Assembly: GCA_964404735.1 (NCBI GenBank)
Contig: CAYOLA010000031.1
Location: 1,958 to 65,957 of the forward strand
Direction: 5' to 3'
Source of the DNA: an uncultured Bacteroidales bacterium
GTDB lineage: Bacteria; Bacteroidota; Bacteroidia; Bacteroidales; B18-G4
DNA: 64,000 nt
Shown here: in pieces, positions 1 to 64,000 of the stretch
Numbering within the stretch: position 1 is the first letter of the stretch
How the letters are laid out: each line of letters starts with the position of its first letter
Position numbers and translations under genes: made by a program
The notes under the pieces: model-generated
The model's database searches: none
What the model saw: only the letters and a program-made list of their open reading frames with translations
Told to the model about the DNA's origin: nothing

Positions 1-327
1 CTCCATGCGCCTGACATCTACCCGGCCATCGGGAAGGAGTATGCCGGCAACGAAGCCGTTGGCGCCACGCTCCCTTGCAACCCGCACATCTTCCTTCATA
101 ATATCGAACTCCGTTTCGCTGTAGCAGAAATCCCCGCCCCTGGGGCGTATCATGACATTGAGGGTAATGCCGGTCACTTCCCGTGTTTTGCTGATCATGC
201 CGGCCGAGGGCGTTGTTCCGCCTTCCGGCAGGTTATTGCAGAGCTCGACCCGCCGTGCTCCTCCCTTTTCGGCGTTGATGGCCGAAAGAGCCGAGTTTAC
301 ACAGGCTTCGATGATAACAGCAGGCAT
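1..327 (-). CDS. cutC: Copper homeostasis protein CutC (N-terminal part; gene runs off the left edge)
   Basis: Absent from the ORF track because it has no stop inside the window. Reverse-complement translation from the ATG (325-327 on +) reads MPAVIIEACVNSALSAINAEKGGARRVELCNNLPEGGTTPSAGMISKTREVTGITLNVMIRPRGGDFCYSETEFDIMKEDVRVARERGANGFVAGILLPDGRVDVRRME. It carries the CutC hallmarks RVELC, EGGxTPS and IRPRGGDFxYS. The 152-382 + ORF is its antisense shadow. Confidence 0.8.
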   Translation of the reverse strand, partial: MPAVIIEACVNSALSAINAEKGGARRVELCNNLPEGGTTPSAGMISKTREVTGITLNVMIRPRGGDFCYSETEFDIMKEDVRVARERGANGFVAGILLPDGRVDVRRME

Positions 328-592
328 GGGATGGCATGATTGGTTTACGAAAATAGTAAATTTCATTTTGATGGCATCATGATTATTCGACCACCGGTAC
401 AGATATGATCTTTAGTTTTATCAATATTTCACCCGGTTCCGGCTTCCCATGCTTAGAGCACAGGCCAGCCATATATCCGGCAGACAGCCACAGGCCATAT
501 CCATTACCCGGTGTGGCATACAGGCCTTTTGAAACGAAGACCAGGGAAGCGACGGGGCATCAGCATTGAAAGTAAAACCCTATCTTTGGGGC

Positions 593-3022
593 ATGATCTA
601 TCCCGGAAATTTCGAACAGAAGATCGGCTTCGACAGGATCAGGGAGTTGCTCCGGCAGCAGTGCATCAGTGAACTGGCAGGCCGGCATGTCGACTCCATG
701 CGCTTTGAACAGGGCCATGGCAGGGTACAGGAACTGCTCAACCAGGCGGAGGAATTCCGCCAGATCCTTCTTTCGGGCAGGTCCTTCCCAAATTCCGGCT
801 ATTTCGACCTCACCGCCGAGATCAGGCGTACGAGGCCGGAGGGCACCTACATGGAAACCGAAATACTGTTCGACCTCAGATCCTCCCTGCAAACCATCAA
901 CCAATGCCTGCACTTTCTGAGGGACGACGGGCAGGAATTACATCCCGCCCTGCAAAAACTGGCCGGCGACCTGGAGCCTGAAGAAGAGCTGTTACGGCAG
1001 ATCGACAGGATCATTGACGACAGGGGAATGGTCAGGGACGCTGCCTCTGCCGGCCTCAAAGAGATCAGGGACGACCTGAAGCGCAAACGTTTATCGATCG
1101 ACGGCAGGATCAAAAAGAGTATGCAGGCGGCAAAGCAGGCAGGCCATGCACCGGATGAGGCCGAGGTCACCATCCGCAGCGGACGCCTCGTGATCCCCGT
1201 GCTCGCCGCCAGCAAAAGGCAGGTAAAAGGCTTTATCCACGATGAGTCGGCTACCGGGCAAACCGTTTATATCGAACCCACCGAGGTCTTCGACCTGAAC
1301 AACGACATTCGTAAACTCGAAAATGCGGAGCGAAGGGAGGTCATCAGAATCCTGACGGCTTTTACCGACAACGTCAGGCCGCTTGCAGGCAAGCTGTTGC
1401 TGATGTATGACTTCCTGGGGATGATCGACTTTATCCGTGCCAAAGCAAAACTGGCCATGCTGATCAATGGCATCAGGCCGGTGGTGAAGCCCTTCCCGCT
1501 CTTCAACTGGCGAAATGCCCGGCACCCCTTGCTGTACCTCGCACTGAAAGAACAGGGAAAGCCTGTCGTACCCATGGATATTGAACTCAACAACAGGCAG
1601 CGCATCCTGGTGATCTCGGGGCCCAATGCAGGCGGGAAATCGGTTTGCCTGAAAACCGCCGGCCTGCTGCAGTACATGTTGCAATGCGGTTTGCCCGTGC
1701 CGATGGAGGAAAACTCCGAAGCCGGCATATTCAAGGATATTTTTCTCGATATTGGCGATGAACAGAGTCTTGAGAACGACCTGAGCACATACAGCTCACA
1801 CCTCATCAACATCAAATTTTTTATCCGCAAAGGAAATCGTAATACCCTTTTCCTCATCGATGAGTTTGGCACCGGCACCGAACCCCACCTGGGCGGTGCC
1901 ATTGCCGAGGCAGCCCTCCATGCCCTGAACAGGCACAAAGCGTTCGGGATCGTCACCACACACTATGCCAACATCAAGCATATGGCCGGGAAAGAATCCG
2001 GTATCATCAACGGGGCCATGCTGTTCGATACCCGGGAAATGCGCCCCCTGTACATGCTCAAAACCGGCAAGCCCGGCAGTTCCTTTGCCTTTGAAATTGC
2101 CCGCAGAATTGGATTTCCTGAAGAGGTGCTTTCACACGCCGCTTCGATCACCGGCCATTCCCAGATCGATTTTGAAAAACAACTGCAGGAACTGGAAACT
2201 GAAAAAATGCTGCTGGAAAAGGAAAAGGAACAATTCGGCGTAGCCGATGGCTTCCTCTCAGAGATGATCGACAAATATGAAAAACTGCTTGAAGAACTGA
2301 ATACGCGCAAAGCGCAAATTGTTGAAGCAGCCCGCAATGAAGCCGAAAACATTATTTTGGGAGCCAACAGGCTGATCGAAAAAACCATTAAAGATATCAG
2401 AGAAGCCGAAGCGGAAAAGGAGAAGACCCGGGCACTGAGGAAAAAAATGGAAAAAGAGGCGGAAAAGATCGTGGAAAAGAAGCCCGGGAAAGATGTCAGC
2501 ACTGCCGCGAAAAAACCTCCGGAAGAACAATCCGGCATTTACGATCCGGGCCCTCCCTCCGTCGGGGACCTGGTGGAGATCAAAACCTACAACACCAGCG
2601 GGGAGTTGATCAGTATCAAGGGTAAGACCGCAACCGTTGCCATCGGAGCGCTCAGGATCAGGGTTCCGTTGAAGGACCTTGTAAAGCTCAGGCGGAGCGA
2701 AAAGGAGGGCAAAAAAGAAAGCCGGAAAAGCCCTGCTTACCGAAGCATCATGCATGATATAAACCGGCGGGCGGCAAACTTCAAGCCTTCCATCGACCTC
2801 AGGGGAAAGCGGGCCGCAGAAGCCCTGTCCGAATTGCAGTCGTGGCTCGACGATGCCATCATGCTCAGCATGAAAGACCTGAGCATCCTCCATGGTACCG
2901 GCGACGGCATTCTGCGGAAAGTTATCCGTGAGTACCTGCAAAATATCGAAGAAATTGAACATTTCCGCGATGCGCATGTTGAACATGGCGGACAGGGCAT
3001 CACGGAAGTACGCCTCCGCTGA
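593..3022 (+). CDS. mutS2: Endonuclease MutS2 (MutS ATPase plus C-terminal Smr domain)
   Basis: Long ORF with Walker A GPNAGGKS, MutS domain-V motifs LFLIDEFGTGTEP and VTTHY, a K/E-rich coiled-coil linker and a C-terminal Smr domain (IDLRGKRAAEAL...LSILHGTGDGILR). ATG at 593 (MIYPGNFEQKIGFDRI, a typical MutS2 N-terminus) is preferred over the TTG at 566 used by the track. Confidence 0.9.
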   Translation: MIYPGNFEQKIGFDRIRELLRQQCISELAGRHVDSMRFEQGHGRVQELLNQAEEFRQILLSGRSFPNSGYFDLTAEIRRTRPEGTYMETEILFDLRSSLQTINQCLHFLRDDGQELHPALQKLAGDLEPEEELLRQIDRIIDDRGMVRDAASAGLKEIRDDLKRKRLSIDGRIKKSMQAAKQAGHAPDEAEVTIRSGRLVIPVLAASKRQVKGFIHDESATGQTVYIEPTEVFDLNNDIRKLENAERREVIRILTAFTDNVRPLAGKLLLMYDFLGMIDFIRAKAKLAMLINGIRPVVKPFPLFNWRNARHPLLYLALKEQGKPVVPMDIELNNRQRILVISGPNAGGKSVCLKTAGLLQYMLQCGLPVPMEENSEAGIFKDIFLDIGDEQSLENDLSTYSSHLINIKFFIRKGNRNTLFLIDEFGTGTEPHLGGAIAEAALHALNRHKAFGIVTTHYANIKHMAGKESGIINGAMLFDTREMRPLYMLKTGKPGSSFAFEIARRIGFPEEVLSHAASITGHSQIDFEKQLQELETEKMLLEKEKEQFGVADGFLSEMIDKYEKLLEELNTRKAQIVEAARNEAENIILGANRLIEKTIKDIREAEAEKEKTRALRKKMEKEAEKIVEKKPGKDVSTAAKKPPEEQSGIYDPGPPSVGDLVEIKTYNTSGELISIKGKTATVAIGALRIRVPLKDLVKLRRSEKEGKKESRKSPAYRSIMHDINRRAANFKPSIDLRGKRAAEALSELQSWLDDAIMLSMKDLSILHGTGDGILRKVIREYLQNIEEIEHFRDAHVEHGGQGITEVRLR

Positions 3023-3073
3023 CAATCAGCATCATCCCCCTGTAACAAACAACCGTCTTTTTATCAATACAAT

Positions 3074-3334
3074 ATGACAGACCAGCAAAATACCGGACCC
3101 GGAACAGAACAGGAACAGCCAAAAAAAAGGAAGTTCAACTTTTTACCCCTGGCAGGCGCCATCCTCGGAGCCATCGGAGGATATATCTACTATATTGAAG
3201 TTGGCTGCAAATCGGGTAGTTGCGCCATCACCTCAAGCCCCTACCTGAGCATGATCTGGGGAGCCGCCATTGGTTACCTGCTATTTGGCCTCATCAGAAA
3301 AAAACCTGCCCGGCAACGCAAAACCAATCAATAA
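3074..3334 (+). CDS. Small membrane protein of unknown function (two predicted TM helices)
   Basis: 86-aa ORF with a polar N-terminus, then hydrophobic stretches LPLAGAILGAIGGYIYYI and MIWGAAIGYLLFGLI around a CKSGSC pair. It ends 17 nt before the next gene. No family recognised. Confidence 0.5.
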   Translation: MTDQQNTGPGTEQEQPKKRKFNFLPLAGAILGAIGGYIYYIEVGCKSGSCAITSSPYLSMIWGAAIGYLLFGLIRKKPARQRKTNQ

Positions 3335-3351
3335 TAGCATACTTTAGCATC

Positions 3352-3897
3352 ATGAACACTGAAACCGAAAAGCAAATCAGGGAACTAAGGGAAAAAATAG
3401 AAAGCCTGGAAAAAGGGACAAAAGACCAGTTAACCATGGTTGTTTTTTCCGGAGATCTCGATAAGTTACTGGCAGCAATGATCATAGCTACCGGAGCCAC
3501 TGCCATGGATACCAAAGTCAAGCTTTTTTTCACCTTTTGGGCAATTGCGGCCCTGCGGGATATCAAAAAGAAAAAGAAAGGAAAAAGCTTCATATCGAAA
3601 ATGTTTGGTATGATGTTGCCGAAGGGAAGCTCAAAGCTGAAACTTTCGAAAATGAACATGGGCGGCCTTGGCACTTCCATGATGAAATCCCTGATGAAGA
3701 AAAAAAATGTAGCCTCGCTCGAGGAGCTTTTTGAAGCAGCCGGTGAACTGGGTGTTGAGATCAGGATATGTGAGATGAGCATGAACCTGATGGGCTTTGG
3801 CGTTGACGAGCTGATCGATTACCCCCATATGGAAGTATGCGGCGTGGGGACCTTTCTGGCCGATGCCGGTGAGAGCAAGGTGCAATTGTTCATTTGA
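3352..3897 (+). CDS. DsrE/DsrF-like sulfur-relay family protein
   Basis: 181 aa from ATG 3352; the 3220 start in the track would overlap the previous gene. MVVFSGDLDKLLAAMIIATGA and the C-terminal ICEMSMNLMG cysteine motif resemble DsrE/DsrF-like (COG2210-type) proteins. Confidence 0.65.
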   Translation: MNTETEKQIRELREKIESLEKGTKDQLTMVVFSGDLDKLLAAMIIATGATAMDTKVKLFFTFWAIAALRDIKKKKKGKSFISKMFGMMLPKGSSKLKLSKMNMGGLGTSMMKSLMKKKNVASLEELFEAAGELGVEIRICEMSMNLMGFGVDELIDYPHMEVCGVGTFLADAGESKVQLFI

Positions 3898-3974
3898 TGA
3901 TCCCCGTCCGGGGAATTCCGGCTATGGCCATCCGAATTGGTTTCCCGGCATATGCTTCCTGGCCCTGACAGCTG

Positions 3975-4340
3975 TCATTTGCCGGAGGCGATTTCTTCCA
4001 GGACTTTACGCTCCTTTGCCGGTAGCCCTTTCACCACCAGCCCGTATGAATGGTCAATCCATTCCCTGATCAGGGTATCGGACACGCTCCCATCAATCAT
4101 CACCAGGTTCCAGTGGCGTTTATTGAAATAGCGGGGTATACGCACCGCAGGATATTCTTCCCGGAGGCTTTCCGCCTTCTCTGGATCGCACTTGAGCGAT
4201 ACCGCAAACTCATCTTCCAGATCGGTTACCGCGAACATTTTTCCGCCAACCTTGAACACCAGTGTCGTCTGATCGAAAGGAAAGGACTCCGAGGCTCCTT
4301 TCTTCATCATGCAATAATCGCGAAGCGCTTCAATATTCAT
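3975..4340 (-). CDS. MmcQ/YjbR family DNA-binding protein
   Basis: MNIEALRDYCMMKKGASESFPFD...LVFKVGGKMFA...YFNKRHWNLV matches the MmcQ/YjbR family pattern. ATG at 4340 is preferred over 4361. Confidence 0.7.
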   Translation of the reverse strand: MNIEALRDYCMMKKGASESFPFDQTTLVFKVGGKMFAVTDLEDEFAVSLKCDPEKAESLREEYPAVRIPRYFNKRHWNLVMIDGSVSDTLIREWIDHSYGLVVKGLPAKERKVLEEIASGK

Positions 4341-4519
4341 ATGGGATAGTTTTAATATCAATCACTTACGACCTCAATACTGCGCTACGTTAAAATTTAT
4401 TCGGTCAGGCAAAGTAAAAAATACATTAATTTTGCAGCAGCATAAGGGACAGGAAGTTTATGCAGCGGAGCGGACATAATCATTGGTTTGCCGTTCCGGA
4501 CCGGCAACTGCCTGTGCCT

Positions 4520-4527
4520 TATATTTG
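4520..4527 (+). promoter_or_regulatory. Candidate Bacteroidota -7 promoter box TATATTTG
   Basis: Exact match to TAnnTTTG, 22 nt upstream of ATG 4550. No well-spaced -33 TTTG; the nearest TTTG (4487-4490) is 29 nt away. Confidence 0.3.
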
Positions 4528-4549
4528 TCTTAACAAATATACAAAGATT

Positions 4550-6097
4550 ATGGGCTTAAAGAGCAAGACTTCCGAACTCAAAATGAGGATGAGAAATGCG
4601 CTTCAGGGAGGGGGATCACAGGCCATTGAGAAGCAAAAGGCGATCGGCAAGCTGACTGCCCGTGAAAGGATCATCGCATTGCTTGATCCTCGTTCATTTC
4701 ATGAATATGATATTTTCGTTGAGCATACGGCGAAGGATTTCGACATGGACAAGAAATACCTTCCGGGCGACGGCGTGGTGACCGGCACCGGCATCATCAG
4801 CGGCCACCCGGTTTGCATCTATGCCCAGGACTTTACCGTTGCCGGCGGCTCGCTCGGGTTGATGCATGCCCGCAAGATCACCAAGATCATGGATCATGCC
4901 ATGAAACTGGGGGTTCCCATTATCGGCATCAACGATTCGGGCGGAGCCCGTATACAGGAAGGGGTAAATTCCCTGGCGGGATACGGTGAGATCTTTTACC
5001 GCAACACACAGGCATCGGGGGTGATACCGCAGATATCCGTCATCCTTGGCCCCTGCGCCGGCGGTGCCGTATATTCGCCTGCGCTTACCGACTTTGTTTT
5101 TGTGGTCGACAAGATATCCAAGATGTTCATTACAGGCCCGGAGGTGATCAAGGCCACCATTGGCGAAGAGATATCGATGGAAGACCTTGGTGGTGCGCGG
5201 GTTCATTCCGAGATCACCGGCAATGCCCATTTCTTTGCCGAAAGCGAGCAGGAATGCTTCGACCAGATAAAACAACTCATCACCTTTATTCCCTGGAACA
5301 ACCGGAAAAAAGCCGATTCTTTTCCCAAGAAGGCCCCGCGCACAAGAAGCTACAACATCTCAACCATTATCCCAACCGATCCGAAGCAGCCATACGACGT
5401 ACGTGATGTGATCAAGGCCATCTGCGACGACTCCGAATTCCTGGAAATACAGGCAGGCTTTGCCGCAAACATCGTGATCGGGTTTGCCAGGCTGAAAGGC
5501 GAAACCATCGGCTTTGTTGCCAACCAACCGCTTGTGCTGGCCGGCGTGCTGGATGTGGACTCTTCCGACAAAGCGGCCCGTTTTATCCGTTACTGCAACG
5601 CATTCAACATCCCCCTGATCACATTGGTCGACCTGCCGGGCTACCTGCCCGGGGTTGACCAGGAACATGCCGGTGTGATCAGGCACGGCGCCAAAATCCT
5701 CTATGCCTATTCGGAAGCAACGGTCCCGAAACTTACCGTAGTCTTACGAAAAGCATACGGCGGCGGGTATATTGCCATGTGCTCGCACCACCTGCGTGCC
5801 GACTTTGTCTTTGCATGGCCAACGGCAGAGATTGCCGTGATGGGACCCGAAGGGGCGGCCAACATCATTTTCCGCAATGAGATCAAAAATTCGGAAAACC
5901 CCGACGAAACCAGAAAACAAAAGATAAAGGAATACAAGGAAAAATTTGCCAATCCTTACGTAGCTGCCGCATACGGATATATCGACGCCGTAATTGAACC
6001 CGACGATACACGGCGGATGCTCATCCATGCACTCGACATCTCAACCAATAAAAAAGAGATCCCGCCAATTAAAAAACATGGCATTCCGCCATTTTAA
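4550..6097 (+). CDS. Acyl-CoA carboxylase carboxyltransferase subunit (propionyl-CoA carboxylase beta / methylmalonyl-CoA decarboxylase alpha family)
   Basis: 515 aa from ATG 4550. Family motifs are present throughout: GKLTARERI, DFTVAGGSLG, GINDSGGARIQEG, ILGPCAGGAVYSPALTDF, ANQPLVLAGVLD and AARFIRYCNAFNIPLITLVDLPGYLPG. Confidence 0.9.
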   Translation: MGLKSKTSELKMRMRNALQGGGSQAIEKQKAIGKLTARERIIALLDPRSFHEYDIFVEHTAKDFDMDKKYLPGDGVVTGTGIISGHPVCIYAQDFTVAGGSLGLMHARKITKIMDHAMKLGVPIIGINDSGGARIQEGVNSLAGYGEIFYRNTQASGVIPQISVILGPCAGGAVYSPALTDFVFVVDKISKMFITGPEVIKATIGEEISMEDLGGARVHSEITGNAHFFAESEQECFDQIKQLITFIPWNNRKKADSFPKKAPRTRSYNISTIIPTDPKQPYDVRDVIKAICDDSEFLEIQAGFAANIVIGFARLKGETIGFVANQPLVLAGVLDVDSSDKAARFIRYCNAFNIPLITLVDLPGYLPGVDQEHAGVIRHGAKILYAYSEATVPKLTVVLRKAYGGGYIAMCSHHLRADFVFAWPTAEIAVMGPEGAANIIFRNEIKNSENPDETRKQKIKEYKEKFANPYVAAAYGYIDAVIEPDDTRRMLIHALDISTNKKEIPPIKKHGIPPF

Positions 6098-6108
6098 ACC
6101 GCTAAGCC

Positions 6109-6438
6109 ATGAAAAAAAACGACAAGCAAGGCGGGAAGCTCCAACTGCTGAATATTGATTACTTTAAATACAGGACCCTGCTGACGAAAAAATTCCTGAA
6201 CCGGAAAATATACAGCGAGAAGGATCCGAAGAAGATACTGGCTTTTATTCCAGGTACCATCAGAAAAGTTGAGGTGAAACCCGGCGACACGGTCGAAAAG
6301 GGCCAGTTGCTGCTCACCCTGGAGGCAATGAAAATGAAAAACCGTATCCTTAGCCCCATTGACGGGAAGATCAGCGAGGTACATGTAAAGACGGGAAATA
6401 CTGTTGCAAAAAATGAATTGCTGATCATCCTTGAATGA
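6109..6438 (+). CDS. Biotin carboxyl carrier domain protein
   Basis: 109 aa. C-terminal biotinyl domain with LTLEAMKMKNRI (the E-A-M-K-M biotinylation motif), 11 nt after the carboxyltransferase gene. Confidence 0.8.
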   Translation: MKKNDKQGGKLQLLNIDYFKYRTLLTKKFLNRKIYSEKDPKKILAFIPGTIRKVEVKPGDTVEKGQLLLTLEAMKMKNRILSPIDGKISEVHVKTGNTVAKNELLIILE

Positions 6439-7080
6439 TCAGCCCTTCCCGGTCATGTATTTTTCATATAAGGCATTGTTTGCTGCAATAAGTTGCAGCA
6501 GCCGCTCTTTACCAAGGCCTGTCATGGCCGAAGTGGCAATATATTCAGGCAGTTCCTCCCATTGTTCCATCAGGTGCCGGCAATAGGCGGCAATGGCCGC
6601 ATCAAGCCTGGTGCGGGAGATCTTATCCGTCTTGGTGAATAGAATGATAAAAGGCAATTGGGCCGAGGCCATCCATTCCATGAAGGCCGTATCGGACTTT
6701 TGCGGTTCCAGGCGCGTGTCAACCAGAATGAAGGTACATACCAGATTCTTTCTTTTCAGCAGATAATCATGGATCATCTTCTCCCAGCGCTCCCTTTCCT
6801 TTTTGGAGATCCTGGCATAGCCATAACCCGGAAGGTCGACCAGGTACCACTGCCCATTAATGATGAAATGATTGATCAAACGGGTTTTACCCGGCGTCCG
6901 GCTCGTCTTTGCCAGGCCCTTCGTTTCCGTAAGGAGATTGATCAGAGAGGACTTCCCCACATTCGACCTGCCAATAAAGGCATATTCAGGCAAGTTGTCG
7001 GAAGGACATGCAGCCACACCGGGACTGCTGGTAACAAAGCTTGCAGTTCTGACAAGAAATTTTTCGCTGTTTTTGCTCAC
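6439..7080 (-). CDS. engB: Ribosome biogenesis GTP-binding protein YihA/YsxC
   Basis: GTPase motifs G1 GRSNVGKSS, G3 DLPGYGYA and G4 TKTDK. Size and layout are typical of EngB. Confidence 0.9.
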   Translation of the reverse strand: MSKNSEKFLVRTASFVTSSPGVAACPSDNLPEYAFIGRSNVGKSSLINLLTETKGLAKTSRTPGKTRLINHFIINGQWYLVDLPGYGYARISKKERERWEKMIHDYLLKRKNLVCTFILVDTRLEPQKSDTAFMEWMASAQLPFIILFTKTDKISRTRLDAAIAAYCRHLMEQWEELPEYIATSAMTGLGKERLLQLIAANNALYEKYMTGKG

Positions 7081-8006
7081 TTCTTTTTATAGGTTGACAG
7101 GTGCCTGTCTTTCTTGTAATCATAAATATCGGCAATGGTAACGATGATCCCCATTTCCTCCACATTGCCAAAACCCGGGTTAACAGCCGACCCAAAAGAC
7201 CGCATGGTGGAAGAAAGGTTCATGTAGGCATTAAAAAGCGGGGGTACCTGCTCCTTGAGCGAACGGATCTTATGCACCATGATCTTATAGTCTTCGTCGT
7301 AGTTGCATCCTGAAAAAATGCTTTTCAGGACCTTTTCGGGTGTGCTGATCTTAATGGGTTTATGCGGAACGATCAGATTTTCAGGATCGGGAAAATATTT
7401 TTCAATAAAATAATACAACAGGTCACGCGCCAGCGGATCATAATGCGGATACAGGGTGACCTTCCCAAAAAGGTATTTGATATCGGGATTGTCGATGACG
7501 ATGGCCCCCAGGCCGTCCCAGATGTTATCAAGCGAGTACATGCCGCGACGCAGGTCAACGGTAGGCTGGTAAAAAGTCTGTACAAAACTCCTGCCCAGTT
7601 CCACCGTTACCGGGAGATATTCGTTGATGAATTTATCGGAGATCCTGAACAGCTTTCCCGTGGGCGTGTGCAGGCTTCCATCTTCGTTAAGCCGGATATC
7701 CTTGCCGTGAATAAAGCGATAACCCCCGATGATCTCCCGCTCGTCGGGATCCCACACGATCAATTGCTTAAAGGGAACCTCATCGGTGTCGTACTGGTCA
7801 ATATCAATCGATTTACCCGTTCCGCCACCCGCATCGCGAAAGGTCATCTCACGCAAACGGCCGATCTCACGCATGGTATTCGGAGAATCATGGTGGGTGA
7901 TCACATAAATCTTGTTGCCGGCATTGTTGGTATCCCTGATGAACCGATCATCAGTAAGCTCCTTTTCGATCCTTGCCCGGTCGACCGGGGGAATAATGGT
8001 TTCCAT
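7077..8006 (-). CDS. GNAT-fold N-acyltransferase, OlsB/GlsB-like (amino-acid lipid synthesis)
   Basis: 309 aa resembling the hemolysin-like N-acyltransferases of Bacteroidota (REMTFRDAGGGTGKSIDID, VELGRSFV). There is a 4-nt overlap with engB downstream and a 3-nt gap to the PlsC-type acyltransferase upstream. Confidence 0.65.
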   Translation of the reverse strand: METIIPPVDRARIEKELTDDRFIRDTNNAGNKIYVITHHDSPNTMREIGRLREMTFRDAGGGTGKSIDIDQYDTDEVPFKQLIVWDPDEREIIGGYRFIHGKDIRLNEDGSLHTPTGKLFRISDKFINEYLPVTVELGRSFVQTFYQPTVDLRRGMYSLDNIWDGLGAIVIDNPDIKYLFGKVTLYPHYDPLARDLLYYFIEKYFPDPENLIVPHKPIKISTPEKVLKSIFSGCNYDEDYKIMVHKIRSLKEQVPPLFNAYMNLSSTMRSFGSAVNPGFGNVEEMGIIVTIADIYDYKKDRHLSTYKKK

Positions 8007-8009
8007 ATC

Positions 8010-8849
8010 TTAAAGCTTGTTTTTCTCTTTTAATTTGTAGACTTCCTCTCTGACCATGGCGGCCCATTCGAGGTCGCTCCTGCTGCGGTCAAATGTTTCC
8101 CAGGGGATGCTTTTCCCCACCACGATCGGAATGTCCTCATCGAGGTGTTTATAGGTTTCGTTAACCAGGTAAAGCATTTCAATATTTGCCTTTATTCCGA
8201 GGCCTGTGCGAATATTGGCCAGCCTGTAAAAAAAATTCGAATTGCGGCCGCCCATGAAAACGGGGATGACATCGCGCTTGAATTGACGGGCCTTGGTGAT
8301 AATGGTCTTTTTCCATTCCAGGTCGCTGATCACCCCTTTCTTTTTTCGCGATACCAAACCGGCAGGATAATAGAGCAACAGGCGGTCGGAGGCAAAGGTT
8401 TCGTTGATCAGCCTGATGTTGTCGGCATTGCTGCCATGCTTGTTGATGGGAATGAAAAACTCGCTGAAATTGTCGATGTTCATCAGAATATCATTAACAG
8501 GGAAAACAAAATCCCTGCGTACATCCGATACGGCCTTCATCAGGGCAATGCCGTCGAGTCCCCCGAGGGGGTGATTGGAAACAATGATCTGCCTGCCGCT
8601 TGCCGGAAGGTTTTCCCTGCCTGTTAGTACAATATTGATCTTGAATTCATCTATAATCGCATCAATAAAATCCAGGCCGCTTTTATGCCCGTGCCTGACC
8701 AGGAAGTCGTTAACATCATCCTCATGAACGATGCGCTTCAGGTAATTCAGAACAAACCAGGGCAAAAACCCGGCAAGCCGCGGGCTCTTGGCCCGGATCA
8801 CCTCCTTCAGGTCGATAAACTTTTTTTGCTGCTTTTTAGCCATAACCAT
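8010..8849 (-). CDS. PlsC-family (lysophospholipid) acyltransferase, GlsA/OlsA-like
   Basis: 279 aa with the acyltransferase HX4D motif NHPLGGLDG and a downstream YYPAGLVSR block. First gene of a minus-strand three-gene unit. Confidence 0.7.
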   Translation of the reverse strand: MVMAKKQQKKFIDLKEVIRAKSPRLAGFLPWFVLNYLKRIVHEDDVNDFLVRHGHKSGLDFIDAIIDEFKINIVLTGRENLPASGRQIIVSNHPLGGLDGIALMKAVSDVRRDFVFPVNDILMNIDNFSEFFIPINKHGSNADNIRLINETFASDRLLLYYPAGLVSRKKKGVISDLEWKKTIITKARQFKRDVIPVFMGGRNSNFFYRLANIRTGLGIKANIEMLYLVNETYKHLDEDIPIVVGKSIPWETFDRSRSDLEWAAMVREEVYKLKEKNKL

Positions 8850-8884
8850 TATTACATCAAGGGTACCCTTTAAAATCCCAATTA

Positions 8885-8892
8885 CAAAAATA
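8885..8892 (-). promoter_or_regulatory. Candidate -7 promoter box TATTTTTG (minus strand)
   Basis: Plus strand reads caaaaata, which is TATTTTTG on the minus strand, 35 nt upstream of the 8849 start. No clear -33 element. Confidence 0.3.
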
Positions 8893-9052
8893 CGACTTAT
8901 TCCACTGTATTCGCATGGATAAATTTCACCCCCTGGATAAGCTTATATAACATTGTTTTTGTGTCTCTTACATCCTATTCCTGTCATCCTTGCGCTGCAA
9001 AGGAAAAAGATATATTAACATTTTGTTAATAAAAATTGTAACAAGATTTGAA

Positions 9053-9082
9053 AAAAAGTGGTAAAAAGTGGTAAAAAGTGGT
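9053..9082 (+). promoter_or_regulatory. Three perfect tandem 10-mers AAAAAGTGGT: candidate MraZ operator
   Basis: aaaaagtggt is repeated exactly three times (9053-9062, 9063-9072, 9073-9082), ending 36 nt upstream of the mraZ start. MraZ proteins are known to bind direct repeats with about 10-nt periodicity upstream of their own operon. Confidence 0.6.
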
Positions 9083-9118
9083 AAATCATTTCATATTTTT
9101 ACCCAAAATTGAATTCAG

Positions 9119-9586
9119 TTGTCGAATATTATCGGAACATACGAGTGCAAAGTTGATGTAAAAGGGAGGCTGATGTTCCCGGCTGCATTTAAAAACCAGC
9201 TGGAAGAGAGCATTGCCGAGGGTTTTGTCATCAAGCGAAGCATATTCAGGAACTGCCTGGAGTTATACCCCATGGCCGAATGGAACCTGGAGAGCCGCCG
9301 CATCAACAGCCTCAACCGTTTTGTCAAAAAGAACGTCGACTTCATCCGGAAATTCATGGCTGGTGTAAAAACTGTTGAACTTGATTCTGCCGGGCGTTTG
9401 CTGATTCCAAAAGATTTGATCAACTACGCCAAAATCAGCAAGGAGATCGTACTTGCATCAGTTGTGAACAAGATCGAGATCTGGGACAAATCGGAATATG
9501 AGGAAGCTGTTGACTATGACCCCGATGAATTCGCCGACCTGGCCGAAGAAGTAATGGGTGATAAGGAAACAGAACCGATTGACTGA
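9119..9586 (+). CDS. mraZ: Transcriptional regulator MraZ
   Basis: 155 aa with two SpoVT/AbrB-like halves (VDVKGRLMFPAAF and LDSAGRLLIPKDL). An in-frame TGA at 9110-9112 leaves TTG 9119 as the only start that preserves the conserved N-terminus. First gene of the dcw cluster. Confidence 0.9.
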   Translation: MSNIIGTYECKVDVKGRLMFPAAFKNQLEESIAEGFVIKRSIFRNCLELYPMAEWNLESRRINSLNRFVKKNVDFIRKFMAGVKTVELDSAGRLLIPKDLINYAKISKEIVLASVVNKIEIWDKSEYEEAVDYDPDEFADLAEEVMGDKETEPID

Positions 9587-10485
9587 TGTACCACATACCT
9601 GTCCTGTTAAAAGAAAGCATTGAAGGGCTCCGGATCCGTCCCGGTGGCGTTTACGTTGACGCCACTTTTGGCGGTGGCGGACATTCTGCTGCCATCCTGC
9701 GTGAACTGGAAGGCGGCAGGCTGTTTGCTTTCGACCGCGACCCCGACGCACTGGCCAACAGCATGGACGATCCCCGGTTTTTGCTGATAAACGCCGATTA
9801 CAGGTATATCAAAAACTACCTTAAGTTGCATAACGCCCTTCCCTGCGACGGGATACTGGCCGACCTGGGTATCTCATCGTATCAGATCGACACACCGGAG
9901 CGGGGCTTTTCAACCAGGCAGGATGGAATGCTGGATATGCGCATGGACAAAAGGATTGAGAAAAATGCATCGGATATCGTAAATGCCGCTACCGAAAGTG
10001 AACTCGAAAACATCTTTCGCACATACGGGGAGATCGCCAACAGCAGGCAACTTGCCAGGGCCATTTGCCACTGGCGTGAGCAGGAAAGGATCGGCACCAC
10101 CGCAGCACTGGCCAGGGTAGCAGTAAGCTGTGCAGCACGCGGGCAGGAAAACAAATACCTCGCCAGGGTATTCCAGGCACTCAGGATCGTGGTAAACGAA
10201 GAACTGGAATCACTCGGAAAACTTCTGCAAAAAAGCTGCGAGGTGTTGAAACCGGGCGGAAGGCTGGTCGTGATCGCTTATCACTCCCTGGAGGACAGAA
10301 TGGTGAAAAACTTTATAAAATCAGGAAACCTGGAAGGAAGGCTCGAGAAAGATTTCTATGGAAACCTGCAGGCGCCTTTTATCCCCGTAAATAAAAAAGT
10401 GTTATCGGCCCCGCCGGAAGAAACCCGGAAAAACCCCCGTGCACGCAGTGCCAAACTGAGGATAGGAGAAAGAACAGAAATATGA
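9586..10485 (+). CDS. rsmH: 16S rRNA (cytosine1402-N4)-methyltransferase
   Basis: MYHIPVLL...DATFGGGGHS...SLEDRMVKNF...NPRARSAKLR. The start overlaps the mraZ stop (TGATG). Confidence 0.93.
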   Translation: MYHIPVLLKESIEGLRIRPGGVYVDATFGGGGHSAAILRELEGGRLFAFDRDPDALANSMDDPRFLLINADYRYIKNYLKLHNALPCDGILADLGISSYQIDTPERGFSTRQDGMLDMRMDKRIEKNASDIVNAATESELENIFRTYGEIANSRQLARAICHWREQERIGTTAALARVAVSCAARGQENKYLARVFQALRIVVNEELESLGKLLQKSCEVLKPGGRLVVIAYHSLEDRMVKNFIKSGNLEGRLEKDFYGNLQAPFIPVNKKVLSAPPEETRKNPRARSAKLRIGERTEI

Positions 10486-10865
10486 GCAAGCCGGCAAACA
10501 CATATAAGAAAGCCCTTAAAAAGCGAAAGGAACGAAATGGAAGCGCAAAAGTCGGCGGTACCTTTAAAAACGTGCTGGGTGGGACATTTCTTTCGAATGA
10601 ACGCAGCATTCGCCTCCTGCCCTTCTTCCTTTTCCTCACCCTTCTTGTGATGATTTACATTGGCAATACCTATTACGCCGAAAAGACCGAAAGGGAGATA
10701 CAGGCACTCCGCTCTTCACTGAAGGAGTTACGTTATGAATTCATTACAACGCGTTCGGAGATGATGCACCGCAGCCAGCAGTCGGAGATCGCCCGCCGGC
10801 TGCAGAACACCGGGATCAAGGAATCGAAGGTTCCACCGGTAAAAGTCATTAAAAGCAATCAATAG
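10482..10865 (+). CDS. ftsL: FtsL-like cell division protein
   Basis: 127 aa with a basic N-terminus, a single TM helix (LLPFFLFLTLLVMIYIG) and a coiled-coil segment. It sits between rsmH and ftsI and overlaps rsmH by 4 nt. Confidence 0.6.
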   Translation: MSKPANTYKKALKKRKERNGSAKVGGTFKNVLGGTFLSNERSIRLLPFFLFLTLLVMIYIGNTYYAEKTEREIQALRSSLKELRYEFITTRSEMMHRSQQSEIARRLQNTGIKESKVPPVKVIKSNQ

Positions 10866-10871
10866 CCTCGC

Positions 10872-12992
10872 ATGGACCAGGATATAAAAAAAGACATATT
10901 GTGGCGGGTATATGTGATCTACCTGGGCATACTGCTGATGGCAATGGCCATCATCGGAAAGGCGGCCTATATTCAGTTCTATGAGGGGCAGGAACTGATC
11001 GAAAAGGCTGCAAGCCAGGAACTCCGTTACTTCAGCATTGAGGCCAACCGGGGCAACATCTATGATGCATCGGGAAATTTGCTGGCCACTTCGGTACCCA
11101 TTTTCGAGATCAGGATGGATGTGGCCTCCGACCTCATCCCCGAAAAGTTCTTTAAAGATAATGTCGACTCCCTGGCCATTTGCCTGAGCCGGCTCTTTGG
11201 CGACCGGAGCCGGTATCAGTACAAGCAGGGGCTGGAACAGGCCCGCCGTGAAGGAAACAGGTATTACCTGCTCAAGCGCAGGGTGACCTATGATGAGTTG
11301 AAAGAATTGCGAAAGTTCCCGATCCTGCGCAGGGGCAAGTATCGCGGCGGCCTTATCGTAATCCAGAAAACCAGGCGGAAAATGCCGTTCAACGAGCTGG
11401 CCAAACGAACCATCGGATATGAAAACAAGGAACAGGCATTGTTTGTCGGGCTCGAAGGAGCCTATAACGATGTTCTGGAAGGCATCAACGGGAAACAGCT
11501 GAAGCGCAGGGTGAGCAATGGCGACTGGATACCGGTTTACGGTAAGGATGAGCTGGAGCCGAGCGACGGGCAGGATATCATTACCACCATCGACATCAAC
11601 ATACAAGACGTAGCCGAAAACGCTTTAAGCCGGCATTTGGCCGAGCACCAGGCTTTCCAGGGCTGTGCCATTCTCATGGAAGTCAGTACCGGGCACATCA
11701 AGGCCATTGCCAATTTACGCCTCGACAAGGAAAGCGGCGAATACCGGGAAACCTACAACTATGCCATTGCAGAGGGCTTCGAGCCCGGCTCAACCTTCAA
11801 GCTTCCCACCATACTGGCCCTGCTTGAAGACGGGAAAGTAAACCTGACCGATACCATTGATATTGGCGACGGCTGGATCATGTACCACGGACACACCATG
11901 CGCGACGTAAAGAAGATCCGCGACGGCAGGATCACAGTCAGGGAGGCTTTTGAAAAGTCGTCGAACGTAGGCATCTCCATGATTACACGGGAAGCCTACA
12001 AAGATGATCAGGCTGCATTCGTCAATCGCCTCTACAGCATGTCGCTCAACAAGCCCCTGGGACTGGAAATCACCGGTGAAGCGAAGCCGCTGATCCGGCA
12101 TCCCGACAGCAGCAGTATGTGGTACGGCACCAGCCTGCCGTCAATGTCGATAGGCTATGCGCTGACGGTAACGCCCATACAAACTTTGGCCTATTACAAT
12201 GCCATCGCCAATGATGGGGTGATGGTAAAACCCATGTTCGTAAAGGAGATCAGGCAGGCTGGCAGGATCATCCGCAGCTTCGAAACCGAGGTGATCAACG
12301 GCAGCATCTGTTCAAAGGCCACCATCGACACGGCCCGGTCCCTGCTCGAAGGAGTGGTGGAACGGGGCACCGCCACCAACCTGCTGAACGAACACTATAA
12401 AGTAGCCGGCAAGACCGGCACCGCCCAGATCGCCATCGAGAACCAGGGTTATAACAAAAAAAGCTATAATGCTTCTTTCGTCGGGTATTTCCCGGCCGAC
12501 AACCCGCGCTATTCATGCATCGTAGTGGTAAACGATCCGGTTCAGGGCAAATATTACGGTGGAACAGTAGCCGCACCGGTTTTCAAAGAGATCGCCGACA
12601 AGGTTTATGCCACGCAGCTCGACATTTACCGGGAAAGGGAAAATTTACAGCCGGAGCCCGGCATTCCGCCCGCCATGTATGGCAGGTATGACGACCTCGC
12701 ATGGTTATGCAGCGAACTGAACATTCCGGTTTCGGTTGAAAGCCAGGCGTCGGAATGGGTTGTCAACTTCCGCGAGGCGGAAGGTTTGCGCTTCGCCCCG
12801 CGCCTCATCCGCCAGGATGTTGTCCCCAACCTGCTCGGTATGAATGCGCGCGATGCCATTTACATCATGGAAAAGCTTGGAATGGAGGCAAAGATCAGCG
12901 GATACGGAAAAGTCAGCAGCCAATCGGTCAAACCCGGCAGCCGCGTCAGCCCGGGAAGTGAGATCATCTTAAAACTATCGGAAAAAAGTTAA
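10872..12992 (+). CDS. ftsI: Penicillin-binding protein 3 (transpeptidase FtsI) with C-terminal PASTA-like domain
   Basis: N-terminal TM anchor and class-B PBP active-site motifs STFK, SSN and KTGT. The C-terminal ~65 aa (VPNLLGMNARDAIYIMEKLGMEAKISGYGKV) looks like a PASTA domain. Confidence 0.9.
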   Translation: MDQDIKKDILWRVYVIYLGILLMAMAIIGKAAYIQFYEGQELIEKAASQELRYFSIEANRGNIYDASGNLLATSVPIFEIRMDVASDLIPEKFFKDNVDSLAICLSRLFGDRSRYQYKQGLEQARREGNRYYLLKRRVTYDELKELRKFPILRRGKYRGGLIVIQKTRRKMPFNELAKRTIGYENKEQALFVGLEGAYNDVLEGINGKQLKRRVSNGDWIPVYGKDELEPSDGQDIITTIDINIQDVAENALSRHLAEHQAFQGCAILMEVSTGHIKAIANLRLDKESGEYRETYNYAIAEGFEPGSTFKLPTILALLEDGKVNLTDTIDIGDGWIMYHGHTMRDVKKIRDGRITVREAFEKSSNVGISMITREAYKDDQAAFVNRLYSMSLNKPLGLEITGEAKPLIRHPDSSSMWYGTSLPSMSIGYALTVTPIQTLAYYNAIANDGVMVKPMFVKEIRQAGRIIRSFETEVINGSICSKATIDTARSLLEGVVERGTATNLLNEHYKVAGKTGTAQIAIENQGYNKKSYNASFVGYFPADNPRYSCIVVVNDPVQGKYYGGTVAAPVFKEIADKVYATQLDIYRERENLQPEPGIPPAMYGRYDDLAWLCSELNIPVSVESQASEWVVNFREAEGLRFAPRLIRQDVVPNLLGMNARDAIYIMEKLGMEAKISGYGKVSSQSVKPGSRVSPGSEIILKLSEKS

Positions 12993-12998
12993 GCAGGC

Positions 12999-14462
12999 AT
13001 GGGAATGAAACTGCAGGACATATTATATAAGGTAGCCGTACGGGAAATACACGGATCGACCGGCATGGAGGTGAATGCCCTTTGCATCGACTCCCGGCAG
13101 GCCATTCCGCAAAGCCTTTTCGTGGCGCGTCGCGGCACGATCACCGACGCCCACCGCTTCATCCCATCAGCAGTTGAAAAAGGTGCCGTGGCGGTTGTTT
13201 GTGAAAAAATCCCTTCTGAAAAAAATAAAGCGGTAACATATATTATTGTTGACGACTGCGACCAGGCGCTGGGCGTTATGGCATCAAACTTTTACGGGAA
13301 TCCGTCAGCAGCGTTCAGGCTATGCGGCGTGACGGGCACCAATGGCAAGACAACCATCGCCACGCTGCTGCACCAGCTTTTTACCGGGCTCGGCTATGCG
13401 ACCGGTCTGATATCAACGGTAAGGAACCAGATTGGCGGCATGGAAATTACTGCAACCCACACCACACCCGATGCCATCAGCCTCAACGCCATGCTCAGGG
13501 ACATGGCCACAGCCGGCTGCACTTTTTGCTTCATGGAGGTGAGCTCACATGCCATCCATCAGAAACGCATTGCTGGCCTGGGATTTGCGGGCGGCATCTT
13601 CACCAACCTCACCCATGATCATCTCGACTACCATGGCGACTTTGCCGGATACCTTCATGCCAAAAAAGCCTTTTTCGACATGCTGCCGCCGCAGGCCTTC
13701 GCCCTGGCCAATGCCGACGACCGCAACGCGAAAGTAATGCTTCAGAACACCATGGCAAGAAAATTCACTTACGGGTTGAAATCGACTGCCGATTTCAACG
13801 GCAGGCTCATGGAAAACCTGGTCGACGGGCTGATGTTGAACATTGGCGGCCGTGAGGTCTGGAGCAGGCTCAGCGGCGGATTCAATGCTTCGAACCTGAT
13901 GGCAGTTTATGCCGCTGCCATATTGCTGGAGCAGGAGCCCGAAAAAGTGCTGACCCTTCTGAGCGGCCTTGAACACGCCGAAGGAAGATTCGAGACCCTG
14001 CGGTCGGAAAATGGCATCACAGCCATCGTCGACTATGCACATACGCCGGATGCGCTGCTGAACGTTCTGAAGGCCATACAGGTCATCAGGACGGGCAAGG
14101 AACAAGTGATCACCGTAGTGGGCGCCGGCGGCGACAGGGACAAGACCAAGCGGCCGCTGATGGGCGGCATCGCGGCGGAACTCAGCGACAGACTTATCCT
14201 TACTTCCGATAATCCAAGGTCAGAAGAACCTGAAGCAATCATCGAAGAGATAAAGGCCGGCATCCCTTCCACCGACATGAAAAAAACCCTGACGGTAACA
14301 AACCGCAAGGAAGCCATCGCGGCGGCCTGTGCCCTGGCACAACCGGGCGACATCATCCTGGTGGCAGGCAAGGGACATGAGAAATACCAGGAGATCAAAG
14401 GGACAAGGCATCCTTTTGATGACAAAAAAATATTGATTGAATTGTTGAATATAACAGCATAA
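12999..14462 (+). CDS. murE: UDP-N-acetylmuramoyl-L-alanyl-D-glutamate--2,6-diaminopimelate ligase
   Basis: Mur ligase P-loop [18 protein letters not shown] and the DNPRSE motif associated with meso-DAP-adding MurE. Confidence 0.92.
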
Positions 14463-14466
14463 ACAT

Positions 14467-15705
14467 ATGTTATACTACCTGTTCGATTATCTTGATCAAT
14501 GTTGCGACATTCCCGGTACGGGATTGTTCCAGTACATCTCCTTCAGGGCGGGCGGAGCCGTGATCACTTCGCTGATCATCAGCCTGCTTTTCGGAAAACG
14601 ATGGATCCGCTTTCTGAACAGGAAACAGGTGGGAGAAACCATCCGCGACCTGGGACTTGAGGGACAGATGGAAAAACAAGGAACTCCCACCATGGGAGGG
14701 CTGATCATCCTCACCGCCGTGATCATCCCTACCCTGCTCTTTGCCAAACTTCATAACATCTACATCATCCTGATGCTCTTTACGACCATATGGCTGGGCA
14801 TGATCGGCTTTACCGACGACTTTATCAAGGTATTCAGGAAAAACAAAAAAGGGCTGCCGGGTAAATACAAGGTGGCAGGGCAGATCATCCTTGGCCTCGT
14901 AGTGGGCCTTACCATGTATTTTAACGAGAACATCGTGATCAGGGAAAAGGCTGTAGAGACAGACAGGCTTGAAGAGGTGATCAAAAACGGTGAAACCGCA
15001 TCAATCTTCCGTGAAGAAGCCGTACAATCGCAAAAGACCACCATCCCGTTCTTTAAGAACAACGAGCTGGACTATAAGATCTTTATTTCATGGATGGGTG
15101 AGGGAGCAGCCAACTGGACCTGGCTCATATTCGTGCCCATCGTCATCCTGATCATCACTGCGGTTTCGAACGGTGCCAACCTCACCGACGGCATGGACGG
15201 CCTGGCCACCGGGACTTCGGCCATCATCGGCGCCACCCTGGCAGTGCTGGCATGGGTATCGGGCAACATCGTTTTTGCCGATTACCTCAACATCATGTAC
15301 ATTCCCAACACCGGCGAGCTGACCATATTCATCAGTGCCTTTGTCGGTGCCTGCATTGGCTTTCTCTGGTACAACTCATACCCGGCGCAGGTCTTTATGG
15401 GCGACACGGGCAGCCTGGCCATCGGGGGCATCATTGCCGTTTTCGCCATCCTGATACGCAAAGAATTGCTCATCCCCATTCTCTGTGGCATTTTCCTGGC
15501 GGAAAGCATTTCGGTGATCATGCAGGTAGGGTATTTCAAATATACTAAAAGGAAAACAGGTGCAGGAAAGCGCATCTTCAAAATGTCGCCGCTTCACCAC
15601 CATTTTCAGATACTCGGATATGCCGAGCCAAAGATCGTACAGCGGTTCATGATCGTAGGGATCATGCTGGCCATCTTCACCATCATCACACTAAAACTAA
15701 GATAA
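14467..15705 (+). CDS. mraY: Phospho-N-acetylmuramoyl-pentapeptide transferase
   Basis: Polytopic membrane protein with [30 protein letters not shown] and SPLHHHF motifs. Confidence 0.93.
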
Positions 15706-15710
15706 ATTGA

Positions 15711-17051
15711 ATGGATACAGGCAACATCGTCATTTTGGGAGCCGGCGAAAGCGGGGTTGGCGCGGCAGTGCTGGCCAGGAAGGCAGGCCATGCGGTGTTC
15801 GTATCCGATAAACAACAAATAAAGAAAAAATACAAGGACGTTCTTTCACATTATGACATTGCTTTTGAAGAAGGGAAGCATACGGCCGGCCGGATCCTGG
15901 AAGCCGGTGAACTGATCAGGAGTCCCGGCATCCCGGAAGGGGTCCCCCTTATTAAGACAGCCATCGAAAAGGGAATCCCGGTGATCTCCGAAATCGAATT
16001 TGCCGCCAGGTACAGCAAGGCCAAAAAGATCTGCATAACGGGTTCGAATGGCAAAACCACCACCACCCTGCTCCTCGGTCATATCCTGAAAAATGCAGGG
16101 CTGGATGCGGTAACAGCAGGAAATGTAGGGAACAGCTTTGCCATGGAAGTTGCGCGGGGCGATCACGACTATTTCGTGCTTGAGATAAGCAGTTTTCAGC
16201 TTGATGGCATGTTCAGCTTCAGGGCCGACATCGCCATACTGCTGAACATCACGCCGGACCACCTCGACCGCTACGGAAGTTTCGAAGATTATGCAGCTTC
16301 CAAATTCAGGATCCTAAGGAACATGGGGGTTAACGACAGCTTTATTTACTGCATGGACGACCCGGTGATCATGGAAAGCCTCGGGCGGCAGGAGATCGTC
16401 CCAAGGCAGTTCCCCTTCAGCATATCAAGAGCAATAAAAGGTGAGGGGGCATACACAGAAAACAACAACATCATTATAAACATCAATCAAAACAAGCAGC
16501 ACATGACATTAGAAAGTTTGGCATTACAGGGGAAGCACAATATTTATAATTCCATGGCCGCCGGCATTGGCGCAAGGCTGCTCGACATCAGGAAGGAACA
16601 GATACAGTCGAGCCTGTCCGACTTCCAGAATATCGAACACCGGCTGGAACATGTAGCCACCATCCACGGAGTGGATTACGTCAACGACTCAAAAGCCACC
16701 AATGTCAATTCAACCTGGTATGCCCTCGAAAGTATGCAAAAACAGGTGGTATGGATCGCCGGCGGCATTGATAAGGGCAATGACTACTCCATGCTGCAGG
16801 AACTGGTCAAAAGCAGGGTAAAGGTGATCATATGCCTGGGCGTAGACAACCGGAACATCAGGGAAGCCTTTTCGCCCTTCGTCAACCATATCATCGAAAC
16901 CCGATCGATGGAGGTAGCGGTGCAAACGGCCCATTACCTGAGCCGGAAAGGCGAAACCGTGCTGCTTTCACCTGCCTGCGCCAGCTTCGATCTTTTCGAA
17001 AATTTTGAAGACCGGGGCGAACAGTTCAAGCAAGCGGTAAACAATTTGTAA
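15711..17051 (+). CDS. murD: UDP-N-acetylmuramoylalanine--D-glutamate ligase
   Basis: N-terminal Rossmann GAGESGVGAA, Mur ligase P-loop GSNGKTTT and NITPDHLDR. Confidence 0.92.
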   Translation: MDTGNIVILGAGESGVGAAVLARKAGHAVFVSDKQQIKKKYKDVLSHYDIAFEEGKHTAGRILEAGELIRSPGIPEGVPLIKTAIEKGIPVISEIEFAARYSKAKKICITGSNGKTTTTLLLGHILKNAGLDAVTAGNVGNSFAMEVARGDHDYFVLEISSFQLDGMFSFRADIAILLNITPDHLDRYGSFEDYAASKFRILRNMGVNDSFIYCMDDPVIMESLGRQEIVPRQFPFSISRAIKGEGAYTENNNIIININQNKQHMTLESLALQGKHNIYNSMAAGIGARLLDIRKEQIQSSLSDFQNIEHRLEHVATIHGVDYVNDSKATNVNSTWYALESMQKQVVWIAGGIDKGNDYSMLQELVKSRVKVIICLGVDNRNIREAFSPFVNHIIETRSMEVAVQTAHYLSRKGETVLLSPACASFDLFENFEDRGEQFKQAVNNL

Positions 17052-17053
17052 TA

Positions 17054-18217
17054 ATGACAAGAATACTTGAAAATATAAGGGGTGACAAGGTGATATGGGC
17101 AGTGGTCGTGCTGCTGTCGATATTTTCCCTGCTAGCCGTTTACAGCTCCACCGGCACCCTGGCCTATAAGTACCAGTCGGGGAATACCGAATATTACATG
17201 ATGAAACACCTCATCATCCTGCTTTTCGGATTATTACTCATGTACCTCACCCACCTGGTGAAATTTACCTATTTCAGCCGCATATTCCAGATCGCCCTTT
17301 ACATTGCCGTGCCCCTGCTGGTGCTGACCCTGTTTGCCGGACTCGACCTGAACGAAGCCAGGCGGGTGCTTCCCCTGCCCTTTGGTCTGACCTTCCAGAC
17401 ATCGGACCTTGCCAAGCTAACCCTGATCATGTACCTGGCGCGCTTGCTGAGCAAGAAACAGGATCGCATCAAGGATTTCCGCTCGGCCTTCCTGCCGCTG
17501 ATGATCCCTGTGCTGATCGTTTGCGCACTCATCCTGCCGGCCAACTTCTCCACAGCAGCCATCCTGTTCATAACAAGCCTGGTGATCATGTTCGTTGGGC
17601 GTGTCAGCCTGAAATACATATTCGCCCTTATCGGTATCGGCATTGCCGGCTTCGCCCTGCTGATGCTGCTGGCGCACACTTATCCCGACCTTATCCCCAG
17701 GGCCACCACCTGGAAGGCAAGGATTGAATCATTCACCGGCAAAGAGGTTGCCGACAGCGACAAGAACTACCAGGTTGAACAGTCGAAGATCGCCATCGCC
17801 TCCGGCGGCCTGCTTGGAAAGTTCCCGGGCAACAGCACCCAAAGGAACTTTCTGCCGCATCCTTACTCCGACTTTATCTTTGCCATTTTTCTGGAAGAAT
17901 ACGGCCTTATCGGCGGCGGGTTCCTTGTACTTCTTTACCTGATATTGTTTTTCAGGATTGTGCGCATTGTTACGCGAATACCAGGGAATTTCGGGGCATT
18001 CATGGCCGTTGGGGTGGGCTTCAGCCTGGTGTTCCAGGCCATGATCAACATGGCCGTTGCCGTAAACCTCATCCCGGTGACCGGGCAGCCCATGCCATTG
18101 GTGAGCATGGGCGGCACTTCGGTCTGGTTTACCAGCATCGCGTTGGGAATTATTCTCAGCGTGAGCAAAGAAATTGATACGAAACCTGAAACAACAGAAG
18201 AATATGTCGCAGCCTGA
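17054..18217 (+). CDS. ftsW: SEDS-family peptidoglycan glycosyltransferase FtsW
   Basis: Multi-TM protein with SEDS motifs (QTSDLAKL, QSKIAIASGGLLGKFPGNSTQ, PVTGQPMPLVSMGGTS), in the dcw position between murD and murG. Confidence 0.88.
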   Translation: MTRILENIRGDKVIWAVVVLLSIFSLLAVYSSTGTLAYKYQSGNTEYYMMKHLIILLFGLLLMYLTHLVKFTYFSRIFQIALYIAVPLLVLTLFAGLDLNEARRVLPLPFGLTFQTSDLAKLTLIMYLARLLSKKQDRIKDFRSAFLPLMIPVLIVCALILPANFSTAAILFITSLVIMFVGRVSLKYIFALIGIGIAGFALLMLLAHTYPDLIPRATTWKARIESFTGKEVADSDKNYQVEQSKIAIASGGLLGKFPGNSTQRNFLPHPYSDFIFAIFLEEYGLIGGGFLVLLYLILFFRIVRIVTRIPGNFGAFMAVGVGFSLVFQAMINMAVAVNLIPVTGQPMPLVSMGGTSVWFTSIALGIILSVSKEIDTKPETTEEYVAA

Positions 18218-19322
18218 ATACAGGATCATCATAAGCGGGGGAGGTACCGGCGGGCACATCTTCCCTGCCATAGCCATCGCCGATGGTCTGAAAAAAAGAC
18301 TGGGCCATGTTGACATTCTCTTCATTGGTGCCAAAGGCCGCATGGAGATGGAAAAAGTGCCACAGGCAGGTTATCCCGTCAGGGGACTTTGGATCAGCGG
18401 CATACAACGGAAACTGAGCTGGAAAAACCTCTCATTCCCCTTCAAGCTGATCTCAAGCATGATCGGTGCCAGGCAGATCGTAAAGAAATTCCGCCCCCAT
18501 GTGGCCATCGGCACCGGGGGCTATGCCAGCGGGCCCATGCTGCGGGTGGCCTCCCGCATGGGCATCCCTTCGCTCATACAGGAACAGAACTCTTTCCCCG
18601 GCATCACAAACCGTATACTGGCAAAGACCGTGGACAGGATATGCGTGGCCTTCGAAGGGATGGAAAAGTATTTTCCGGAATCACGGATCGTGATAACGGG
18701 CAACCCGGTAAGGGCGCAGATCATTGATATGCAAGGGAGCCGTGACGAAGGGCTTGGGTTTTTCGGGCTTGAACCGGGACTGAAAACGATGCTGGTGATC
18801 GGGGGGAGCCAAGGTGCAAGATCGGTAAACCTGGCGGTGGAAAAACACCTGGCAGAGATCCTTGGCGAAGACCGGCAGTTGATCTGGCAATGTGGCAAAG
18901 CCTTTCTGCCGCAGGCAAGGGAAAAGGCGGGATCGATGGAACCCGGGCTTGCCGGAAGGGTGGTTACAGTTGATTTTATTGCAAGAATGGATTTGGCCTA
19001 TGCCGCCGCCGACATGGTATTGTCGCGTGCCGGAGCCATCGCCATCTCCGAGTTATGCATAGCCGGAAAACCCCTCATCCTGGTGCCGCTGCCCGGTGCT
19101 GCGGAAGATCACCAGACCAGGAACGCAATGGCGTTACAGGAAAAGGGGGCAGCCATCATCATCAACGACCATGAGCTTGACAAAAAGCTGTGCGAACAGG
19201 TGAGCGGGCTTCTCCTTGATGATGAAAAGAGAAGGCAAATGAGCGAAAACATTAAAAAAATGGCTAAACCCGGTGCAACTGAAAGAATTGTTGATGAAGT
19301 GATCAAACTGCTTGAGCGATGA
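18204..19322 (+). CDS. murG: UDP-N-acetylglucosamine--N-acetylmuramyl-(pentapeptide) pyrophosphoryl-undecaprenol GlcNAc transferase
   Basis: SGGGTGGHIFPA near the N-terminus and GGSQGA. ATG 18204 (MSQPEYRIIISGGG) is preferred over 18174; it overlaps the ftsW end by 14 nt. Confidence 0.92.
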   Translation: MSQPEYRIIISGGGTGGHIFPAIAIADGLKKRLGHVDILFIGAKGRMEMEKVPQAGYPVRGLWISGIQRKLSWKNLSFPFKLISSMIGARQIVKKFRPHVAIGTGGYASGPMLRVASRMGIPSLIQEQNSFPGITNRILAKTVDRICVAFEGMEKYFPESRIVITGNPVRAQIIDMQGSRDEGLGFFGLEPGLKTMLVIGGSQGARSVNLAVEKHLAEILGEDRQLIWQCGKAFLPQAREKAGSMEPGLAGRVVTVDFIARMDLAYAAADMVLSRAGAIAISELCIAGKPLILVPLPGAAEDHQTRNAMALQEKGAAIIINDHELDKKLCEQVSGLLLDDEKRRQMSENIKKMAKPGATERIVDEVIKLLER

Positions 19323-20677
19323 CAGGTTTACTGCATACAAATACGATATACATGATCGGTATTGGCGGCATCGGGATGAGCGCCCTGGCAAGGTATTTTC
19401 TCAGCCTGGGAAAGGAAGTGTCGGGATATGACCGTAGCCCCACCCCGCTCACGGCAGCGCTTAAAGGAGAAGGCATCAACATCCATTACATGGATGATCC
19501 GGCTTATATACCGTGTGATGCCGGCCTTGTGATCTATACACCGGCCATTCCCCCCGACAATAAAGAACTGCTTTATTGCCGCGAACATGGGTTTGCCCTC
19601 ATGAAACGTGCTGAAGTGCTGGGTGAGATCGCAGCCGGGTACAAGACCATTGCAGTAGCCGGGACACACGGCAAAACAAGCATCACGTCAATGATCACGC
19701 ACATCATGCATCATGGAGGGGTAGCGGTAACAGCCTTACTGGGCGGCATCATGCAGGATTATGACACCAATTTCATCGGTACGGCCAACAGCCGTTATCT
19801 GGTAGCCGAAGCCGATGAGTACGACCGCTCATTCCTGAAGCTGTCACCATCGATCGCTGTAATCTCCAGCATGGCAGCCGACCACCTCGACATCTACGGA
19901 TCGGTTGAAGAAATGATGCTGTCGTTCGGGGAGTTTACAAAAAAGATCAGGCCGGGTGGAACCCTCATTATCCATGAGCGCATCGCCGGCAGATTATCTT
20001 TACCCGAAGGCACTATTATTTACGGAGAAAACAAGGGGGCCAGGCTGAAAATATCAGACATCAGAATAGAAGGCCACCATTACCTGTTTACGCTGAAAAG
20101 CGAAAACGGCCCGATCAGCATAAGGATGAAAGTGCCGGGCAGGCACAATATCGAAAATGCAGCGGCAGCCGCAGCGGCCTGCATGAAGGCGGGCATGGGA
20201 CCGGAAGCCGTAAAGGCAGGGCTTGAGACCTATCCGGGGGTGAAACGCCGATTTGAATTCGTCAGGGAAACAGAGGAAACCATTTTCATCGACGACTACG
20301 CCCATCATCCGGATGAGATCAAAGCATGCATTAACACAGCCAGGGAGCTTTTCCCGGGAAAAAAGATCACCGGGGTCTTCCAGCCTCACCTTTACAGCCG
20401 CACACGCGACCTGGCAATGGACTTCGCCCTCAGCCTGTCGCTGCTCGACGAACTCATACTGCTCGACATATACCCCGCACGCGAAAAGCCCATTGAAGGT
20501 GTTAATGCAGGCATGCTTCTGCAGATGACAGCGCTGAAGGAAAAAAGCCTGGTACCAAAGCAGGATCTGGTAACAACCATCCTGCAAAAAAGGCCGGAAG
20601 TGCTCATCACCATGGGTGCGGGCGACATCGACCAGTTGGTAAAACCCATAAAAACAGCTTTGTTCAAGACGAAATGA
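19319..20677 (+). CDS. murC: UDP-N-acetylmuramate--L-alanine ligase
   Basis: GIGGIGMSALA, AGTHGKTS and DDYAHHP motifs. 4-nt overlap with murG. Confidence 0.92.
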   Translation: MTGLLHTNTIYMIGIGGIGMSALARYFLSLGKEVSGYDRSPTPLTAALKGEGINIHYMDDPAYIPCDAGLVIYTPAIPPDNKELLYCREHGFALMKRAEVLGEIAAGYKTIAVAGTHGKTSITSMITHIMHHGGVAVTALLGGIMQDYDTNFIGTANSRYLVAEADEYDRSFLKLSPSIAVISSMAADHLDIYGSVEEMMLSFGEFTKKIRPGGTLIIHERIAGRLSLPEGTIIYGENKGARLKISDIRIEGHHYLFTLKSENGPISIRMKVPGRHNIENAAAAAAACMKAGMGPEAVKAGLETYPGVKRRFEFVRETEETIFIDDYAHHPDEIKACINTARELFPGKKITGVFQPHLYSRTRDLAMDFALSLSLLDELILLDIYPAREKPIEGVNAGMLLQMTALKEKSLVPKQDLVTTILQKRPEVLITMGAGDIDQLVKPIKTALFKTK

Positions 20678-21453
20678 AAAAGATCCTCTCCATACTGTTC
20701 TGGACCCTGCTGGTAGCGGCAGTCATTATTGCCATGGCTTTTATTGGCAGCAAGCATGATGAAACCACCTGCCGGCAGTTCGACCTGTATGTTGCCGGGC
20801 CGGCTGAGGATGCCCTGATGAGTGCAGCGGACATTTCCGGCATCATCATCAAGCGGCTCGACAGCCTGGAAGGAAAGACCCTGGGCGAGATCGACATTTG
20901 CAGGATCCACGACATCCTCGACTCCATCCCCTATATCCGGAAAACCGATGTGAAAAGCGGCATTTCAGGCGTGCTGTCGGTGACCGTCCATCTGCGGCAA
21001 CCCTTGTTAAGGATCATGGACAAAAACCATCGTAACTACTATATCGACCGCGAGGGGTATCTGCTGCCGGTGAGGCCGGGAAATCCCGGAAGGGTGCTCA
21101 TCGCAAACGGCAACATAAGCTTTTCCGGCAAAGACAATTTAACCGGTACGCACATACGCTCACTACCCGAGGGATCACTAACGGTGAAACTATATGAACT
21201 CGCCCTGGCAATTGATTCTTCCCCTTTCCTGAAACACTTGTTGTCGCAAGTCTGGATCAACAAGCAGGGGGAGGCGGAACTGGTGCCCCTGCTTGGCGGT
21301 CACACCATCCATTTCGGCAGCCTGGACAACATGGATGAAAAACTTGACAAGCTGATCACTTTCTACCGGGAAGGAGCCGGCAAAGCCGGATGGATCGAAT
21401 ACCGCTCCATCGACCTGAGATATAAAAATCAAATAATCTGTTCAAAAAAATAA
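20674..21453 (+). CDS. ftsQ: Cell division protein FtsQ
   Basis: 259 aa with an N-terminal TM anchor (ILFWTLLVAAVIIAMAFIG), then a POTRA-like and FtsQ-type domain. Position is between murC and ftsA, with a 4-nt overlap with murC. Confidence 0.75.
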   Translation: MKKILSILFWTLLVAAVIIAMAFIGSKHDETTCRQFDLYVAGPAEDALMSAADISGIIIKRLDSLEGKTLGEIDICRIHDILDSIPYIRKTDVKSGISGVLSVTVHLRQPLLRIMDKNHRNYYIDREGYLLPVRPGNPGRVLIANGNISFSGKDNLTGTHIRSLPEGSLTVKLYELALAIDSSPFLKHLLSQVWINKQGEAELVPLLGGHTIHFGSLDNMDEKLDKLITFYREGAGKAGWIEYRSIDLRYKNQIICSKK

Positions 21454-21457
21454 AGTC

Positions 21458-22741
<1,284 letters not shown>

Positions 22742-22823
22742 AGAAATCAACAGCCATATTGTTAACAAAAACAGGAACAGCAAAAAAAAAACCCGTATTA
22801 ATCATCTAAATTTAAAGAATAAA

Positions 22824-24464
22824 ATGGAGGATATGTTAAAATTTGAAATGCCGAAGAACCAGTCGTCAATCATCAAGGTACTGGGAGTTGGAGGCGGTGG
22901 CAGTAATGCGGTGAACCACATGTACAACCAGGGGATCACGGGGGTCGATTTCGTGGTTTGCAACACCGATGCCCAGGCACTCGACATGAGTCCCGTCCCG
23001 AACAAGATCAGCCTCGGTGAAAAAGGGCTTGGTGCCGGCAGTAAGCCATCGGTTGCTGAAAAAGCTGCCATTGACAAGTCGGAAGAGATCAAAAAGATCC
23101 TTTCATCGAACACCGAAATGCTCTTCATCACTGCCGGAATGGGGGGTGGTACCGGCACCGGGGCAGCACCCATCATTGCCAGGCTGGCCAAAGAAATTGA
23201 CCTGAACGACGAAGATGTCAACAAGATACTGGTTGTCGCCATCGTCACAAAACCCTTCAGCTTTGAAGGGAGAAAACGTAAACTGCAAGCCGACAAAGGC
23301 ATTGAAGAGCTGCGAAAATATGCCGATGCCGTGCTGATCATCAGCAACGACAAACTGCGCGAATTATATGGCGACCTGGGCCTTACCGATGCTTTCAGGA
23401 TTGCCGATAACGTTCTGCTCACCGCAGCCAAAGGCATTGCTGAGATCATCACTGTGCGGGCCAATGTAAACATCGACTTCAAGGATGTAAATACCGTTAT
23501 GAAGGACAGTGGCGTTGCCATCATGGGTACCGGCATCGCCGAAGGCGAAGGCCGGGCGAAAAATGCCATTGAACAGGCCCTCAACTCTCCCCTGCTCGAC
23601 GATAACGACATAACCGGAACCAACAACATCCTCCTCTACATGGCTTCAGGCAAAAAGGAGATCTCCATGGACGAGATCACCGAGATCACCGAATATATCC
23701 TCAAAAAAGCAGGCGAAGACGCCAATATCATCTGGGGAGCCGGAAAGGACGAATCACTGGGTGAACAGATCAGTATCACCATCGTGGCAACGGGTTTTAA
23801 GAAAGAAGATAAAATAAACGAGCCAAAAGTGATAAAGGATCTGTATTCCGGCAATTCTGACACAAACAAGGATCCTAACCTGCCCAGGCCTACACGTCCT
23901 GCGTATGAACCCCCTGTTGAAGAGAACGGGAATGACAACAACGATTCGATCAGGCTTATCAGAAAAGATGACCCAAAAAGAAAAGACAACAACGAATCAG
24001 ATCATGTGGGCGCCGTAGCTGAAAAACGCGATGTTATTGTCCATGATCTGGATGATCCGGTACCAGAAATCAAGTTCGTGGTTAATCATGAGCAACCACA
24101 ACCGCCGGAAAAGGAGTACCGGAAACAGCCTGTTGCGGAAGTCCATCCGAATGAGCCCGTCGAGCTCTTCAGAAAAAAAGAAATCAGCAAGCCCGGGATA
24201 CTGACAGAGGAAGAAAAAACAGAACATGAAAAGCGTGCCCTTGACCGGGTCGAAAAACTGCGTCAGCTCAGCATGAAGCTGAAAACGCCCGGTGGCCTTG
24301 CCGACCTGGAGAATGAACCGGCTTTCAGGAGAAGAAACGTCGAACTCTCGGATGAAAAACCTTCTGAAGATACCAGGATCTCACGATATACGCTTTCAAA
24401 CGATGAGGAGGAAGGCACAACACTGCGTTCCGACAATTCATTCCTGCACGACAATGTAGACTAA
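22824..24464 (+). CDS. ftsZ: Cell division GTPase FtsZ with long disordered C-terminal linker
   Basis: GVGGGGSNAVNHM and the tubulin signature GMGGGTGTGAAP. ATG 22824 (MEDMLKFEMPKNQ) is preferred over 22725. The globular core ends near VATGFKKE (~23800). After it come ~210 aa rich in P/E/K/D/N and a terminal conserved peptide ...NSFLHDNVD. Confidence 0.93.
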   Translation: MEDMLKFEMPKNQSSIIKVLGVGGGGSNAVNHMYNQGITGVDFVVCNTDAQALDMSPVPNKISLGEKGLGAGSKPSVAEKAAIDKSEEIKKILSSNTEMLFITAGMGGGTGTGAAPIIARLAKEIDLNDEDVNKILVVAIVTKPFSFEGRKRKLQADKGIEELRKYADAVLIISNDKLRELYGDLGLTDAFRIADNVLLTAAKGIAEIITVRANVNIDFKDVNTVMKDSGVAIMGTGIAEGEGRAKNAIEQALNSPLLDDNDITGTNNILLYMASGKKEISMDEITEITEYILKKAGEDANIIWGAGKDESLGEQISITIVATGFKKEDKINEPKVIKDLYSGNSDTNKDPNLPRPTRPAYEPPVEENGNDNNDSIRLIRKDDPKRKDNNESDHVGAVAEKRDVIVHDLDDPVPEIKFVVNHEQPQPPEKEYRKQPVAEVHPNEPVELFRKKEISKPGILTEEEKTEHEKRALDRVEKLRQLSMKLKTPGGLADLENEPAFRRRNVELSDEKPSEDTRISRYTLSNDEEEGTTLRSDNSFLHDNVD

Positions 24465-24509
24465 AACCATTTCTTTTCAGTAATTTTCAGGCAGCTTTTT
24501 GAACACGAT

Positions 24510-24537
24510 CCCTCGCAGCGATGCGGGGGGTTTTTTT
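24510..24537 (+). terminator. Rho-independent terminator after ftsZ
   Basis: 8-bp stem cccTcgca/tgcgGggg (one G-U pair) with a GCGA tetraloop, followed by G plus T7 (24531-24537), 46 nt after the ftsZ stop. Confidence 0.7.
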
Positions 24538-24553
24538 ATATGGGTTTTAATGT

Positions 24554-24716
24554 TACATGGCTAAATGGTTACATGCCTGCCCCGAGAATCGGGGGCTACA
24601 TGGTTAAATGGTTAAATGGTTAAATGGTTTTAGTGTTTCAGTGACTGGAGAAGACGGGGGTATATTGCTATATTGCTATATTGTTATATTGTTATATTGT
24701 TAAATGGTTACATTGC
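24554..24716. repeat. Three blocks of 8-nt tandem units TA[ACT]AT[GT]G[CT] (14 units in total)
   Basis: Units read in register. Block 1: TACATGGC TAAATGGT TACATGCC (24554-24577). Block 2: TACATGGT TAAATGGT x3 (24597-24628). Block 3: TATATTGC x2, TATATTGT x3, TAAATGGT, TACATTGC (24661-24716). The region is non-coding; only a spurious 71-aa ORF covers it. Confidence 0.8.
24580..24594. repeat. GC hairpin CCCCGA-GAA-TCGGGG, copy 1 of a 14-nt direct repeat
   Basis: The 14-mer CCGAGAATCGGGGG occurs at 24582-24595 and again at 24743-24756. Each copy can fold into a 6-bp stem with a 3-nt loop, and each is followed by (C/T)TA(C/T)ATGG. Confidence 0.7.
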
Positions 24717-24740
24717 TTGTCCCTAGACCTCGTGGGCTTG

Positions 24741-24756
24741 CTCCGAGAATCGGGGG
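24741..24756. repeat. GC hairpin CTCCGA-GAA-TCGGGG, copy 2 of the 14-nt direct repeat
   Basis: The same 14-mer, 161 nt downstream of copy 1. Both copies are preceded by TAAATGGTTACAT(G/T)GC, so the region looks like an imperfect ~150-nt duplication. Confidence 0.7.
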
Positions 24757-24799
24757 TTATATGGCCAATAACCCGGCACCCGGTACCTATAAAATATAT

Positions 24800-24807
24800 T
24801 AACTTTG
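24800..24807 (+). promoter_or_regulatory. Candidate -7 promoter box TAACTTTG
   Basis: Exact TAnnTTTG match 18 nt upstream of ATG 24826. No -33 TTTG at canonical spacing. Confidence 0.35.
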
Positions 24808-24825
24808 TAAAAAACCTAAAACGCT

Positions 24826-25278
24826 ATGACACTTGCCGAAAAGATCAACGACGACATCAAGGCCGCAATGCTGGCCAGGGAGGCAAAAAAGCTTGAAGCC
24901 CTTCGGGCAGTAAAATCAGGCTTATTGCTCCTGAAGACCGGGAAAGGCACTGCCGCAAGTGATATTTCCGCCGAAATGGAAATGGCTTTGCTAAAGAAGC
25001 TGGTCAAGCAACGTAATGAATCGGCCGCGATCTACCGGGAACAGAACCGCACCGACCTGGCCGAAGAAGAGGAATTCCAGGCCAAAATCATCGGGAGCTA
25101 CCTTCCCGAGCAGATCAGCGGGAATCAGTTACGGGACCTTATCCGCCACATTATCAGTGAAAACGGGGCTGAGGGGATGAAAGACATGGGAAAGGTGATG
25201 GGTATGGCGACGAAGCAGCTTGCCGGCAAAGCCGACAATAAGGAAATTGCCGGGATGGTCAGGGAATTGCTTGCCTGA
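24826..25278 (+). CDS. GatB/YqeY domain-containing protein
   Basis: 150 aa. MTLAEKINDDIKAAMLAREAKKLEALRAVKSGLLL...IGSYLPEQ...MGKVMG matches the YqeY family pattern. Confidence 0.85.
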   Translation: MTLAEKINDDIKAAMLAREAKKLEALRAVKSGLLLLKTGKGTAASDISAEMEMALLKKLVKQRNESAAIYREQNRTDLAEEEEFQAKIIGSYLPEQISGNQLRDLIRHIISENGAEGMKDMGKVMGMATKQLAGKADNKEIAGMVRELLA

Positions 25279-25302
25279 TACACAGGCATGAAACAGCACA
25301 AT

Positions 25303-25347
25303 AAAAAAGGCTGTCTGCCAAAATGGCGACAGCCTTTTGTTTTTTTC
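25303..25347. terminator. Bidirectional rho-independent terminator between yqeY-like gene and tsf
   Basis: ggctgtc(t)gcca-aaa-tggc(-)gacagcc is an ~11-bp interrupted stem, flanked by an A-run (25303-25308) and a T-rich run ttttgttttttt (25335-25346). It lies between convergent genes. Confidence 0.75.
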
Positions 25348-25358
25348 AGGATCAAACT

Positions 25359-26195
25359 TTAAGCTCCCAGCATCACCCTGTGGAATCCGGTTACCTTCAG
25401 GTCCTTATTGCTTTCGGCAACATACTGACGTACGGTCTTTTTGGTATCGCGGACAAAATCCTGGTTAAGCAGTGTACTTTCCTTGATAAACTTGCTGACC
25501 TTACCCATGGCGATCTTTTCAAGCATCGCCTCCGGCTTGCCTTCCTGGCGGGCCTGTTCAATTCCAATCTCCAGCTCTTTGTCGAGCACTGCCTGGGGCA
25601 CATCATCTTTGTCGACGGCGATGGGGCTCATGGCGGCAACCTGCATGGCAAGTTCGTGGCCGGTCTTATCAATGTTGTCGCCTTCGGCCATGTTTAAGCC
25701 AAGAATCGTGGCCAGGCGGTTACCCGGATGGATATAGGAGAATACCTTGGGCGCTTCGATGATCTCGTAGGCTCCCAGCTTAATGCTTTCACCGATCTTG
25801 CCCATCTGTTCGCTCACATGCTCTTCCACGGTGCGGCCGTCAAGTTTGAGTGCCAACAACTCTTCGAGGGTTTTGGGAGTTTTATCGAGGGCAAGTGCAA
25901 GAACCAAATTGGTAAAGTCAATAAAATCCTGGTTCTTGGCAACGAAATCGGTTTCGCAGTTCAGCATGACGATGGCAGCAAAATTTGCTTCCTTGTTGGT
26001 GCCGGCAAGGACCACGCCTTCACTGGCAGCTTTGTCGGCACGCTTGGCAGCGATCTTCTGGCCTTTTTTACGGAGTATGTCGATTGCTTTTTCCACATCG
26101 CCTTCGCTTTCGATCAGGGCTTTTTTGCAATCCATCATTCCTGCCCCGGTAATTTTGCGGAGGTTGTTCACTTCAGCAGCTGTAATATTTGCCAT
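25359..26195 (-). CDS. tsf: Translation elongation factor Ts
   Basis: N-terminal UBA-like MANITAAEVNNLRKITGAGMMDCKKAL and typical EF-Ts length. Downstream of rpsB. Confidence 0.93.
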   Translation of the reverse strand: MANITAAEVNNLRKITGAGMMDCKKALIESEGDVEKAIDILRKKGQKIAAKRADKAASEGVVLAGTNKEANFAAIVMLNCETDFVAKNQDFIDFTNLVLALALDKTPKTLEELLALKLDGRTVEEHVSEQMGKIGESIKLGAYEIIEAPKVFSYIHPGNRLATILGLNMAEGDNIDKTGHELAMQVAAMSPIAVDKDDVPQAVLDKELEIGIEQARQEGKPEAMLEKIAMGKVSKFIKESTLLNQDFVRDTKKTVRQYVAESNKDLKVTGFHRVMLGA

Positions 26196-26228
26196 TTTTT
26201 AAAAATTTATATGTTAACGCTTATCTGA

Positions 26229-27149
26229 TTATTTTTTTGAAACAGGCTTCCGTGGCCTCTTGCCGCCTTCCCTTTTCACCGGTTTTTTCTCTGTTTCATC
26301 GCCTTCGGCAGATTTGGACGACAGTTTTCCGCCGCCTTTTTTGACCAGTTTTTCTGCTTCTTCATCTTCAAGGTCGGCATATTCATCACGGGTTTCGTAA
26401 TCTCCATCGTGATCGCCCCCATCGTCGGCGCTGTCTTCGGCATCTTTGCGGTCTTTTTCGATCTTCCTTTCGGCCAATCCCTCTTCAATGGCATCGACCA
26501 TGGTTTTGGTGATGAGAAAGATCGATTTGGAAGCGTCGTCATTGGCAGGGACCGGAAAGTCGATGAGTGTGGGATCCGAATTGGTGTCGACCATGGCGAA
26601 GGTCGGAATATTCAGTTTCCTTGCTTCGGCCACGGCAATTTTTTCCTTCAGGATATCGACAACGAAGATGGCTGAGGGGAGGCGGTTGAGGTCGGCGATA
26701 CTGCCAAGTTGTTTTTCAAGTTTGGCACGTTCGCGGCTGATCTGCAGCCTTTCCCTTTTCGAGAGGTTTATGTAGGTATCCTGCGACAGCATTTTATCGA
26801 TTGACGACATTTTCCTGACGGCCTTGCGGATGGTGGCAAAATTTGTAAGCATACCACCGGGCCAGCGTTCGGTTACATAGGGCATGCCCACCCTTTTCAC
26901 CTGTTCGGCAACGATCTCTTTGGCCTGCTTCTTGGTAGCCACAAAAAGGATCTTTTTGCCAGATTTGGCGATCTGTTTCATAGCCGAGGCAGCTTCTTCG
27001 AGCTTGGCGATGGTTTTGTAAAGGTCGAGGATATGGATCCCGTTGCGCTCCATAAAAATATAGGGGGCCATGTTGGGATTCCATTTTCTTTTGAGGTGTC
27101 CGAAATGCACACCTGCATCTAACAATTCTTCAAAAGTTGTTCTTGCCAT
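26229..27149 (-). CDS. rpsB: 30S ribosomal protein S2 with acidic/basic C-terminal extension
   Basis: MARTTFEELLDAGVHFGHLKRKWNPNMAPYIF. The core is followed by a ~75-aa low-complexity D/E/K tail. Confidence 0.93.
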   Translation of the reverse strand: MARTTFEELLDAGVHFGHLKRKWNPNMAPYIFMERNGIHILDLYKTIAKLEEAASAMKQIAKSGKKILFVATKKQAKEIVAEQVKRVGMPYVTERWPGGMLTNFATIRKAVRKMSSIDKMLSQDTYINLSKRERLQISRERAKLEKQLGSIADLNRLPSAIFVVDILKEKIAVAEARKLNIPTFAMVDTNSDPTLIDFPVPANDDASKSIFLITKTMVDAIEEGLAERKIEKDRKDAEDSADDGGDHDGDYETRDEYADLEDEEAEKLVKKGGGKLSSKSAEGDETEKKPVKREGGKRPRKPVSKK

Positions 27150-27255
27150 TGTTTTATTTTATTGTTTACATTCTTTAAAGGCAATTGCCTGGTAGCACTG
27201 TGATCAATGGTCCGGGCAATTTAGATACTAAACACGTTCCGGTGTCTGGTAATGA

Positions 27256-27642
27256 TTAACGTTTACTGAACTGGAATTTCTTCCTGGCTTTTTTCTGTCC
27301 GGGTTTTTTGCGTTCAACCATACGCGGATCCCTTCTGAGGAGGCCATTTGATTTCAGGACAGGCCTGTGCTCGGGGTCGATCTTGCACAAACCCCTGGAG
27401 ATTGCCAGGCGCAGCGCTTCGGCCTGCCCGGTGATGCCACCCCCGTCGAGGTTGACCATAAGGTCGTATTTCGATTCCGTATTCGTCAGTTGAAAGGGCT
27501 GCTGAACCACATACTGTAAAATGGACGTGGAGAAATATTCTTTCCAGTCTCGCTTATTGATGATGATCTCGCCTTTGCCTTCTTTGATGAACACCCTGGC
27601 GATTGCACTTTTCCTTCTGCCTAATGCATTGATGACGTCCAT
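27256..27642 (-). CDS. rpsI: 30S ribosomal protein S9
   Basis: GGGITGQAEALRLAISRGL and the C-terminal RRDPRMVERKKPGQKKARKKFQFSKR. Confidence 0.93.
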   Translation of the reverse strand: MDVINALGRRKSAIARVFIKEGKGEIIINKRDWKEYFSTSILQYVVQQPFQLTNTESKYDLMVNLDGGGITGQAEALRLAISRGLCKIDPEHRPVLKSNGLLRRDPRMVERKKPGQKKARKKFQFSKR

Positions 27643-27648
27643 GATAAC

Positions 27649-28101
27649 TTACTTTGTTTTGATTTTGTATTCTTTCGGTTGTTGTGCTTCCTGTTTGTGT
27701 TCAGGGCCTGTGTAAACATAAAGGTTCCTGAACAGCTGGCTGCCCAGCCTGTTTTTGGGAAGCATGCCTTTCACGGCATTTTCCACGAGGCGTTCAGGGT
27801 ACTTCGCCAGCACCTCTTTTGCGGTTCTGCTGCGTTGCCCCCCCGGGTAACCCGAATGGCGGATATATTCCTTGTCGTCCCATTTGTTTCCGGTCAGCCT
27901 GACCTTTTCGGCATTGACGATCACCACATTGTCGCCACAGTCTACATGAGGGGTAAATTCGGGTTTGTGTTTGCCCCGAAGAAGCATTGCCACTTCTGAT
28001 GCCAGCCTTCCGAGGATCATGCCGTCCGCATCGATCAACAGCCATTCCTTGTTGACCGTCTGGTTGTTCGCGCTGCGCGTTTTGTAACTTAAAGTATCCA
28101 T
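27649..28101 (-). CDS. rplM: 50S ribosomal protein L13
   Basis: [48 protein letters not shown] is a classic L13 sequence. Confidence 0.93.
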
Positions 28102-28155
28102 TTATAAACCTTTGTTTACTGCTAATCTAATAATCAAGCCCTTGAAAAGGGGGTG

Positions 28156-28187
28156 CAAAGATAGAATTAAGTTTTTGGATTAACAAA
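28156..28187 (-). promoter_or_regulatory. Candidate Bacteroidota sigma-A promoter for rplM-rpsI-rpsB-tsf (TTTG-N20-TATCTTTG)
   Basis: On the minus strand, TTTG (28187-28184), a 20-nt spacer, then TATCTTTG (28163-28156). Both consensus elements are present at canonical spacing, 54 nt upstream of the rplM ATG. Confidence 0.5.
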
Positions 28188-28254
28188 CTTTGGTATTAAA
28201 TATTTTTCCGCTCCGCGCCATCATGCATGCTTTGGCGACAACAACCGGCATGAC

Positions 28255-31200
28255 TTACCTGTATACGATAAATTTTGCCGTTGCAAGCTCCCCGTGCTTT
28301 GAACGCAGGACCAGAATATAGAGTCCGTTTGTGAAAAACGAAACATCTATTTCGATCATCCCTTGTGATTCGTTCAACATCATCACTTTCCTTTCCCTTC
28401 CATAAAGGTCATACACACTTAACCGCAAGGTGCTGGCTTTACCTCCCCGGGCATATTCAACATACAATGTATTTCCGGTAGGATTGGGGTAACATCTCAG
28501 GGTGGTTGCTTCATCAACATTCTCTGTTGTTCCAAGGCTGTTATAGGCAATTACTATTTTGGGCGACGACCAGGCTGAATTTCCGCAATTGTTGGTGGCA
28601 CGCAGGATGATGGCGGCCTCCCCTTCCCAGTTTTTCACCCAGTGCACAACGGCTGTGAGACCGTCCGGGGCAATGCTTCCGGCGGTATCGGGCAGCAGGC
28701 GCCATTCGTAGGAAAGGGCGCCGGGAACCGGCATATCGAGCATGAAATTACTGAGTGTATCCATTGTTGTACACACGGTGTCGGGGCCGGTCACCGCTTG
28801 CGGCACGGCGGGCTTTTGTTCAATTTCAATGTAAAGACTTGCCGGAGGGCCCATCCCGCAGGCGTTCTGCGGACGCACCTGCAGGTTCCCGTTCACTGCC
28901 TGGAGCGAGTAGTTAACAAGGATAGAGGAACTGTCGCTCCCGCCATAAGCCCCGTCCGGCAGCAGCCATTTGTATTTCTCAGCCCCGGGCACAGGCTCAG
29001 CATGGTATAGCACCAGCATGTCGCCGGCACAAACGTCCTGCGGGCCTTCAATGCCACTGACGGCTACGGGCAATGGGATCACATCCACGAATACGCTGTC
29101 TGTCAGGCTGTCGTTCCCATCGTTGAGCAATACGAAATACCAGGTGGCAGAGAGCGGACCGGCCATTGGATCGGCAATTTCTGATGTAAAACCGGGCGGA
29201 TCAGAAGTCCAGATATAGGTATAGTTTCCGGTGCCTCCGCCGGCCAGGGCCAGCAATTGCGTGAGGGATCCTTCACACAGGATTTCAGGATCTGCGCTGG
29301 CTTCGAGGGCCAGTGATCCGCCGGTCACGGTAACGATCACCTTATCGGCCGAGGTGCAGCCGCTCAGTTCGTCGGTCACCGTGAGGGTGAACTGCGTACT
29401 CTGGAAAAGCTCAACGGTGGTGGGATCCGCCATGGCCGGATCATTAAGCAGGCCCGGCGGCGACCAGTAAAAGGAATAGTTGCCGGAGCCACCACTTGCC
29501 GTACCGTTCAACTGTGTGGAAGTGCCCTGCGGAATCGACTGATCTTCTCCTGCATTGGCAAGGGGAGCTTCACTGATCGTAATCAAAAGGGAGTCGGACC
29601 AGGGCCCTGTGCCGCAATTGTTGAATGAGCGCACCCTGATGGATGCCATCCCTGTAAAAGTATCATCCCATTCAACCCCGGCTGTCAGACCGGTACCCGT
29701 AATGTTTCCGGCTGTGGCAGGGCTGAGCGCCCACTGGTATCCGGCCCCAAATGCAGCACCGGAGGTGGTATATTCAGTATCGGGGGGGTTCTGGCAAAGT
29801 TGTTCAGGCCCTGCCGGCAATGCCGGTTTGGCAGGCAGGGGGCTGACCACCACCAGCAGGCTGTCGGACCAGTTGCTTGTGCCGCAGCTATTGGAGCAAC
29901 GCACAAACACATGTGCATCACCCGTAAAATCCTCCGACCATTCAACGATGGCCTGTACACTGGTCCAGTTGATCGTTCCGGCCCCGCCGGGGTATAATCC
30001 CCACTCGTATGAAGCAGCCCCGCTTACCGGCTCCACTGCGTATTCACTGTATGCCGTCCCCTGGCAAATGCTTTCCTCACCGGTTACCGGGCCGGGTGCA
30101 TCAGGCGGGCCAAGTATATATATTTCATTGACCTCCGTTGCGGAAGTGGCCCCGTTTTCGATCACCGTCAGGCTAACTTCCTTCATACCATCGCTGATCC
30201 AGTATACCTCATAAGGGCCCTGCCCCGAACCCGACAATACCTGTCCGCCGTCAAAACCCCAGATATACTGAGCCGAAGCGGATGCATTACCGGTGTATGT
30301 TATTGTAACTATATCATAAACACATGCAGAGTCCTGCAGGGAAAAGCCGGCCGAGGGCGCAATGCCGAAGATCAGGATCCCTGAAAAGGCCGATCCGGCA
30401 TATGAAGGGTCGATAGCCTGAACGGATGCATAATATTCGCCGAAGGCGAAGCCATTGATCTCCCATTCGGTCGCACCACCGGTGTTACCACGTTCCGCCA
30501 AACGCCGGTAACCGGCGGGAAGACCGGCCAGTGCGGAAAATATGTCCTGATTTGCAGTTTCGGTGCCTATACGCAGGTTATAGTTCAATCCTGCGGCAGG
30601 TGTATGATCATCGGTGGAAGGGTTCCAGGAAAACTGCACACTGTTGCCGTCAAGGCTGTGGCTAAGCCCGGTGGGGGCCGAGGGGGGATTGTTGACTTGC
30701 GACACCTGGTTTTGGTAGATGATGGCCGGTGGCTGCGGCATATTTACAGCCGCATCAAAATCGCCGGCCAGGAAAAGGTCAAGGTCGGAATCATTATCAT
30801 AGTCGGCGCATACCACCGCATTGAATGCCGGTGCGGGCAGGCCGGGTGAGATCTCTTCAAACTGGTCGCCACCCAGGTTCCGGTATAAAAGGAATACCGG
30901 AGAAGCGGGCGGCGGAGGCGGGTTACCCGTGGCCGTGACACTTCTGCCGGTGATGATAAAATCGAGCAGCCCGTCATTATCAAAATCGCCCCACAAGGCC
31001 GAGCCTGAACAGATCCCGGGAATACTGCCCGTTAGCGGGACGAAAGACTGGCCATTGCTGTTCCTGTATATGAAAGTTTGCGTCAGCCCGTTTGCACCAA
31101 GCCCGCTGACAAGCAGGTCGGGATAGCTATCGTTGTTATAGTCGCCCCAGGCGAGCGAGGCCTCCCCGAGCCCGCTAAGGCCGGCGCCCATCAGGCTGAA

Positions 31201-31890
31201 GCTTGCTTCATCATTCAGATATATGTATAAGCGGTAATTCCCGTCATCATCCGTTCCAATGATGGCCAGGTCAAGATCGCCGTCGAGGTCAAGGTCGGCC
31301 CATGCGGCAGAGCAACCGCCAAGCCCTGCCAGCCCTGCCTGGGCATCCGTAAAACTTTCATCGCCATTGTTGCGATAGAGGATGGTATGGGGTATGCCGC
31401 CTGCATCATAGCCGCAAACCACCAGATCGACCAAACCGTCGTTGTCGTAATCGGCCCAGGCCACGCTGCCCTGTGTCAGGTTGGTAAAGGCCGACGAGAT
31501 TGCAGTAAATACAAAATTCCCGTCATTGCGGTAAACCATTGTGAAAGGGCCACTCCCATTGTAACCTGTCAGGGCCAGGTCGGCAAGTCCGTCGTTGTTC
31601 AGGTCCCCAAAGCTGCAGGAAGCATCGTACAGCGCGGTGATGGCTGCCGGCATTGCCATGAAAACACCGCCGCCATCGTTACGATAGAAATTAGCCACTG
31701 CATTGCCTGCTTCATCAAGGCCGGTCACAAAAATATCAGCATCCCCGTCGTTATCCATATCCGCCCACGCGGCCGCTGCCCGTCCGGCGACATCGAAACC
31801 CGGATCAACGGGGATGAAAGTCTGTGAATGCAAAGAAAGAGTCAACGCCAGCAGAGCGGCCAGGAGAGCATATTTAATTTTTTCAGGCAT
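28255..31890 (-). CDS. Large secreted FG-GAP/VCBS-repeat protein with T9SS C-terminal sorting domain
   Basis: 1211 aa from ATG 31890 (signal peptide MPEKIKYALLAALLALTLSLHS). Seven Ca-binding-like FG-GAP loops are present: DMDNDGDAD, DLNNDGLAD, DYDNDGLVD, DLDLDGDLD, DYNNDSYPD, DFDNDGLLD and DYDNDSDLD. It also has four ~85-aa Cys-containing Ig/PKD-like repeats. The C-terminal T9SS-type domain reads LRCYPNPTGNTLYVEY...GLYILVL...KFIVYR. Confidence 0.8.
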   Translation of the reverse strand: MPEKIKYALLAALLALTLSLHSQTFIPVDPGFDVAGRAAAAWADMDNDGDADIFVTGLDEAGNAVANFYRNDGGGVFMAMPAAITALYDASCSFGDLNNDGLADLALTGYNGSGPFTMVYRNDGNFVFTAISSAFTNLTQGSVAWADYDNDGLVDLVVCGYDAGGIPHTILYRNNGDESFTDAQAGLAGLGGCSAAWADLDLDGDLDLAIIGTDDDGNYRLYIYLNDEASFSLMGAGLSGLGEASLAWGDYNNDSYPDLLVSGLGANGLTQTFIYRNSNGQSFVPLTGSIPGICSGSALWGDFDNDGLLDFIITGRSVTATGNPPPPPASPVFLLYRNLGGDQFEEISPGLPAPAFNAVVCADYDNDSDLDLFLAGDFDAAVNMPQPPAIIYQNQVSQVNNPPSAPTGLSHSLDGNSVQFSWNPSTDDHTPAAGLNYNLRIGTETANQDIFSALAGLPAGYRRLAERGNTGGATEWEINGFAFGEYYASVQAIDPSYAGSAFSGILIFGIAPSAGFSLQDSACVYDIVTITYTGNASASAQYIWGFDGGQVLSGSGQGPYEVYWISDGMKEVSLTVIENGATSATEVNEIYILGPPDAPGPVTGEESICQGTAYSEYAVEPVSGAASYEWGLYPGGAGTINWTSVQAIVEWSEDFTGDAHVFVRCSNSCGTSNWSDSLLVVVSPLPAKPALPAGPEQLCQNPPDTEYTTSGAAFGAGYQWALSPATAGNITGTGLTAGVEWDDTFTGMASIRVRSFNNCGTGPWSDSLLITISEAPLANAGEDQSIPQGTSTQLNGTASGGSGNYSFYWSPPGLLNDPAMADPTTVELFQSTQFTLTVTDELSGCTSADKVIVTVTGGSLALEASADPEILCEGSLTQLLALAGGGTGNYTYIWTSDPPGFTSEIADPMAGPLSATWYFVLLNDGNDSLTDSVFVDVIPLPVAVSGIEGPQDVCAGDMLVLYHAEPVPGAEKYKWLLPDGAYGGSDSSSILVNYSLQAVNGNLQVRPQNACGMGPPASLYIEIEQKPAVPQAVTGPDTVCTTMDTLSNFMLDMPVPGALSYEWRLLPDTAGSIAPDGLTAVVHWVKNWEGEAAIILRATNNCGNSAWSSPKIVIAYNSLGTTENVDEATTLRCYPNPTGNTLYVEYARGGKASTLRLSVYDLYGRERKVMMLNESQGMIEIDVSFFTNGLYILVLRSKHGELATAKFIVYR

Positions 31891-32172
31891 GCTGTGATGT
31901 TTAGCCGGAATAAAAACGATGACAGTTCGTTTATCCGGTTGAGATGCAAAATTAACAATTCCCCTTAATGATTTGTAAAAGCTGCCATGCAATACTTTCA
32001 TTTCATGAATGTATGCGCCTGCATCCCATACGTGGCCGGCAGCATCGCCGCCTTTTGCGGCCCGGCCATTACGGACCCAGCAGCAGGCTTGCCGGGGGCA
32101 TGTACCGGCAGGCGGATTTGGCTGGCCGGGAACATTAATTTTTAGTATTTTCGCAATCTAAAACAGCAAGAA

Positions 32173-33099
32173 ATGTCGATCGTTGTAAAGGAGATCACCA
32201 AGATTTACGGAAAGCAAAAAGCACTTGACAGTGTTTCACTCCGGATCAATGCCGGGGAGGTGGTGGGCCTGCTCGGGCCGAACGGCGCGGGTAAATCAAC
32301 CATGATGAAGATCATTACCTGTTTTCTGCCGCCTACTTCGGGCGAGGCTTCCGTGGATGGTTTCGACATTTTCGAGCACCCCCTGGAAGTCAAAAAGCGC
32401 GTAGGATACCTGCCCGAAAACAATCCCCTTTATCACGACATGTACGTAAGGGAATACCTGTCATTCCTGGCGGGATTGCACAAACTGGATAAACCCGCGA
32501 AGAGGGTCGGGCAGATCATTGAGACTACCGGGCTGGGCCCTGAGCAGAGAAAAAAGATCGGTGCCCTTTCGAAGGGTTTCCGGCAACGTGTCGGCCTGGC
32601 ACAGGCGTTGATCCACGACCCGCCAGTACTAGTCCTCGACGAGCCCACCTCGGGCCTTGACCCCAACCAGTTGCTTGAGATCCGTTCACTGATACAGCGG
32701 GTAGGACAGGAAAAGACCGTATTGCTCTCCACACATATCATGCAGGAAGTGGAAGCCATCTGCAGCCGCGTGGTGATTATTCACCAGGGCAGGATCGTGG
32801 CCGACGATGCAACCGGCAACCTTTCAAAAAAGGCCATGGGCACTGCCCTGATCAGGATCGAATTCAGCGGTTCCGTCAAGCCCGGAGAACTGGAAGCCCT
32901 GCCGGGCGTCATCGCCGCCAGGCAAAAAGAAGACAGAACCTGGGAAGTTGAGGTTTCCGGCGAAAAAGACATCAGGGAGGATATTTTTCAGTTTGCCGTG
33001 AAGAAAAAGATCTCGGTGCTTTCCCTCAACCTTGAAAAGAAAAGCCTACAGGAAATCTTCCAGTCGTTTACAAGTGGAGACGAGACCCTGTCGAAATAA
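32173..33099 (+). CDS. gldA: ABC transporter ATP-binding protein, GldA-like
   Basis: Walker A GPNGAGKST, signature LSKGFRQRV and Walker B VLVLDEPTSGLDP. The blocks YLPENNPLYHDMYVREYL and LSTHIMQEVEAICSRVVIIHQGRIVAD match my recollection of the gliding-motility GldA ATPase. No gldF/gldG follows in the window. Confidence 0.6.
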   Translation: MSIVVKEITKIYGKQKALDSVSLRINAGEVVGLLGPNGAGKSTMMKIITCFLPPTSGEASVDGFDIFEHPLEVKKRVGYLPENNPLYHDMYVREYLSFLAGLHKLDKPAKRVGQIIETTGLGPEQRKKIGALSKGFRQRVGLAQALIHDPPVLVLDEPTSGLDPNQLLEIRSLIQRVGQEKTVLLSTHIMQEVEAICSRVVIIHQGRIVADDATGNLSKKAMGTALIRIEFSGSVKPGELEALPGVIAARQKEDRTWEVEVSGEKDIREDIFQFAVKKKISVLSLNLEKKSLQEIFQSFTSGDETLSK

Positions 33100-33108
33100 A
33101 TATTTCAT

Positions 33109-33116
33109 TACTTTTG
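33109..33116 (+). promoter_or_regulatory. Candidate -7 promoter box TACTTTTG upstream of metK
   Basis: Exact TAnnTTTG match 89 nt upstream of the metK ATG, implying a leader of ~80 nt. No -33 TTTG seen. Confidence 0.3.
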
Positions 33117-33205
33117 CAAACCAACCCGTTATTAGTAAACAAACCTTTTTACCAGGTGTTTAACATAGCAAATTATTGTTAAATCTAAGTTATATTCAAT
33201 AAACA

Positions 33206-34516
33206 ATGGCATATTTATTTACATCAGAATCCGTTTCGGAGGGACACCCCGATAAAGTCTCGGACCAGATATCAGATGCGTTGCTGGATGAATTCCTGCG
33301 GCACGATCCCGATTCAAAAGTGGCATGTGAAACCCTCGTTACAACAGGCCTCGTTGTTTGCGCGGGGGAAGTCAGGACCAAAGGCTGGATCAATATTGAT
33401 GAAGTTGCCCGTGAAACGATTCGCGTTATCGGATATACCGATTCGGCATATAAATTCGATGCCGATTCCTGCGGTGTGATCAGTACCATTCACGAGCAGG
33501 CCGATGACATTCACATGGGCGTCGTGCGTGAGAAAAAAGAAGAACAGGGAGCAGGTGACCAGGGCATGATGTTCGGATATGCCAGCAGGGAAATGGAAAA
33601 TTATATGCCCATGCCCATCGAGCTGGCGCATATTTTTCTGCAGGAACTGGCAGCCATCAGGAAGGAAGGCAGGGAGATGACCTACCTGCGCCCCGATTCC
33701 AAATCGCAGGTAACCATCGAATATGACGACCAGCATCACGCCCAGCGAATTGACACCATCGTGATCTCCACCCAGCATGATGATTTTGATGATGATGACG
33801 AGCGCATGCGCAGCAGGATCGAGGCGGATGTAAAGGATATTCTGATCCCCAGGGTAATAAAAGGGCCCGATGTGCCTGAAAAAGTGAGAAAACTGTTCAA
33901 GGGCGATTACAAGCTTTTGGTGAATCCCACCGGTAAGTTCGTGATCGGCGGGCCGCACGGCGATACAGGCCTCACCGGGCGTAAGATCATTGTTGACACC
34001 TATGGAGGAAAAGGGGCTCACGGCGGGGGCGCCTTTTCAGGCAAGGATCCCTCAAAGGTCGACCGTTCCGCAGCCTATGCCATGCGGCATATGGCCAAAA
34101 ACCTCGTTGCCGCAGGGGTGGCCGACGAAGTGCTCATCCAGGTTGCCTATGCCATTGGATGCAAAGACCATGTGGGACTTTATGTTGACACACACGGAAC
34201 CGCCAGGGTAAAAGACAGCCAGGGCAACACCATAAGCGACGGGGAGATCGCCCGCAAACTGGACAAGATCTTCGACCTCACCCCGCACGGTATCATTGAA
34301 AGGCTCGGGCTCAAATACCCCATTTACCTGAAAACCGCTACTTATGGCCATTTTGGCAGGGAACCCTTCGAAGAAGAAGTCAGTCTTTTTTACGACCCCT
34401 CAGACCCCTCGGTTTATGTCAACGGCGGGGAGCCTCCCTATAAGAAGAAGGTTACCTTTTTTGCCTGGGAAAAGCTCGACTACGTGGATAAGATCAGGGA
34501 GGCCTTTGGCTTGTAA
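33206..34516 (+). CDS. metK: S-adenosylmethionine synthase
   Basis: SEGHPDKVSDQISDALLD, GAGDQGMMFGYA, DTYGG and GAFSGKDPSKVDRSAAY motifs. Confidence 0.95.
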   Translation: MAYLFTSESVSEGHPDKVSDQISDALLDEFLRHDPDSKVACETLVTTGLVVCAGEVRTKGWINIDEVARETIRVIGYTDSAYKFDADSCGVISTIHEQADDIHMGVVREKKEEQGAGDQGMMFGYASREMENYMPMPIELAHIFLQELAAIRKEGREMTYLRPDSKSQVTIEYDDQHHAQRIDTIVISTQHDDFDDDDERMRSRIEADVKDILIPRVIKGPDVPEKVRKLFKGDYKLLVNPTGKFVIGGPHGDTGLTGRKIIVDTYGGKGAHGGGAFSGKDPSKVDRSAAYAMRHMAKNLVAAGVADEVLIQVAYAIGCKDHVGLYVDTHGTARVKDSQGNTISDGEIARKLDKIFDLTPHGIIERLGLKYPIYLKTATYGHFGREPFEEEVSLFYDPSDPSVYVNGGEPPYKKKVTFFAWEKLDYVDKIREAFGL

Positions 34517-34694
34517 CGGAGATGCTGAATGAGATTGCCCACTGAGTACCCGGGGGTTTTTGCTTTCCCGTGGCTGGTGCCTTGATGTGTCTGCTTATTT
34601 TAAAAACTTTATGGATATGTGACTGATATGCCTGTTGAAAGGTATTTTAACAATATCATAACTTTTATTCAATCATTCATATTCTTCTGTTTTT

Positions 34695-34702
34695 TATTTT
34701 TG
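34695..34702 (+). promoter_or_regulatory. Candidate -7 promoter box TATTTTTG
   Basis: Exact TAnnTTTG match 19 nt upstream of ATG 34722. Confidence 0.3.
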
Positions 34703-34721
34703 CGTCTTCAATAACAGACAC

Positions 34722-35621
34722 ATGATGGCAGGATATTTACGCATTTCAATGTTTTTTGCCCTTTATCTTCCATTCTTTACCAGTGCCCAGGTTGCCATTA
34801 ATGAAAGCGGTAATGCACCCGACGGTTCAGCAATGCTGGAAGTGGAAAGCACTCAAAAAGGGTTTTTACCCCCGCGCATGACCACCGCCCAACGCAATGG
34901 CATTAGCAACCCTTCCGAAGGTTTGTTGATCTATAATACTGAAATGCAATGCCTGGAATTCTGGAATGGTTTGATGTGGTATAATACAAATGGCACAAAT
35001 TTTCCAGAGGGATCTGTTTTTTGCAGCGGAACCCAAACGGCCATCGTCGAAGTTACCAATCCTGCCACCGGCCATACCTGGATGGACCGCAACCTGGGCG
35101 CTTCACGGGTGGCCACCTCCGCAACAGATGCCGATGCTTACGGAGATCTATATCAGTGGGGGCGTTTTTCTGACGGGCACCAATGCCGGACCTCCTCCTC
35201 AACAACTACTTTGTCAAACCAGGACGATCCCGGACATGGTGATTTCATTTTATCAACCTCATCCCCTTACGACTGGCGCTCACCCCAAAACGGCAGCCTC
35301 TGGCAGGGTATAAGCGGTATTAACAATCCCTGCCCGAACGGGTTCAGGTTACCGGACGATAGCGAGATAAACACGGAGTTTAACAGCTGGTCACCATATA
35401 ACAGTGCCGGCGCTTATGCCTCACCACTGAAATTTACGGTGGCCGGCTTCCGTTATCGCGACAACAATGGAATACTTGGAGATGTCGGCATCAGTGGCAA
35501 CTACTGGGGCAATTATCCCTTTACCAATACTTCGCGCTATCTGAACATCCGGGCCAACGGGGTTGGCTTTGGGATGCAACACCGTGCCTACGGATACTCT
35601 GTACGCTGCATAAAAGATTAA
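34722..35621 (+). CDS. Secreted protein with Fibrobacter-succinogenes-major-paralogous (FISUMP) domain
   Basis: Signal peptide, then an N-terminal module GFLPPRMTTAQRNGISNPSEGLLIYNT. FISUMP hallmarks follow: WMDRNLGA, YGDLYQWGR, CPNGFRLP, NYWG and YGYSVRCIKD. Confidence 0.8.
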   Translation: MMAGYLRISMFFALYLPFFTSAQVAINESGNAPDGSAMLEVESTQKGFLPPRMTTAQRNGISNPSEGLLIYNTEMQCLEFWNGLMWYNTNGTNFPEGSVFCSGTQTAIVEVTNPATGHTWMDRNLGASRVATSATDADAYGDLYQWGRFSDGHQCRTSSSTTTLSNQDDPGHGDFILSTSSPYDWRSPQNGSLWQGISGINNPCPNGFRLPDDSEINTEFNSWSPYNSAGAYASPLKFTVAGFRYRDNNGILGDVGISGNYWGNYPFTNTSRYLNIRANGVGFGMQHRAYGYSVRCIKD

Positions 35622-35712
35622 CATGGATATAAAATTGCTTCTTATGACTCCCTTTCATTGCGCCATTGAAATATCAGATTATTCAGGCCCACGGAACCCG
35701 TGAATACAAATC

Positions 35713-35754
35713 AGCTTGCCATTCCCAAAATGGATAATGGCAAGTTGCATTTTT
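35713..35754 (+). terminator. Possible terminator hairpin after the FISUMP gene
   Basis: agCTTGCCATT-(12 nt)-AATGGCAAGtt forms a 9-11 bp stem, followed by gcaTTTTT. Confidence 0.4.
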
Positions 35755-35802
35755 AAAGTTAACACACACATTCAAGCAGTTAACTCCTGCAACATCGGGG
35801 CA

Positions 35803-35843
35803 AACACTGGAACACTGAAACACTGAAACCATTTAACCATTTA
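35803..35843. repeat. 8-nt tandem units AACACTGG/AACACTGA x2 then ACCATTTA x2, ending exactly at the start codon
   Basis: The reverse complement reads TAAATGGT TAAATGGT T TCAGTGTT TCAGTGTT CCAGTGTT. This is nearly identical to 24613-24644 (TAAATGGT TAAATGGT T TTAGTGTT TCAGTGA). It is therefore an inverted copy of the 24.6-kb element, abutting ATG 35844. Confidence 0.8.
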
Positions 35844-36638
35844 ATGAAAACAAAGCCATCCATCATAATCAAATCCGCCATCATCATTCTGGTCTTCCTG
35901 CTTTCCTTTTACGGGAAAAAGACCTTTACTCATTTTACCGGCTTATCCTTTCCCGGTGAAATTGCCGCAACAATATATTTTTATTCCTGGTGGATCATTC
36001 CCACAGTACTCACCCTGGGTTTCCTCTTTGGCTTCCGGAATATTTTTAAGGTAACAGGCCTGCAAAAGGATCTGCTTACCGGGCTGCTATTTGCTTTGCT
36101 CACCGTATGGCCCATGTTCACGGGTTCGGCCATTATCGGGGAATTCAACTCCGGCATGGATTGGGGCATGTTGTTCCGGTCAACGTTTCTGGCAGGCTTC
36201 ATGGAAGAGTATCTCTTCAGGGGATTTTTATTCGGGATTTTATTCAGGAAATTGGGCTGGGGTTTCATCCCTGCTGGCATTATCGGTGCCGTATTCTTTG
36301 GATCAGGACATATTTACCAGGGCAGCAATGCCGGGGAGACCATTGGCATATTCATCATTACAGCGATGGGAAGTCTTTGGTTTGCATGGTTATTCATTGA
36401 ATGGAGAGAAAACCTGTGGATACCGGTGTTTCTTCATATCCTGATGAATTTATCATGGGGGTTGTTTGACATCAGTGACAACGCGATGGGGGGCATTGCT
36501 GCCAACATTTTCAGGATCGCAACCATCGCTTTAACGATCGTGATCACTATTTTTTACCACCGGAAATCCGGACTGAAGATCCGGAAAAATAATCTTATTG
36601 TAAATAAACGGTCACTGCGCACAACAGAGGAAAATTAA
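35844..36638 (+). CDS. CPBP-family intramembrane glutamic endopeptidase (CAAX protease/bacteriocin-processing type)
   Basis: Multi-TM protein with CPBP motifs EEYLFRGFLF, FGSGH and FLHILMN. Confidence 0.8.
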   Translation: MKTKPSIIIKSAIIILVFLLSFYGKKTFTHFTGLSFPGEIAATIYFYSWWIIPTVLTLGFLFGFRNIFKVTGLQKDLLTGLLFALLTVWPMFTGSAIIGEFNSGMDWGMLFRSTFLAGFMEEYLFRGFLFGILFRKLGWGFIPAGIIGAVFFGSGHIYQGSNAGETIGIFIITAMGSLWFAWLFIEWRENLWIPVFLHILMNLSWGLFDISDNAMGGIAANIFRIATIALTIVITIFYHRKSGLKIRKNNLIVNKRSLRTTEEN

Positions 36639-36650
36639 AGATTTTATCTT

Positions 36651-37418
36651 ATGGACAATAAACAATGGTATGAATCTTTGTTCGAGAACTACGGACAAAA
36701 GTACGACACTGAAATCTTTACACAAGGCACCGCCGGTGAATGCGATTTTATTGAAATGGAGCTAAACCACGATAAGTCGTTCAGGATACTGGATGTGGGC
36801 TGCGGCACCGGAAGGCACAGCATCGAACTCACAAGGCGGGGTTATTCCGTTACCGGCATTGACTTGTCGGAATCACAGCTCAAGAGGGCAGAAAAAAAGG
36901 CCATGGAACAGGGATTGAAGATCGACTTTCAGCAACAGGACGCAAGGAACCTTTCCTTTCAGAACGAGTTCGATGTTGCGATCATGCTCTGCGAAGGGGG
37001 TTTCCCGCTCATGGAAACCGATGAGATGAACTTTGAGATCCTGAAGGGTATTACACGCTCTCTGAAACCGCAATCGAAATTCATTTTCACAACCCTGAAC
37101 GGTCTCTTCCCCCTGTATCATTCAGTGGAAGAATTCTGTGCTTCATCATCCGGTGAGGGAAATGCAACCTATCGCAGCAATACTTTTGACCTGATGACAT
37201 TCCGCGACCACAACATCACCGAAATCGAAGATGACCTGGGGAACCGTAAGACCCTTGAATGCAACGAAAGATACTATGTGCCTTCCGAGATCAGCTGGCT
37301 TCTGAAAACGCTGGGGTATAAAACGATCGACATTTTCGGGGCCCGGCTGGGGCAGTTTTCGCGGGAACACACTCTGACGACAGAGGATTTTGAAATGCTC
37401 GTCATTGCCAAAAAATGA
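36651..37418 (+). CDS. Class I SAM-dependent methyltransferase
   Basis: Motif I ILDVGCGTGRHS, followed by VTGIDLS and DVAIMLC. Substrate unknown. Confidence 0.8.
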   Translation: MDNKQWYESLFENYGQKYDTEIFTQGTAGECDFIEMELNHDKSFRILDVGCGTGRHSIELTRRGYSVTGIDLSESQLKRAEKKAMEQGLKIDFQQQDARNLSFQNEFDVAIMLCEGGFPLMETDEMNFEILKGITRSLKPQSKFIFTTLNGLFPLYHSVEEFCASSSGEGNATYRSNTFDLMTFRDHNITEIEDDLGNRKTLECNERYYVPSEISWLLKTLGYKTIDIFGARLGQFSREHTLTTEDFEMLVIAKK

Positions 37419-37480
37419 TGCCCCGAATATCATGCTTTGTTCCGGGAAAGCGGGGCAAACCGATCTGATATCGGGTACGG

Positions 37481-37521
37481 AAAAAAAAGAGGCTGTGCCT
37501 GCCTGATGCAGCCACAGCCTC
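37481..37521 (-). terminator. Rho-independent terminator for the minus-strand T9SS cargo gene (possibly bidirectional)
   Basis: GAGGCTGTG (37489-37497) pairs with CACAGCCTC (37513-37521), with inner ctgc/gcag pairing. The A8 run at 37481-37488 gives a U-tract on the minus-strand transcript, 20 nt after that gene's stop. Confidence 0.65.
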
Positions 37522-37540
37522 CGTTTCATTCATTGTTGTA

Positions 37541-38647
37541 TTACTGAACAAGCAGCTTACGGGTTAACACCTCGTTGCCATCAAGCTTCAGGGTGGCAAA
37601 ATAAATGCCACCGGGAAAACCGGAAACATCGATCCTGGCTGTTCCGTTCAGGCCTGTAAGCTCGGCGGTTTGCATGACCGAACCAACCATATTCGTGATG
37701 ACAACCTCTGTCAGGCTCACTCCCTCCGGAATGCCATAATCGAACATCACCGTGCTGCCGGCAGGATTCGGATAAGCGGGGGAGAAAACCGTCATGGCCG
37801 CCAGGTCTTCATTGATGCTGCTGGGAGCGGCATTGAATTGCAGCCAGTAAAGGGCATAACTCCCGGGCATCATTGGATCCATAAATACATAAACGATCTG
37901 GGATATGCCTGCATTGCCCTGAGCATCGTAGTAGGCATCAAATGACTCATCGACCGTATCGGCCGGAATGGTAACCATACCGGAAGTATCAACGCCAAAA
38001 GGGTACTCAGTACCACCAAACCAAAACCAGTTTTCGGAATTGGCAACGAGGTATACCGGATTTTTAAAGGCAATCAGGTTGAGGGGGGCGTCGGCATGGT
38101 TGTGTACCTTGATCACACCATGGATGGGGTCGTCGACGTAACCGCTCAACATACGCTGGTGCGCGCTGATCTCTTCGCCGGCCTCGCTTGATAAGCTGAA
38201 CATACTATTATACATGATAACGACAGAAGACGCATTGTCGGGATTGTCCACCTCATAAAAGGTGTAATGTATTGATGAAACACCTGCGGTACCTTCCGGC
38301 CAGTAATGGCCCGAAAAATCATCCGTTGACTCACCCGGGGCAAGTGTAATGGTCAGGGCAGAAGTATCGGTATCGAATGAATAGCAAACACCGCCCCAGC
38401 AAAACTGGCTCTTCGTACCTTCAACCATGGAAAGCTCATTCCTGGCAGTCTTCACGGTAACGGTTTCCGTACCTGTATTGGTAACCGTTACATAGCTGAT
38501 GATCTCCGTATCGGAAGGTGACCCGTTGGCCGTAATGCTCGGACCCATGCTGGTAGGGCCAAATTCCCATGTCAGCAAAAGCGTCGACTGCGAAAAAAGG
38601 AATGCTGATGTAAAAACGACCGATAAAAAAAGTAATAGTTTTTTCAT
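37541..38647 (-). CDS. Secreted protein of unknown function with T9SS C-terminal sorting domain
   Basis: Signal peptide MKKLLLFLSVVFTSAFLFS and two internally duplicated ~85-aa domains. C-terminal T9SS-type domain (FSPAYPNPAGSTVMFDY...GGIYFATLKLDG...RKLLVQ). Confidence 0.7.
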   Translation of the reverse strand: MKKLLLFLSVVFTSAFLFSQSTLLLTWEFGPTSMGPSITANGSPSDTEIISYVTVTNTGTETVTVKTARNELSMVEGTKSQFCWGGVCYSFDTDTSALTITLAPGESTDDFSGHYWPEGTAGVSSIHYTFYEVDNPDNASSVVIMYNSMFSLSSEAGEEISAHQRMLSGYVDDPIHGVIKVHNHADAPLNLIAFKNPVYLVANSENWFWFGGTEYPFGVDTSGMVTIPADTVDESFDAYYDAQGNAGISQIVYVFMDPMMPGSYALYWLQFNAAPSSINEDLAAMTVFSPAYPNPAGSTVMFDYGIPEGVSLTEVVITNMVGSVMQTAELTGLNGTARIDVSGFPGGIYFATLKLDGNEVLTRKLLVQ

Positions 38648-38820
38648 GTTATTGTTGTTTAGTGATTAATGAATCTTTCGTTGATGCAAAGGTAATAATA
38701 ATGCTTGTAAAAGATAAGTTAATGCCCGGTTTTTGACTTTCAACAGGCATCCTTTGACCTTTAAAATGGTCTCTCTTCTATAAATGTTGATACTTATATA
38801 TAAAAATATCTCTTAATTAA

Positions 38821-38852
38821 TTGGCATCAGGGAGCTAAAAATTATATTTTTG
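38821..38852 (+). promoter_or_regulatory. Candidate promoter (TTG-N21-TATTTTTG)
   Basis: -7 box TATTTTTG at 38845-38852 and a partial -33 (aTTGg, 38820-38824). The box ends 41 nt upstream of ATG 38894. Confidence 0.4.
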
Positions 38853-38893
38853 CATCTAAACATGTTCATTGTTGCAAACTAAATAAAAAAAAG

Positions 38894-40552
38894 ATGAAAA
38901 AAACACTGACTACACTCTTCGCTTTACTTTTGGTTTTAAGTTTTTCATTCGCGCAGCAGGTTGCCCGCGAAAAGGTAGTGCTGGAGATTGGTACCGGCAC
39001 ATGGTGTCCCTTCTGCCCGGGAGCTTCGATGGGAGCCGATGACCTGATCGCCAACGGGCATGATGTTGCCGTTATCAAATACCACAATGGCGACAACTAC
39101 ACCAACGCTGCCTCCAATGCCAGAAACAGCTATTATAATGTTAGCGCGTACCCGACCGCTCATTTCGACGGGGGTCTGCCTTATGCGAACGGAAGTGCCA
39201 GCCAAAGCCTTTATCCGCAGTATTTGCCCCGTTACAACCAGAAAATTGCCATACCTTCATCCTTCACCGTCGACATTGAAGGAACCTCGTCGGGGCTGAT
39301 CGATTTCAACATTGATGTAACCATTGAAATGGTCGACCCCTATTCGGGTTCCGACATCCGCCTGCACTGCGTGATCACCGAATCGGATATCCAGCAATAC
39401 TGGCAGGGACAGGACCACCTGAATTACGTGGAGCGGATGATGCTGCCGACTCATTCCGGTATACAGCTCGATTTTTCGGGAGGAAACATTATCGAACAAA
39501 ACTATAGTTTCGCACTCGACCCATCATGGAATGCCGAACATTGTGAGATCGTGATCTTCCTTCAGGAAAACGGCAGCAAGGTGATCCTGCAGGGTTCACT
39601 GCGCGAGCTGATCGACATGGGGAACGTGAACAATTATGATGCCTCACTATCGCAACTTTCCAATCTGCCTGTAAAAACCTGTGCCGGCATTTTCGCCCCT
39701 TCCTTCATCCTGCGTAATAACGGAAACGAAAATCTCACCAGTATCACCTTACAATACCAGGTAAATAACGGAGAACTAAGCACCTATGACTGGACAGGCG
39801 ACCTTGAGTTTCTTGAAGAAGAACTGATTTACCTTCCGGAAATCGCCTTTGCCCCCGAAGAGGAGAACCTGCTCATGATCTATTCGGAAAACCCCAACGG
39901 CAACCCCGACCAGTACCCGCTCAACGACACGATCGTTGCGGTGGTTCCTCTTGCCGATATCGTCCCGGCTGATGTAAACCTGATCCTGAGGACCGACAAC
40001 AATCCTTCGGAAACCACCTGGGAAGTTTTGGATGATATGGGCAATGTTGTTTATTCGGGCGGGCCATACACACAAGCCAGCCAAACCATCATGGAAAGCT
40101 TTGAACTCCAAAACCTGAGCTGTTACCAGTTTTTTGTTTACGATGCCGGTGGCGACGGGCTGAACTCACCGGGCTTCTTTGCCCTGTATTACGGCAGCAA
40201 CAGCTATATCCTGCAGGGTGTCGGCGACTTTGGCTTTATGTTGGGAACGGATTTTCAAACCGACGATGACACAGACATTGACGAGCTGGCAGGAAACCCG
40301 ACAATACAGGTTTATCCGAACCCATTCAGCGATCACACAAACATTGCACTTACCACACAAACGTTCAGCCATGTAAAAGTGATGATGTTCAACATCCTTG
40401 GCAAAAAAGTTTATGAATCTGATGAAGGCATGCTTGCCGCAGGCGAACACCTGATCGGGCTCAATGCAGCTAACCTGGAAAATGGTGTTTATCTTATCAG
40501 ACTGATGGTGAATGATTTAATGATCACCGAGCGGGTGATGATCTCTAAATAG
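38894..40552 (+). CDS. Omp28-related/thioredoxin-fold secreted protein with T9SS C-terminal sorting domain
   Basis: Signal peptide, GTGTWCPFCPGA (a CxxC in a thioredoxin-like context, as in Omp28-related proteins), and a C-terminal T9SS-type domain (IQVYPNPFSDHTNIAL...GVYLIRLMV...VMISK). Confidence 0.7.
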   Translation: MKKTLTTLFALLLVLSFSFAQQVAREKVVLEIGTGTWCPFCPGASMGADDLIANGHDVAVIKYHNGDNYTNAASNARNSYYNVSAYPTAHFDGGLPYANGSASQSLYPQYLPRYNQKIAIPSSFTVDIEGTSSGLIDFNIDVTIEMVDPYSGSDIRLHCVITESDIQQYWQGQDHLNYVERMMLPTHSGIQLDFSGGNIIEQNYSFALDPSWNAEHCEIVIFLQENGSKVILQGSLRELIDMGNVNNYDASLSQLSNLPVKTCAGIFAPSFILRNNGNENLTSITLQYQVNNGELSTYDWTGDLEFLEEELIYLPEIAFAPEEENLLMIYSENPNGNPDQYPLNDTIVAVVPLADIVPADVNLILRTDNNPSETTWEVLDDMGNVVYSGGPYTQASQTIMESFELQNLSCYQFFVYDAGGDGLNSPGFFALYYGSNSYILQGVGDFGFMLGTDFQTDDDTDIDELAGNPTIQVYPNPFSDHTNIALTTQTFSHVKVMMFNILGKKVYESDEGMLAAGEHLIGLNAANLENGVYLIRLMVNDLMITERVMISK

Positions 40553-40558
40553 AGAATA

Positions 40559-40595
40559 GGGTTGCCAACCTTAATAGGGCTGGCAACCCTTTTTT
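40559..40595 (+). terminator. Rho-independent terminator overlapping the 3' coding end of the convergent gene
   Basis: GGGTTGCCA (40559-40567), a 13-nt loop, TGGCAACCC (40581-40589), then T6. The right arm and the T-tract lie inside the last codons (KKGCQPY) of the minus-strand gene 40571-41371. Confidence 0.6.
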
Positions 40596-41371
40596 AACAA
40601 AGAATCCATCTGCACGCCGCCTTTTATACCAAGGCTGGCAGGCCAATTACCATACATGGCATTGGGCAACACAATGTATTTCCGGCCAAATTCTTCCGAC
40701 AAGTTATTAAGCTGTTCCGAACGGTCATCACCCGATAAGGTATCCGTGTAAAAGTCGCCAAGGTTATCACCGATCAGCAACACGATCCTGTATCCCCGGG
40801 CGGCAATTTCATCTCTTCTGGCCTGTTTGTCAGACGGATCAGGGTTCACCTCCGACTTTTCCTGCCTCAGCATGAACCTTTCCTCCCTGAGCTGGGGAAA
40901 ACCCAGCGAATCAAGGTTCCGCAGGGTAGCTTCCCGTACATATTTATCCTTTCGGTTGGAAACATAAAAAATGCCGAACCCTTTTGCATCGGCATACTGC
41001 AGGAAATCGACAGCTCCCGGTATGGCGGCAGCTCCCGCCAGCCTGCACCATTCGTTCCACATGTAGGGATATGCACTATCGTGGAGGATCATCAAAGCCT
41101 GGTGCGGACTGTTATCGATCAGGGTTTCGTCAATATCAACCACGATGGCAAGATTACCGGCCCCGGGGTTTTCCCTGCGGATAGCATCCACCCTTTCGCG
41201 GGCGATATTAAAGGCCTGATATGCCAGTGCCCGGTATTCGGCAGCATAGTGGTTATAAAGGGTTGCCATGGTATGGGAATGATCTGAGGCATAAACTTTC
41301 CCGGGCCGGTCAGGTTCCCCCTCCCCGCATCCGGCAAGAACGATAAAAAGGATAAACAGGTATTTTTTCAT
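40571..41371 (-). CDS. 5'-nucleotidase/acid phosphatase, lipoprotein e(P4) family (HAD IIIB)
   Basis: Lipobox LAGCGEG, HAD motifs VVDIDETLIDNS and GDNLGDF, with the size and layout of class C acid phosphatases. Confidence 0.85.
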   Translation of the reverse strand: MKKYLFILFIVLAGCGEGEPDRPGKVYASDHSHTMATLYNHYAAEYRALAYQAFNIARERVDAIRRENPGAGNLAIVVDIDETLIDNSPHQALMILHDSAYPYMWNEWCRLAGAAAIPGAVDFLQYADAKGFGIFYVSNRKDKYVREATLRNLDSLGFPQLREERFMLRQEKSEVNPDPSDKQARRDEIAARGYRIVLLIGDNLGDFYTDTLSGDDRSEQLNNLSEEFGRKYIVLPNAMYGNWPASLGIKGGVQMDSLLKKGCQPY

Positions 41372-41423
41372 TGGGTATTATGAGTATTAATTAATAGTTT
41401 CAGTATGCCGGGTTCGATATTCG

Positions 41424-43448
41424 TTACTCCATATTCAACAGTTTTTCATCAACCATGTTCGGCAGGGTGACTTTCAGCAGCGGCTCGGTCTTCATGGCCC
41501 GTTTGATGGCAAAGATTGCTTCATCATTTCTGGCCCAGCTCCGCCTGGCAATCCCATTATTCACATCCCAGTGCAGCATGCTTTTCAGGCGCCGGCCAGC
41601 GTCAGCGCTGCCGTCCAGCAGCATGCCAAAGCCCCCGTTGATGACTTCGCCCCAACCCACGCCGCCACCGTTGTGGACCGACACCCAGGTCGCCCCGCGG
41701 AAGCTGTCGCCGATCACATTCTGTATAGCCATATCGGCCGTGAATTGCGAACCGTCATAGATATTGGATGTTTCACGGTATGGGGAATCAGTTCCCGACA
41801 CGTCGTGGTGGTCTCGTCCGAGCACGATGGGCGCGCTGACCTCCCCTTTTCTGATGGCTTCATTAAAAGCATCCGCTATGCGAGTACGCCCTTCGCAATC
41901 GGCATAGAGTATCCGTGCCTGCGAGCCCACCACCAACTTATTTGCCTCTGCCTGTTTGATCCAGCGAAGGTTATCGTTTAGTTGCTGTTTTATCTCGTCC
42001 GGAGCATCACCAGCCATCCTTTCAAGGATGCCGGCTGCTATACTGTCAGTGGTGCGCAAATCCGCCGGATCGCCCGAAGTGCATACCCAGCGGAAAGGGC
42101 CAAATCCGTAATCGAAACACATGGGGCCCATAATATCCTGCACATAGGACGGATAGCGGAAAGTGCCATCCTCCTTCATAATGTCGGCCCCCGCCCTTGA
42201 AGACTCCAGCAGAAAGGCATTGCCATAATCGAAAAAATACATGCCACGGGCAGCGAGGGTGTTAATGGCGGCTACCTGTCGCTGCAGCGACTCCTTTACC
42301 TTTTCTTTAAAAGCAACCGGATCTGCGGCCATCAGTCTGTTCGATTCCGTAAAGCTGAGCCCGGCCGGATAATAACCCCCCGCCCAGGGGTTGTGCAGTG
42401 AAGTCTGGTCGGAACCCAAATCAATTCGGATATCGCGTTTAACAAGCTCCTCCCAGAGGTCCACGATATTTCCCTGGTAAGCCAGTGACACGGCTTCCTT
42501 CGCATCACTGGCCCTGAGCATCCGTTCAATGAGTTGACCAAGGTTCGTATAAAGTTCATCAACCCATCCCTGCCGGTGTCTTTTCTCTGCCGCCGAAGGG
42601 TTGACTTCGGCAATCACCCCTACTGCACCAGCGATAACAGCGGCTTTGGCCTGTGCCCCCGACATTCCTCCCAGACCTGATGAGATAAAAATCCTTCCTC
42701 CCAGGCCTGCCTTACCGTCCTTCAACTTCCTTCCGGCATTGAGCACGGTGATGGTTGTACCGTGCACAATCCCCTGCGGGCCGATATACATGTATGATCC
42801 GGCAGTCATCTGACCATACTGCGACACCCCAAGCGCATTAAACCTCTCCCAGTGATCGGGGCTTGAATAGTTGGGAATGACCATGCCATTGGTTACCACC
42901 ACCCGCGGGGCGTCGGAATGGGAAGGGAAAAGCCCCAGTGGATGCCCCGAATACATGACCAGGGTTTGTTCACCGGTCATCTCAGCCAGGTATTTCATCG
43001 TCAGCAGGTATTGCGCCCAATTCTGGAAAACTGCTCCGTTGCCCCCATAGGTGATGAGCTCATGGGGATGCTGGGCCACGGCAGGGTCAAGGTTATTCTG
43101 GATCATGAGCATGATGGCGGCAGCCTGCGGCGAGCGTGCCGGATATTCACCGATCGGCCTGGCATGCATGGGGTAATCAGGTCTGAAGCGGTACATATAG
43201 ATCCGGCCATACCGCTTCAGCTCATCGGCAAACTCCCCGGCCAGCACAGCATGATGTTTCGGATGAAAATAGCGTAGTGCATTTTTCAGGGCAAGCCTTT
43301 TTTCATCTGTCGTGAGAATATCTTTTCGCACCGGGGCATGGCTCACACTGTCATCAAATATCTTCGCAGCGGGTAACTCCCCGGGTATGCCCTGCAAAAT
43401 TATCTTCCTGAATTCTTCTGTATTCATGCGCAATGGGTTTTCTTTCAA
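41424..43448 (-). CDS. hutU: Urocanate hydratase
   Basis: 674 aa with LITYGGNGAVFQNW, GLGGMSGAQ and ATWVSVHNGGGVGWGEVINGG, which are characteristic urocanase blocks. Confidence 0.9.
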   Translation of the reverse strand: MKENPLRMNTEEFRKIILQGIPGELPAAKIFDDSVSHAPVRKDILTTDEKRLALKNALRYFHPKHHAVLAGEFADELKRYGRIYMYRFRPDYPMHARPIGEYPARSPQAAAIMLMIQNNLDPAVAQHPHELITYGGNGAVFQNWAQYLLTMKYLAEMTGEQTLVMYSGHPLGLFPSHSDAPRVVVTNGMVIPNYSSPDHWERFNALGVSQYGQMTAGSYMYIGPQGIVHGTTITVLNAGRKLKDGKAGLGGRIFISSGLGGMSGAQAKAAVIAGAVGVIAEVNPSAAEKRHRQGWVDELYTNLGQLIERMLRASDAKEAVSLAYQGNIVDLWEELVKRDIRIDLGSDQTSLHNPWAGGYYPAGLSFTESNRLMAADPVAFKEKVKESLQRQVAAINTLAARGMYFFDYGNAFLLESSRAGADIMKEDGTFRYPSYVQDIMGPMCFDYGFGPFRWVCTSGDPADLRTTDSIAAGILERMAGDAPDEIKQQLNDNLRWIKQAEANKLVVGSQARILYADCEGRTRIADAFNEAIRKGEVSAPIVLGRDHHDVSGTDSPYRETSNIYDGSQFTADMAIQNVIGDSFRGATWVSVHNGGGVGWGEVINGGFGMLLDGSADAGRRLKSMLHWDVNNGIARRSWARNDEAIFAIKRAMKTEPLLKVTLPNMVDEKLLNME

Positions 43449-43570
43449 CGATCATTCTTTCAGCATTATGACAAAAACCTGTCAGTCGCAATTTAAGCGT
43501 GCCGAAAAAAGCCGATAAACAAGGCTTCACGATAAACGTGCATCAGCCATCAAAATTACAACATATTCTT

Positions 43571-43578
43571 TATCTTTG
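43571..43578 (+). promoter_or_regulatory. Candidate -7 promoter box TATCTTTG ahead of the adenylation/reduction cassette
   Basis: Exact TAnnTTTG match 25 nt upstream of ATG 43604, in a 155-nt intergenic region. No -33 TTTG. Confidence 0.35.
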
Positions 43579-43603
43579 GTCAGCCGAAACAGCGTAAACC
43601 AAT

Positions 43604-44872
43604 ATGAAGACCTATTCCCTTGAAACCATTGTTTCAGTTGCCCGCGAGTTATCGGAATATTACGGGCAACGCTATCGCAACCTACCACAAAAAGGCTGGA
43701 AGCTTTCTGAACTCCCTCCCGTCGACCAGGCCATATTCTGGGAATATAACCGGGTAGAAAACAACCGCCTGTTGACAGGGCCCATGACTGACGGCATCAT
43801 CTTCAAAAGCGGCGGCACGACGGGCATGCCCAAATTCTCGGTTTACAGCCGGGAAGAGTGGGAAACCATGACGGGTACCTTTGGCTACCATCTCGCCGAA
43901 AGCGGGCTGAAAAAAGGCGACCGGATTGCCAACCTTTTCTATGCCGGGGAGTTGTACAGCAGTTTTCTCTTCCTCCACGACAGCCTGGGACGCTGCCCGG
44001 TCGACACCATGCTGTTTCCTATCTCCGGGGCCTCTCCACTCGAATTTATTGCCCGGGAGCTTCGTGATTTTCGTATTAATACATTGCTGGGAGTACCGAC
44101 GCAACTGATCAGCCTGGCCGAGTATGTCAGGTCAAAACACTTAAAGGGCCTGAAGGTCGAAAAAATATATTTTGGCGGTGAAAGCATGTACGAGGATCAG
44201 CGTGAGCTGATGCATGAAGTATTCCCAGGGGTGCAGATTTATTCGGTGGGCTATGCCAGCGTTGACGGCGGACTGCTGGGCTATATCGATCCCGGATGCG
44301 GGTTCAACGAACACCGCGTGTTCGACGGTTACAACATCATAGAGATCATTGACGAGGACAGCGGTGATGTAATTGAAGAATGCAACAGGGAAGGACGCAT
44401 ACTCACCACCAACCTGTCGAGGCTGCTGATGCCCGTCATCAGGTACCCGGCAGGCGATCGCGGCATATGGGTGGAAGAAGCCGGAAAAGAAAACAGGAAA
44501 TTTAAAATAATGGGGCGATCGGAAGAGGGGGCCCGGATCGGGGTGGTTACCATGTATGTTGACAATTTCATGCACATCCTCCACCTCATGAAACCCTTAT
44601 TCCAGGCAGCCAACTTCCAGATGGTGATCGACCACATCGGGAAGCTCGACAAGCTTAGCCTGCGCATCGCCGTTGACGACCCTGCGGCGGTGCAGCCCGC
44701 ATGGGAAGAAGAGCTGCTCGACACCATCTTCAGCGAGCGGCCCGAATTCAGAGAAGAGATCGCCATCAAAGGCGTCCACCCCATCAGCATTGAATGGATT
44801 CGTCCGGAAGAGCTTGCTGTAAACCCGCGCACAGGCAAGATACGCCGCATTATCGACAACCGATTCAAATAA
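43604..44872 (+). CDS. PaaK-like adenylate-forming enzyme (phenylacetate-CoA ligase / F390 synthetase family)
   Basis: 422 aa with P-loop FKSGGTTGMPKFSVYS, TLLGVPTQL, KIYFGGESM, GYASVDGG, RYPAGDRGIWVEE and the terminal TGKIRRIIDNR (candidate A10 lysine). Confidence 0.75.
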   Translation: MKTYSLETIVSVARELSEYYGQRYRNLPQKGWKLSELPPVDQAIFWEYNRVENNRLLTGPMTDGIIFKSGGTTGMPKFSVYSREEWETMTGTFGYHLAESGLKKGDRIANLFYAGELYSSFLFLHDSLGRCPVDTMLFPISGASPLEFIARELRDFRINTLLGVPTQLISLAEYVRSKHLKGLKVEKIYFGGESMYEDQRELMHEVFPGVQIYSVGYASVDGGLLGYIDPGCGFNEHRVFDGYNIIEIIDEDSGDVIEECNREGRILTTNLSRLLMPVIRYPAGDRGIWVEEAGKENRKFKIMGRSEEGARIGVVTMYVDNFMHILHLMKPLFQAANFQMVIDHIGKLDKLSLRIAVDDPAAVQPAWEEELLDTIFSERPEFREEIAIKGVHPISIEWIRPEELAVNPRTGKIRRIIDNRFK

Positions 44873-44880
44873 ACCAACAT

Positions 44881-46056
44881 ATGTCAAAGTTTGAACAGCT
44901 ACAGGTTCCCGACCCGACTGCCCTGCAGGCCGTCCGGGAAATTTGCGAAATTGATGAGCCCTTCCGCACAGATGCTGACACGGACGAATTATTCCTGCAG
45001 GCCATGCGCGAGATCATGCAATGGCATTACGAACGATGCCCTTTTTACAGGAACTTCCTCGACAGGGAACAATTCAGCCCCGCCAAACTGAAGGGTATTC
45101 GTGACCTGCCGGCCATCCCTTTCATTCATGCCAACTTTTTCAAGACACATTCGGTAAAATCCGTCCGGGAAGAAGACATAGAGATCACCCTCACTTCCAG
45201 CGGCACCATGGGCCAGAAGAGCCGGATGTTCTTCGACCACTGGTCCATCGCCTCCGGCAGGCGGATGGTCGACTTTGTATACGACTACTTCGGATGGGTT
45301 AATCCCGAAAAAGAAACCAATTACCTGGTGAGCAATTATGAGCCCGAGGCAGGTTCAACGCGGGGCACAACCAACACCAGCCGCTTTCTGACCAAATACG
45401 CCCCGGCCAGGCATATCAATTATGTACTTCGGCTGACCGGGGAAGGTACGCATGAGTTCGACCTTTTCGGCAGCATAGCGGTGCTGAAACAATATGAAGC
45501 CGAAGCGATCCCGGTCAGACTGATCGGCTTCCCCTCATTCATCTTTTTTATCCTGGAAAGGATGAAGAACCTGGGCGTGAAGGACCTTCGTCTGCCCGAA
45601 GATTCCCTGGTCTTCTTTGCCGGCGGGTGGAAGGGCTATGCCGACCGGCAACTCTCCAAACCTGAGCTATACGGACGCCTGGGTGAGCAACTTGGCATCC
45701 CCGACTTCCGCTGCCGCGACGGCTTTGGCTCGGTCGAACACTCGGTGCCTTACATAGAATGTGAACGGCATCATATGCACGTCCCGGTCTGGTCCAGGGC
45801 ATTCATCCGTGATGTAAGAACCCTTGAAGTGCTGGGTTACGAAAAGCCCGGCTATCTCAGTTTTGTAACGCCCTACATCACCTCCGTGCCTGCCATCAGC
45901 GTTGTGATGGGCGACCTGGCCGTGATGCACCCGCCCGAAGCATGTGGATGCGGCATCAACACGCCCTGGTTTGACATTGCCGGCAGGGCCGGATTATCCA
46001 AAAACAAGAGCTGTGCCGTTTCGGCTGCCGAACTGCTCAAAAAAGAAGCCGTATAA
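44881..46056 (+). CDS. LuxE-family acyl-protein synthetase-like adenylating enzyme
   Basis: 391 aa from ATG 44881; the 44794 start overlaps the previous gene. N-terminal ...CPFYRNFL..., LPAIPFIHANFFK, TSSGTMGQKSRMF and FFAGGWKGY fit my recollection of the LuxE family pattern. Confidence 0.65.
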   Translation: MSKFEQLQVPDPTALQAVREICEIDEPFRTDADTDELFLQAMREIMQWHYERCPFYRNFLDREQFSPAKLKGIRDLPAIPFIHANFFKTHSVKSVREEDIEITLTSSGTMGQKSRMFFDHWSIASGRRMVDFVYDYFGWVNPEKETNYLVSNYEPEAGSTRGTTNTSRFLTKYAPARHINYVLRLTGEGTHEFDLFGSIAVLKQYEAEAIPVRLIGFPSFIFFILERMKNLGVKDLRLPEDSLVFFAGGWKGYADRQLSKPELYGRLGEQLGIPDFRCRDGFGSVEHSVPYIECERHHMHVPVWSRAFIRDVRTLEVLGYEKPGYLSFVTPYITSVPAISVVMGDLAVMHPPEACGCGINTPWFDIAGRAGLSKNKSCAVSAAELLKKEAV

Positions 46057-46066
46057 AATTATCATT

Positions 46067-48580
46067 ATGAAAAATAAGGAATATATCTGGAGAGGTGAAT
46101 GGATCAGCGAAGCTGAATTCGGAAAGAAAGCGGGCAACATTGGCCGCGACATGGCCCCCGACCTTCGGCTGCGCCTGGAACCGGCCACATTGTTCCGCGC
46201 CTGTGCCCGTTACAGGGACCTTTTGCTGGAAGGCGACTCACAGGAACTCATCGACTCCCTTGTGCAGGCCGGCAACACCCCTGAACATGCCCATCAGACC
46301 ATTGAAGAAATTGTTGCCTTTCTGGATCCGGGCTTTCTGGAAGAAAAAATGAAAAGGGAACTGGGGAGCGACAATCCCTTTATCCTTCACCGAAACAACT
46401 TCCGCAACGACACTTTTGAAGCCTGGGCACCCCTGGGCATGCTGGTACACGTAGTGCCGGGAAACGCCCCGACGGTGGCACCGCTCAGCGTGCTGGAAGG
46501 ACTCATGGCCGGAAACATCAACGTGCTTAAGAACAGCAGCAGAAACGGCAACTTCCCGCAGCTTATCCTGAAAGGCATCGTGGATGCCGATCCCTCCGGC
46601 ACCCTCAAGCCTTTCGTATATGCCTTCCGCCTGTCCTCTTCACGCCAAGACATCCTCAGTATCCTCTTCAATGAAGCCCACGGCATTGCCGCATGGGGCA
46701 GTGAAGAGTCGGTGGCCTCCGTGAGGCGGATGACCCCTGAGAACACCCGCATCATCGACTGGGGGCACCGCATCAGCTTCTCCTACGTGAGCAGGAAGAT
46801 GAAGGACGATGTTGTTACCCTTGAAAACATAGCCTACGACATTTGTGTGATCGAGCAGCAGGCCTGTTCCAGCCCGCAATGCCTTTACCTCGAAACCTCC
46901 GCCAGGGATGAACTGATGGCCTTTGCGCACAACTTTGCGGAAGTGCTCGACAGGGTCTCGCAGCGCTTTTCCCAGCCGAAACTGAGCATCGCTGAGATGG
47001 CCGAGATCACCAATGTGACCCAGGTCACCAGGCTGGGCGCTGCATTGGGCGAGTCGGAAGTAATTGAATCTGCCGGGAAGACCTGGCGGATACTGATCGA
47101 TTTTAAGCCGGGCCTGCGCCCATCACCGCTGTATCGAACGATCTGGGTGAAACCGCTTCCGAAAGACAAGATCGTAAGCACCCTCAGGCCCCTGAGAAAT
47201 TATCTGCAAACAGCAGGGCTGGCCTGTAAGCTGGAAGAGCTTGGAAGCATGAGCCGGGAGCTTTTACAGGCCGGCGTGACCCGCATCAAGCGGCCCGGCC
47301 ATCACCTCGACGGCTATGCCGGTGAGCCCCACGACGGGGTGTACGCCCTGCAACGTTATTGCCGGCGGATATGCCTGCAGCTTGGCAACCTCACTGACGG
47401 CATCACCAGCTTCGCCGACCTGGAAGAGCAAGCGGCACCCGTACTACCTGCCAACACCCCCGTCATCCATAAAGATGAATATATCAGGAAAAAAGTGCCG
47501 GAGAGGTTTTCAGAACTCTTTTTTAAGAGCGGGGGTACAAGCGGAAAGCCCAAGATGGCTGTTTATACCTACGAAGACTATCACAAACAGATGTTTGCCG
47601 CTTCCGAGGCCCTCTTCGCCGCCGGCCTCGATCCAACCACCGACCGCTGCATGAACCTATTCTTCAGCGGAGAACTGTACGGGGGCTTCATCAGTTTCTG
47701 GACCATCCTCGAAGGCATGGGGGCCATACAGTTTCCCATGACAGCCGTCCCCGACTACGGACATGTGGCCCAAACCATCATCGACAACAAGGTGGACACC
47801 CTCCTGGGGATGCCATTCTACTTTTCACAGCTTTTCGAAGCCTGCAAAAAAGAGCTGAAGGAATATGGCGGCATTCGTAAGATCTTTTATGCCGGTGAGC
47901 ATATGAGCAAGGCCATGCAGCAATATTACAAGGATGAATTTGGGGTGGAAGTGGTCAAGTCGGCCATATACGGCAGCAACGACGCCGGGCCGCTCGGCTA
48001 TAGCTGCACCCGTTGCGAAGGCAGCATCCACCACGTGATGACCCGCACCCAGTTCCTGGAGATATTTAAAATGGAGGAAGACAAACCCGTTGACAAAGGA
48101 GAAACAGGCAGGCTTATCTTCACCAGCCTTTCAAGGAAAGGGCAGAACCTTTACCGCTATGAGATCGGCGACCTGGGACGCTGGGTTGAAGAGCCCTGCC
48201 CCTGCGGAAGAAAAGCCCCGCGCTTTGAGTTGCTTGGCCGTTTCGGCGACATCTTCAAGATGGGGCCGCTCTTTAACTATAACACCTTTGCCAGGACACT
48301 GGAAAACAGCTTTGGCTATAAAGATGAGCTGCAATTGCTGCTCGACACCGCCGGGGCAGGCAAACAAAAGATCAGCGTGCGGCTGAACCGGAATGCCGGA
48401 CTGGACACGAAAGAAGTATGCGAGGCTCTGCTGGAAGGCGATCCCGTGTTGTACGACATGGTCATGAACGACAACCTCATTGAGCTTGAAGCGAAACCGG
48501 TGGATGGCACCGCCTTCACCAAGATCGAAACCAGCGGCAAACTGCAAAAGATCATCGACAAACGCAAACAAACCTCATGA
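46067..48580 (+). CDS. Fusion protein: LuxC-type acyl-CoA/acyl-protein reductase (N-terminal ~440 aa) plus a second PaaK-like adenylating module (C-terminal ~390 aa)
   Basis: 837 aa from ATG 46067. The N-terminal half has HVVPGNAPTVAPLSVLEGLMAGNINVLKNSS and EQQACSSPQ (a candidate catalytic Cys in an ALDH-like fold), as in LuxC. The C-terminal half has FFKSGGTSGKPKMAVYT, TLLGMPFYF, KIFYAGEHM, RYEIGDLGRWVEE and SGKLQKIIDKR, colinear with 43604-44872. Confidence 0.7.
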   Translation: MKNKEYIWRGEWISEAEFGKKAGNIGRDMAPDLRLRLEPATLFRACARYRDLLLEGDSQELIDSLVQAGNTPEHAHQTIEEIVAFLDPGFLEEKMKRELGSDNPFILHRNNFRNDTFEAWAPLGMLVHVVPGNAPTVAPLSVLEGLMAGNINVLKNSSRNGNFPQLILKGIVDADPSGTLKPFVYAFRLSSSRQDILSILFNEAHGIAAWGSEESVASVRRMTPENTRIIDWGHRISFSYVSRKMKDDVVTLENIAYDICVIEQQACSSPQCLYLETSARDELMAFAHNFAEVLDRVSQRFSQPKLSIAEMAEITNVTQVTRLGAALGESEVIESAGKTWRILIDFKPGLRPSPLYRTIWVKPLPKDKIVSTLRPLRNYLQTAGLACKLEELGSMSRELLQAGVTRIKRPGHHLDGYAGEPHDGVYALQRYCRRICLQLGNLTDGITSFADLEEQAAPVLPANTPVIHKDEYIRKKVPERFSELFFKSGGTSGKPKMAVYTYEDYHKQMFAASEALFAAGLDPTTDRCMNLFFSGELYGGFISFWTILEGMGAIQFPMTAVPDYGHVAQTIIDNKVDTLLGMPFYFSQLFEACKKELKEYGGIRKIFYAGEHMSKAMQQYYKDEFGVEVVKSAIYGSNDAGPLGYSCTRCEGSIHHVMTRTQFLEIFKMEEDKPVDKGETGRLIFTSLSRKGQNLYRYEIGDLGRWVEEPCPCGRKAPRFELLGRFGDIFKMGPLFNYNTFARTLENSFGYKDELQLLLDTAGAGKQKISVRLNRNAGLDTKEVCEALLEGDPVLYDMVMNDNLIELEAKPVDGTAFTKIETSGKLQKIIDKRKQTS

Positions 48581-50064
48581 CCGGGTTCCATCATTCAAAG
48601 CTCAGCATACAGAACCGCATCGATTACCTGCCGGAAGCGGAAGCATTTGTTGAAAAAATATCGGAGATCAGCGGGTTCAGCAGGCACGACAACAAACAGG
48701 TGCAGCTGGCCCTGGAAGAGATCCTGACCAACATCATCAAATATTCTTTTTTACCCGGCCAAAAAGGAAATATCGATCTGGAATTTATCCAAATGCCGGC
48801 CGGGCTGCAAATCCATATCCGGGTGAAGGGTATCCCCTTCGACCCCGCACTCTTCCCGGTATACAGCAAAGAAGAGCTGGAAAAGAATTACAACGACCGC
48901 GGGCTGGGCACCTTCCTGGTCGGGCAGGTCATGGATGAATTGTCGTACGTGAACCATGGCCATGAGGGGATCGAGGTCATCCTTATGAAACATCTCCCGA
49001 CCCGTTCCATCGGGCAGATGATCGATGCCGGGGAAACGGAAGCCATGGAGCATGGCAAAGAGCAGGCAAAGAGCCAGACAGTGTTTACGACCGGGCCGAT
49101 GCAGGCGCACGAAGCGGTTGAAGTTTCGCGCCTTGCCTATTATTGTTACGGATACAGCTATCCCTACGAGAACATCTATTATCCCCAAAAGGTAGCGCAA
49201 CTGAACAGGTCGGGGCAGCTTGTATCCTGGCTTGCCAGAACCGGCAATGGGGAGATCATCGGCCATTCGGCACTGAACATGGCACATGGGAACAATGCAG
49301 AGATCGGCATAGCATTCAGCAACCCCTTATACCGCGGCATGGGCGTGATGAACAGCCTTTGGGAAGACCTAATCGGAAAAGCCGTGAATATGCGCATCTG
49401 CGGTTTTTATGCCATGACCGTAACCACCCATCCCTATTCCCAGAAAGCGGCGCACCATTTCGGCATGCACGACTGCGTGCTGCTGGTGTCGCGGGTGCCC
49501 ACACTGAAATTCAGGGATATCAGGGAAGATATACATCCCAGGGAAAACATCATGATCACCTACCGTTACCTCCATCCTCCTGCCCGGCTCATCCTGCATC
49601 CTCCGCCCAGGCATCGCAAAATGATCATGGACATCATTGGCAACACCGGGGTTAAAGCCGAATATCCCGTAACGAAACCGGAATTGTCCCGGCTGGAGAG
49701 AAAGCGGACCAGGCTGAGCATTCATCGCAACAGGGACTTCATCACAGCCACCATCCGGATCGATCATTATGGCGCGCACACGGCCGACAGGGTCAGGGAT
49801 GCACTGAAAAGCCTGTGTATAGGCAGGTATGAAACCATATACCTCTACCTGAACCTGAACGACCCCTTTACCGCACTTCTGTGTCCTGAATTTGAGACCC
49901 TGGGCTTCTTCTTTGCAGGCGTTTTCCCGGGCGATGAAAACAACACTTTCCTCGTTTTACAATACCTGAACAACCAGTTGATGGATTACGGACTAATGAA
50001 GCTTGATGAAGGATTTGGCAGCGTGCTTGCCCATTATGTAAAAAACTGCGACCCCGGTCAGTAA
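48577..50064 (+). CDS. Fusion protein: RsbW/SpoIIAB-type anti-sigma serine kinase domain plus GNAT acetyltransferase domain plus an unassigned C-terminal region
   Basis: 495 aa. The HATPase_c_2-like N-box is LALEEILTNIIKYSF and the G-box is DRGLGTFLVGQVMDELSY. The GNAT core is GEIIGHSALNMAHGNNAEIGIAFSNPLYRGMGVMNSLW. No motif was recognised in the last ~200 aa. 4-nt overlap with the upstream gene. Confidence 0.65.
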   Translation: MTGFHHSKLSIQNRIDYLPEAEAFVEKISEISGFSRHDNKQVQLALEEILTNIIKYSFLPGQKGNIDLEFIQMPAGLQIHIRVKGIPFDPALFPVYSKEELEKNYNDRGLGTFLVGQVMDELSYVNHGHEGIEVILMKHLPTRSIGQMIDAGETEAMEHGKEQAKSQTVFTTGPMQAHEAVEVSRLAYYCYGYSYPYENIYYPQKVAQLNRSGQLVSWLARTGNGEIIGHSALNMAHGNNAEIGIAFSNPLYRGMGVMNSLWEDLIGKAVNMRICGFYAMTVTTHPYSQKAAHHFGMHDCVLLVSRVPTLKFRDIREDIHPRENIMITYRYLHPPARLILHPPPRHRKMIMDIIGNTGVKAEYPVTKPELSRLERKRTRLSIHRNRDFITATIRIDHYGAHTADRVRDALKSLCIGRYETIYLYLNLNDPFTALLCPEFETLGFFFAGVFPGDENNTFLVLQYLNNQLMDYGLMKLDEGFGSVLAHYVKNCDPGQ

Positions 50065-50666
50065 TTCTCGGGGATATTCTTCATGATGTTGAAAATGAAT
50101 TCACGGGCACGGAAAAGCTGTGCCTTCACGGTGCCGAGCGGCAGATTCAACTCTTCAGCAATCTCTTCGTAGGAATATTCTTTATAATACCGCAGTTCGA
50201 CAAGGGTACGGTAATGGGGCTTCAGTTTTTCCACCACTTCACGCATCAGCCCGATCTTTTCCTTTTTTATGACCTTTTCCTCGGGATCGGGGCTGTCGGA
50301 GGCAACGATGTTGGCCAGATCCTGACCCTCATCACCTTCTGTGCCAAGGTTAACCGCAAACGACTGCTTTCTCTTTTTCCGCATATAATCGATGCAGTTG
50401 TTTGAAGCGATCTTGAACAGCCATGTGCTGAAAGCGTAATCGGGGGTGTATTGTTCAAGTTTCTTGAATGCCTTTCCGAATGCTTCAATGGTAAGATCAT
50501 CCGCATCGCTGGCATTATTGGTCATCTTCAGCAGCATGAAGTAAAGCGAATCGCGGTAATTGTTCATCAGGGCGGCGTAGGCTTTCTGGTCGCCACGGCT
50601 AATGGCTGCCATCACCAGCTGATAATCACGCAGGGCTTTATCGGTGAGATTTGGATTTACTTCCAT
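50058..50666 (-). CDS. RNA polymerase sigma-70 family (ECF-type) sigma factor
   Basis: 202 aa. Region 2 has DLTIEAFGKAFKKL...FSTWLFKIASNNCIDYMRKK and region 4 has YSYEEIAEELNLPLGTVKAQLFRAREF. The start overlaps the upstream GT2 stop by 10 nt. Confidence 0.85.
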   Translation of the reverse strand: MEVNPNLTDKALRDYQLVMAAISRGDQKAYAALMNNYRDSLYFMLLKMTNNASDADDLTIEAFGKAFKKLEQYTPDYAFSTWLFKIASNNCIDYMRKKRKQSFAVNLGTEGDEGQDLANIVASDSPDPEEKVIKKEKIGLMREVVEKLKPHYRTLVELRYYKEYSYEEIAEELNLPLGTVKAQLFRAREFIFNIMKNIPENY

Positions 50667-51820
50667 TTATCAGGTTTTCTGATCATATTTGCCAGGCCCA
50701 GCACCGGGTAAATGATAATCAGGAATATTTCCGCCATAGGCGAAAGTAATAATAATTCCTTTTCGTTCAGCCTGATCATACTTTTTTTCGTGATCAGCAG
50801 ATGGCTGAAAAAGCGGATGGCAAATATGCCGCCGCCGACAAGCAGATTATATCCAGACACCATCGTGGCTGCAAACAGGAGCATAAAGGCGAGGGTGCTT
50901 CCCGACCAGCCGCCCAGCAACCATTTATATTTTTTCCTGTAATGTTTCCAGGTAGTGAAATGCCTCCTTTTCTGCCGCATCCAGGCCCCGAATGAGGTTT
51001 TTGGCACGGAAACGGTATGGCTTTGATGGCTTACTTCAACGGCAACGTTATTCCGCGAGGCAGCCCGGTTAATAAACAGGTCATCATCGCCCGAAGAAAG
51101 TTTATAGTGTGATGAAAAGCCTTTGTTCCTGTAGAAAAGCGATTTCCGGTAAGCGATATTCCGCCCCACCCCCATATAAGTATGTCCCGCCAGGGAAAAC
51201 GACAGGTACTGTATGGCGACCCAGAGTGTTTCGAAGCGGATCAGATAGTTGAGCAGCGAAGGCCTTCGCTCGTATGCGCCATAGCCGAGAACGATCTCCT
51301 TGCCTTCGCGGAAACCCGATGTCATACTGCTGATCCAATGCGAAGAGGCAGGACGGCAATCGGCATCGGTCAGCAGCAGTATCTCATTGGCGGCAGACTT
51401 GATGCCAAGCGAAAGCGGGAATTTCTTGCCATGAAAAAAGTTCAGGTCCTGACTGAGATTCACCACTTTAAGATTACTGTGTTCGCGGGCCATGTCGTTG
51501 AGCAACTCCAGGGAGTCGTCCTGCGAATTGTCGTTTACCACTACAACCTCAAAATCCGGGTATTCCTGGCGGAGGATTAGCGGCAGGTTATTTTTCAGGT
51601 TATCGTATTCGTTACGGGCGCAGATCACGACGGAAACGGGGCCTGCACCGGGTTTTTCGTCCCGGGCCTTTAGAAAGGCGAGCCTCCTGAAAACCACCCA
51701 CAGGTAGCACATCTGGATCAAAAACGCCAGCAAATAAGCCGCCATAAGCACTTGCTCAAGCGGTTCGGAAGGAAAATAAGGAAGCTGCATCACAACCGGT
51801 CTTGCCGCTAAATTATCCAT
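50657..51820 (-). CDS. Membrane-anchored family 2 glycosyltransferase
   Basis: GT2 motifs VSVVICARNEYDNL, VVVVNDNSQDDS, LLTDADC and SGDDDLF, with N- and C-terminal TM helices. ATG 51820 is chosen because the longer track ORF (to 52105) runs antisense into tgt. Confidence 0.8.
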   Translation of the reverse strand: MDNLAARPVVMQLPYFPSEPLEQVLMAAYLLAFLIQMCYLWVVFRRLAFLKARDEKPGAGPVSVVICARNEYDNLKNNLPLILRQEYPDFEVVVVNDNSQDDSLELLNDMAREHSNLKVVNLSQDLNFFHGKKFPLSLGIKSAANEILLLTDADCRPASSHWISSMTSGFREGKEIVLGYGAYERRPSLLNYLIRFETLWVAIQYLSFSLAGHTYMGVGRNIAYRKSLFYRNKGFSSHYKLSSGDDDLFINRAASRNNVAVEVSHQSHTVSVPKTSFGAWMRQKRRHFTTWKHYRKKYKWLLGGWSGSTLAFMLLFAATMVSGYNLLVGGGIFAIRFFSHLLITKKSMIRLNEKELLLLSPMAEIFLIIIYPVLGLANMIRKPDKWK

Positions 51821-51837
51821 TCTTCGCGAATAAAAAT

Positions 51838-51845
51838 TATCTTTG
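51838..51845 (+). promoter_or_regulatory. Candidate -7 promoter box TATCTTTG upstream of tgt
   Basis: Exact TAnnTTTG match 20 nt upstream of ATG 51866. Confidence 0.35.
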
Positions 51846-51865
51846 AACGAATTTTTATAAACAAC

Positions 51866-52996
51866 ATGAAGTTTATAATTCAGGCCACCGACACCCACAG
51901 CCATGCCCGCGCCGGCATAATTGAAACCCCGCACGGAACGGTAGAAACACCGGTATTTATGCCCGTCGGCACCGCCGCCAACGTTAAGGCCGTTCACATG
52001 CGTGACCTCAGGGACGACAGCCGTGCCCGGATCGTACTGGGAAATACCTACCATCTTTACCTGCGGCCCGGAACAGAGGTGTTGCAGCAGGCAGGCGGCT
52101 TGCATGCCTTTACCGGCTGGGAAGGCCCCATGCTCACCGACAGCGGGGGTTACCAGGTGTATTCACTGACCGGGATCAGGAAGCTCAGGGAAGAAGGGGT
52201 TACTTTCCAGTCGCACATCGACGGCTCAAAACATACATTCACACCCGAAAGCGTGATCGATATCCAGCGCATCATAGGGGCCGACATCATCATGGCCTTC
52301 GACGAGTGTACGCCATATCCCTGCGATCACGACTACGCCAAAAAATCGATGGATATCACCCACCGCTGGCTGAAACGTTGTGCCGACAGCTTTGCCGGCA
52401 CCGAAGCCCGCTACGGCTACCCGCAATCATTATTCCCCATCGTTCAGGGCAGTGTATACCCCGAACTCAGGAAGACATCGGCCGGCATTATCAGCAGCTA
52501 CGAAGCCGACGGCAACGCCATCGGCGGTCTTTCGGTGGGCGAGCCCCATGAACTGATGTATGAAATGACCGGACTGGTATGTGAGATACTACCAACCGAC
52601 AAGCCGCGTTATCTGATGGGTGTGGGCACACCGGCCAATATCCTGGAAAGCATCGCGCTGGGGGTTGACATGTTCGACTGCGTAATGCCCACAAGGAACG
52701 GGAGGAACGGGATGCTGTTTACCGCCGAAGGAGTGATCAATATGCGCAACAATAAATGGAAAGACGACTTTTCGCCGCTGGATGAAGAAGGCACGTCCTT
52801 TGTCGACCAACAGTACACCAAAGCATACCTGCGGCATCTTTTCATTTCGGGGGAAGTACTGGGCGGGATGATCGCCAGCCTGCACAACCTTGCCTTTTAC
52901 AGCCGGCTGATGCGTGAAGCCAGGGAACAGATACAGGCAGGCACCTTCGGCGCATGGAAAAGCAGCATGGTAAAAAAATTAAATACAAAGCTTTAG
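51866..52996 (+). CDS. tgt: Queuine tRNA-ribosyltransferase (tRNA-guanine transglycosylase)
   Basis: ARAGIIETPHGTVETPVFMPVGT, LTDSGGYQV, GLSVGEP, MGVGTP and FDCVMPTRNGRNG. Confidence 0.93.
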   Translation: MKFIIQATDTHSHARAGIIETPHGTVETPVFMPVGTAANVKAVHMRDLRDDSRARIVLGNTYHLYLRPGTEVLQQAGGLHAFTGWEGPMLTDSGGYQVYSLTGIRKLREEGVTFQSHIDGSKHTFTPESVIDIQRIIGADIIMAFDECTPYPCDHDYAKKSMDITHRWLKRCADSFAGTEARYGYPQSLFPIVQGSVYPELRKTSAGIISSYEADGNAIGGLSVGEPHELMYEMTGLVCEILPTDKPRYLMGVGTPANILESIALGVDMFDCVMPTRNGRNGMLFTAEGVINMRNNKWKDDFSPLDEEGTSFVDQQYTKAYLRHLFISGEVLGGMIASLHNLAFYSRLMREAREQIQAGTFGAWKSSMVKKLNTKL

Positions 52997-53012
52997 GCAG
53001 AAGGATGATTCC

Positions 53013-54089
53013 ATGAAGATACTCGACCTGTATATCATCAAAAAATTCCTTGGCACTTTTTTTTATGCCATTTCCCTGCTGATCGTGATCGTGATCATTT
53101 TTGATGTATCGGAGAACATTGACGAGTTCATCGAGAAAAAAGCCCCGCTCAACGAGATCATCTTCAGCTATTACCTGAACTTCATCCCCTATTTCATCAA
53201 CCTCTTCGTGTATCTGTTCACCTTTATCTCGGTGATCTTCTTCACATCAAAAATGGCCTCCAATACGGAGATCGTGGCCATGCTCAGCGGAGGCGTCAGC
53301 TATTACCGCTTTTTGAGGCCGTACCTCATCTCGGCCGTCCTGCTGGCGCTGATGTCGTTCTACCTCGGGAATTTCCTCATTCCCACAACCAATATTACCA
53401 GGCGGGAGTTCAAGGACAAGTACATGGAAAACCTCAGCCTCGACAAAGACCGGAACATTCATCTCAAGATCGGGCCCGAAACCCTGGTATTTCTCGAAAA
53501 CTACAATTCTTCCACCAATATCGGGATCAAGTTCAGCCTGGAAGAGTTCGAAGGCAACAAGCTGCTCACAAAGATCATGGCCGACCGCATCCGCTGGGAC
53601 AGTACGAAGCAGTCATGGGCCCTCGAAAACTATGTGATCAGGGAGATCACCGATGCGGGTGAACGCATCGACAGGGGTCAACGCCTCGATACAGTGATCA
53701 GGCTGAAGCCGTTCGACCTGTATGTAAAGAAAGAGGATTTTGAGGAGATGAACTACTGGGAACTGCGCGCTCGCATTCAGGAAGAAAGAATGAAAGGCTC
53801 GGAAAAGGCAAAAATCTACGAAGTAGAAAAGCACAAGCGTATCTCCGGGCCTTTCGCCACCATCATTTTAGCCATGATCGGGGTAGCCCTGTCGAGCCGT
53901 AAAGTGAGGGGAGGCATCGGCATGCACCTGGGCCTGGGCATCGGGTTTACCTTTACCTATATCCTATTCATGCAGATATCGATCGTATTTGCCACCTTCG
54001 GCAACCTGACGCCAATGCTCGCCGCCTGGATCCCCAACATCGTTTTTGCCGCCCTCGGCATATTCCTGCTGCGTACCGCACAGAAATAA
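53013..54089 (+). CDS. LptF/LptG (YjgP/YjgQ) family LPS export permease
   Basis: 358 aa beginning MKILDLYIIKKFLGTFF. It has three N-terminal TM helices, a periplasmic beta-jellyroll-size insert and three C-terminal TM helices. Confidence 0.8.
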   Translation: MKILDLYIIKKFLGTFFYAISLLIVIVIIFDVSENIDEFIEKKAPLNEIIFSYYLNFIPYFINLFVYLFTFISVIFFTSKMASNTEIVAMLSGGVSYYRFLRPYLISAVLLALMSFYLGNFLIPTTNITRREFKDKYMENLSLDKDRNIHLKIGPETLVFLENYNSSTNIGIKFSLEEFEGNKLLTKIMADRIRWDSTKQSWALENYVIREITDAGERIDRGQRLDTVIRLKPFDLYVKKEDFEEMNYWELRARIQEERMKGSEKAKIYEVEKHKRISGPFATIILAMIGVALSSRKVRGGIGMHLGLGIGFTFTYILFMQISIVFATFGNLTPMLAAWIPNIVFAALGIFLLRTAQK

Positions 54090-54204
54090 CAAAATATGTT
54101 TAAAGTGAGACTGTCTTTTCATGAGAGAAACCAAATGAAAAGGCCTGGCCGAACTCCTGCCTGCCGTTTTACAAGCCGAAGACGGGCACCCCGCAGCTAA
54201 ATGG

Positions 54205-54960
54205 TTATTGGGGAAAGATGCCGTATACCACTGATCCGCTGCCACTCATGGAGGCATATACCGCCCCCCCGGCATACAGGTGCTCCTTCAGTTCTTTTAT
54301 TTCCGGATATTTTTTAAAAACCGGTTCTTCAAAGTCATTGGTCAGAATACCTTGCCATTCATTCACCGGCCGGCCAATGACCGCACGAAGCGAAACCCGG
54401 TTGTTATCGGGGGTTACCATGGCATAAGCTTCCGCCGTACTGACATGAATGCCGGGGGTTTTTACCTCAATGCGACAGGATGAGAGATCCAATTCGATAT
54501 CTTCCATCACTTCTCCCCTGCCGGAAGCAATGCAGGGCCTGTTGCGGATAAAGAAGGGGCAGTCACTCCCGAGTTGAGCAGCATATTTCTCTAATTCAGC
54601 GGAGCTGATGTTCAGCCTGAAAAGATCATTCAGCATGAGCAGGACATGCGCGGCATCGGAAGATCCGCCGCCCAGCCCTGCCCCTGCGGGTATGCGCTTC
54701 AGCAGATGCATGGCAAGGGGAGGTATTGCAAAACGCTTTTCCAGCAGCCTGTATGCCTTCATGCAAAGGTTCTCTTCCCCCCCGGGTATCCTGTTCCCAT
54801 AAATGCTCAATGAGGATTGGCCATCGCCTGCCGGCAAAATCTCCAGCACATCGCAAAGAGGAATGGGATAAAACACCGTTTCGATGTCGTGAAAACCATC
54901 GGTGCGCCTGCCCCTGACCAGCAGCCCCAGGTTGACCTTTGCATTCGGAAAGCAAATCAT
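54205..54960 (-). CDS. ispE: 4-(cytidine 5'-diphospho)-2-C-methyl-D-erythritol kinase
   Basis: FPNAKVNLGL and the GHMP-kinase motif IPAGAGLGGGSSDAA. Confidence 0.88.
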   Translation of the reverse strand: MICFPNAKVNLGLLVRGRRTDGFHDIETVFYPIPLCDVLEILPAGDGQSSLSIYGNRIPGGEENLCMKAYRLLEKRFAIPPLAMHLLKRIPAGAGLGGGSSDAAHVLLMLNDLFRLNISSAELEKYAAQLGSDCPFFIRNRPCIASGRGEVMEDIELDLSSCRIEVKTPGIHVSTAEAYAMVTPDNNRVSLRAVIGRPVNEWQGILTNDFEEPVFKKYPEIKELKEHLYAGGAVYASMSGSGSVVYGIFPQ

Positions 54961-55030
54961 ATTTCAAAGATAGCAATTCAACCGAACACGGTTTCAGAAA
55001 TCAACCCGCCAGCCCTGTTTTTTAATGGTT

Positions 55031-55064
55031 TTTGGATTCGCCTCGGTATTTCTTTGTAAATTTG
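55031..55064 (+). promoter_or_regulatory. Candidate promoter TTTG-N22-TAAATTTG upstream of the GH3-like gene
   Basis: -33 TTTG at 55031-55034 and -7 TAAATTTG at 55057-55064, 19 nt upstream of ATG 55084. Confidence 0.45.
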
Positions 55065-55083
55065 GCCATCATTTCATTGAATT

Positions 55084-56595
55084 ATGGCACTCATCAATTC
55101 CCTCATATCATGGCTGATGAAAAAGCGCTATCACCAGATCGAGCTTTTTACCAAATATCCGCATGAGGTTCAGGCCGAATGGCTGAAGAAACTACTGAAT
55201 ACCGCCCGCGACACGGAATGGGGAAAACGCTACGAATTCAAAACCATCGATTCCTATGAGAAGTTCCGTAGCCGTATCCCCCTGATCGACTATGAATCGA
55301 TACACCCCGAGATTGAGCTGCTCATGAAGGGCCATCAGAATATCATGTGGCCGACCGACATCAGGCTTTTTGCCAAATCGGCCGGGACCACCAGCGAAAA
55401 AAGCAAGTTCATTCCGGTAAGCAATGAATCGATCGAAGAGTGCCACTTCAAAGGCGGAAAAGATATGCTGGCCATGTACTGCCATAATCACCCCGACACC
55501 CATCTCTTTGACGGGCGCGGGCTGGCCATGGGCGGCAGCCACATCATCCGGGAAGTCAACAATGAGGAATACCTCATCGGCGACCTTTCGGCGCTCATTA
55601 TCCGAAAACTTCCCCACTGGGCCGAATTCATCAGGGTTCCCAAGCGCAGCCTCGCCCTGCTCGACGAATGGGAGATCAAGATCGAAAAAATGGCCCATGC
55701 CACCATCCCCCACAACGTGACCAGTCTCTCGGGCGTTCCTTCCTGGACCCTGCTGCTGCTGAAACGCATCCTCGACATCACCGGCAAAAACAACATATTG
55801 GAAGTATGGCCCAACATAGAGGTATTCTTCCACGGTGGCGTGAATTTCGACCCCTACCGCAAGCAGTTCGAAGAGCTGCTGCCATCGCCCGACATCAATT
55901 ACAAGAATACCTACAATGCATCCGAAGGTTTCTTCGGGCTGCAGGAGGCCGACCAGGACGACCTGCTGCTGATGCTTGACTATGGCATTTATTACGAGTT
56001 TATACCCGTATCGGAACCCGACAGCGAACAGCCGACAGCCCTGCCCCTCCGGGAGGTTGAGACCGGTGTAAACTACGCCATGGTGATCACCACCAACGCC
56101 GGCCTCTGGCGTTATAAGATCGGCGATACGGTGATGTTTACCTGTACCGACCCTTACCGGATCAAGATCACCGGACGTACCAAAAGCTTTATCAATGCCT
56201 TCGGCGAGGAGCTGATCGTTGACAATGCCGAAAAAGCGCTGGATGTGGCCAACGGAAAATGCAATTCGGTGATCAGCGACTATACAGCCGCCCCGGTGTA
56301 TTTCGAGGGCCGGGAAAAGGCCGCCCACGAATGGCTGATCGAATTTGAAAAAGAACCGGAAAACCTCGACTTCTTCGCCGAGGCCCTGGATAACGCCCTT
56401 AAGTCGGTTAACTCCGACTATGAAGCCAAACGCTACCACGACATGGTGCTGCGTAAACCCATTGTACGAATCCTGCCTCCCCATACGTTCTATAACTGGA
56501 TGAAAAAACGCGGCCGCCTCGGCGGGCAGAATAAAGTGCCCCGGCTATCGAACGACAGGCGCTATGTTGACGACATCCTCGATATGATCAAATGA
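55084..56595 (+). CDS. GH3 (auxin-responsive promoter) family adenylate-forming protein
   Basis: 503 aa. The N-terminus ...HEVQAEWLKKLLNTARDTEWGKRY... and the blocks FAKSAGTTSEKSKFIPVS, YNASEGFFG and RYKIGD match bacterial GH3-family proteins. Confidence 0.8.
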   Translation: MALINSLISWLMKKRYHQIELFTKYPHEVQAEWLKKLLNTARDTEWGKRYEFKTIDSYEKFRSRIPLIDYESIHPEIELLMKGHQNIMWPTDIRLFAKSAGTTSEKSKFIPVSNESIEECHFKGGKDMLAMYCHNHPDTHLFDGRGLAMGGSHIIREVNNEEYLIGDLSALIIRKLPHWAEFIRVPKRSLALLDEWEIKIEKMAHATIPHNVTSLSGVPSWTLLLLKRILDITGKNNILEVWPNIEVFFHGGVNFDPYRKQFEELLPSPDINYKNTYNASEGFFGLQEADQDDLLLMLDYGIYYEFIPVSEPDSEQPTALPLREVETGVNYAMVITTNAGLWRYKIGDTVMFTCTDPYRIKITGRTKSFINAFGEELIVDNAEKALDVANGKCNSVISDYTAAPVYFEGREKAAHEWLIEFEKEPENLDFFAEALDNALKSVNSDYEAKRYHDMVLRKPIVRILPPHTFYNWMKKRGRLGGQNKVPRLSNDRRYVDDILDMIK

Positions 56596-57422
56596 AGGTT
56601 GTTAAAAAAAATAAATGGCATCTTTCCGTTGTGCTGATCCTTGCCGCCCTGCTGTGCCTGGCTGCCGGGGATCAGTACACCGAAACCGCCAGGATAAAGA
56701 CCAGAGCCGGCTTTATTACCAGCGATGATCTGGGAAACGTTTTTACGGTAAAGGACAACCGGATTGAAAAATACGGGCCCGGAGGGAAAAAGCTGCATAC
56801 CTACAGCAACAACTATGCAGGGGAGATCACCTTTGCCGATACCCGCGACCCGTTCAAGATACTGCTGTTCTATCAGGACTTCGGGCAGGTTGAGTTTCTC
56901 GACCAGAGCCTCAGCCTGAGTGCAGGATCCGTTAACCTGAGCAATCTCGGGCTGGAACTTGTTTCCCTGGCCTGCGCATCCTACCAGGGCGGATTCTGGG
57001 TGTATGATCCGCTCAAGGCCGAACTCATCAGGGTGAGCCAGGCGCTGGAGATCAGTGAACGCACCGGAAACCTGCAACAAGCCACGGGATACAGCCTCAA
57101 TCCCAACTTTATGATCGAGCGCGACAACTTCATCTACCTGAATAATCCCGGAAGCGGGATACTCATTTTCGACAAATACGGTTCATACTACAAGATCGTC
57201 CCCGTAAAAGGCCTGAAATCATTCCAGGTTTTTAACCATAAGATCATCTTTACCGAAAACGACCAGATCAGCATGTACGACACCCGCCTGAACGAGCTGA
57301 ACACCGCCGGGCTGCCCCTCACCGGCGCCAGGTCGGTAGCCGTATGCCTCAGCACCCGTCCACAGATGCTGTTCATGCTGGCCGGGGATGAACTTTTCTT
57401 TTTCCAAATCGGAGAAGAGTAA
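56592..57422 (+). CDS. Hypothetical exported/membrane-anchored protein
   Basis: 276 aa with an N-terminal hydrophobic anchor (LSVVLILAALLCLAAG) and beta-rich composition. 4-nt overlap with the GH3-like gene. No family recognised. Confidence 0.5.
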   Translation: MKVVKKNKWHLSVVLILAALLCLAAGDQYTETARIKTRAGFITSDDLGNVFTVKDNRIEKYGPGGKKLHTYSNNYAGEITFADTRDPFKILLFYQDFGQVEFLDQSLSLSAGSVNLSNLGLELVSLACASYQGGFWVYDPLKAELIRVSQALEISERTGNLQQATGYSLNPNFMIERDNFIYLNNPGSGILIFDKYGSYYKIVPVKGLKSFQVFNHKIIFTENDQISMYDTRLNELNTAGLPLTGARSVAVCLSTRPQMLFMLAGDELFFFQIGEE

Positions 57423-57458
57423 ACGGATTTTTTCATATTTTAGTCGAAAAATCATACC

Positions 57459-58073
57459 ATGCATATCGCCATTGCGGGAAATATCGGCTCGGGAAAGACA
57501 ACCCTTACAGGACTCTTGTCAAAACATTTCGGGTGGAAAGCCCATTACGAAGATGTTGAAACCAACCCTTACCTGCACAGTTTTTACGAAGACATGCAAC
57601 GCTGGTCATTCAACCTGCAGATATATTTCCTCAACAGCCGTTTCAGGCAGATCGTGGAGATCCGCAAGAGCGGGAAGACGGTGATACAGGACCGCACCAT
57701 TTATGAAGATGCTTATATTTTTGCCCCTAACCTGCATCACATGAACCTTATGTCGACGCGCGACTTTGAAAACTACAGCAGCCTGTTCGAACTCATGAGC
57801 TCTTTCATCCAGCCACCCGACCTGTTGATCTACCTCAGGTCGACTGTGCCCAACCTGGTTAACCAGATACAGAAACGCGGCAGGGAATACGAGGAGTCGA
57901 TCCGTATCGATTACCTAAAAAGCCTCAACGAACGCTACGAAGCATGGATATCAAAATATAACCTTGGCAAGCTGCTGGTGATCAATGTTGACGAGATCGA
58001 TTTTGATGAAAACCCCAAAGATCTGGGTATTGTCATCGACAAGATCAATGCCGAGATCCACGGCTTGTTCTAG
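57459..58073 (+). CDS. Deoxynucleoside kinase
   Basis: P-loop IAGNIGSGKTTL, DRTIYED and the LIYLR...R lid region, typical of the dNK/dCK/dGK family. Confidence 0.85.
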   Translation: MHIAIAGNIGSGKTTLTGLLSKHFGWKAHYEDVETNPYLHSFYEDMQRWSFNLQIYFLNSRFRQIVEIRKSGKTVIQDRTIYEDAYIFAPNLHHMNLMSTRDFENYSSLFELMSSFIQPPDLLIYLRSTVPNLVNQIQKRGREYEESIRIDYLKSLNERYEAWISKYNLGKLLVINVDEIDFDENPKDLGIVIDKINAEIHGLF

Positions 58074-58168
58074 GATCAGCTTCAGGGTTCTGATCCCCTG
58101 CAGCAGTTCACTGGCATCCGGTACCCGGGATCCGGAAAATGACACCTGATCCCTTGTGATAAATAATA

Positions 58169-58927
58169 ATGAACATGAAATTCCTTGCTGTTATCCCGGC
58201 CCGTTATGCTTCGACCCGCTTCCCGGGCAAGCCCCTGGCCATGATCAACGGGCGTTCGATGGTCATGCGGGTATATGAACAGGCACTGAAGGCCGGTTGT
58301 TTGTCGCAGGTCGTGGTGGCCACCGACGATGACCGGATCTACCGGCATGTATGTGACGAAGGCGGGCAGGCACTCATGACCAGCCCGGAGCACCGCAGCG
58401 GAACCGCCCGAGTGAGAGAGACGGCACAGATGCTTTGCGGGGAACACTCATCCCAAAAAGGCACGGTGGTGATAAACATTCAGGGCGACGAGCCCTATAT
58501 TGATCCCGGGCAGATCGACAGCCTCGCTGCCTGTTTTGACGATCCCGGTACCGGCATCGCCACCCTGATCAAAAAGATCGGTTCACAGGAGGAGCTTCTG
58601 AACCCGAATGTGGTGAAGGTGGTGAAGGGAGCCGATGACCGTGCGCTTTATTTCAGCCGCTCGCCCATTCCTTTTGTAAGGGATACCGACCAGGATCAAT
58701 GGCTGCATCAGACCGTTTTTTACAAGCACATCGGCATTTACGCTTACCGGGCCGACATCCTTGAAGAGATCAGCCGCCTGAAAACCGGCCTGCTCGAACA
58801 GGCCGAAGGGCTTGAACAGCTCAACTGGCTGGAGCATGGTTATCATATCATTACCCATGTGACTGAACATGAAAGCCTGTCGGTTGACACACCCGGGGAT
58901 TTATCAAAATTTACTAACAAGACTTGA
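58169..58927 (+). CDS. kdsB: 3-deoxy-manno-octulosonate cytidylyltransferase
   Basis: VIPARYASTRFPGKPL, NIQGDEP and EQLNWLEHGY. Confidence 0.9.
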   Translation: MNMKFLAVIPARYASTRFPGKPLAMINGRSMVMRVYEQALKAGCLSQVVVATDDDRIYRHVCDEGGQALMTSPEHRSGTARVRETAQMLCGEHSSQKGTVVINIQGDEPYIDPGQIDSLAACFDDPGTGIATLIKKIGSQEELLNPNVVKVVKGADDRALYFSRSPIPFVRDTDQDQWLHQTVFYKHIGIYAYRADILEEISRLKTGLLEQAEGLEQLNWLEHGYHIITHVTEHESLSVDTPGDLSKFTNKT

Positions 58928-58962
58928 AATCAGGGCAATAATATTTTAATTTAGCGGGCAGA

Positions 58963-59982
58963 ATGAAAGGCATGGAGTCTATCGACGTTTACATCAGCGA
59001 GTTATTGTTTGAGCACGACTGTGTGATCCTTCCCGGTTTCGGAGGTTTTTTAACGAATTATTCCGGTGCAAGGATCCATCCCGTCCGCCACAGCTTTCAT
59101 CCGCCTGCCCGCACGGTGGTCTTCAATGCCGGATTGCAGACCAATGACGGCCTTCTGATCAGTTATGTGGCAAAGCGCAGGAATATCTCCTACCAGGAAT
59201 CCTTTGAGCTGATAAAAGCATATACGGCCCAATGCATGGCCGGGCTCCGCAGCGGACAAGCCATCCGTTTCATGTATACGGGCAGCTTTCGCATGGGCAG
59301 GGAAAACAACCTGGTTTTTGAGCCCGAGGCCGGCAGCAATTTCCTTCCCGATGCCTTCGGCCTTTCCTCCTTTGTTTCACCTGCCATCAGCAGGGAAAGC
59401 ATCCGCCAGCGTCTCGAAAAGCAGCTCAGCACCCGGCCCGCGGCAGCGGATACACAAAAAGAAAGAAAGCTCCTGCCGGCACTCAGGTGGGTAGCCGCGA
59501 TCAGCATCCCCATTGCCGCCGCTTTCATGTTATACTATTTCAACCCGACAGTACTCGACGATTTTGGCAGGAGCTACTCGGGCATGATGCCCCCGCTCAG
59601 GTTTGAAGGCGGAGCACCCGCCCGTGAAGCCGGAGAGGTCGACACCCTTGCCGAATTCATGAATTTCAAGGTCATCCCGCCGAAGGCGGAAATGGCTGTA
59701 GCACCTGCCGAAAGCCATTCTGCCCTCCCCGCTGCCCCGCCCCCGCCGGCGCTTAAAAAATACCAGATCGTGGTGGGTGCCTTCTCGACCGAAGAGAATG
59801 CCCTGAATTATGTGGATGAACTGAGGGCCCGGGATTTTGATGCCGCCATCATCGGCAATAGCAGCAACGGGCTCACCCGCGTCAGCATCGCCGGGCTCGA
59901 CACACGCAGCGAGGCCCTCTCACTGCTGGCCGCCATCCGTCGCGAAGAAAATCCCGCCGCCTGGCTCCTCATTATCAAATAA
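58963..59982 (+). CDS. SPOR domain-containing protein with N-terminal HU/CCDC81-like domain
   Basis: The N-terminus LPGFGGFLTNYSGARIHP... fits HU-CCDC81-type domains. It is followed by a central TM segment and a low-complexity linker. The C-terminal SPOR domain reads YQIVVGAFSTEENALNYVDELRARDFDAAII...RVSIAGLDTRSEA. Confidence 0.7.
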   Translation: MKGMESIDVYISELLFEHDCVILPGFGGFLTNYSGARIHPVRHSFHPPARTVVFNAGLQTNDGLLISYVAKRRNISYQESFELIKAYTAQCMAGLRSGQAIRFMYTGSFRMGRENNLVFEPEAGSNFLPDAFGLSSFVSPAISRESIRQRLEKQLSTRPAAADTQKERKLLPALRWVAAISIPIAAAFMLYYFNPTVLDDFGRSYSGMMPPLRFEGGAPAREAGEVDTLAEFMNFKVIPPKAEMAVAPAESHSALPAAPPPPALKKYQIVVGAFSTEENALNYVDELRARDFDAAIIGNSSNGLTRVSIAGLDTRSEALSLLAAIRREENPAAWLLIIK

Positions 59983-60025
59983 TCCTTTCCTTTGTGGTCC
60001 GGATCACCCAAAACACCCTTGGCAA

Positions 60026-60697
60026 ATGGGTAAAAAGAAGTTAAGTCGTTTCGAGGAAAACCTCACTTTTAACCACCTTTTTCAGCGGAGCTTTGAACAA
60101 CTGCAGGACGGGTTCCACCTGAAAGGCAGGTGGCACAGCGACTTCTTCGGCAACAACAACCCCATCGTTCTTGAGCTGGGCTGCGGAAAAGGAGAATACA
60201 CCACCGGCCTCGCCGAAAGATTCCCCGGCAAAAACTTTATCGGCATCGACATCAAAGGGGCCCGCCTGTGGGTGGGATGTAAAAAGACGCAGGAAACGGG
60301 ATTAAAAAACCTTGCATTCATCCGGGCCCGCATCGAACTGATCGAACACTTCTTTGGCCCCGGTGAAGTGAAAGAGATCTGGCTCACCTTTTCCGACCCG
60401 CAGCCACGCAGGTCGAGGGCAAAGAAGCGGCTCAGCTCACCCGAATTCCTGAAGCGCTATAGCAGCTTTCTGGCCGATGACAACCTCATCCATCTCAAGA
60501 CCGATAACCGGCAGCTCTTCGACTACACCCTTGATGTGATTGAAAAGGGGGGACATGAAAAGGGATTTGTCAGCTTCGATGTTTATCATGAGGGAGCTCC
60601 GCCGGAGGCGATGGAGATACAGACCTTTTATGAGCAGCTGTGGCGCAGGGAAGGACGTACCATCCATTACCTGAACTTCAGGATGAAAAAGCCATGA
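60026..60697 (+). CDS. trmB: tRNA (guanine-N7)-methyltransferase
   Basis: 223 aa from ATG 60026 (MGKKKLSRFEEN). It has VLELGCGKGEYT and FSDPQPRRSRAKKRL. The longer track ORF from 59837 overlaps the SPOR gene. Confidence 0.88.
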   Translation: MGKKKLSRFEENLTFNHLFQRSFEQLQDGFHLKGRWHSDFFGNNNPIVLELGCGKGEYTTGLAERFPGKNFIGIDIKGARLWVGCKKTQETGLKNLAFIRARIELIEHFFGPGEVKEIWLTFSDPQPRRSRAKKRLSSPEFLKRYSSFLADDNLIHLKTDNRQLFDYTLDVIEKGGHEKGFVSFDVYHEGAPPEAMEIQTFYEQLWRREGRTIHYLNFRMKKP

Positions 60698-61023
60698 CTG
60701 ATCCATCATTTTTCGAAAAAGTTTACGCCGTGGTTCGCCGGATCCCCCATGGCCGTGTATGTACATACGGCGCCATTGCCGGATATCTCGGCACGCGGGG
60801 CTCGGCTCGCATGGTGGGATGGGCCATGAACGCCTCCCATACGGCAAAAGAGAACGTTCCCGCCCACCGGGTAGTGAACCGTAAGGGGATGCTCAGCGGG
60901 AAACACCATTTCGGGGCGCCCCATATCATGCAGCAACTCCTTGAAAGCGAAGGGATCAGAGTAACGGACGATCAGGTGGTTGATTTTGAGAAGCACTTCT
61001 GGGATCCCGGATCGGAATTCTGA
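60694..61023 (+). CDS. MGMT-family DNA-binding protein lacking the acceptor cysteine (alkyltransferase-like, ATL)
   Basis: 109 aa from ATG 60694 (ATGA overlap with the trmB stop). RIPHGRVCTYGAIA is the helix-turn-helix region. The active-site motif reads VPAHRVVN instead of the canonical PCHRV. Confidence 0.75.
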   Translation: MTDPSFFEKVYAVVRRIPHGRVCTYGAIAGYLGTRGSARMVGWAMNASHTAKENVPAHRVVNRKGMLSGKHHFGAPHIMQQLLESEGIRVTDDQVVDFEKHFWDPGSEF

Positions 61024-61186
61024 AAAATCAAGATTTATTATTTCTTTAGCTCCTCCCATGACCGAAAAAGCAATGCTATTGGGCGAAGCGGAAATGCTTT
61101 CCCGGGAGCATTGGTGCTATTCAGTCGGGGGAACTGAATGGCCGTTGCGCGAAAAAAACCTGATCACTCCCATCTGATAAAAAAAT

Positions 61187-61217
61187 TGTAAATTGCAGCT
61201 TGCAAAATCAATTTACA
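61187..61217. promoter_or_regulatory. Perfect 9-bp inverted repeat TGTAAATTG-N13-CAATTTACA upstream of the TPR-LuxR gene
   Basis: Arms at 61187-61195 and 61209-61217, about 90 nt upstream of ATG 61308. It could be an operator or an RNA hairpin; function untested. Confidence 0.3.
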
Positions 61218-61307
61218 GATGAAATAAGGTTGGGAAGGAAAAAGTTTTAAAGGACAAAGCAAATGAATTCACAGGGTTCAAACCATTCTGAAGAAAATCA
61301 CTGAATA

Positions 61308-63308
61308 ATGAAATTATTTTACCTGCACAGCCTGGTTTCACTGATCACCGTTTGTTTGCTCGTCCTTCCCGTCATATCTCAGGACAACCAAAAGGCCGAC
61401 AGCTTGAAACGGCTTTTGCCAAATCTAAAAGAAAAAGATAAAGCAGAAGTATTATTGGAACTGGCAAACTTGCTGGCCAGAGAAGATACCCAGGCTTCTA
61501 TAGCATACAGCGAAGAGGCATTGGACCTGGCCAGCCGTCACGAAAACCCCGAGGAGATGGCCAGGGCTGCGGAGATTATCGGCAAAGGATGTTTCTTTTC
61601 CAACGACTTTTCCAAAGCCATCCAATACATGGAACAAAGCCTCGCTCTTTATGATGAATACGGGAACCGAGGCAAAGCTGCCGGGATGAAGCAAAATATA
61701 GGGTTATGTTATCTTAAGTTAGGTGAATTCAACAAAGCAAAGGATTATCTGCAGACAGCTGCCGCGGAATTCTCCGCTATGCCTGACATGGATAAATTGC
61801 CAGAATGCTATATCGACCTTGGTTTGGTCCATTTCTTAATGTCGGATTATGCCACCGCGCTGGAATATTACACCCTCGCCTCGGAAATTTATAACGAAAC
61901 CGGCAAGACGAATATGCAATCCCGGCTATACAACCGCATAGGGATGACCTATTATTCCATAGGCATTTACGATAAAGCGGTGAAATTTGTGATGGAATCG
62001 ATTGATTTGAAAGACCCGGCAGACCTAAATGGCAGGGCTATTGGATACAATAACCTCGGTGCTATTTACAGCGACCTGAATGAACCCGGCAAAGCCATCG
62101 AAAACTACCTGATGGCACTAGCCCTGCACAAAGAAACAGGTGACAGCCTTGAAATGCCTCAGGTACTGACAAACATCGGGAATATATACTTCATCCAGGG
62201 GAAGAATGACAGCGCACTTACTTATTATCTGCTGTCGTTCAGGCTTAGTGAGGATGCAGGTGACGAATTACAGTCTGCCCGGACAAAGTATAATATAGCC
62301 CGGATATTTATGAAAGAAGGCAAGCAGGAAAAAGCGGAGGCCAGCTTCAGGGACTTTTTGGAATTGAGCAGGAATACAGGCTACCGGGAAGGGGAAGCAT
62401 TTGCACTTTTGGGGCTTGGAGACCTTTGGTTGCAGCGGGGAGAAAAGGAAAAGGCCCGGGAGCTTTACATGGAATGCCTTGAAGTTTCGGATAATATAAA
62501 TCTGACGCAGGCACAGAAACAATCCCACTATAACCTTTCTGAACTGGCCGAATCCACCGGGAATCTCCAGGGAGCTCTTTATCATTACCGGATGTACTCC
62601 CAAATCAAAGACTCCCTCTTCAATGCCGACCGGGCCCGGATCATCTCCGAAATGGAAACCAAATATGAAACCCAGAAGAAACAAAAGGAGAATGACCTGC
62701 TCAAAATGGAAAACGAACTTCAGGAACGGAAAATAAAGACCTTATACCTGATGACCGGAGCATTGTTGGTACTGCTTCTTGCAATCAGTGTCCTCATCAT
62801 ACAATACCGCAGGATATCCCGGAACAAAAAGTTGCTGGCAAAATCAGAAGCGGCACGGCTGGCTGAGAAAGTGGAACATCAAAACCGGGAGTTGGCCTCC
62901 GGCGCCCTGGCCCTCAGCCGGAATTATAACTATATTACCAAGTTGCAGAGCGACCTGAAAGAGATTACACCCCACGTCAATGAACAGGGATTGAAAAACC
63001 TGACGGAAATCATTCGCAGCATACAGCGACTGGATAACAACGCTGCCTGGAATGAATTCGAGTTCAGGTTCCGACAGGTGCATTCACTCTTTTACGAAAA
63101 ACTGACAGCATCATATCCCGAGCTTACAACCAATGAGCGCCGCCTGTGTGCCCTGCTGAGCCTGGGCATGACAACCAAGGAGATATGCATGGTTACCTAC
63201 CAGAATATCCGTGCCATCGAAGCTGCACGGCTAAGACTCAGAAAGAAGTTCGGCCTAAAGCAGGGTGAAGACCTTACCGCTTTCCTTCAAAAATTTAATA
63301 TTTCCTAA
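61308..63308 (+). CDS. TPR-repeat membrane-anchored transcriptional regulator with C-terminal LuxR/GerE HTH
   Basis: Signal/TM segment, about ten TPR-like repeats, a coiled coil, a TM helix (LYLMTGALLVLLLAISVLII) and a C-terminal LuxR-type HTH (TTNERRLCALLSLGMTTKEICMVTYQNIRAIEAARLRLRKKFG). Confidence 0.8.
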   Translation: MKLFYLHSLVSLITVCLLVLPVISQDNQKADSLKRLLPNLKEKDKAEVLLELANLLAREDTQASIAYSEEALDLASRHENPEEMARAAEIIGKGCFFSNDFSKAIQYMEQSLALYDEYGNRGKAAGMKQNIGLCYLKLGEFNKAKDYLQTAAAEFSAMPDMDKLPECYIDLGLVHFLMSDYATALEYYTLASEIYNETGKTNMQSRLYNRIGMTYYSIGIYDKAVKFVMESIDLKDPADLNGRAIGYNNLGAIYSDLNEPGKAIENYLMALALHKETGDSLEMPQVLTNIGNIYFIQGKNDSALTYYLLSFRLSEDAGDELQSARTKYNIARIFMKEGKQEKAEASFRDFLELSRNTGYREGEAFALLGLGDLWLQRGEKEKARELYMECLEVSDNINLTQAQKQSHYNLSELAESTGNLQGALYHYRMYSQIKDSLFNADRARIISEMETKYETQKKQKENDLLKMENELQERKIKTLYLMTGALLVLLLAISVLIIQYRRISRNKKLLAKSEAARLAEKVEHQNRELASGALALSRNYNYITKLQSDLKEITPHVNEQGLKNLTEIIRSIQRLDNNAAWNEFEFRFRQVHSLFYEKLTASYPELTTNERRLCALLSLGMTTKEICMVTYQNIRAIEAARLRLRKKFGLKQGEDLTAFLQKFNIS

Positions 63309-63637
63309 AAAAATAACCCCCTGTCGTAATAAAGTTGTAGTGTTTCATTTGACAAATAAAGAAGCGGGTCGTATTATTGCAAAATCATTCATATCCGGAC
63401 TTCCGGTGATAAATAAAAAACCAGCGCTCACAATATATTTAATTTATCATATCCTGAAATTTGGTAATGGAGAAATTTGAAAATAATGTTGCCCGGCAGA
63501 AAGCAAAGCGCCATAGAATAAAAACACATTGCTTGTTTTGAATATTTTCATGCCTGAATTTTCGAGCTTTAAAACATTGACCGACCTTAAAACTGAAATT
63601 TAAGCTCTGTGCATTTGAAAACCCAAACCTGTAACCC

Positions 63638-64000
63638 ATGAAAAATATCTTTCTTTTTCTTATAATGACCGGCTTAACCGCTGCCCTTGCGGCTCAGGTA
63701 GCTATTAACCATGATGGCAGTTTACCCGATGCATCATCCATGCTCGAAGTAAATAGCAACAACAAAGGCTTTCTTCCACCCCGCATGAACACCACTCAAA
63801 GAGATGCCATCGACAGTCCCGCCGAAGGACTGCTTATATATAATACCACAACGAATTGTTTGCAGTGGTTTAACGGCAGTTTGTGGTTTGACCTTTGTCA
63901 GGGCAGCGTTACGCCTGGGCCGGAATCAGATTGCAGTACTCCGGGTTTTATAGCTCCATTCCTTTCGGCTGAAGAAACGGCAGTAGTGGATGTTACCAAT
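63638..64000 (+). CDS. Secreted paralog sharing the N-terminal module of the FISUMP protein (5' part; runs off the right edge)
   Basis: My translation from ATG 63638: MKNIFLFLIMTGLTAALAAQVAINHDGSLPDASSMLEVNSNNKGFLPPRMNTTQRDAIDSPAEGLLIYNTTTNCLQWFNGSLWF... It is colinear with residues ~20-90 of 34722-35621. Absent from the ORF track because it has no stop in the window. Confidence 0.7.
   Translation, partial: MKNIFLFLIMTGLTAALAAQVAINHDGSLPDASSMLEVNSNNKGFLPPRMNTTQRDAIDSPAEGLLIYNTTTNCLQWFNGSLWFDLCQGSVTPGPESDCSTPGFIAPFLSAEETAVVDVTN

Follow-up and report, generated by a model that had tools for sequence, protein, structure and literature searches.

Leupeptin is a protease inhibitor that the leupABCD operon makes without a non-ribosomal peptide synthetase (NRPS), and dipeptide-aldehyde NRPSs are known from gut Clostridia. 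The leup locus has been found to be needed for leupeptin, the product being acetyl-Leu-Leu-argininal, and work on K. oxytoca has described a mutant with leup deleted as well as leupeptin and a pyrazinone derived from it (PMC11480411), while leupeptin in Streptomyces roseus comes from an NRPS cluster (bioRxiv 10.1101/2020.10.26.356543). The LuxC-LuxE fatty-acid reductase of lux operons also yields an aldehyde: the acid is adenylated, LuxE acylates itself on a C-terminal cysteine, and the acyl group then moves to a cysteine of LuxC and is reduced with NADPH (PDB 7xc6; PMC9157457).

Judged by its sequence, the cassette described herein is a distant relative of leupABCD in an uncultured Bacteroidales bacterium. 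Within a 64-kb stretch of DNA (the window), it comprises four genes on the + strand: g1 (43604-44872, 422 aa), encoding a LeupC-like PaaK-family adenylate-forming ligase; g2 (44881-46056, 391 aa; an internal ATG of ORF 44794-46056), a LeupA-like LuxE-family acyl-protein synthetase; g3 (46067-48580, 837 aa; an internal ATG of ORF 45944-48580), a LeupB-like LuxC::PaaK didomain protein; and g4 (48577-50064, 495 aa), a three-domain RsbW-like::GNAT fusion. The original prediction, made from the sequence alone, had placed the genes at these positions, and the ORF coordinates agree with its gene boundaries and same-strand packing; with a g1-g2 gap of 8 nt, a g2-g3 gap of 10 nt and a g3/g4 overlap of 4 nt, a single operon is likely, as it had proposed. 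The Bacteroidetes -7 consensus is TAnnTTTG, which is fitted by TATCTTTG (43571-43578, + strand), a candidate -7 promoter element read from the sequence and located, as predicted, 25 nt before the ATG of g1. The upstream neighbour, hutU (41424-43448), is divergently oriented. All the peptide motifs that had been quoted (SGGTTGMPK, SSGTMGQKS, SGGTSGKPK, GGWKG, the HVVPGN...NSS block, EQQACSSPQ, EEILTNIIKYS and DRGLGTFLV) were found in the translations, and the domain assignments of all four proteins were recovered with Pfam and NCBIfam (g1 via NCBIfam).

The published primers leupA_f and leupB_r give an amplicon of 1,235 bp (PMC8283571, Table 1). Three human-gut metagenome contigs (L067, L068 and L072), retrieved with the LuxC::PaaK protein, match both primers exactly at the published spacing of 1,235 bp, and therefore represent the Klebsiella leupeptin operon, i.e., an MFS transporter followed by leupABCD. 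The genes of L067 span 5,828 nt (5,831 nt published), in the order listed for NC_016612.1 (MFS, LuxE-family, acyl-CoA reductase, PaaK-family, GNAT). In BLASTP comparisons, the window proteins paired with this operon in a fully reciprocal, one-to-one manner (g2 with LeupA, g3 with LeupB, g1 with LeupC and g4 with LeupD). Both operons thus encode a LuxE-like LeupA, a LuxC::PaaK LeupB, a PaaK-like LeupC and a tandem-GNAT LeupD (identities of 50, 39, 39 and 32%, respectively, with a profile probability of 99.9% for LeupD), both are tightly packed on one strand, and the catalytic cysteines are conserved. They differ in gene order (A-B-C-D in leupABCD, C-A-B-D in the window), in the LeupD-like protein of the window, whose N-terminus is extended by an RsbW-like HATPase_c_2 domain (about 140 aa) and a linker, and in host, since leupABCD belongs to gammaproteobacteria (Klebsiella michiganensis/oxytoca, Photorhabdus, Xenorhabdus) and the window to a Bacteroidales bacterium. 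Moreover, leupABCD has an MFS exporter, whereas no MFS or MatE exporter adjoins the cassette in the window.

The four genes co-occur across phyla: of the 44 related loci that were flanked on both sides by 2.5 kb or more, all 44 had LuxE, 41 a separate PaaK, 41 a LeupD-like gene and 28 an MFS gene. The occurrence of the cassette far outside Gammaproteobacteria looks new. The gene set had not been recognised as a characterised system, but it matches a characterised pathway, as the gene-for-gene homologue of leupABCD from Klebsiella, Photorhabdus and Xenorhabdus. We therefore consider it probable that this is a leup-type operon whose enzymes assemble, independently of any NRPS, a leupeptin-like protease inhibitor in the form of an N-acylated short-peptide aldehyde, and in which the N-terminal domain of g4 would act as a regulatory module; the product is possibly a precursor of pyrazinone signals.

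In the proposed route, the LeupD-like tandem-GNAT part of g4 would N-acylate the first amino acid from acyl-CoA, and the two PaaK-type adenylating units, one being g1 and the other the C-terminal part of g3, would supply one peptide bond apiece via an acyl-adenylate. Subsequently, g2 would adenylate the C-terminal carboxylate of the acyl-peptide and load it onto its own Cys378. Cys267 in the g3 LuxC domain would then take over the acyl-peptide, and this domain would reduce the thioester to the aldehyde with NAD(P)H; the RsbW-like domain of g4 would make the initial N-acylation responsive to a STAS/PP2C partner-switching signal. The count of parts (two ligase units, one reducing unit and one capping GNAT) appears to fit acetyl-Leu-Leu-argininal, with which the work of Li et al. 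2020 (Angew Chem 59:17872) is reportedly consistent, and the enzyme-by-enzyme roles of LeupA-D are presumably those given here. Gene-for-gene homology to leupABCD, the conserved cysteine pair and adenylation motifs, and the co-occurrence of the genes are observed directly, whereas the bond assigned to each ligase, the amino acids used and the nature of the acyl cap are inferred. With just 31-50% identity to the characterised Leup proteins, the cassette may use other substrates or even make a peptide of another length. If the route holds, the product class would be the same as that of the NRPS routes of Streptomyces roseus and gut Clostridia, namely short, protease-inhibiting peptide aldehydes, although the machinery is unrelated: the cassette has no condensation, thiolation or NRPS reductase domains and instead uses discrete ligases and a LuxCE-type reductase.

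The g2 protein matches Pfam LuxE (5.9e-34), and BLASTP aligns 373 aa of it with LeupA at 49.6% identity (E 1e-132). Its predicted acyl-accepting residue, Cys378 (nt 46012-46014), lies in NKSCAVS, which aligns with QKGCSLS of P. phosphoreum LuxE, within the TRxxKGCxLS motif that holds Cys364, and a cysteine occupies this position in all 74 family members found. The g3 protein, which shows 38.8% identity to LeupB in a 762-aa BLASTP alignment (E 1e-178), consists of a LuxC-type thioester reductase domain (aa 60-433, nt 46244-47365, + strand; Pfam LuxC, 1.5e-82) and a PaaK-type ligase domain (aa 485-837, nt 47519-48577, + strand; Pfam AMP-binding, 2.8e-11). Its catalytic Cys267 (nt 46865-46867), predicted from the alignment of EQQACSSPQ with DQQACFSTQ of LuxC in PDB entry 7xc6, was invariant among 16 diverse homologues, as were the CxCGR motif and the C-terminal GK. 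The previously suggested acid to adenylate to thioester to aldehyde step is thus present, Cys378 and Cys267 being aligned with the cysteines that become acylated in the LuxE/LuxC complex of Photobacterium, and the last step shares its chemistry with the lux reductase. In contrast to lux, the operon contains no luxD or luxAB, LuxC is fused to a PaaK-type ligase, and the substrate is likely an acyl-peptide rather than myristate. The LuxE and LuxC matches also fall far under the NCBIfam equivalog cut-offs (98 vs 550 bits and 71 vs 750 bits, respectively), as does the PaaK match (67 vs 646 bits).

These shortfalls bear on the model of the original prediction, a generic carboxylic-acid reductase in which PaaK makes the CoA thioester of an aryl or fatty acid, LuxE/LuxC release the free aldehyde and the kinase/acetyltransferase protein exerts control. 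The Pfam LuxE and LuxC matches with their conserved acyl-cysteines speak in its favour, and LuxC/LuxE homologues are known in lipid-type contexts, e.g., flagellin glycosylation islands. However, such contexts in the literature are accompanied by ACP, FabG and CaiC-type ligases, none of which lies between hutU and the sigma-factor gene downstream of g4, and each of the four genes has a single counterpart in leupABCD, which yields a peptide aldehyde; we thus regard this model as unlikely. Among solved structures, those of PaaK come closest to the ligase domains, which speaks for it as well. The PaaK family (COG1541) of adenylate-forming enzymes includes amide-forming members, e.g., DdaG and BagE/FevW, and shares with the window units the P-loop, the motif CxCGR and a lysine in a C-terminal GK. 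Neither unit is a PaaK equivalog (67 and 52 bits, cut-off 646). For g1, with its P-loop SGGTTGMPK and C-terminal GK(I)RRIID motif, Pfam returned a sub-threshold AMP-binding match only, and NCBIfam PaaK/DVU_1553-like matches (E 1e-18 to 7e-20) were far under equivalog cut-offs, whereas similarity to Klebsiella LeupC reached 38.5% over 418 aa (E 8e-97, BLASTP), higher than to the C-terminal domain of LeupB (25%). Since the cassette is homologous gene for gene to leupABCD, both units are more likely peptide-bond-forming ligases than the aryl/acyl-CoA ligases first suggested; if leup is a guide, they probably join amino acids instead of synthesising phenylacetyl-CoA, and g1 is proposed to form one of two peptide bonds.

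The g4 protein joins an RsbW/SpoIIAB-like HATPase_c_2 domain (aa 12-137, nt 48610-48987, + strand; Pfam HATPase_c_2, 2.9e-15), through a disordered linker, to a LeupD-like module (aa 171-495, nt 49087-50064, + strand; Pfam Acetyltransf_1, 1.3e-6), in which a GNAT domain reaching to about aa 312 is followed by another, divergent GNAT-like domain (aa 313-495). Similarity to LeupD was evident in BLASTP (31.5%, E 2e-14) and in hhalign, where the g4 family (aa 171-461) aligned with the LeupD family (aa 3-271) at a probability of 99.9% (E 4e-32). In Foldseek searches with the AlphaFold model (pLDDT 83), the N-terminal domain matched SpoIIAB/RsbW (TM 0.73-0.89 relative to target), the middle domain matched GNATs, best of all the small-molecule or N-terminal acetyltransferases RimI, SpeG and phosphinothricin acetyltransferase, and the C-terminal domain (pLDDT 89) matched solely GNATs, weakly (E 6e-4, TM 0.34-0.46). 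Regulated protein acetyltransferases with a regulatory-domain::GNAT architecture are known, and g4 resembles them; a Pat/AcuA-like lysine acetyltransferase that silences the three adenylating enzymes via their catalytic lysine, with no pathway role, would find its target in the GK motif kept in both PaaK-type units. E. coli PatZ was indeed among the Foldseek matches, albeit at rank 33 with TM 0.13-0.23 and an rmsd of 20 Å. We hold this reading to be very improbable, as the best structural matches are not Pat, the leupeptin N-acetyl cap needs an enzyme such as LeupD, and 41 of the 44 loci combine a LeupD-like gene with the ligases, among them loci that lack the regulatory domain. The GNAT module, homologous to LeupD, would rather be a pathway enzyme for the N-acyl cap than only the regulator originally envisaged.

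Beside g4 lies an ECF (SigW-like) sigma-factor gene (50058-50666, - strand; Pfam Sigma70_r2/r4 and NCBIfam SigW-like matches), convergent with g4 and overlapping its end by 7 nt. This adjacency, together with the RsbW/SpoIIAB fold of the g4 N-terminal domain, would suit an anti-sigma factor that wires the cassette to transcription, a reading that we hold to be very improbable. The sigma gene is probably part of the transcription unit of a glycosyltransferase, since it overlaps that same-strand upstream gene by 10 nt and is convergent with g4. The arrangement that had been emphasised is real in the window but is kept only in close relatives (L001-L003 and L009, from Bacteroidales/Bacteroidota contigs). 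L004, whose g3 is about 74% identical, lacks it, as do L012-L014 and nearly all metagenome loci. In other lineages just L017 and L023 had weak (25-31%) sigma-like matches, placed unlike that of the window, and a sigma-like match of any kind occurred in only 6 of 88 related loci, mostly close relatives. To our knowledge, RsbW-type anti-sigmas act on group-3 sigma factors, not on SigW-like ECFs, and the family-wide neighbourhood partners are STAS and PP2C proteins. We judge the sigma gene not to be part of the system, its adjacency being an accident of local synteny.

We propose instead that the RsbW-like domain of g4 binds other proteins in a regulatory role. The domain shares the fold and the N-box Glu48/Asn52 with the RsbW/SpoIIAB anti-sigma serine kinases, but it is fused to an enzyme rather than acting on a sigma factor, scores 38 bits against NCBIfam RsbW (cut-off 145), and has Val83 in place of the ATP-contacting G1-box Asp in the window's clade, where it has probably lost ATP binding; this substitution looks new. 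In the window's organism the domain could be vestigial, because the kinase-type Asp is missing and phmmer found no STAS or PP2C relative of the query proteins elsewhere in the 64-kb window. The same search gave no MFS relative either. Many lineages have the domain joined to LeupD, and in lineages other than that of the window STAS, RsbW and SpoIIE-type PP2C genes can adjoin the fusion: such genes were neighbours in 6 of the 13 loci that have the HATPase fusion vs none of 31 without it (hypergeometric p about 2e-4, phylogeny ignored). The predicted wiring through a kinase-type domain may survive in a changed form, as STAS/PP2C partner switching, and this extra, putatively regulatory domain, with STAS/PP2C neighbours solely in fusion loci, looks new and previously undescribed. 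Proteins of the g4 family outside leup clusters also adjoin STAS and PP2C::RsbW genes, and in a clade without LeupC the neighbouring MatE exporter carries a HATPase_c_2 domain as well.

The original prediction described four tightly packed same-strand genes, and the ORF coordinates agree with it: g1 (PaaK-like, 43604-44872, +), g2 (LuxE-like, 44881-46056, +), g3 (a LuxC::PaaK fusion, 46067-48580, +) and g4 (an RsbW-like::GNAT fusion, 48577-50064, +) are co-directional, with spacings of 8, 10 and −4 nt, the last being a 4-nt overlap. The element TATCTTTG lies at 43571-43578, 25 nt 5' of the first ATG (that of g1). Upstream of g1 stands the divergent urocanase gene hutU, and downstream a convergent ECF sigma-factor gene, sharing 7 nt with the end of g4. 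A scan of the cassette region for sigma-70 promoters and terminators returned nothing better than shuffled sequence. Every peptide motif quoted in the prediction was found in the cassette, and its domain assignments were recovered by Pfam, which finds LuxE in g2 (5.9e-34), LuxC (1.5e-82) plus an AMP-binding domain in g3, and HATPase_c_2 (2.9e-15) plus a GNAT domain in g4; g1 is PaaK/DVU_1553-like. At the equivalog level, the window proteins missed the NCBIfam cut-offs for LuxE, LuxC, PaaK and RsbW widely (LuxE, 98 bits vs. a cut-off of 550; LuxC, 71 bits vs. 750; PaaK, TIGR02155, 66.9 bits for g1 and 52.2 bits for g3 vs. 646.3). Since the operon between hutU and the sigma gene consists of the four described genes only, it holds neither luxD nor luxAB. 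A lipid-type LuxC/LuxE context, as in flagellin-glycosylation islands, was set aside, as those islands use ACP, FabG and CaiC-type genes.

The idea that this gene combination is uncharacterised proved wrong, since BLASTP and profile-profile matches map the cluster onto leupABCD, the leupeptin operon known from Klebsiella, Photorhabdus and Xenorhabdus. The primers leupA_f and leupB_r for the leup locus, with an amplicon of 1,235 bp (PMC8283571), match three human-gut contigs (L067, L068 and L072) with 0 mismatches, and their distance in all three is 1,235 bp, equal to the published amplicon size. The four-gene span of L067, our Klebsiella-type reference, is 5,828 nt vs. 5,831 nt published for leup, and because primer matches, amplicon size and gene span agree, L067 is a genuine leupABCD locus. 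The published arrangement is also the commonest one among the related loci found here. When compared with the Leup proteins, g2 matched LeupA (49.6% identity, 373 aa aligned, E 1e-132), g3 matched LeupB (38.8%, 762 aa, E 1e-178), g1 matched LeupC (38.5%, 418 aa, E 8e-97) and residues 176-319 of g4 matched LeupD (31.5%, 146 aa, E 2e-14). For every window protein its own Leup counterpart beat the paralogue, with g1 closer to LeupC than to the C-domain of LeupB. Profile-profile comparison aligned residues 171-461 of g4 with residues 3-271 of the LeupD family at a probability of 99.9%, and the motif (S/T)HP(Y/H)(S/T)Q is common to g4 and LeupD.

Because the proteins match Leup one to one, the window carries a leupC-A-B-D' operon, in which the D gene has an extra N-terminal domain. 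The features shared with leup are a LuxE-family LeupA with a C-terminal cysteine, a LuxC::PaaK LeupB, a separate LeupC, a GNAT LeupD and the grouping of the four genes in one co-directional cluster. The order is permuted relative to leupABCD, and the same C-A-B-D order is seen in other Bacteroidota loci. The Klebsiella locus has an adjacent MFS transporter, whereas the window cassette has none, and no MFS relative was found in the 64-kb window; the transporter is an accessory and not a biosynthetic feature of leup. Judged by homology, the window cluster is a predicted, distant member of the leupeptin-type pathway. What is new with respect to the known leup clusters is the phylum, the permuted order, the absence of a linked exporter and the RsbW-like domain on the capping enzyme.

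The predicted aldehyde-forming step was borne out by conservation of the acyl cysteines of the LuxE and LuxC homologues. In g2, Cys378 (NKSCAVS) aligns with QKGCSLS of Photobacterium LuxE, which a cryo-EM paper places in the motif TRxxKGCxLS with Cys364 (PMC9157457), and a cysteine occupies this position in 74/74 relatives. The LuxC domain of g3 retains the QQAC cysteine (Cys267), invariant across the 16 diverse homologues aligned, and the P-loop, a CxCGR motif and the GK lysine near the C-terminus are conserved in both PaaK-type units (g1 and the C-domain of g3). Leupeptin is acetyl-Leu-Leu-argininal, for which a GNAT for the cap, two ligase units and an ATP/NADPH-dependent carboxylate-reducing pair would be the exact tally; from this enzyme count we infer which enzyme would supply which part. 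The leup pathway reportedly laid out by Li and co-workers in 2020 agrees with the assignment of roles. Genetic support comes from published work: a leup deletion mutant has been described, and activation of the leup cluster led to leupeptin and a leupeptin-derived pyrazinone (PMC11480411). Since identity to the Leup proteins is 31-50%, the Bacteroidales product may differ from leupeptin in its amino acids, its acyl cap or even its peptide length. One clade, which includes human-gut contigs, has no separate LeupC gene, and would fit a one-ligase, shorter-peptide variant.

Our genome scan, which used one genome per species, recovered four Bacteroidales/Bacteroidota MAG loci that share the four genes and their order (g3 identity 74-90%), and the closest named relatives of the window were uncultured Bacteroidales MAGs; the window sequence also matches contig ML8_10000153 of JGI metagenome 3300001335. 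The LuxC::PaaK fusion was present in 1,196 proteins of the protein collection (E < 1e-5), and full-length g3 identities of 44-58% were found in Lentimicrobium, Azorhizobium, Pseudochelatococcus, Dokdonella, Contendobacter, Sulfuricellaceae, Bdellovibrionales, Elusimicrobiota, Armatimonadetes and Magnetomoraceae. All four genes occur, in two gene orders, on Azorhizobium-like, Dokdonella and Lentimicrobium contigs, and the metagenome scan contributed 80 further loci. Among the 44 related loci with at least 2.5 kb of flank on both sides, the LuxE gene adjoins LuxC::PaaK in all 44, a separate PaaK-type gene and a g4-like GNAT gene are each adjacent in 41, and an MFS transporter gene is adjacent in 28, so that the four genes proposed as one cassette do co-occur across several phyla. 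The g4 gene was rejected as the defining gene of the system, since distant members of its family (in Desulfomonile, Syntrophomonadaceae and other Bacteroidales) stand without LuxC/LuxE neighbours, which also means that the g4 family is broader than the cassette.

In one group of loci (L055-L094, e.g., L076 at 2757-8760), the neighbours of the leup-like cluster are an MFS gene, confirmed by Pfam, and iron-associated genes, here a PvdQ-like acylase and a FecR-like protein, together with a chemoreceptor; the last three were identified by eye in cluster representatives. On account of them, our guess is that this clade consists of pseudomonads. The Klebsiella leupeptin-derived pyrazinone has been reported to induce siderophore genes (PMC11480411). 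An iron/siderophore link of the cassette was dropped, as the neighbours amount to clade-specific synteny in one large clade.

The sigma-factor gene onto which the prediction had the cassette backed is convergent with g4, and it adjoins the cassette in close relatives only, being missing from that position in the related locus L004 and in loci of other lineages. It overlaps the glycosyltransferase gene, upstream on its own strand, by 10 nt and thus probably belongs to the glycosyltransferase transcription unit. We treat its adjacency to the cassette as coincidental synteny. The mechanically called ORF of the GT2 glycosyltransferase (50657-52105, −, 482 aa) overlaps the start of tgt (51866-52996, +) by ~240 nt; as public gene calls assign this sequence a protein of 387 aa, translation probably begins further in than its first in-frame ATG.

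The AlphaFold model of g4 (pLDDT 83) has three parts. The N-domain is RsbW/SpoIIAB-like (Foldseek matches to SpoIIAB/RsbW, E 3e-8), the middle part is a GNAT domain by Foldseek, and the C-terminal domain, modelled alone (pLDDT 89), matches GNATs only and weakly (Foldseek E 6e-4, TM 0.34-0.46). This last domain is GNAT-like in the model, with matches too weak to assign a function, and because it matches only GNATs we read the LeupD module as a probable tandem GNAT. There is no N-domain in the Klebsiella-type LeupD (305 aa) or in its relatives of that clade; across many lineages, a HATPase-type N-domain is fused to LeupD in 30/88 loci. With RsbW/SpoIIAB, g4 shares the HATPase_c_2 fold and the N-box, whose residues Glu48 and Asn52 are present, but it lacks the G1-box Asp, as Val83 aligns with the Asp of RsbW 'ADEGDSFD' that contacts the ATP adenine. 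The G1-box position is Val in the window and in the related loci L001-L004, L009 and L015, while it is Asp in 17/21 other leup-linked fusions. In the window clade, the N-domain may be either a binding module of pseudokinase type or a vestige.

Genes for STAS, RsbW and SpoIIE-type PP2C proteins adjoin the cluster at 6/13 fusion loci with full flanks vs. 0/31 loci without the fusion, a comparison among loci that are not phylogenetically independent. Proteins of the g4 family outside leup clusters also adjoin STAS and PP2C::RsbW genes, and in the LeupC-less clade the MatE exporter likewise bears a HATPase_c_2 domain. From the STAS/RsbW/PP2C neighbours and the MatE::HATPase_c_2 fusion we propose that the first step of the pathway is under partner-switching control, and the evidence points to such control of export too in some clades. 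For RsbW/SpoIIAB, a cognate STAS protein and a sigma target would be expected nearby, whereas in the window the neighbour is a SigW-like ECF factor and neither STAS nor PP2C genes were found within the 64 kb. Our literature search on partner switching and GNAT fusions found no paper. The joint reading that we put forward, tentatively and as something short of an even bet, is that leup-type, NRPS-independent peptide-aldehyde clusters form a widespread, cross-phylum family (Bacteroidota, Alpha-/Beta-/Gammaproteobacteria, Elusimicrobiota, Armatimonadetes and others) whose output, in many lineages, would be under post-translational control by partner switching. The RsbW-like domain, which is fused to LeupD as the first enzyme and in some clades also to the MatE exporter, would on this reading be bound or released by a STAS protein whose phosphorylation state a sensor PP2C sets; the window Bacteroidales clade would then carry a derived, ATP-independent pseudokinase form.

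The MatE exporter gene follows LuxC::PaaK in loci without LeupC (L061, 8535-10280; also L049, L053, L054, L069 and L092), and its product has a C-terminal RsbW-like HATPase_c_2 domain (Pfam MatE 3e-21, HATPase_c_2 3e-8); to our knowledge, no transporter::anti-sigma-kinase-like fusion has been described. In two further loci (L008, 9170-11509; L010, 7638-11877), RsbW-like::GNAT::GNAT-like proteins of ~500 aa are encoded without LuxC, LuxE or PaaK neighbours and directly adjoin genes for STAS, RsbW and dCache-HAMP-SpoIIE::HATPase_c_2 proteins. Given these neighbours, g4-family proteins seem to serve partner-switching modules generally as an output.

Few protease inhibitors are used as widely as leupeptin. 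Descriptions of its discrete-ligase pathway are confined to a few gammaproteobacterial pathogens, and the literature covered here regards the pathway as narrow in distribution (PMC11480411). Provided that the homologues are active, this route to peptide aldehydes and derived pyrazinone signals would be common among anaerobes of the environment and the gut, Bacteroidota included, and genome mining centred on NRPS would miss it. With four genes each, the cassettes would offer a compact source of new protease inhibitors, and the capping GNAT with its fused RsbW-like domain and its STAS/PP2C neighbours would exemplify partner switching acting on a biosynthetic enzyme and not on a sigma factor.

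Elsewhere in the window, a 503-aa ORF at 55084-56595 (+) is syntenic with a Pfam-annotated gene of the related locus L009, which places it in the GH3 (acyl-acid amido synthetase) family; this further adenylate-forming enzyme lies ~5 kb downstream, is conserved in the related genome and has no obvious link to the cassette. Two ORFs at 37541-38647 (−) and 38894-40552 (+) have signal-peptide-like N-termini and C-termini that, by eye, resemble type IX secretion sorting domains, and close to the N-terminus of the second is a WCPFCP motif like that of thioredoxins. The interval 26001-28000, which overlaps the minus-strand ORFs 25359-26195 and 26229-27149, has an AT skew, −0.277, that lies far from the values elsewhere in the window.

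Follow-up and report, generated by a model that had tools for sequence, protein, structure and literature searches.

A LuxC–PaaK fusion gene of an uncultured Bacteroidales bacterium lies in a leupABCD-homologous operon with a likely role in N-acyl peptide aldehyde synthesis

Leupeptin (acetyl-Leu-Leu-argininal) is among the most widely used protease inhibitors, and the leup route that produces it is NRPS-independent and also yields analogs. Li et al. (Angew Chem 59:17872, 2020; doi 10.1002/anie.202005506) reportedly described the leupABCD cluster for leupeptin in Klebsiella oxytoca/michiganensis, Photorhabdus and Xenorhabdus. Streptomyces also include leupeptin producers. Within the PaaK family, the ligases NatL2, AjiA1 and ClxA form ester or amide bonds. 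The leup locus of Klebsiella is described in two studies (PMC8283571, PMC11480411), and the product of the operon is leupeptin (PMC11480411). Peptide aldehydes are also made by NRPS with terminal reductase domains, as for the flavopeptins, the dipeptide aldehydes of gut Clostridia and small peptide aldehydes of Streptomyces (PMC10548850). In lux systems, an acyl group is transferred from LuxE to LuxC and is then reduced (PMC9157457). The literature found on LuxC, LuxE and PaaK, which comprises lux structures, reporter plasmids, Aeromonas islands and a mutant of a Riemerella LuxE homolog, contains no description of a LuxC–PaaK fusion.

Such a fusion is encoded in a 64-kb stretch of DNA from an uncultured Bacteroidales bacterium (the whole of which is referred to here as the window). 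It is the third of a tight set of four genes at 43604–50064, arranged in the order C-A-B-D in leup terms. We consider it likely, judging from the sequence comparisons below, that this set is a leupABCD-homologous operon for NRPS-independent synthesis of an N-acyl peptide aldehyde, with the fusion as its LeupB homolog. The homology itself is established by these comparisons, and from it we infer the role of each protein. The features of the locus are as follows.

41424–43448, minus strand: urocanase gene, flanking (neighborhood annotation)
43571–43578, plus strand: TATCTTTG, candidate −7 promoter match, read off the sequence 26 nt upstream of the first gene
43604–44872, plus strand: LeupC-like stand-alone PaaK-type adenylate-forming ligase, 422 aa (Pfam AMP-binding and AMP-binding_C_2)
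44881–46056, plus strand: LeupA-like LuxE-type acyl-protein synthetase, 391 aa (Pfam LuxE, E = 5.9e-34; PDB LuxE 7xc6_E, E = 7e-20)
46067–48580, plus strand: LeupB-like LuxC and PaaK fusion, 837 aa (ORF, Pfam, NCBIfam, BLASTP, alignment, AlphaFold2)
46244–47365, plus strand: LuxC acyl-thioester reductase domain of the fusion, aa 60–433 (Pfam LuxC, E = 1.5e-82)
47366–47515, plus strand: conserved linker of the fusion, aa 434–483 (fusion alignment; pLDDT ∼75–83 over most of it)
47516–48577, plus strand: PaaK-like adenylation/ligase module of the fusion, aa 484–837 (NCBIfam, BLASTP, alignment, structure match)
48577–50064, plus strand: HATPase_c_2 and LeupD-like GNAT protein, 495 aa (Pfam, Foldseek, profile match)
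50058–50666, minus strand: ECF sigma factor gene, flanking (neighborhood annotation)

The link to leup was proposed because a GNAT, three adenylating modules, a reductase and an exporter match the needs of an N-acetyl tripeptide aldehyde; the cluster itself supplies one acyltransferase, three adenylating modules and one reductase, the number required for such a product. With this component count in hand, the Klebsiella locus was retrieved by means of the published K. oxytoca/michiganensis primers leupA_f and leupB_r (PMC8283571). Both match exactly, 1,235 bp apart as published, on L092, a metagenome contig whose assignment to Klebsiella derives solely from these species-specific primers. The contig carries an MFS transporter gene followed by four genes, and its cluster, counted from 50 nt upstream of leupA_f (the published offset, in CP011636.1), covers ∼5.83 kb, as does the published span of ‘transporter and leupABCD’ (PMC8283571). 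By domain content, LeupA is a LuxE protein, LeupB (803 aa) combines LuxC with AMP-binding, LeupC combines AMP-binding with AMP-binding_C_2, and LeupD is a GNAT.

The four protein types of the two loci, both of which are tight operons, pair one-to-one. The fusion aligns with LeupB of L092 at 39% identity over 764 aa (E = 4e-176), with the same Pfam architecture and with a shared catalytic Cys in QQACSSPQ, P-loop, A10 lysine and CPCG motif. The LuxE-like protein is 50% identical to LeupA (E = 3e-134), with which it shares the GGWK lysine and a C-terminal cysteine tail, and the stand-alone ligase is 39% identical to LeupC (E = 5e-97) against 25% to the LeupB module. The GNAT protein matches LeupD at 32% identity over 146 aa (BLASTP, E = 3e-15), and LeupD matches the profile of the HATPase-GNAT family with a probability of 99.3% (hhalign, E = 1.7e-20), its entire body aligning at positions equivalent to aa 172–463 of the window protein. 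The loci also differ: identity is only 32–50%, the gene order is C-A-B-D rather than A-B-C-D, the window cluster lacks an adjacent MFS transporter, its last protein carries an additional N-terminal RsbW-like HATPase_c_2 domain, and its host belongs to the Bacteroidales rather than the gammaproteobacteria.

The fusion ORF starts with ATG and is free of internal stops, in keeping with the original prediction that a LuxC-type reductase and a PaaK-like module share one ORF. Its N-terminal half is LuxC, as had been proposed: besides the Pfam match, the profile of an 18-protein fusion alignment matches LuxC 7xc6_A (E = 1.6e-31) with the cysteine aligned, and the N-terminal half of the AlphaFold2 model (mean pLDDT 82.6) resembles the same structure (E = 1e-18). 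The predicted catalytic Cys267 (nt 46865–46867), within the motif EQQACSSPQ, and C260 are invariant among the 18 diverse homologs. The linker contains a PaaK-like ‘TK(E/D)’ segment in which K469 is invariant in the same alignment, as is F486 just beyond it. The C-terminal half of the model resembles PaaK-type ligases, namely BT_0428 (4rvn, E = 1.6e-22) and PaaK1 (2y27). Pfam AMP-binding covers aa 488–685, and NCBIfam models of PaaK/DVU_1553-type ligases span aa 484–∼750, all far under their equivalog cut-offs. The P-loop, SGGTSGKPK, lies at nt 47528–47554, inside the interval 47519–47557 given for it earlier, and the A10 lysine is K825 (nt 48539–48541); S488–G490, G493, P495 and K825 are invariant in 18 of 18 aligned fusion proteins, and so are C647, H656, C711 and C713.

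The stand-alone ligase likewise matches NCBIfam PaaK-type models under cut-off, and conservation of its P-loop (S69–K77) and A10 lysine (K412) across 76 orthologs is 95% or higher. That the C-terminal module of the fusion is a paralog of this gene, two positions upstream with the LuxE-like gene between them, was correctly recognized in the first reading: fusion aa 484–833 align with aa 65–420 of the ligase at 27% identity (BLASTP, E = 2e-31), and all six block pairs quoted at the time fall within the alignment. The two modules score 109 bits to each other and at most 59 bits to any solved PaaK. The fused module is 43% identical to the module of Klebsiella LeupB and 27% to its in-cluster paralog; at module level, orthologs share 39–43% and paralogs 25–27%. 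Because cross-phylum orthologs (39–52% identity) are closer than the paralogs (25–27%), the duplication, as read from these sequences, is ancient and not local. Both modules look catalytic from the conservation of their P-loops and A10 lysines, which speaks against the suggestion of one catalytic and one regulatory copy. The alternative suggestion, more than one acid substrate, fits the leupeptin homology, with three carboxylates to be activated (acetyl-Leu, acetyl-Leu-Leu and acetyl-Leu-Leu-Arg).

The window modules share their fold and adenylation motifs with PaaK1/2 (2Y27, 2Y4O) and with BT_0428 (4R1L), which also carries a CPCGR motif. They differ from PaaK in scoring 52–75 bits (fusion) and 61–67 bits (stand-alone) against equivalog cut-offs of 646–700, and the N-terminal ∼65 aa of PaaK are missing from the fused module. 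A role in phenylacetate catabolism was dropped: TIGR02155, with a cut-off of 646, scores the fusion at 52 bits and the stand-alone ligase at 67, and no paa catabolic genes lie nearby.

The original prediction paired activation with reduction within the fusion, which would make the fused PaaK module the equivalent of LuxE. Against this, a separate LuxE-like gene with a C-terminal cysteine motif is almost always present. In the window, this protein contains GGWK (K251), R369 and C378, the latter within the C-terminal KNKSCAVS; each of the three is conserved to at least 95% across 76 orthologs, and the roles of the equivalent LuxE residues have been described (PMC9157457). The adenylation lysine, the arginine and the C-terminal cysteine tail are common to LuxE of Photobacterium phosphoreum, just as the LuxC fold and acylated cysteine of its LuxC–LuxE complex (PDB 7XC6; PMC9157457) are common to the fusion. 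These shared residues fit a chemistry that passes from adenylate to acyl-Cys on LuxE, acyl-Cys on LuxC and aldehyde. Since a separate LuxE-like gene with the acylated-cysteine motif exists, the activate-then-reduce pair is, by analogy with lux, most likely the LuxE-like protein and the LuxC domain, and the PaaK module of the fusion more likely acts before reduction, in peptide bond formation.

With predicted catalytic residues conserved in every module according to the alignments, the following pathway can be proposed. The GNAT body of the LeupD-like protein would N-acylate the first amino acid from an acyl-CoA, probably acetyl-CoA. Both PaaK-type modules, the stand-alone LeupC-like protein and the C-terminal half of the fusion, would then adenylate the carboxylate of the growing acyl-peptide and couple it to the next amino acid, which would have them form amide bonds rather than CoA thioesters. 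The LeupA-like LuxE protein would adenylate the final carboxylate and hold the thioester on its own C378. The acyl group would finally move to Cys267 of the LuxC domain for NADPH reduction to the peptide aldehyde, much as LuxE and LuxC act on fatty acids. Having the last ligase and the reductase in one polypeptide would hold the free acid beside the LuxE/LuxC reduction site, and substrate channeling through the fusion, as originally suggested, is plausible. With only 32–50% identity to the characterized cluster, the window cluster may make another acyl-peptide aldehyde or some other small molecule. The expected product class, a protease-inhibiting peptide aldehyde, is that of the NRPS systems, whose enzymology is unrelated; the window cluster lacks condensation, PCP and SDR-type R domains, so the leup-type route would be convergent with theirs.

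The single unusual local feature is the RsbW-like anti-sigma/kinase domain on the LeupD-like acetyltransferase. The gene for this protein shares its first 4 nt with the end of the fusion gene. Its RsbW/SpoIIAB-like HATPase_c_2 domain spans aa 12–137 (nt 48610–48987; Pfam E = 2.9e-15), and its GNAT acyltransferase body, with a conserved CoA-binding motif R253-G254-x-G256, spans aa ∼172–495 (nt 49090–50061; Pfam Acetyltransf_1, E = 1.3e-6). Foldseek searches with the model returned SpoIIAB/RsbW and generic GNAT matches and nothing more specific.

Pat/AcuA-type GNATs acetylate the catalytic lysine of acyl-CoA synthetases, and the last protein of a leup-like cluster could similarly be mainly regulatory, its GNAT acetylating lysines of the adenylating enzymes and its RsbW-like domain connecting it to partner-switching. 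A lysine of the target type is retained in all three adenylating modules, the HATPase_c_2 and GNAT family also occurs away from leup genes (Desulfomonile, Syntrophomonadaceae), and STAS/PP2C genes are present at proteobacterial HATPase-GNAT loci: a SpoIIE/PP2C phosphatase shares the locus in Lysobacterales, Azonexus and Sulfuricellaceae, as well as in Methanosphaerula, and Lysobacterales add RsbW and STAS. We nonetheless regard this reading as unlikely. A HATPase-free GNAT is a core cluster member in most lineages and is the form of Klebsiella LeupD, and a GNAT directly supplies the N-acetyl group of leupeptin. The HATPase domain of the window clade, moreover, retains the N-box E/N and a G2-like GLG but lacks the usual Asp/Glu of the G1 box (DxGxG), reading IRVKGIPFDP in the window protein, and a phmmer search of limited sensitivity detected neither STAS nor PP2C genes in the 64-kb window.

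A second reading, that of a lux-like fatty-acid reductase, would have the cluster convert fatty or aryl acids to aldehydes or alcohols for lipid, wax or surface-glycan modification, with the PaaK modules supplying acyl-CoA. LuxC and LuxE do form a fatty-acid reductase pair in bioluminescent bacteria, and LuxC accepts acyl-CoA besides acyl-LuxE (PMC9157457); in Aeromonas flagellin glycosylation islands, LuxC/LuxE homologs lie beside fatty-acid genes (PMC7874193). The neighborhood of the window cluster, however, contains no luxA, luxB, luxD, ACP or fatty-acid synthesis genes, the LuxC domain shares its polypeptide with an additional ligase module, and NCBIfam equivalog scores are far below cut-off (LuxC, 71 vs 750 bits; LuxE, 98 vs 550 bits). 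Simple reduction of an acid to an aldehyde would not require a GNAT or three separate adenylating modules, and the leupeptin cluster supplies one-to-one homologs for all four genes. The Lux-type assignment was dropped on the missing luxABD context and the low scores, and we judge the broader reading improbable; the substrate is likely an acyl-peptide and not myristate.

The weakest alternative, two separate genes joined by an assembly or sequencing error, is extremely improbable: a few one-half-only proteins (∼370–480 aa) among the 150 best representatives could be true splits or contig-end fragments, but full-length fusions occur independently in the hundreds with a conserved linker, an identical protein recurs on an independent JGI metagenome contig, and the characterized Klebsiella LeupB has the same fused architecture. 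The fusion is therefore genuine, and the missed stop or frameshift against which the first reading had cautioned was not found.

Relatives of the fusion number 1,196 proteins at E ≤ 1e-10; the 120 best of these are, with few exceptions, full-length at ∼835 aa, and such full-length fusions occur in more than 1,000 protein clusters. At E ≤ 1e-30, 418 representatives of clusters built at 50% identity match, and a second subfamily, at ∼30% identity, is seen in that search. The fusion is the architecture typical of a large family and not the unusual arrangement first supposed; known and widespread, it is in itself not new biology. Among species-representative genomes, 516 carry it; they span many bacterial phyla and include one methanogen, and among the hosts are Streptomyces, Kitasatospora, Bacteriovoracaceae, Melainabacteria-type Obscuribacterales and Elusimicrobiota. 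LuxE, fusion and PaaK genes are syntenic in nearly all of 81 distinct loci across many phyla. A GNAT gene adjoins them in the loci examined, in the HATPase-fused form in ∼25 and as a ∼385-aa GNAT in 19 of 20 others tested, a neighborhood count that is unclean for high-GC actinomycete loci, where ORF calls are noisy and Pfam annotation covers L051 only. An MFS exporter-type gene is frequent in related loci, in Klebsiella and many other lineages, and perhaps does not define the family; the window cluster has no transporter gene next to it and is flanked by the urocanase and ECF sigma factor genes. TAnnTTTG is the −7 promoter motif of Bacteroidetes, and TATCTTTG is a weak candidate for the promoter of the operon. 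Rfam gave no match in the window at gathering thresholds.

Recognition of the LuxC–PaaK fusion as LeupB gives an anonymous Bacteroidales operon a testable function, and the public labels ‘acyl-CoA reductase’ and ‘PaaK-like’ mask a peptide-aldehyde pathway. In Klebsiella and Photorhabdus, the leup cluster has been tied to host colonization and pyrazinone signaling (PMC11480411). The 516 species-level genomes suggest, by sequence, that the leup-type pathway extends far beyond the gammaproteobacteria. The RsbW-like domain is fused to LeupD-like acetyltransferases in a methanogen as well as in Bacteroidales and several lineages of proteobacteria, and may represent a new regulatory link. We offer only tentatively the wider proposal that it places peptide-aldehyde synthesis under partner-switching or reports to a sigma factor, and that leup clusters are pan-prokaryotic. 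If so, STAS/PP2C partner-switching would turn peptide-aldehyde synthesis on and off or, conversely, the substrate state of the acetyltransferase would be signaled to a sigma factor, and leup clusters would be a pan-prokaryotic, NRPS-independent source of protease-inhibiting peptide aldehydes, not one peculiar to the gammaproteobacteria.

The flagged gene is a single 837-codon ORF with an ATG start and the third of four genes spanning 43604-50064, which are separated by gaps of 8 nt and 10 nt and then joined by a 4-nt overlap. The four-gene group has unrelated flanks, with a urocanase gene upstream on the minus strand and an ECF sigma-factor gene convergent downstream.

Genes of the operon and domains of the fusion, with BLASTP comparison to Klebsiella LeupA-LeupD
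43604-44872, stand-alone PaaK-like ligase; LeupC, 39%, E 5e-97
44881-46056, LuxE-like protein; LeupA, 50%, E 3e-134
46067-48580 (+), LuxC + PaaK-like fusion; LeupB, 39% over 764 aa, E 4e-176
Fusion aa 60-433, LuxC acyl-CoA/acyl-protein reductase domain; Pfam E 1.5e-82
Fusion aa 488-685, AMP-binding domain; Pfam
48577-50064, HATPase_c_2+GNAT protein; LeupD against the GNAT body (aa 172-463), 32% over 146 aa, E 3e-15 (profile E 1.7e-20)

The original prediction of a LuxC + PaaK-like fusion in one ORF is borne out at the coordinates given, and far beyond chance, by Pfam, NCBIfam and BLASTP. From aa 484 onward the protein matches PaaK/DVU_1553-type ligase models of NCBIfam, all far below their equivalog cut-offs, and because the fused module starts at about PaaK position 68-85, the first ~65 residues of PaaK are missing. 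In an AlphaFold2 model (pLDDT 82.6) the C half resembles PaaK-type ligases (BT_0428, E 1.6e-22; also PaaK1) and the N half LuxC 7xc6_A (E 1e-18), in agreement with the LuxC-like character predicted for that half. Matches at the sequence level accompany these structural ones, and none of the solved structures joins the two. In an alignment of 18 fusions the linker between the halves is kept, and C260 and C267 (in EQQACSSPQ) of the LuxC half are invariant, as are the P-loop (S488-G490/G493/P495), hinge (R725/D728) and A10 lysine (K825) of the PaaK-like half.

A protein search returned 1,196 fusion homologs (E<=1e-10), the best 120 of which are nearly all full-length (~835 aa) and come from many phyla. 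Among 50%-identity representatives scanned exhaustively with HMMER, 418 match at E<=1e-30, most of them 800-900 aa long, and an independent JGI metagenome contig carries the identical protein. The ~835-aa homologs, the retained linker and the identical protein argue against a missed stop or frameshift, and the fusion is genuine. Nor is the architecture novel: a relative occurs in 516 genomes scanned at one per species. The representatives also include a second, remoter LuxC+PaaK subfamily (~30% identity, two-stretch match, ~880-900 aa; e.g., library proteins P0311, P0313 and P0324), as well as ~370-480-aa proteins spanning one half only, perhaps split forms or fragments.

The fused module (aa 484-833) aligns with aa 65-420 of the stand-alone ligase at 27% identity (BLASTP, E 2e-31), and every block pair quoted in the original prediction lies within this alignment. 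The two score 109 bits against each other, compared with at most 59 bits for each against solved structures. Across 84 loci, stand-alone orthologs share 39-92% identity with the stand-alone ligase but just 24-32% with the fused module; judged by sequence, the two modules are ancient paralogs. Across 76 orthologs the P-loop (S69-K77) and A10 lysine (K412) of the stand-alone ligase are retained, and with the same elements kept in the 18 fusions both modules look catalytic. The LuxE-like protein between them (Pfam E 5.9e-34) retains K251 (GGWK), R369 and the C-terminal C378 in 76 orthologs, equivalent to K238, R355 and the acylated C364 of Photobacterium LuxE (PMC9157457).

Fusion residues C647, H656, C711 and C713 (nt ~48005-48205), which include a CxCG motif, are likewise invariant in the 18 sequences. 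A similar set in the LuxE-like protein (C294, H297/H300, C355, C357) is at least 95% kept in LuxE/LeupA orthologs; it is not present in the stand-alone LeupC-like ligase, and BT_0428 PaaK (4r1l) has a CPCGR motif too. These residues may form a structural zinc site.

The leup operon, which yields leupeptin and a Lys analog as sources of pyrazinones (PMC11480411), is described as 'transporter and leupABCD', with primers leupA_f and leupB_r and coordinates in K. oxytoca CAV1374 (PMC8283571). A search of metagenome contigs for exact leupA_f sites gave eight loci. Contig L092, Klebsiella by these primers, has both sites at the published amplicon spacing of 1,235 bp and encodes an MFS transporter, a LuxE-family protein, an 803-aa LuxC+AMP-binding fusion, a PaaK-like ligase and a 305-aa GNAT. 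Counted from a point 50 nt ahead of the leupA_f site, as published for CP011636.1, its four genes cover ~5.83 kb, equal to the published cluster length. The module pattern is reciprocal, the fused module being 43% identical to that of LeupB and the stand-alone ligase 39% identical to LeupC, versus 25-27% across paralogs. Together with the one-to-one leup homologs, these identities identify the flagged gene, at the sequence level, as a LeupB homolog within a leup-type cluster.

Of 81 distinct loci, nearly all retain the LuxE, fusion and PaaK genes; they are drawn from Bacteroidales, Alpha-, Beta- and Gammaproteobacteria, Bdellovibrionota, Elusimicrobiota, Obscuribacterales, Gemmatimonadaceae, actinomycetes, Desulfobacterota and the archaeon Methanosphaerula. 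The fourth partner in the loci examined is a GNAT protein, which takes either of two related forms (hhalign 94.6%, E 6.5e-8): HATPase_c_2+GNAT as here (495 aa; ~25 loci), or a ~385-aa protein directly upstream of LuxE (19 of 20 tested), usually with an MFS_1/MFS_3 transporter ahead of it. The loci combine a single acyl-CoA-dependent N-acyltransferase with three adenylating modules, one thioester reductase and, often, an exporter, the set of parts needed to make an N-acetyl tripeptide aldehyde such as leupeptin.

The methanogenic archaeon Methanosphaerula subterraneus has a full leup-like cluster of LuxE, fusion, PaaK and HATPase-GNAT genes on its chromosome (L046, 7164-13589). At 50% identity, its fusion is nearer to ours than are most of those from bacteria, suggesting horizontal transfer. 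Many actinomycetes (Streptomyces, Kitasatospora and Kutzneria loci L049-L084) have a leupC-like, GNAT, leupA-like, leupB-like cluster (e.g., L051, 3040-11868), followed in L051, the sole annotated actinomycete locus, by a PGA_cap (CapA-like) gene. Leupeptin of S. roseus has been ascribed to an NRPS cluster (preprint 10.1101/2020.10.26.356543).

From the observed homology, catalytic-residue conservation and operon conservation we infer an order of steps. The LeupD-like GNAT, whose R253-G254-x-G256 CoA motif is conserved, would acetylate the first amino acid. Each of the two PaaK-type modules would then activate an acyl-peptide carboxylate by adenylation and join the next amino acid to it. The PaaK-family enzymes NatL2, AjiA1, ClxA and DdaG form ester or amide bonds; all four were returned as fold or sequence relatives only. 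The LuxE-like protein would adenylate the final carboxylate and carry it on C378, and the LuxC domain would accept the acyl group on C267 for NADPH reduction, the fusion coupling the last ligation to reduction. Leupeptin synthesis in Streptomyces uses an acetyltransferase, an ATP-dependent 'leupeptin acid synthetase' and an ATP- and NADPH-dependent reductase, with which these steps agree. With a dedicated LuxE partner present in every case, the fused pair itself is less likely to activate and reduce one acid. The original suggestion of several acid substrates is supported, while that of one catalytic and one regulatory copy fails on the catalytic residues kept in both modules.

The N-terminal RsbW/SpoIIAB-like HATPase_c_2 (anti-sigma/serine-kinase) domain of the LeupD-like protein (nt 48610-48987) is not found in Klebsiella LeupD, and in the clade of this protein the G1-box Asp/Glu is replaced (IRVKGIPFDP). 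Outside leup loci, the HATPase+GNAT family is also seen in Desulfomonile (L089) and Syntrophomonadaceae (L090). The leup loci of Lysobacterales, Azonexus, Sulfuricellaceae and Methanosphaerula include a SpoIIE/PP2C phosphatase, accompanied in Lysobacterales by RsbW and STAS genes, which suggests partner-switching control in lineages with a HATPase-bearing LeupD; a phmmer search of limited sensitivity detected no SpoIIE/PP2C, RsbW or STAS gene within the 64-kb window. The phosphatase has a dCache-HAMP-SpoIIE (PP2C) architecture in locus L002 (13551-16360) and in L014, L016, L024, L027, L028, L031, L033, L035 and L046.

The ECF sigma-factor gene (50058-50666, -) overlaps the 3' end of the leupD-like gene by 7 nt, and close Bacteroidales relatives (L005-L010) have a convergent 202-aa ORF in its position; this may be synteny only, though it adjoins an anti-sigma-like domain. 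The sequence TATCTTTG (43571-43578), 26 nt upstream of the operon's first gene, fits TAnnTTTG, the Bacteroidetes -7 promoter motif. At 5 kb past the downstream end of the cluster, the window encodes a GH3-family protein of the acyl-acid amido synthetase type (55084-56595, +; Pfam GH3, GH3_M, GH3_C), a further adenylating amide-forming enzyme. At 37541-40552, two proteins carry C-terminal sorting domains for type IX secretion (Por_Secre_tail), one of them together with an Omp28 domain, and they support a Bacteroidota origin of the window.

The fusion architecture is already known and widespread, and the locus adds a further member to the leupeptin-type pathway family; the RsbW-like domain on the LeupD-like protein, which looks regulatory, is its only part that may be new.

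What the first reader, a model, noticed from the sequence alone, without database searches (positions are those of the whole stretch)
48577..50064. RsbW/SpoIIAB-type kinase domain fused to a GNAT, with no STAS or PP2C partner nearby
SEEN: in a single 495-aa ORF, residues ~30-140 look like an anti-sigma serine kinase (N-box and G-box present) and residues ~200-290 look like a GNAT. The last ~200 aa (ending ...ETLGFFFAGVFPGDENNTFLVLQYLN) carry no motif I recognise. The ORF is translationally coupled (4-nt overlap) to the LuxC::PaaK gene. I see no STAS-domain (anti-anti-sigma) or PP2C phosphatase gene anywhere in the 64 kb.

ESTABLISHED: RsbW-type kinases normally act in partner-switching modules with STAS proteins and group-3 sigma factors, not ECF sigmas.

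INFERENCE: the kinase domain may phosphorylate a cassette enzyme, or be controlled by acylation, rather than act as a classical anti-sigma.
Basis: partly seen in the sequence, partly recalled or inferred. Interest (0 to 1): 0.6.

Follow-up and report, generated by a model that had tools for sequence, protein, structure and literature searches.

The report
Partner-switch-type receiver fused to acyltransferase
This gene encodes an uncharacterised, widespread three-domain protein: a kinase-like docking domain that has lost a key ATP-binding residue, plus a pair of acyltransferase-type domains. In other bacteria it sits beside phosphatase/kinase/STAS signalling genes and beside the same acid-activating/reducing enzymes found here, so it is probably a signal-controlled acyltransferase and not a kinase or an anti-sigma factor.

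Summary
The ORF at 48577-50064 (495 aa) is real and has three folded parts. Residues 1-140 are an RsbW/SpoIIAB-like HATPase_c_2 domain. Residues 170-308 are a GNAT with an intact R-G-x-G CoA loop. Residues 309-495 are a second, degenerate GNAT-like domain.

It belongs to an uncharacterised family: about 1,280 clusters at 50% identity, at least 341 species genomes, at least 12 phyla, mostly anaerobes.

The "no STAS/PP2C partner" observation holds only locally.
- In 26 of about 72 other loci the gene lies inside a module of sensor PP2C, RsbW kinase and STAS.
- Searching from the LuxC::PaaK fusion, 37 of 63 metagenome loci carry the family gene and 23 carry partner-switch genes, often in one array.
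- In 301 Bacteroidales genomes, all 5 with LuxC::PaaK have the family gene within 3 kb.
- The window's own genome has exactly one PP2C-RsbW plus STAS module, on another contig, and no group-3 sigma was found.

In this clade the adenine-binding Asp of the kinase G1 box is Val (V83). The domain is nevertheless as conserved as the GNAT, so it looks like a docking pseudokinase.

Best reading: a STAS-gated acyltransferase that works with the PaaK/LuxE/LuxC::PaaK cassette. The acceptor is not established; my leading guess is the A10 lysines of the adenylating modules. This is a new variant of partner switching with an enzyme as output.

The parts
48577..50064 (+). Whole ORF, 495 aa plus stop (P0001): RsbW-like domain, linker, GNAT, GNAT-like domain
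   Evidence: Its start overlaps the LuxC::PaaK stop by 4 nt (ATGA).
48577..48996 (+). Residues 1-140: RsbW/SpoIIAB-like HATPase_c_2 domain, a probable docking pseudokinase
   Evidence: Pfam 56.9 bits. Foldseek hits 1til/6m36, E about 1e-7, TM to target 0.76-0.91. Mean pairwise identity within the clade is 69.8%, against 33% for the linker.
48823..48825 (+). Codon for Val83, at the position of the G1-box Asp (DxGxG) that binds adenine in GHKL kinases
   Evidence: Alignments to RsbW and SpoIIAB. Across the family this column is E in 50 and D in 40 sequences, but V in all 19 clade proteins and all 9 clade loci.
48997..49083 (+). Residues 141-169: flexible linker
   Evidence: pLDDT 55-71. 33% identity within the clade.
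49084..49500 (+). Residues 170-308: catalytic-type GNAT domain, with a Tyr-rich loop (AYYCYGYSYPYENIYYP) in the region that normally binds the acceptor
   Evidence: Pfam Acetyltransf_1. PDB profile hit 3d8p, E 1.3e-4. Invariant or near-invariant Y188, Y191, Y193, Y195, Y201, S217, H230, R253, G254, G256, H285, Q289.
49333..49344 (+). R253-G254-M255-G256: CoA-pyrophosphate loop (GNAT motif A variant)
   Evidence: Invariant R, G, G in alignment A2. R253 is kept in all 35 cassette-linked metagenome members.
49501..50061 (+). Residues 309-495: second, degenerate GNAT-like domain (..ETIYLYLNLNDP..EFETLGFFFAGVFPG..LQYLNN..) with no CoA loop
   Evidence: AF2 on this part alone gives pLDDT 89.6, pTM 0.86. 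Nearly all of the top-50 Foldseek PDB hits are GNAT proteins (the exception is antizyme, 4zgz), but weak: E >= 1.3e-3, TM 0.3-0.46. No Pfam family.
43604..44872 (+). PaaK-like adenylating enzyme, 422 aa, ending ..NPRTGK(412)IRRIIDNRFK (ANL A10 lysine motif)
44881..46056 (+). LuxE-like acyl-protein synthetase. The likely start is 44881 (391 aa, as in homologs); the longest ORF starts at 44794.
46067..48580 (+). LuxC reductase (catalytic ..EQQACSSPQ..) fused to a PaaK-like module, 837 aa. The longest ORF starts at 45944. It ends ..ETSGK(825)LQKIIDKR.
   Evidence: K825 is invariant in alignment A5.

Best explanation
The protein is a regulated acyl-CoA-dependent acyltransferase. It is neither a kinase nor an anti-sigma factor.

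Shown:
- The C-terminal two thirds is the conserved catalytic engine: a GNAT with an intact CoA loop plus a degenerate GNAT-like domain.
- The N-terminal domain is derived from the RsbW kinase of partner-switching modules.
- The family recurs next to sensor PP2C, RsbW and STAS genes, and next to LuxE / LuxC::PaaK / PaaK (plus or minus an EntS-like MFS exporter). Often all of these lie in one array.

Inferred:
- The N-domain is the docking site through which an unphosphorylated STAS protein switches the acyltransferase on or off.
- In this clade it has lost the adenine-binding Asp (V83) yet stays under strong selection, so it binds but does not phosphorylate.
- In this genome the input would come in trans from the single dCache-HAMP-PP2C-RsbW plus STAS module on contig C76.

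Acceptor (my commitment, about 35%): the catalytic A10 lysines of the cassette's adenylating modules (K412 of the PaaK-like protein, K825 of LuxC::PaaK). Acylating them would shut down ATP-consuming acid activation, as Pat and AcuA do to acetyl-CoA synthetase. The next best option (about 25%) is a small-molecule amine.
For: Domains:
-.

Kinase motif loss combined with conservation:
- V83 in 19 of 19 clade proteins and 9 of 9 clade loci.
- N-domain identity within the clade is 69.8%, against 72.7% for the GNAT and 33.4% for the linker.
- Among 35 cassette-linked members, N52 is replaced in 12, residue 83 in 8, and the G2 box is degenerate in about 12. R253, H285, Q289 and R322 are always kept.

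Link to partner switching:
- 26 of about 72 non-clade loci, from at least 8 phyla, have STAS, PP2C or a small RsbW beside the gene. The typical order is NMT1, dCache-HAMP-PP2C, RsbW, family gene, STAS.
- 19 of 21 family-positive Bacteroidales genomes have the sensor PP2C, against 62 of 280 negatives.
- The best non-genus homologs of the own C76 PP2C-RsbW lie directly next to family genes in G214, G238, G126, G246, G282 and G118.

Link to the cassette:
- 5 of 5 Bacteroidales genomes with LuxC::PaaK have the family gene 0-3 kb away, with family members of 22-100% identity.
- 37 of 63 fusion loci carry the family gene, against 0 of 17 plain-LuxC loci.

All three gene sets in one array:
- L101, L106, L113, L114, L139, L167.

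Own genome:
- One STAS, one PP2C, no second sigma factor with region 3.

Acceptor:
- The acceptor-side Tyr loop is kept even at 22% identity. This argues for one common acceptor, although most family-bearing genomes lack the cassette.
- Both PaaK modules end in a P/S-x-x-G-K-[IL]-x-[KR]-I-I-D motif like the acetylation site of Acs (the comparison with Acs is from my own knowledge).
Against: - No binding or activity data exist; everything rests on gene neighbourhood and sequence.
- In this genus the partner-switch module is on another contig, so the trans link is only an inference.
- About two thirds of family loci show no partner-switch gene within the flanks fetched.
- Half of the family has Glu rather than Asp at the G1 position, so how much kinase activity the family ever had is unclear.
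- The GNAT shows no specific similarity to Pat or AcuA.
- Tight translational coupling, the EntS-like exporter and a PSD-like decarboxylase in related loci fit a biosynthetic step at least as well as a regulatory one.
- Other family members sit next to membrane enzymes (GT87-like, MBOAT, SpoIIM), which points to other acceptors.
Confidence: 0.55

Rival explanations
1. The GNAT pair is a biosynthetic N-acyltransferase that tailors a small molecule made by the cassette: acid activation by PaaK/LuxE, reduction by LuxC, an amine supplied for example by a PSD-like decarboxylase, and export by an EntS-like MFS. The RsbW-like domain still serves as the regulatory input.
For: - Translational coupling inside the operon.
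- In the sample, the LuxC::PaaK fusion never occurs without the family gene.
- MFS_3/EntS-like exporters are present in 15 of 63 loci, and PSD-like genes in L102, L150 and L033.
- Tandem GNAT plus pseudo-GNAT enzymes such as MshD act on small molecules (own knowledge).
Against: - 16 of 21 family-positive Bacteroidales genomes lack the cassette.
- The acceptor-side loop is nevertheless nearly invariant across phyla.
- The window's own cassette has no exporter or decarboxylase.
Confidence: 0.25
2. One reading: the N-domain is an active Ser/Thr kinase that phosphorylates a cassette enzyme or a distant STAS protein.
For: The HATPase_c_2 fold, the N-box E48/N52 and the G2 box are present. The domain is under purifying selection.
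Against: - Val replaces the adenine-binding Asp in the whole clade.
- Related cassette-linked members also lose N52 and the G2 box, while a separate RsbW kinase is encoded beside them.
- Scores are far below the RsbW and SpoIIAB equivalog cut-offs (38 against 145 bits).
Confidence: 0.1
3. The RsbW-like domain is an anti-sigma factor for the convergent ECF sigma gene (50058-50666, minus strand), which has no obvious anti-sigma partner.
For: The ECF sigma plus GT2 pair lies tail-to-tail with this gene in the window and in most loci of the clade (L018, L019, L020, L022-L025).
Against: - The whole region is syntenic in this clade (urocanase, TGT, LptF/G), so the adjacency may simply be inherited.
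- L021 of the same clade keeps the cassette but has no adjacent ECF/GT2.
- None of the other cassette-linked loci (L100-L102, L051, L060) has an ECF sigma next to the gene.
- RsbW-type anti-sigmas act on group-3 sigmas, not on ECF sigmas (established knowledge).
Confidence: 0.05
4. In this genus the N-domain is only a structural or oligomerisation relic. The protein is a constitutive acyltransferase with no partner-switch input.
For: The partner-switch genes are unlinked here (C76 against C31). V83 shows loss of the ancestral function. The sister loci L088 and L095 also lack a partner-switch module within their flanks and have Ser at position 83.
Against: - The N-domain is as conserved as the catalytic domain, with clade-fixed substitutions Q12, H127 and I132.
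- The genome keeps one orphan PP2C-RsbW plus STAS module with no sigma output.
Confidence: 0.15

Closest known systems
SiaABCD of Pseudomonas aeruginosa (PP2C SiaA, kinase SiaB, phospho-target SiaC, diguanylate cyclase SiaD; PMC8457831, PMC7647112)
   Same: - A membrane sensor PP2C with a HAMP domain, an RsbW-like kinase and a small phosphorylatable partner protein control an enzyme rather than a sigma factor.
- NCBIfam's best name for the own C76 phosphatase is SiaA, though far below cut-off.
   Different: - The output here is a GNAT pair, not a GGDEF cyclase.
- The output enzyme carries its own RsbW-like domain as the presumed docking site.
- The partner is a canonical STAS protein.
- In this genome the module and the output are unlinked.
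RsbW/SpoIIAB anti-sigma serine kinases with RsbV/SpoIIAA (PDB 6m36, 1til, 1th8)
   Same: Same fold and HATPase_c_2 family. N-box and G2 box are present. Relatives are flanked by STAS and PP2C genes.
   Different: - The G1-box Asp is Val.
- The domain is fused to 350 aa of acyltransferase.
- There is no group-3 sigma in the genome.
- Scores are far below the equivalog cut-offs.
Regulatory-domain-GNAT protein acetyltransferases that silence AMP-forming acyl-CoA synthetases (Pat/PatZ, AcuA, cAMP-dependent MtPat; own knowledge)
   Same: A GNAT fused to a signal-receiving domain. It is encoded beside ANL adenylating enzymes whose C-terminal ..GK.. lysine motif is present.
   Different: - No specific sequence similarity to Pat or AcuA.
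- The regulatory domain is RsbW-like, not a cNMP-binding, ACT or NDP-forming-synthetase-like domain.
- There is an extra GNAT-like domain.
- The substrate is not shown.
LuxCDE fatty-acid reductase complex (PMC9157457)
   Same: The neighbours are LuxE-type synthetase and LuxC-type reductase, with the catalytic Cys motif. An acyltransferase subunit accompanies them.
   Different: - The transferase is a GNAT pair, not the alpha/beta-hydrolase LuxD.
- LuxC is fused to a PaaK-like module.
- All scores are far below the LuxC and LuxE equivalog cut-offs.
- There is a link to partner switching.
HenR / All4160 partner-switching-like control of a polysaccharide enzyme in Anabaena (bioRxiv 10.64898/2026.04.08.717354)
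   Same: A STAS phosphorylation switch that acts directly on a biosynthetic enzyme instead of on transcription.
   Different: The enzyme class and the domain logic differ. There, the STAS-domain protein All4160 is itself the regulated component required for polysaccharide synthesis; here an RsbW-like domain is part of the enzyme.

Membership tests
RsbW/SpoIIAB-type anti-sigma serine kinase | HATPase_c_2 (GHKL) fold | tested here: met
   Pfam 56.9 bits against cut-off 27.4. Foldseek 1til/6m36, E about 1e-7.
RsbW/SpoIIAB-type anti-sigma serine kinase | Complete ATP site: N-box Glu/Asn, G1-box Asp, G2-box Gly-x-Gly | tested here: not met
   E48, N52 and G109-L-G111 are present, but the G1 Asp is V83, as in the whole clade.
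RsbW/SpoIIAB-type anti-sigma serine kinase | Reaches the curated RsbW or SpoIIAB equivalog score | tested here: not met
   38.1 bits against 145 (RsbW) and 18.2 against 135 (SpoIIAB).
RsbW/SpoIIAB-type anti-sigma serine kinase | Cognate STAS antagonist and group-3 sigma factor encoded with it | tested here: not met
   None in the window. The genome has one STAS on C76 and only one sigma with region 3.
RsbW/SpoIIAB-type anti-sigma serine kinase | Ser kinase activity on STAS, and sigma binding | not testable with these tools
   Needs biochemistry.
GNAT acyl-CoA N-acyltransferase | GNAT fold and family profile over cut-off | tested here: met
   Acetyltransf_1 29.1 bits against 20.7. Foldseek RimI, 2jlm and others. 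PDB profile 3d8p, E 1.3e-4.
GNAT acyl-CoA N-acyltransferase | Motif A pyrophosphate loop R/Q-x-x-G-x-G/A | tested here: met
   R253-G254-M255-G256-V-M. R, G and G are invariant; the last G/A position is not kept.
GNAT acyl-CoA N-acyltransferase | Acyl transfer from acyl-CoA | not testable with these tools
   Needs an enzyme assay.
Pat/AcuA-type protein lysine acetyltransferases of ANL enzymes | Specific homology to Pat or AcuA GNAT domains | tested here: not met
   No such NCBIfam or PDB sequence hit. PatZ (9it0) appears only as a poor Foldseek alignment, rmsd 19.
Pat/AcuA-type protein lysine acetyltransferases of ANL enzymes | ANL substrates with an A10 ..G-K.. lysine motif available | tested here: met
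   PaaK-like ..NPRTGKIRRII.. and LuxC::PaaK ..ETSGKLQKII.. K825 is invariant in A5. Presence of the motif is not proof that these are substrates.
Partner-switching system with an enzyme output (SiaABCD-like) | PP2C, RsbW-type kinase and STAS genes encoded with the output enzyme | tested here: inconclusive
   Met for the family: 26 of about 72 loci, 23 of 63 cassette loci, and arrays such as L101, L113 and L167. Not met in this window; the module is on contig C76.
Partner-switching system with an enzyme output (SiaABCD-like) | STAS protein with the phosphorylatable Ser | tested here: met
   The own STAS reads ..LEYISSSGLRVLL.. and scores 77.9 bits on the anti-sigma-antagonist model, cut-off 53.45.
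Partner-switching system with an enzyme output (SiaABCD-like) | Phosphorylation-dependent binding of STAS to the output protein | not testable with these tools
   No complex prediction or binding assay was available.

The most novel reading that the evidence does not exclude
A widespread, undescribed signalling route in anaerobes. A periplasmic dCache sensor phosphatase dephosphorylates a STAS protein. That protein docks on the pseudo-RsbW domain of a tandem-GNAT enzyme. The enzyme then acylates the catalytic lysines of PaaK/LuxE/LuxC::PaaK adenylating modules and so switches a carboxylate-activation/reduction cassette. This would be the first direct link between partner switching and protein acylation.
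Probability: 0.25. Interest if true: 0.8.

Novelty: new variant of a known kind. Interest (0 to 1): 0.65.

Why it matters
Partner-switching modules are abundant outside Firmicutes, and most of them have no known output. Bacteroidota have no SigB/SigF-type sigma factor for them to control.

This family offers a concrete, testable output: an acyltransferase that carries its own RsbW-derived docking domain. It also ties that output to a conserved but unstudied gene set: LuxE, LuxC::PaaK, PaaK and an EntS-like exporter.

The family is large (about 1,280 clusters at 50% identity) and concentrated in syntrophic and fermentative anaerobes. For these organisms, control of ATP-costly acid activation should matter. 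All members are currently annotated only as "GNAT family N-acetyltransferase" or "ATP-binding protein".

Tried and rejected
- Second GNAT as a recent duplicate of the first: hhalign of the two domain alignments gave no signal. Only the fold search supports a GNAT-like fold, and weakly.
- PDB profile search of the C-domain: the only hit under 1e-3 was an eIF2-alpha chain (9h74, E 4.3e-5, 57 residues). I treat it as chance, and it remains unexplained.
- Whole-protein fold search for a solved two-domain GNAT relative (MshD or Eis type): none in the top 50.
- Anti-phage defence: no PADLOC hit for this protein, the cassette proteins or the Schlafen-type neighbour.
- Literature: full-text searches for partner switching with GNAT or acetyltransferase, for RsbW with acetyltransferase fusions, and for LuxC/LuxE/PaaK in Bacteroidetes found nothing on this family or gene set.
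- ECF sigma as the partner: rejected because the adjacency is clade-specific and broken in L021.
- Tool problems: the genome-contig scan with the 117-sequence alignment failed for lack of a conserved stretch and was redone with 16 sequences. One genome search failed on the server and was repeated.
- My ORF calling in fetched loci is crude (longest ORFs, HMMs built from the loci themselves). Counts of neighbours are therefore lower bounds, and short contigs hide neighbours.

Full report
**1. The observation**

The ORF at 48577-50064 (+) encodes 495 aa.
- Pfam places HATPase_c_2 at residues 12-137 (E 2.9e-15, 56.9 bits, cut-off 27.4) and Acetyltransf_1 at 206-295 (29.1 bits, cut-off 20.7). Nothing matches beyond residue 300.
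- NCBIfam's best names are RsbW and SpoIIAB, but far below their equivalog cut-offs (38 against 145 bits).
- The best solved relative by sequence is B. subtilis RsbW, 6m36.
- An AlphaFold2 model built on 117 homologs is confident (pLDDT 89.7, pTM 0.72). It shows three folded parts (1-140, 170-308, 320-495) and a floppy linker at 141-169.
- Foldseek matches SpoIIAB/RsbW structures and many single-domain GNATs.
- The ATG overlaps the stop of the upstream LuxC::PaaK gene (ATGA).
- The whole 2.87-Mb assembly (89% complete) has one STAS hit and one SpoIIE-family PP2C hit, both on contig C76. So none lies in the window.

**2. Corrections to the observation**

First, the kinase motifs are incomplete.
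- Alignments to RsbW and SpoIIAB put Val83 at the G1-box Asp (RsbW ..ADEGDSFD.. against ..RVKGIPFD..).
- The N-box (E48, N52) and the G2 box (G109-L-G111) are kept.
- Across 117 full-length homologs this column is E (50) or D (40). It is V in exactly the 19 proteins of this protein's own clade and in all 9 clade loci.

Second, the C-terminal 187 residues fold confidently on their own (pLDDT 89.6, pTM 0.86).
- Nearly all of the top 50 PDB neighbours are GNAT proteins (one is antizyme), but the matches are weak: best E 1.3e-3, TM 0.3-0.46, about 100 columns.
- This domain has no CoA loop.
- I read it as a degenerate second GNAT-like domain.

**3. The family**

- The search for homologous proteins returned 643 hits. 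Nearly all are 490-510 aa and collinear over the full length. They carry only generic names.
- A profile search of 1.84 billion cluster representatives gave 1,279 hits at E <= 1e-30.
- A scan of species-representative genomes found 341 genomes (80 loci kept). They come from Bacteroidota, Thermodesulfobacteriota (Desulfomonile, Syntrophorhabdus), Bacillota (Syntrophomonas, Selenomonadales), Cloacimonadota, Synergistota, Lentisphaerota, Planctomycetota, Verrucomicrobiota, Acidobacteriota, Nitrospirota and others. Nearly all are MAGs.
- Invariant or near-invariant residues lie mostly in the C-terminal two thirds: a Tyr-rich loop (Y188, Y191, Y193, Y195, Y201), S217, H230, R253-G254-x-G256, H285, Q289, R322, H346, E440, Q462, N465.

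**4. Context A: partner switching**

- A Bacteroidales homolog (36% identity) lies between a dCache-HAMP-SpoIIE(PP2C)-HATPase_c_2 protein and a STAS gene.
- I built HMMs from the loci themselves and confirmed representatives with Pfam. With these, 26 of about 72 loci outside the window's clade have STAS, PP2C and/or a 137-aa RsbW directly beside the gene.
- The typical order is NMT1-like binding protein, dCache-HAMP-PP2C, RsbW, family gene, STAS.
- On a maximum-likelihood tree this context is spread over many branches and phyla (at least 12 changes). 14 of 18 rows in the other Bacteroidota clade have it.
- A random gene would have a STAS neighbour well under 1% of the time (my estimate).

**5. 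Context B: the cassette**

- The window's clade (9 loci, SH-aLRT 100, long stem) always shows PaaK-like, LuxE, LuxC::PaaK, family gene. The whole region is syntenic there, so this alone proves little.
- Independent support comes from a sample of 301 Bacteroidales genomes. The family is in 21 and the LuxC::PaaK fusion in 5. All 5 are family-positive, with the two genes 0-3 kb apart and family members of 100, 88, 37, 36 and 22% identity. Fisher p is 1e-6, but relatives are not independent.
- Desulfobacteraceae (L051) and Synergistaceae (L060) loci show the same link.
- In the reverse test, a metagenome scan with a LuxC::PaaK alignment gave 63 fusion loci.
  - 37 carry the family gene, 23 carry partner-switch genes, 16 carry both, and 15 carry an EntS-like MFS_3 exporter.
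  - Of the 24 loci with ample flanks, 17 have the family gene and 19 have the family gene or partner-switch genes.
  - None of 17 loci with plain LuxC has the family gene.

**6. The three gene sets in one array**

- L101 (G086) reads, all on one strand: dCache-HAMP-PP2C-RsbW, STAS, LuxE, LuxC::PaaK, a 22%-identical full-length family member, MFS, an unknown ANL-like protein, PaaK-like.
- Metagenome loci repeat the theme in shuffled orders:
  - STAS-RsbW-LuxE-LuxC::PaaK-PaaK-FAM (L106)
  - ..PaaK-FAM-STAS-RsbW-PP2C (L113, L114)
  - MFS3-PaaK-LuxE-LuxC::PaaK-FAM-PP2C::RsbW-STAS (L167)
- Shuffled order with conserved content across distant lineages is the classic signature of a functional unit.

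**7. This genome**

- C76 carries a 783-aa dCache-HAMP-PP2C-RsbW fusion followed by a 109-aa STAS with the conserved serine (..YISSSGL..).
- This is the only PP2C and the only STAS found.
- Only one sigma factor with region 3 was found. The module therefore has no classical output.
- Besides the fusion itself, only this protein and a lone 158-aa RsbW on C86 carry an RsbW-like domain above cut-off.
- The closest full-length homologs of the C76 protein outside the genus (40-48% identity) sit directly next to family genes in six sampled genomes, and near the cassette in G182.
- 19 of 21 family-positive genomes have such a sensor PP2C, against 62 of 280 negatives.

**8. Is the N-domain a kinase?**

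- Within the clade it is as conserved as the GNAT: 69.8% against 72.7% mean pairwise identity, with the linker at 33.4%. It has clade-fixed substitutions (Q12, H127, I132). So it is functional and not decaying.
- Among 35 cassette-linked members from metagenomes, the Mg-ligand Asn52 is replaced in 12, residue 83 in 8 (V, H, F, S, Y), and the G2 box is degenerate in about 12. The GNAT core residues are always kept.
- A separate, intact RsbW is frequently encoded alongside.
- The N-domain is most similar to the RsbW domain of the module's own PP2C-RsbW fusions (32% identity).
- I conclude it is an RsbW-derived docking domain that often, and in this clade certainly, no longer binds ATP in the canonical way.

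**9. Mechanism**

Shown:
- the domain architecture;
- the loss of the G1 Asp combined with retained selection;
- the conserved three-way gene neighbourhood.

Inferred:
- Unphosphorylated STAS docks on the RsbW-like domain, as RsbV docks on RsbW, and toggles the acyltransferase.
- The sensor PP2C and the true RsbW kinase set the phosphorylation state of STAS.

The acceptor is open. I favour the A10 lysines of the adenylating modules, at about 35%.
- The acceptor-side loop is nearly invariant across phyla, although most family-bearing genomes lack the cassette.
- ANL enzymes are ubiquitous and are the classic GNAT targets (Pat, AcuA; own knowledge).
- Both PaaK modules end in ..GK[IL]x[KR]IID, and K825 is invariant.

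A biosynthetic N-acylation step is the main rival, at about 25%. The exporter and PSD-like genes in related loci support it.

**10. Comparison with known systems and novelty**

The logic is that of partner switching with an enzyme output. SiaABCD (PMC8457831, PMC7647112) and the Anabaena HenR/All4160 module are the precedents. It is combined with the theme of regulatory-domain-GNAT fusions.

It is not a member of the RsbW/SpoIIAB equivalogs, because it fails on both motif and score. It shows no specific Pat or AcuA homology.

No paper on this fusion or gene set was found, and there is no PADLOC hit.

I file it as a new variant of a known kind. The scan had already noted the four-gene cassette on this same stretch (e1-3342020). 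No look-alike was noted on other DNA.

Noticed in passing
P0153, P0191 (651-652 aa); L161:10295-12250; genes after the cassette in L102:13414-14637, L150, L173 and after the family gene in L088:1814-2956: Some family members carry a C-terminal Schlafen AlbA_2 domain, and Schlafen AlbA_2 genes recur right after the cassette. This is a third recurrent partner of unknown meaning.
   Followed up: partly
L102:9328-10677, L033:9842-11077, L150:1-960: A PSDC/phosphatidylserine-decarboxylase-like gene recurs both in cassette-linked and in partner-switch-linked loci of the family.
   Followed up: partly
L030:88-2993 and 3066-4208: Two tandem family paralogs (463 and 501 aa) followed by an MBOAT membrane O-acyltransferase in a Bacteroidota single-cell genome.
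   Followed up: no
L010:8539-11512: In Desulfomonile the family gene overlaps the end of a GT87/MptA_B-like membrane glycosyltransferase gene by 26 nt. Other Thermodesulfobacteriota loci have SpoIIM or M23-peptidase-like neighbours.
   Followed up: no
L098:3124-5475 (G000:C76) versus G123:C4:65919-68268: The PP2C sensor and the RsbW kinase are one 783-aa ORF in this genome. In the same-genus genome G123 they are two adjacent frames (647 and 143 aa) at 80-89% identity. This is either a recent fusion or split, or an assembly frameshift.
   Followed up: no
L100:7400-8922 (G071:C64): The family gene next to LuxE and LuxC::PaaK is split into two frames (residues 9-316 and 321-494). It may be a pseudogene or a sequencing frameshift.
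   Followed up: no
G243:C5:10537-10734: A third genome of the same genus has only an 85-aa frame matching residues 429-494 (62% identity) and no LuxC::PaaK hit. The cassette may have been lost there, or a contig break may hide it.
   Followed up: no
window 50058-50666 (-) and 50657-52105 (-): An ECF sigma gene overlaps the 3' end of this gene tail-to-tail by 7 nt and is preceded by a GT2 gene. The pairing is conserved in most clade loci, but L021 shows no ECF/GT2 next to the cassette, and the pairing is absent from all other cassette loci.
   Followed up: partly
window 55084-56595 (+): A GH3-family adenylating enzyme lies 5 kb downstream and is syntenic in the related contig L015. It is another ANL-type enzyme in the neighbourhood.
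   Followed up: no
residues 381-437 of P0001 (alignment A3 positions 73-129): The profile of the C-terminal domain hits one eIF2-alpha chain (9h74_A) at E 4.3e-5 over 57 residues. This is unexplained and probably chance.
   Followed up: no
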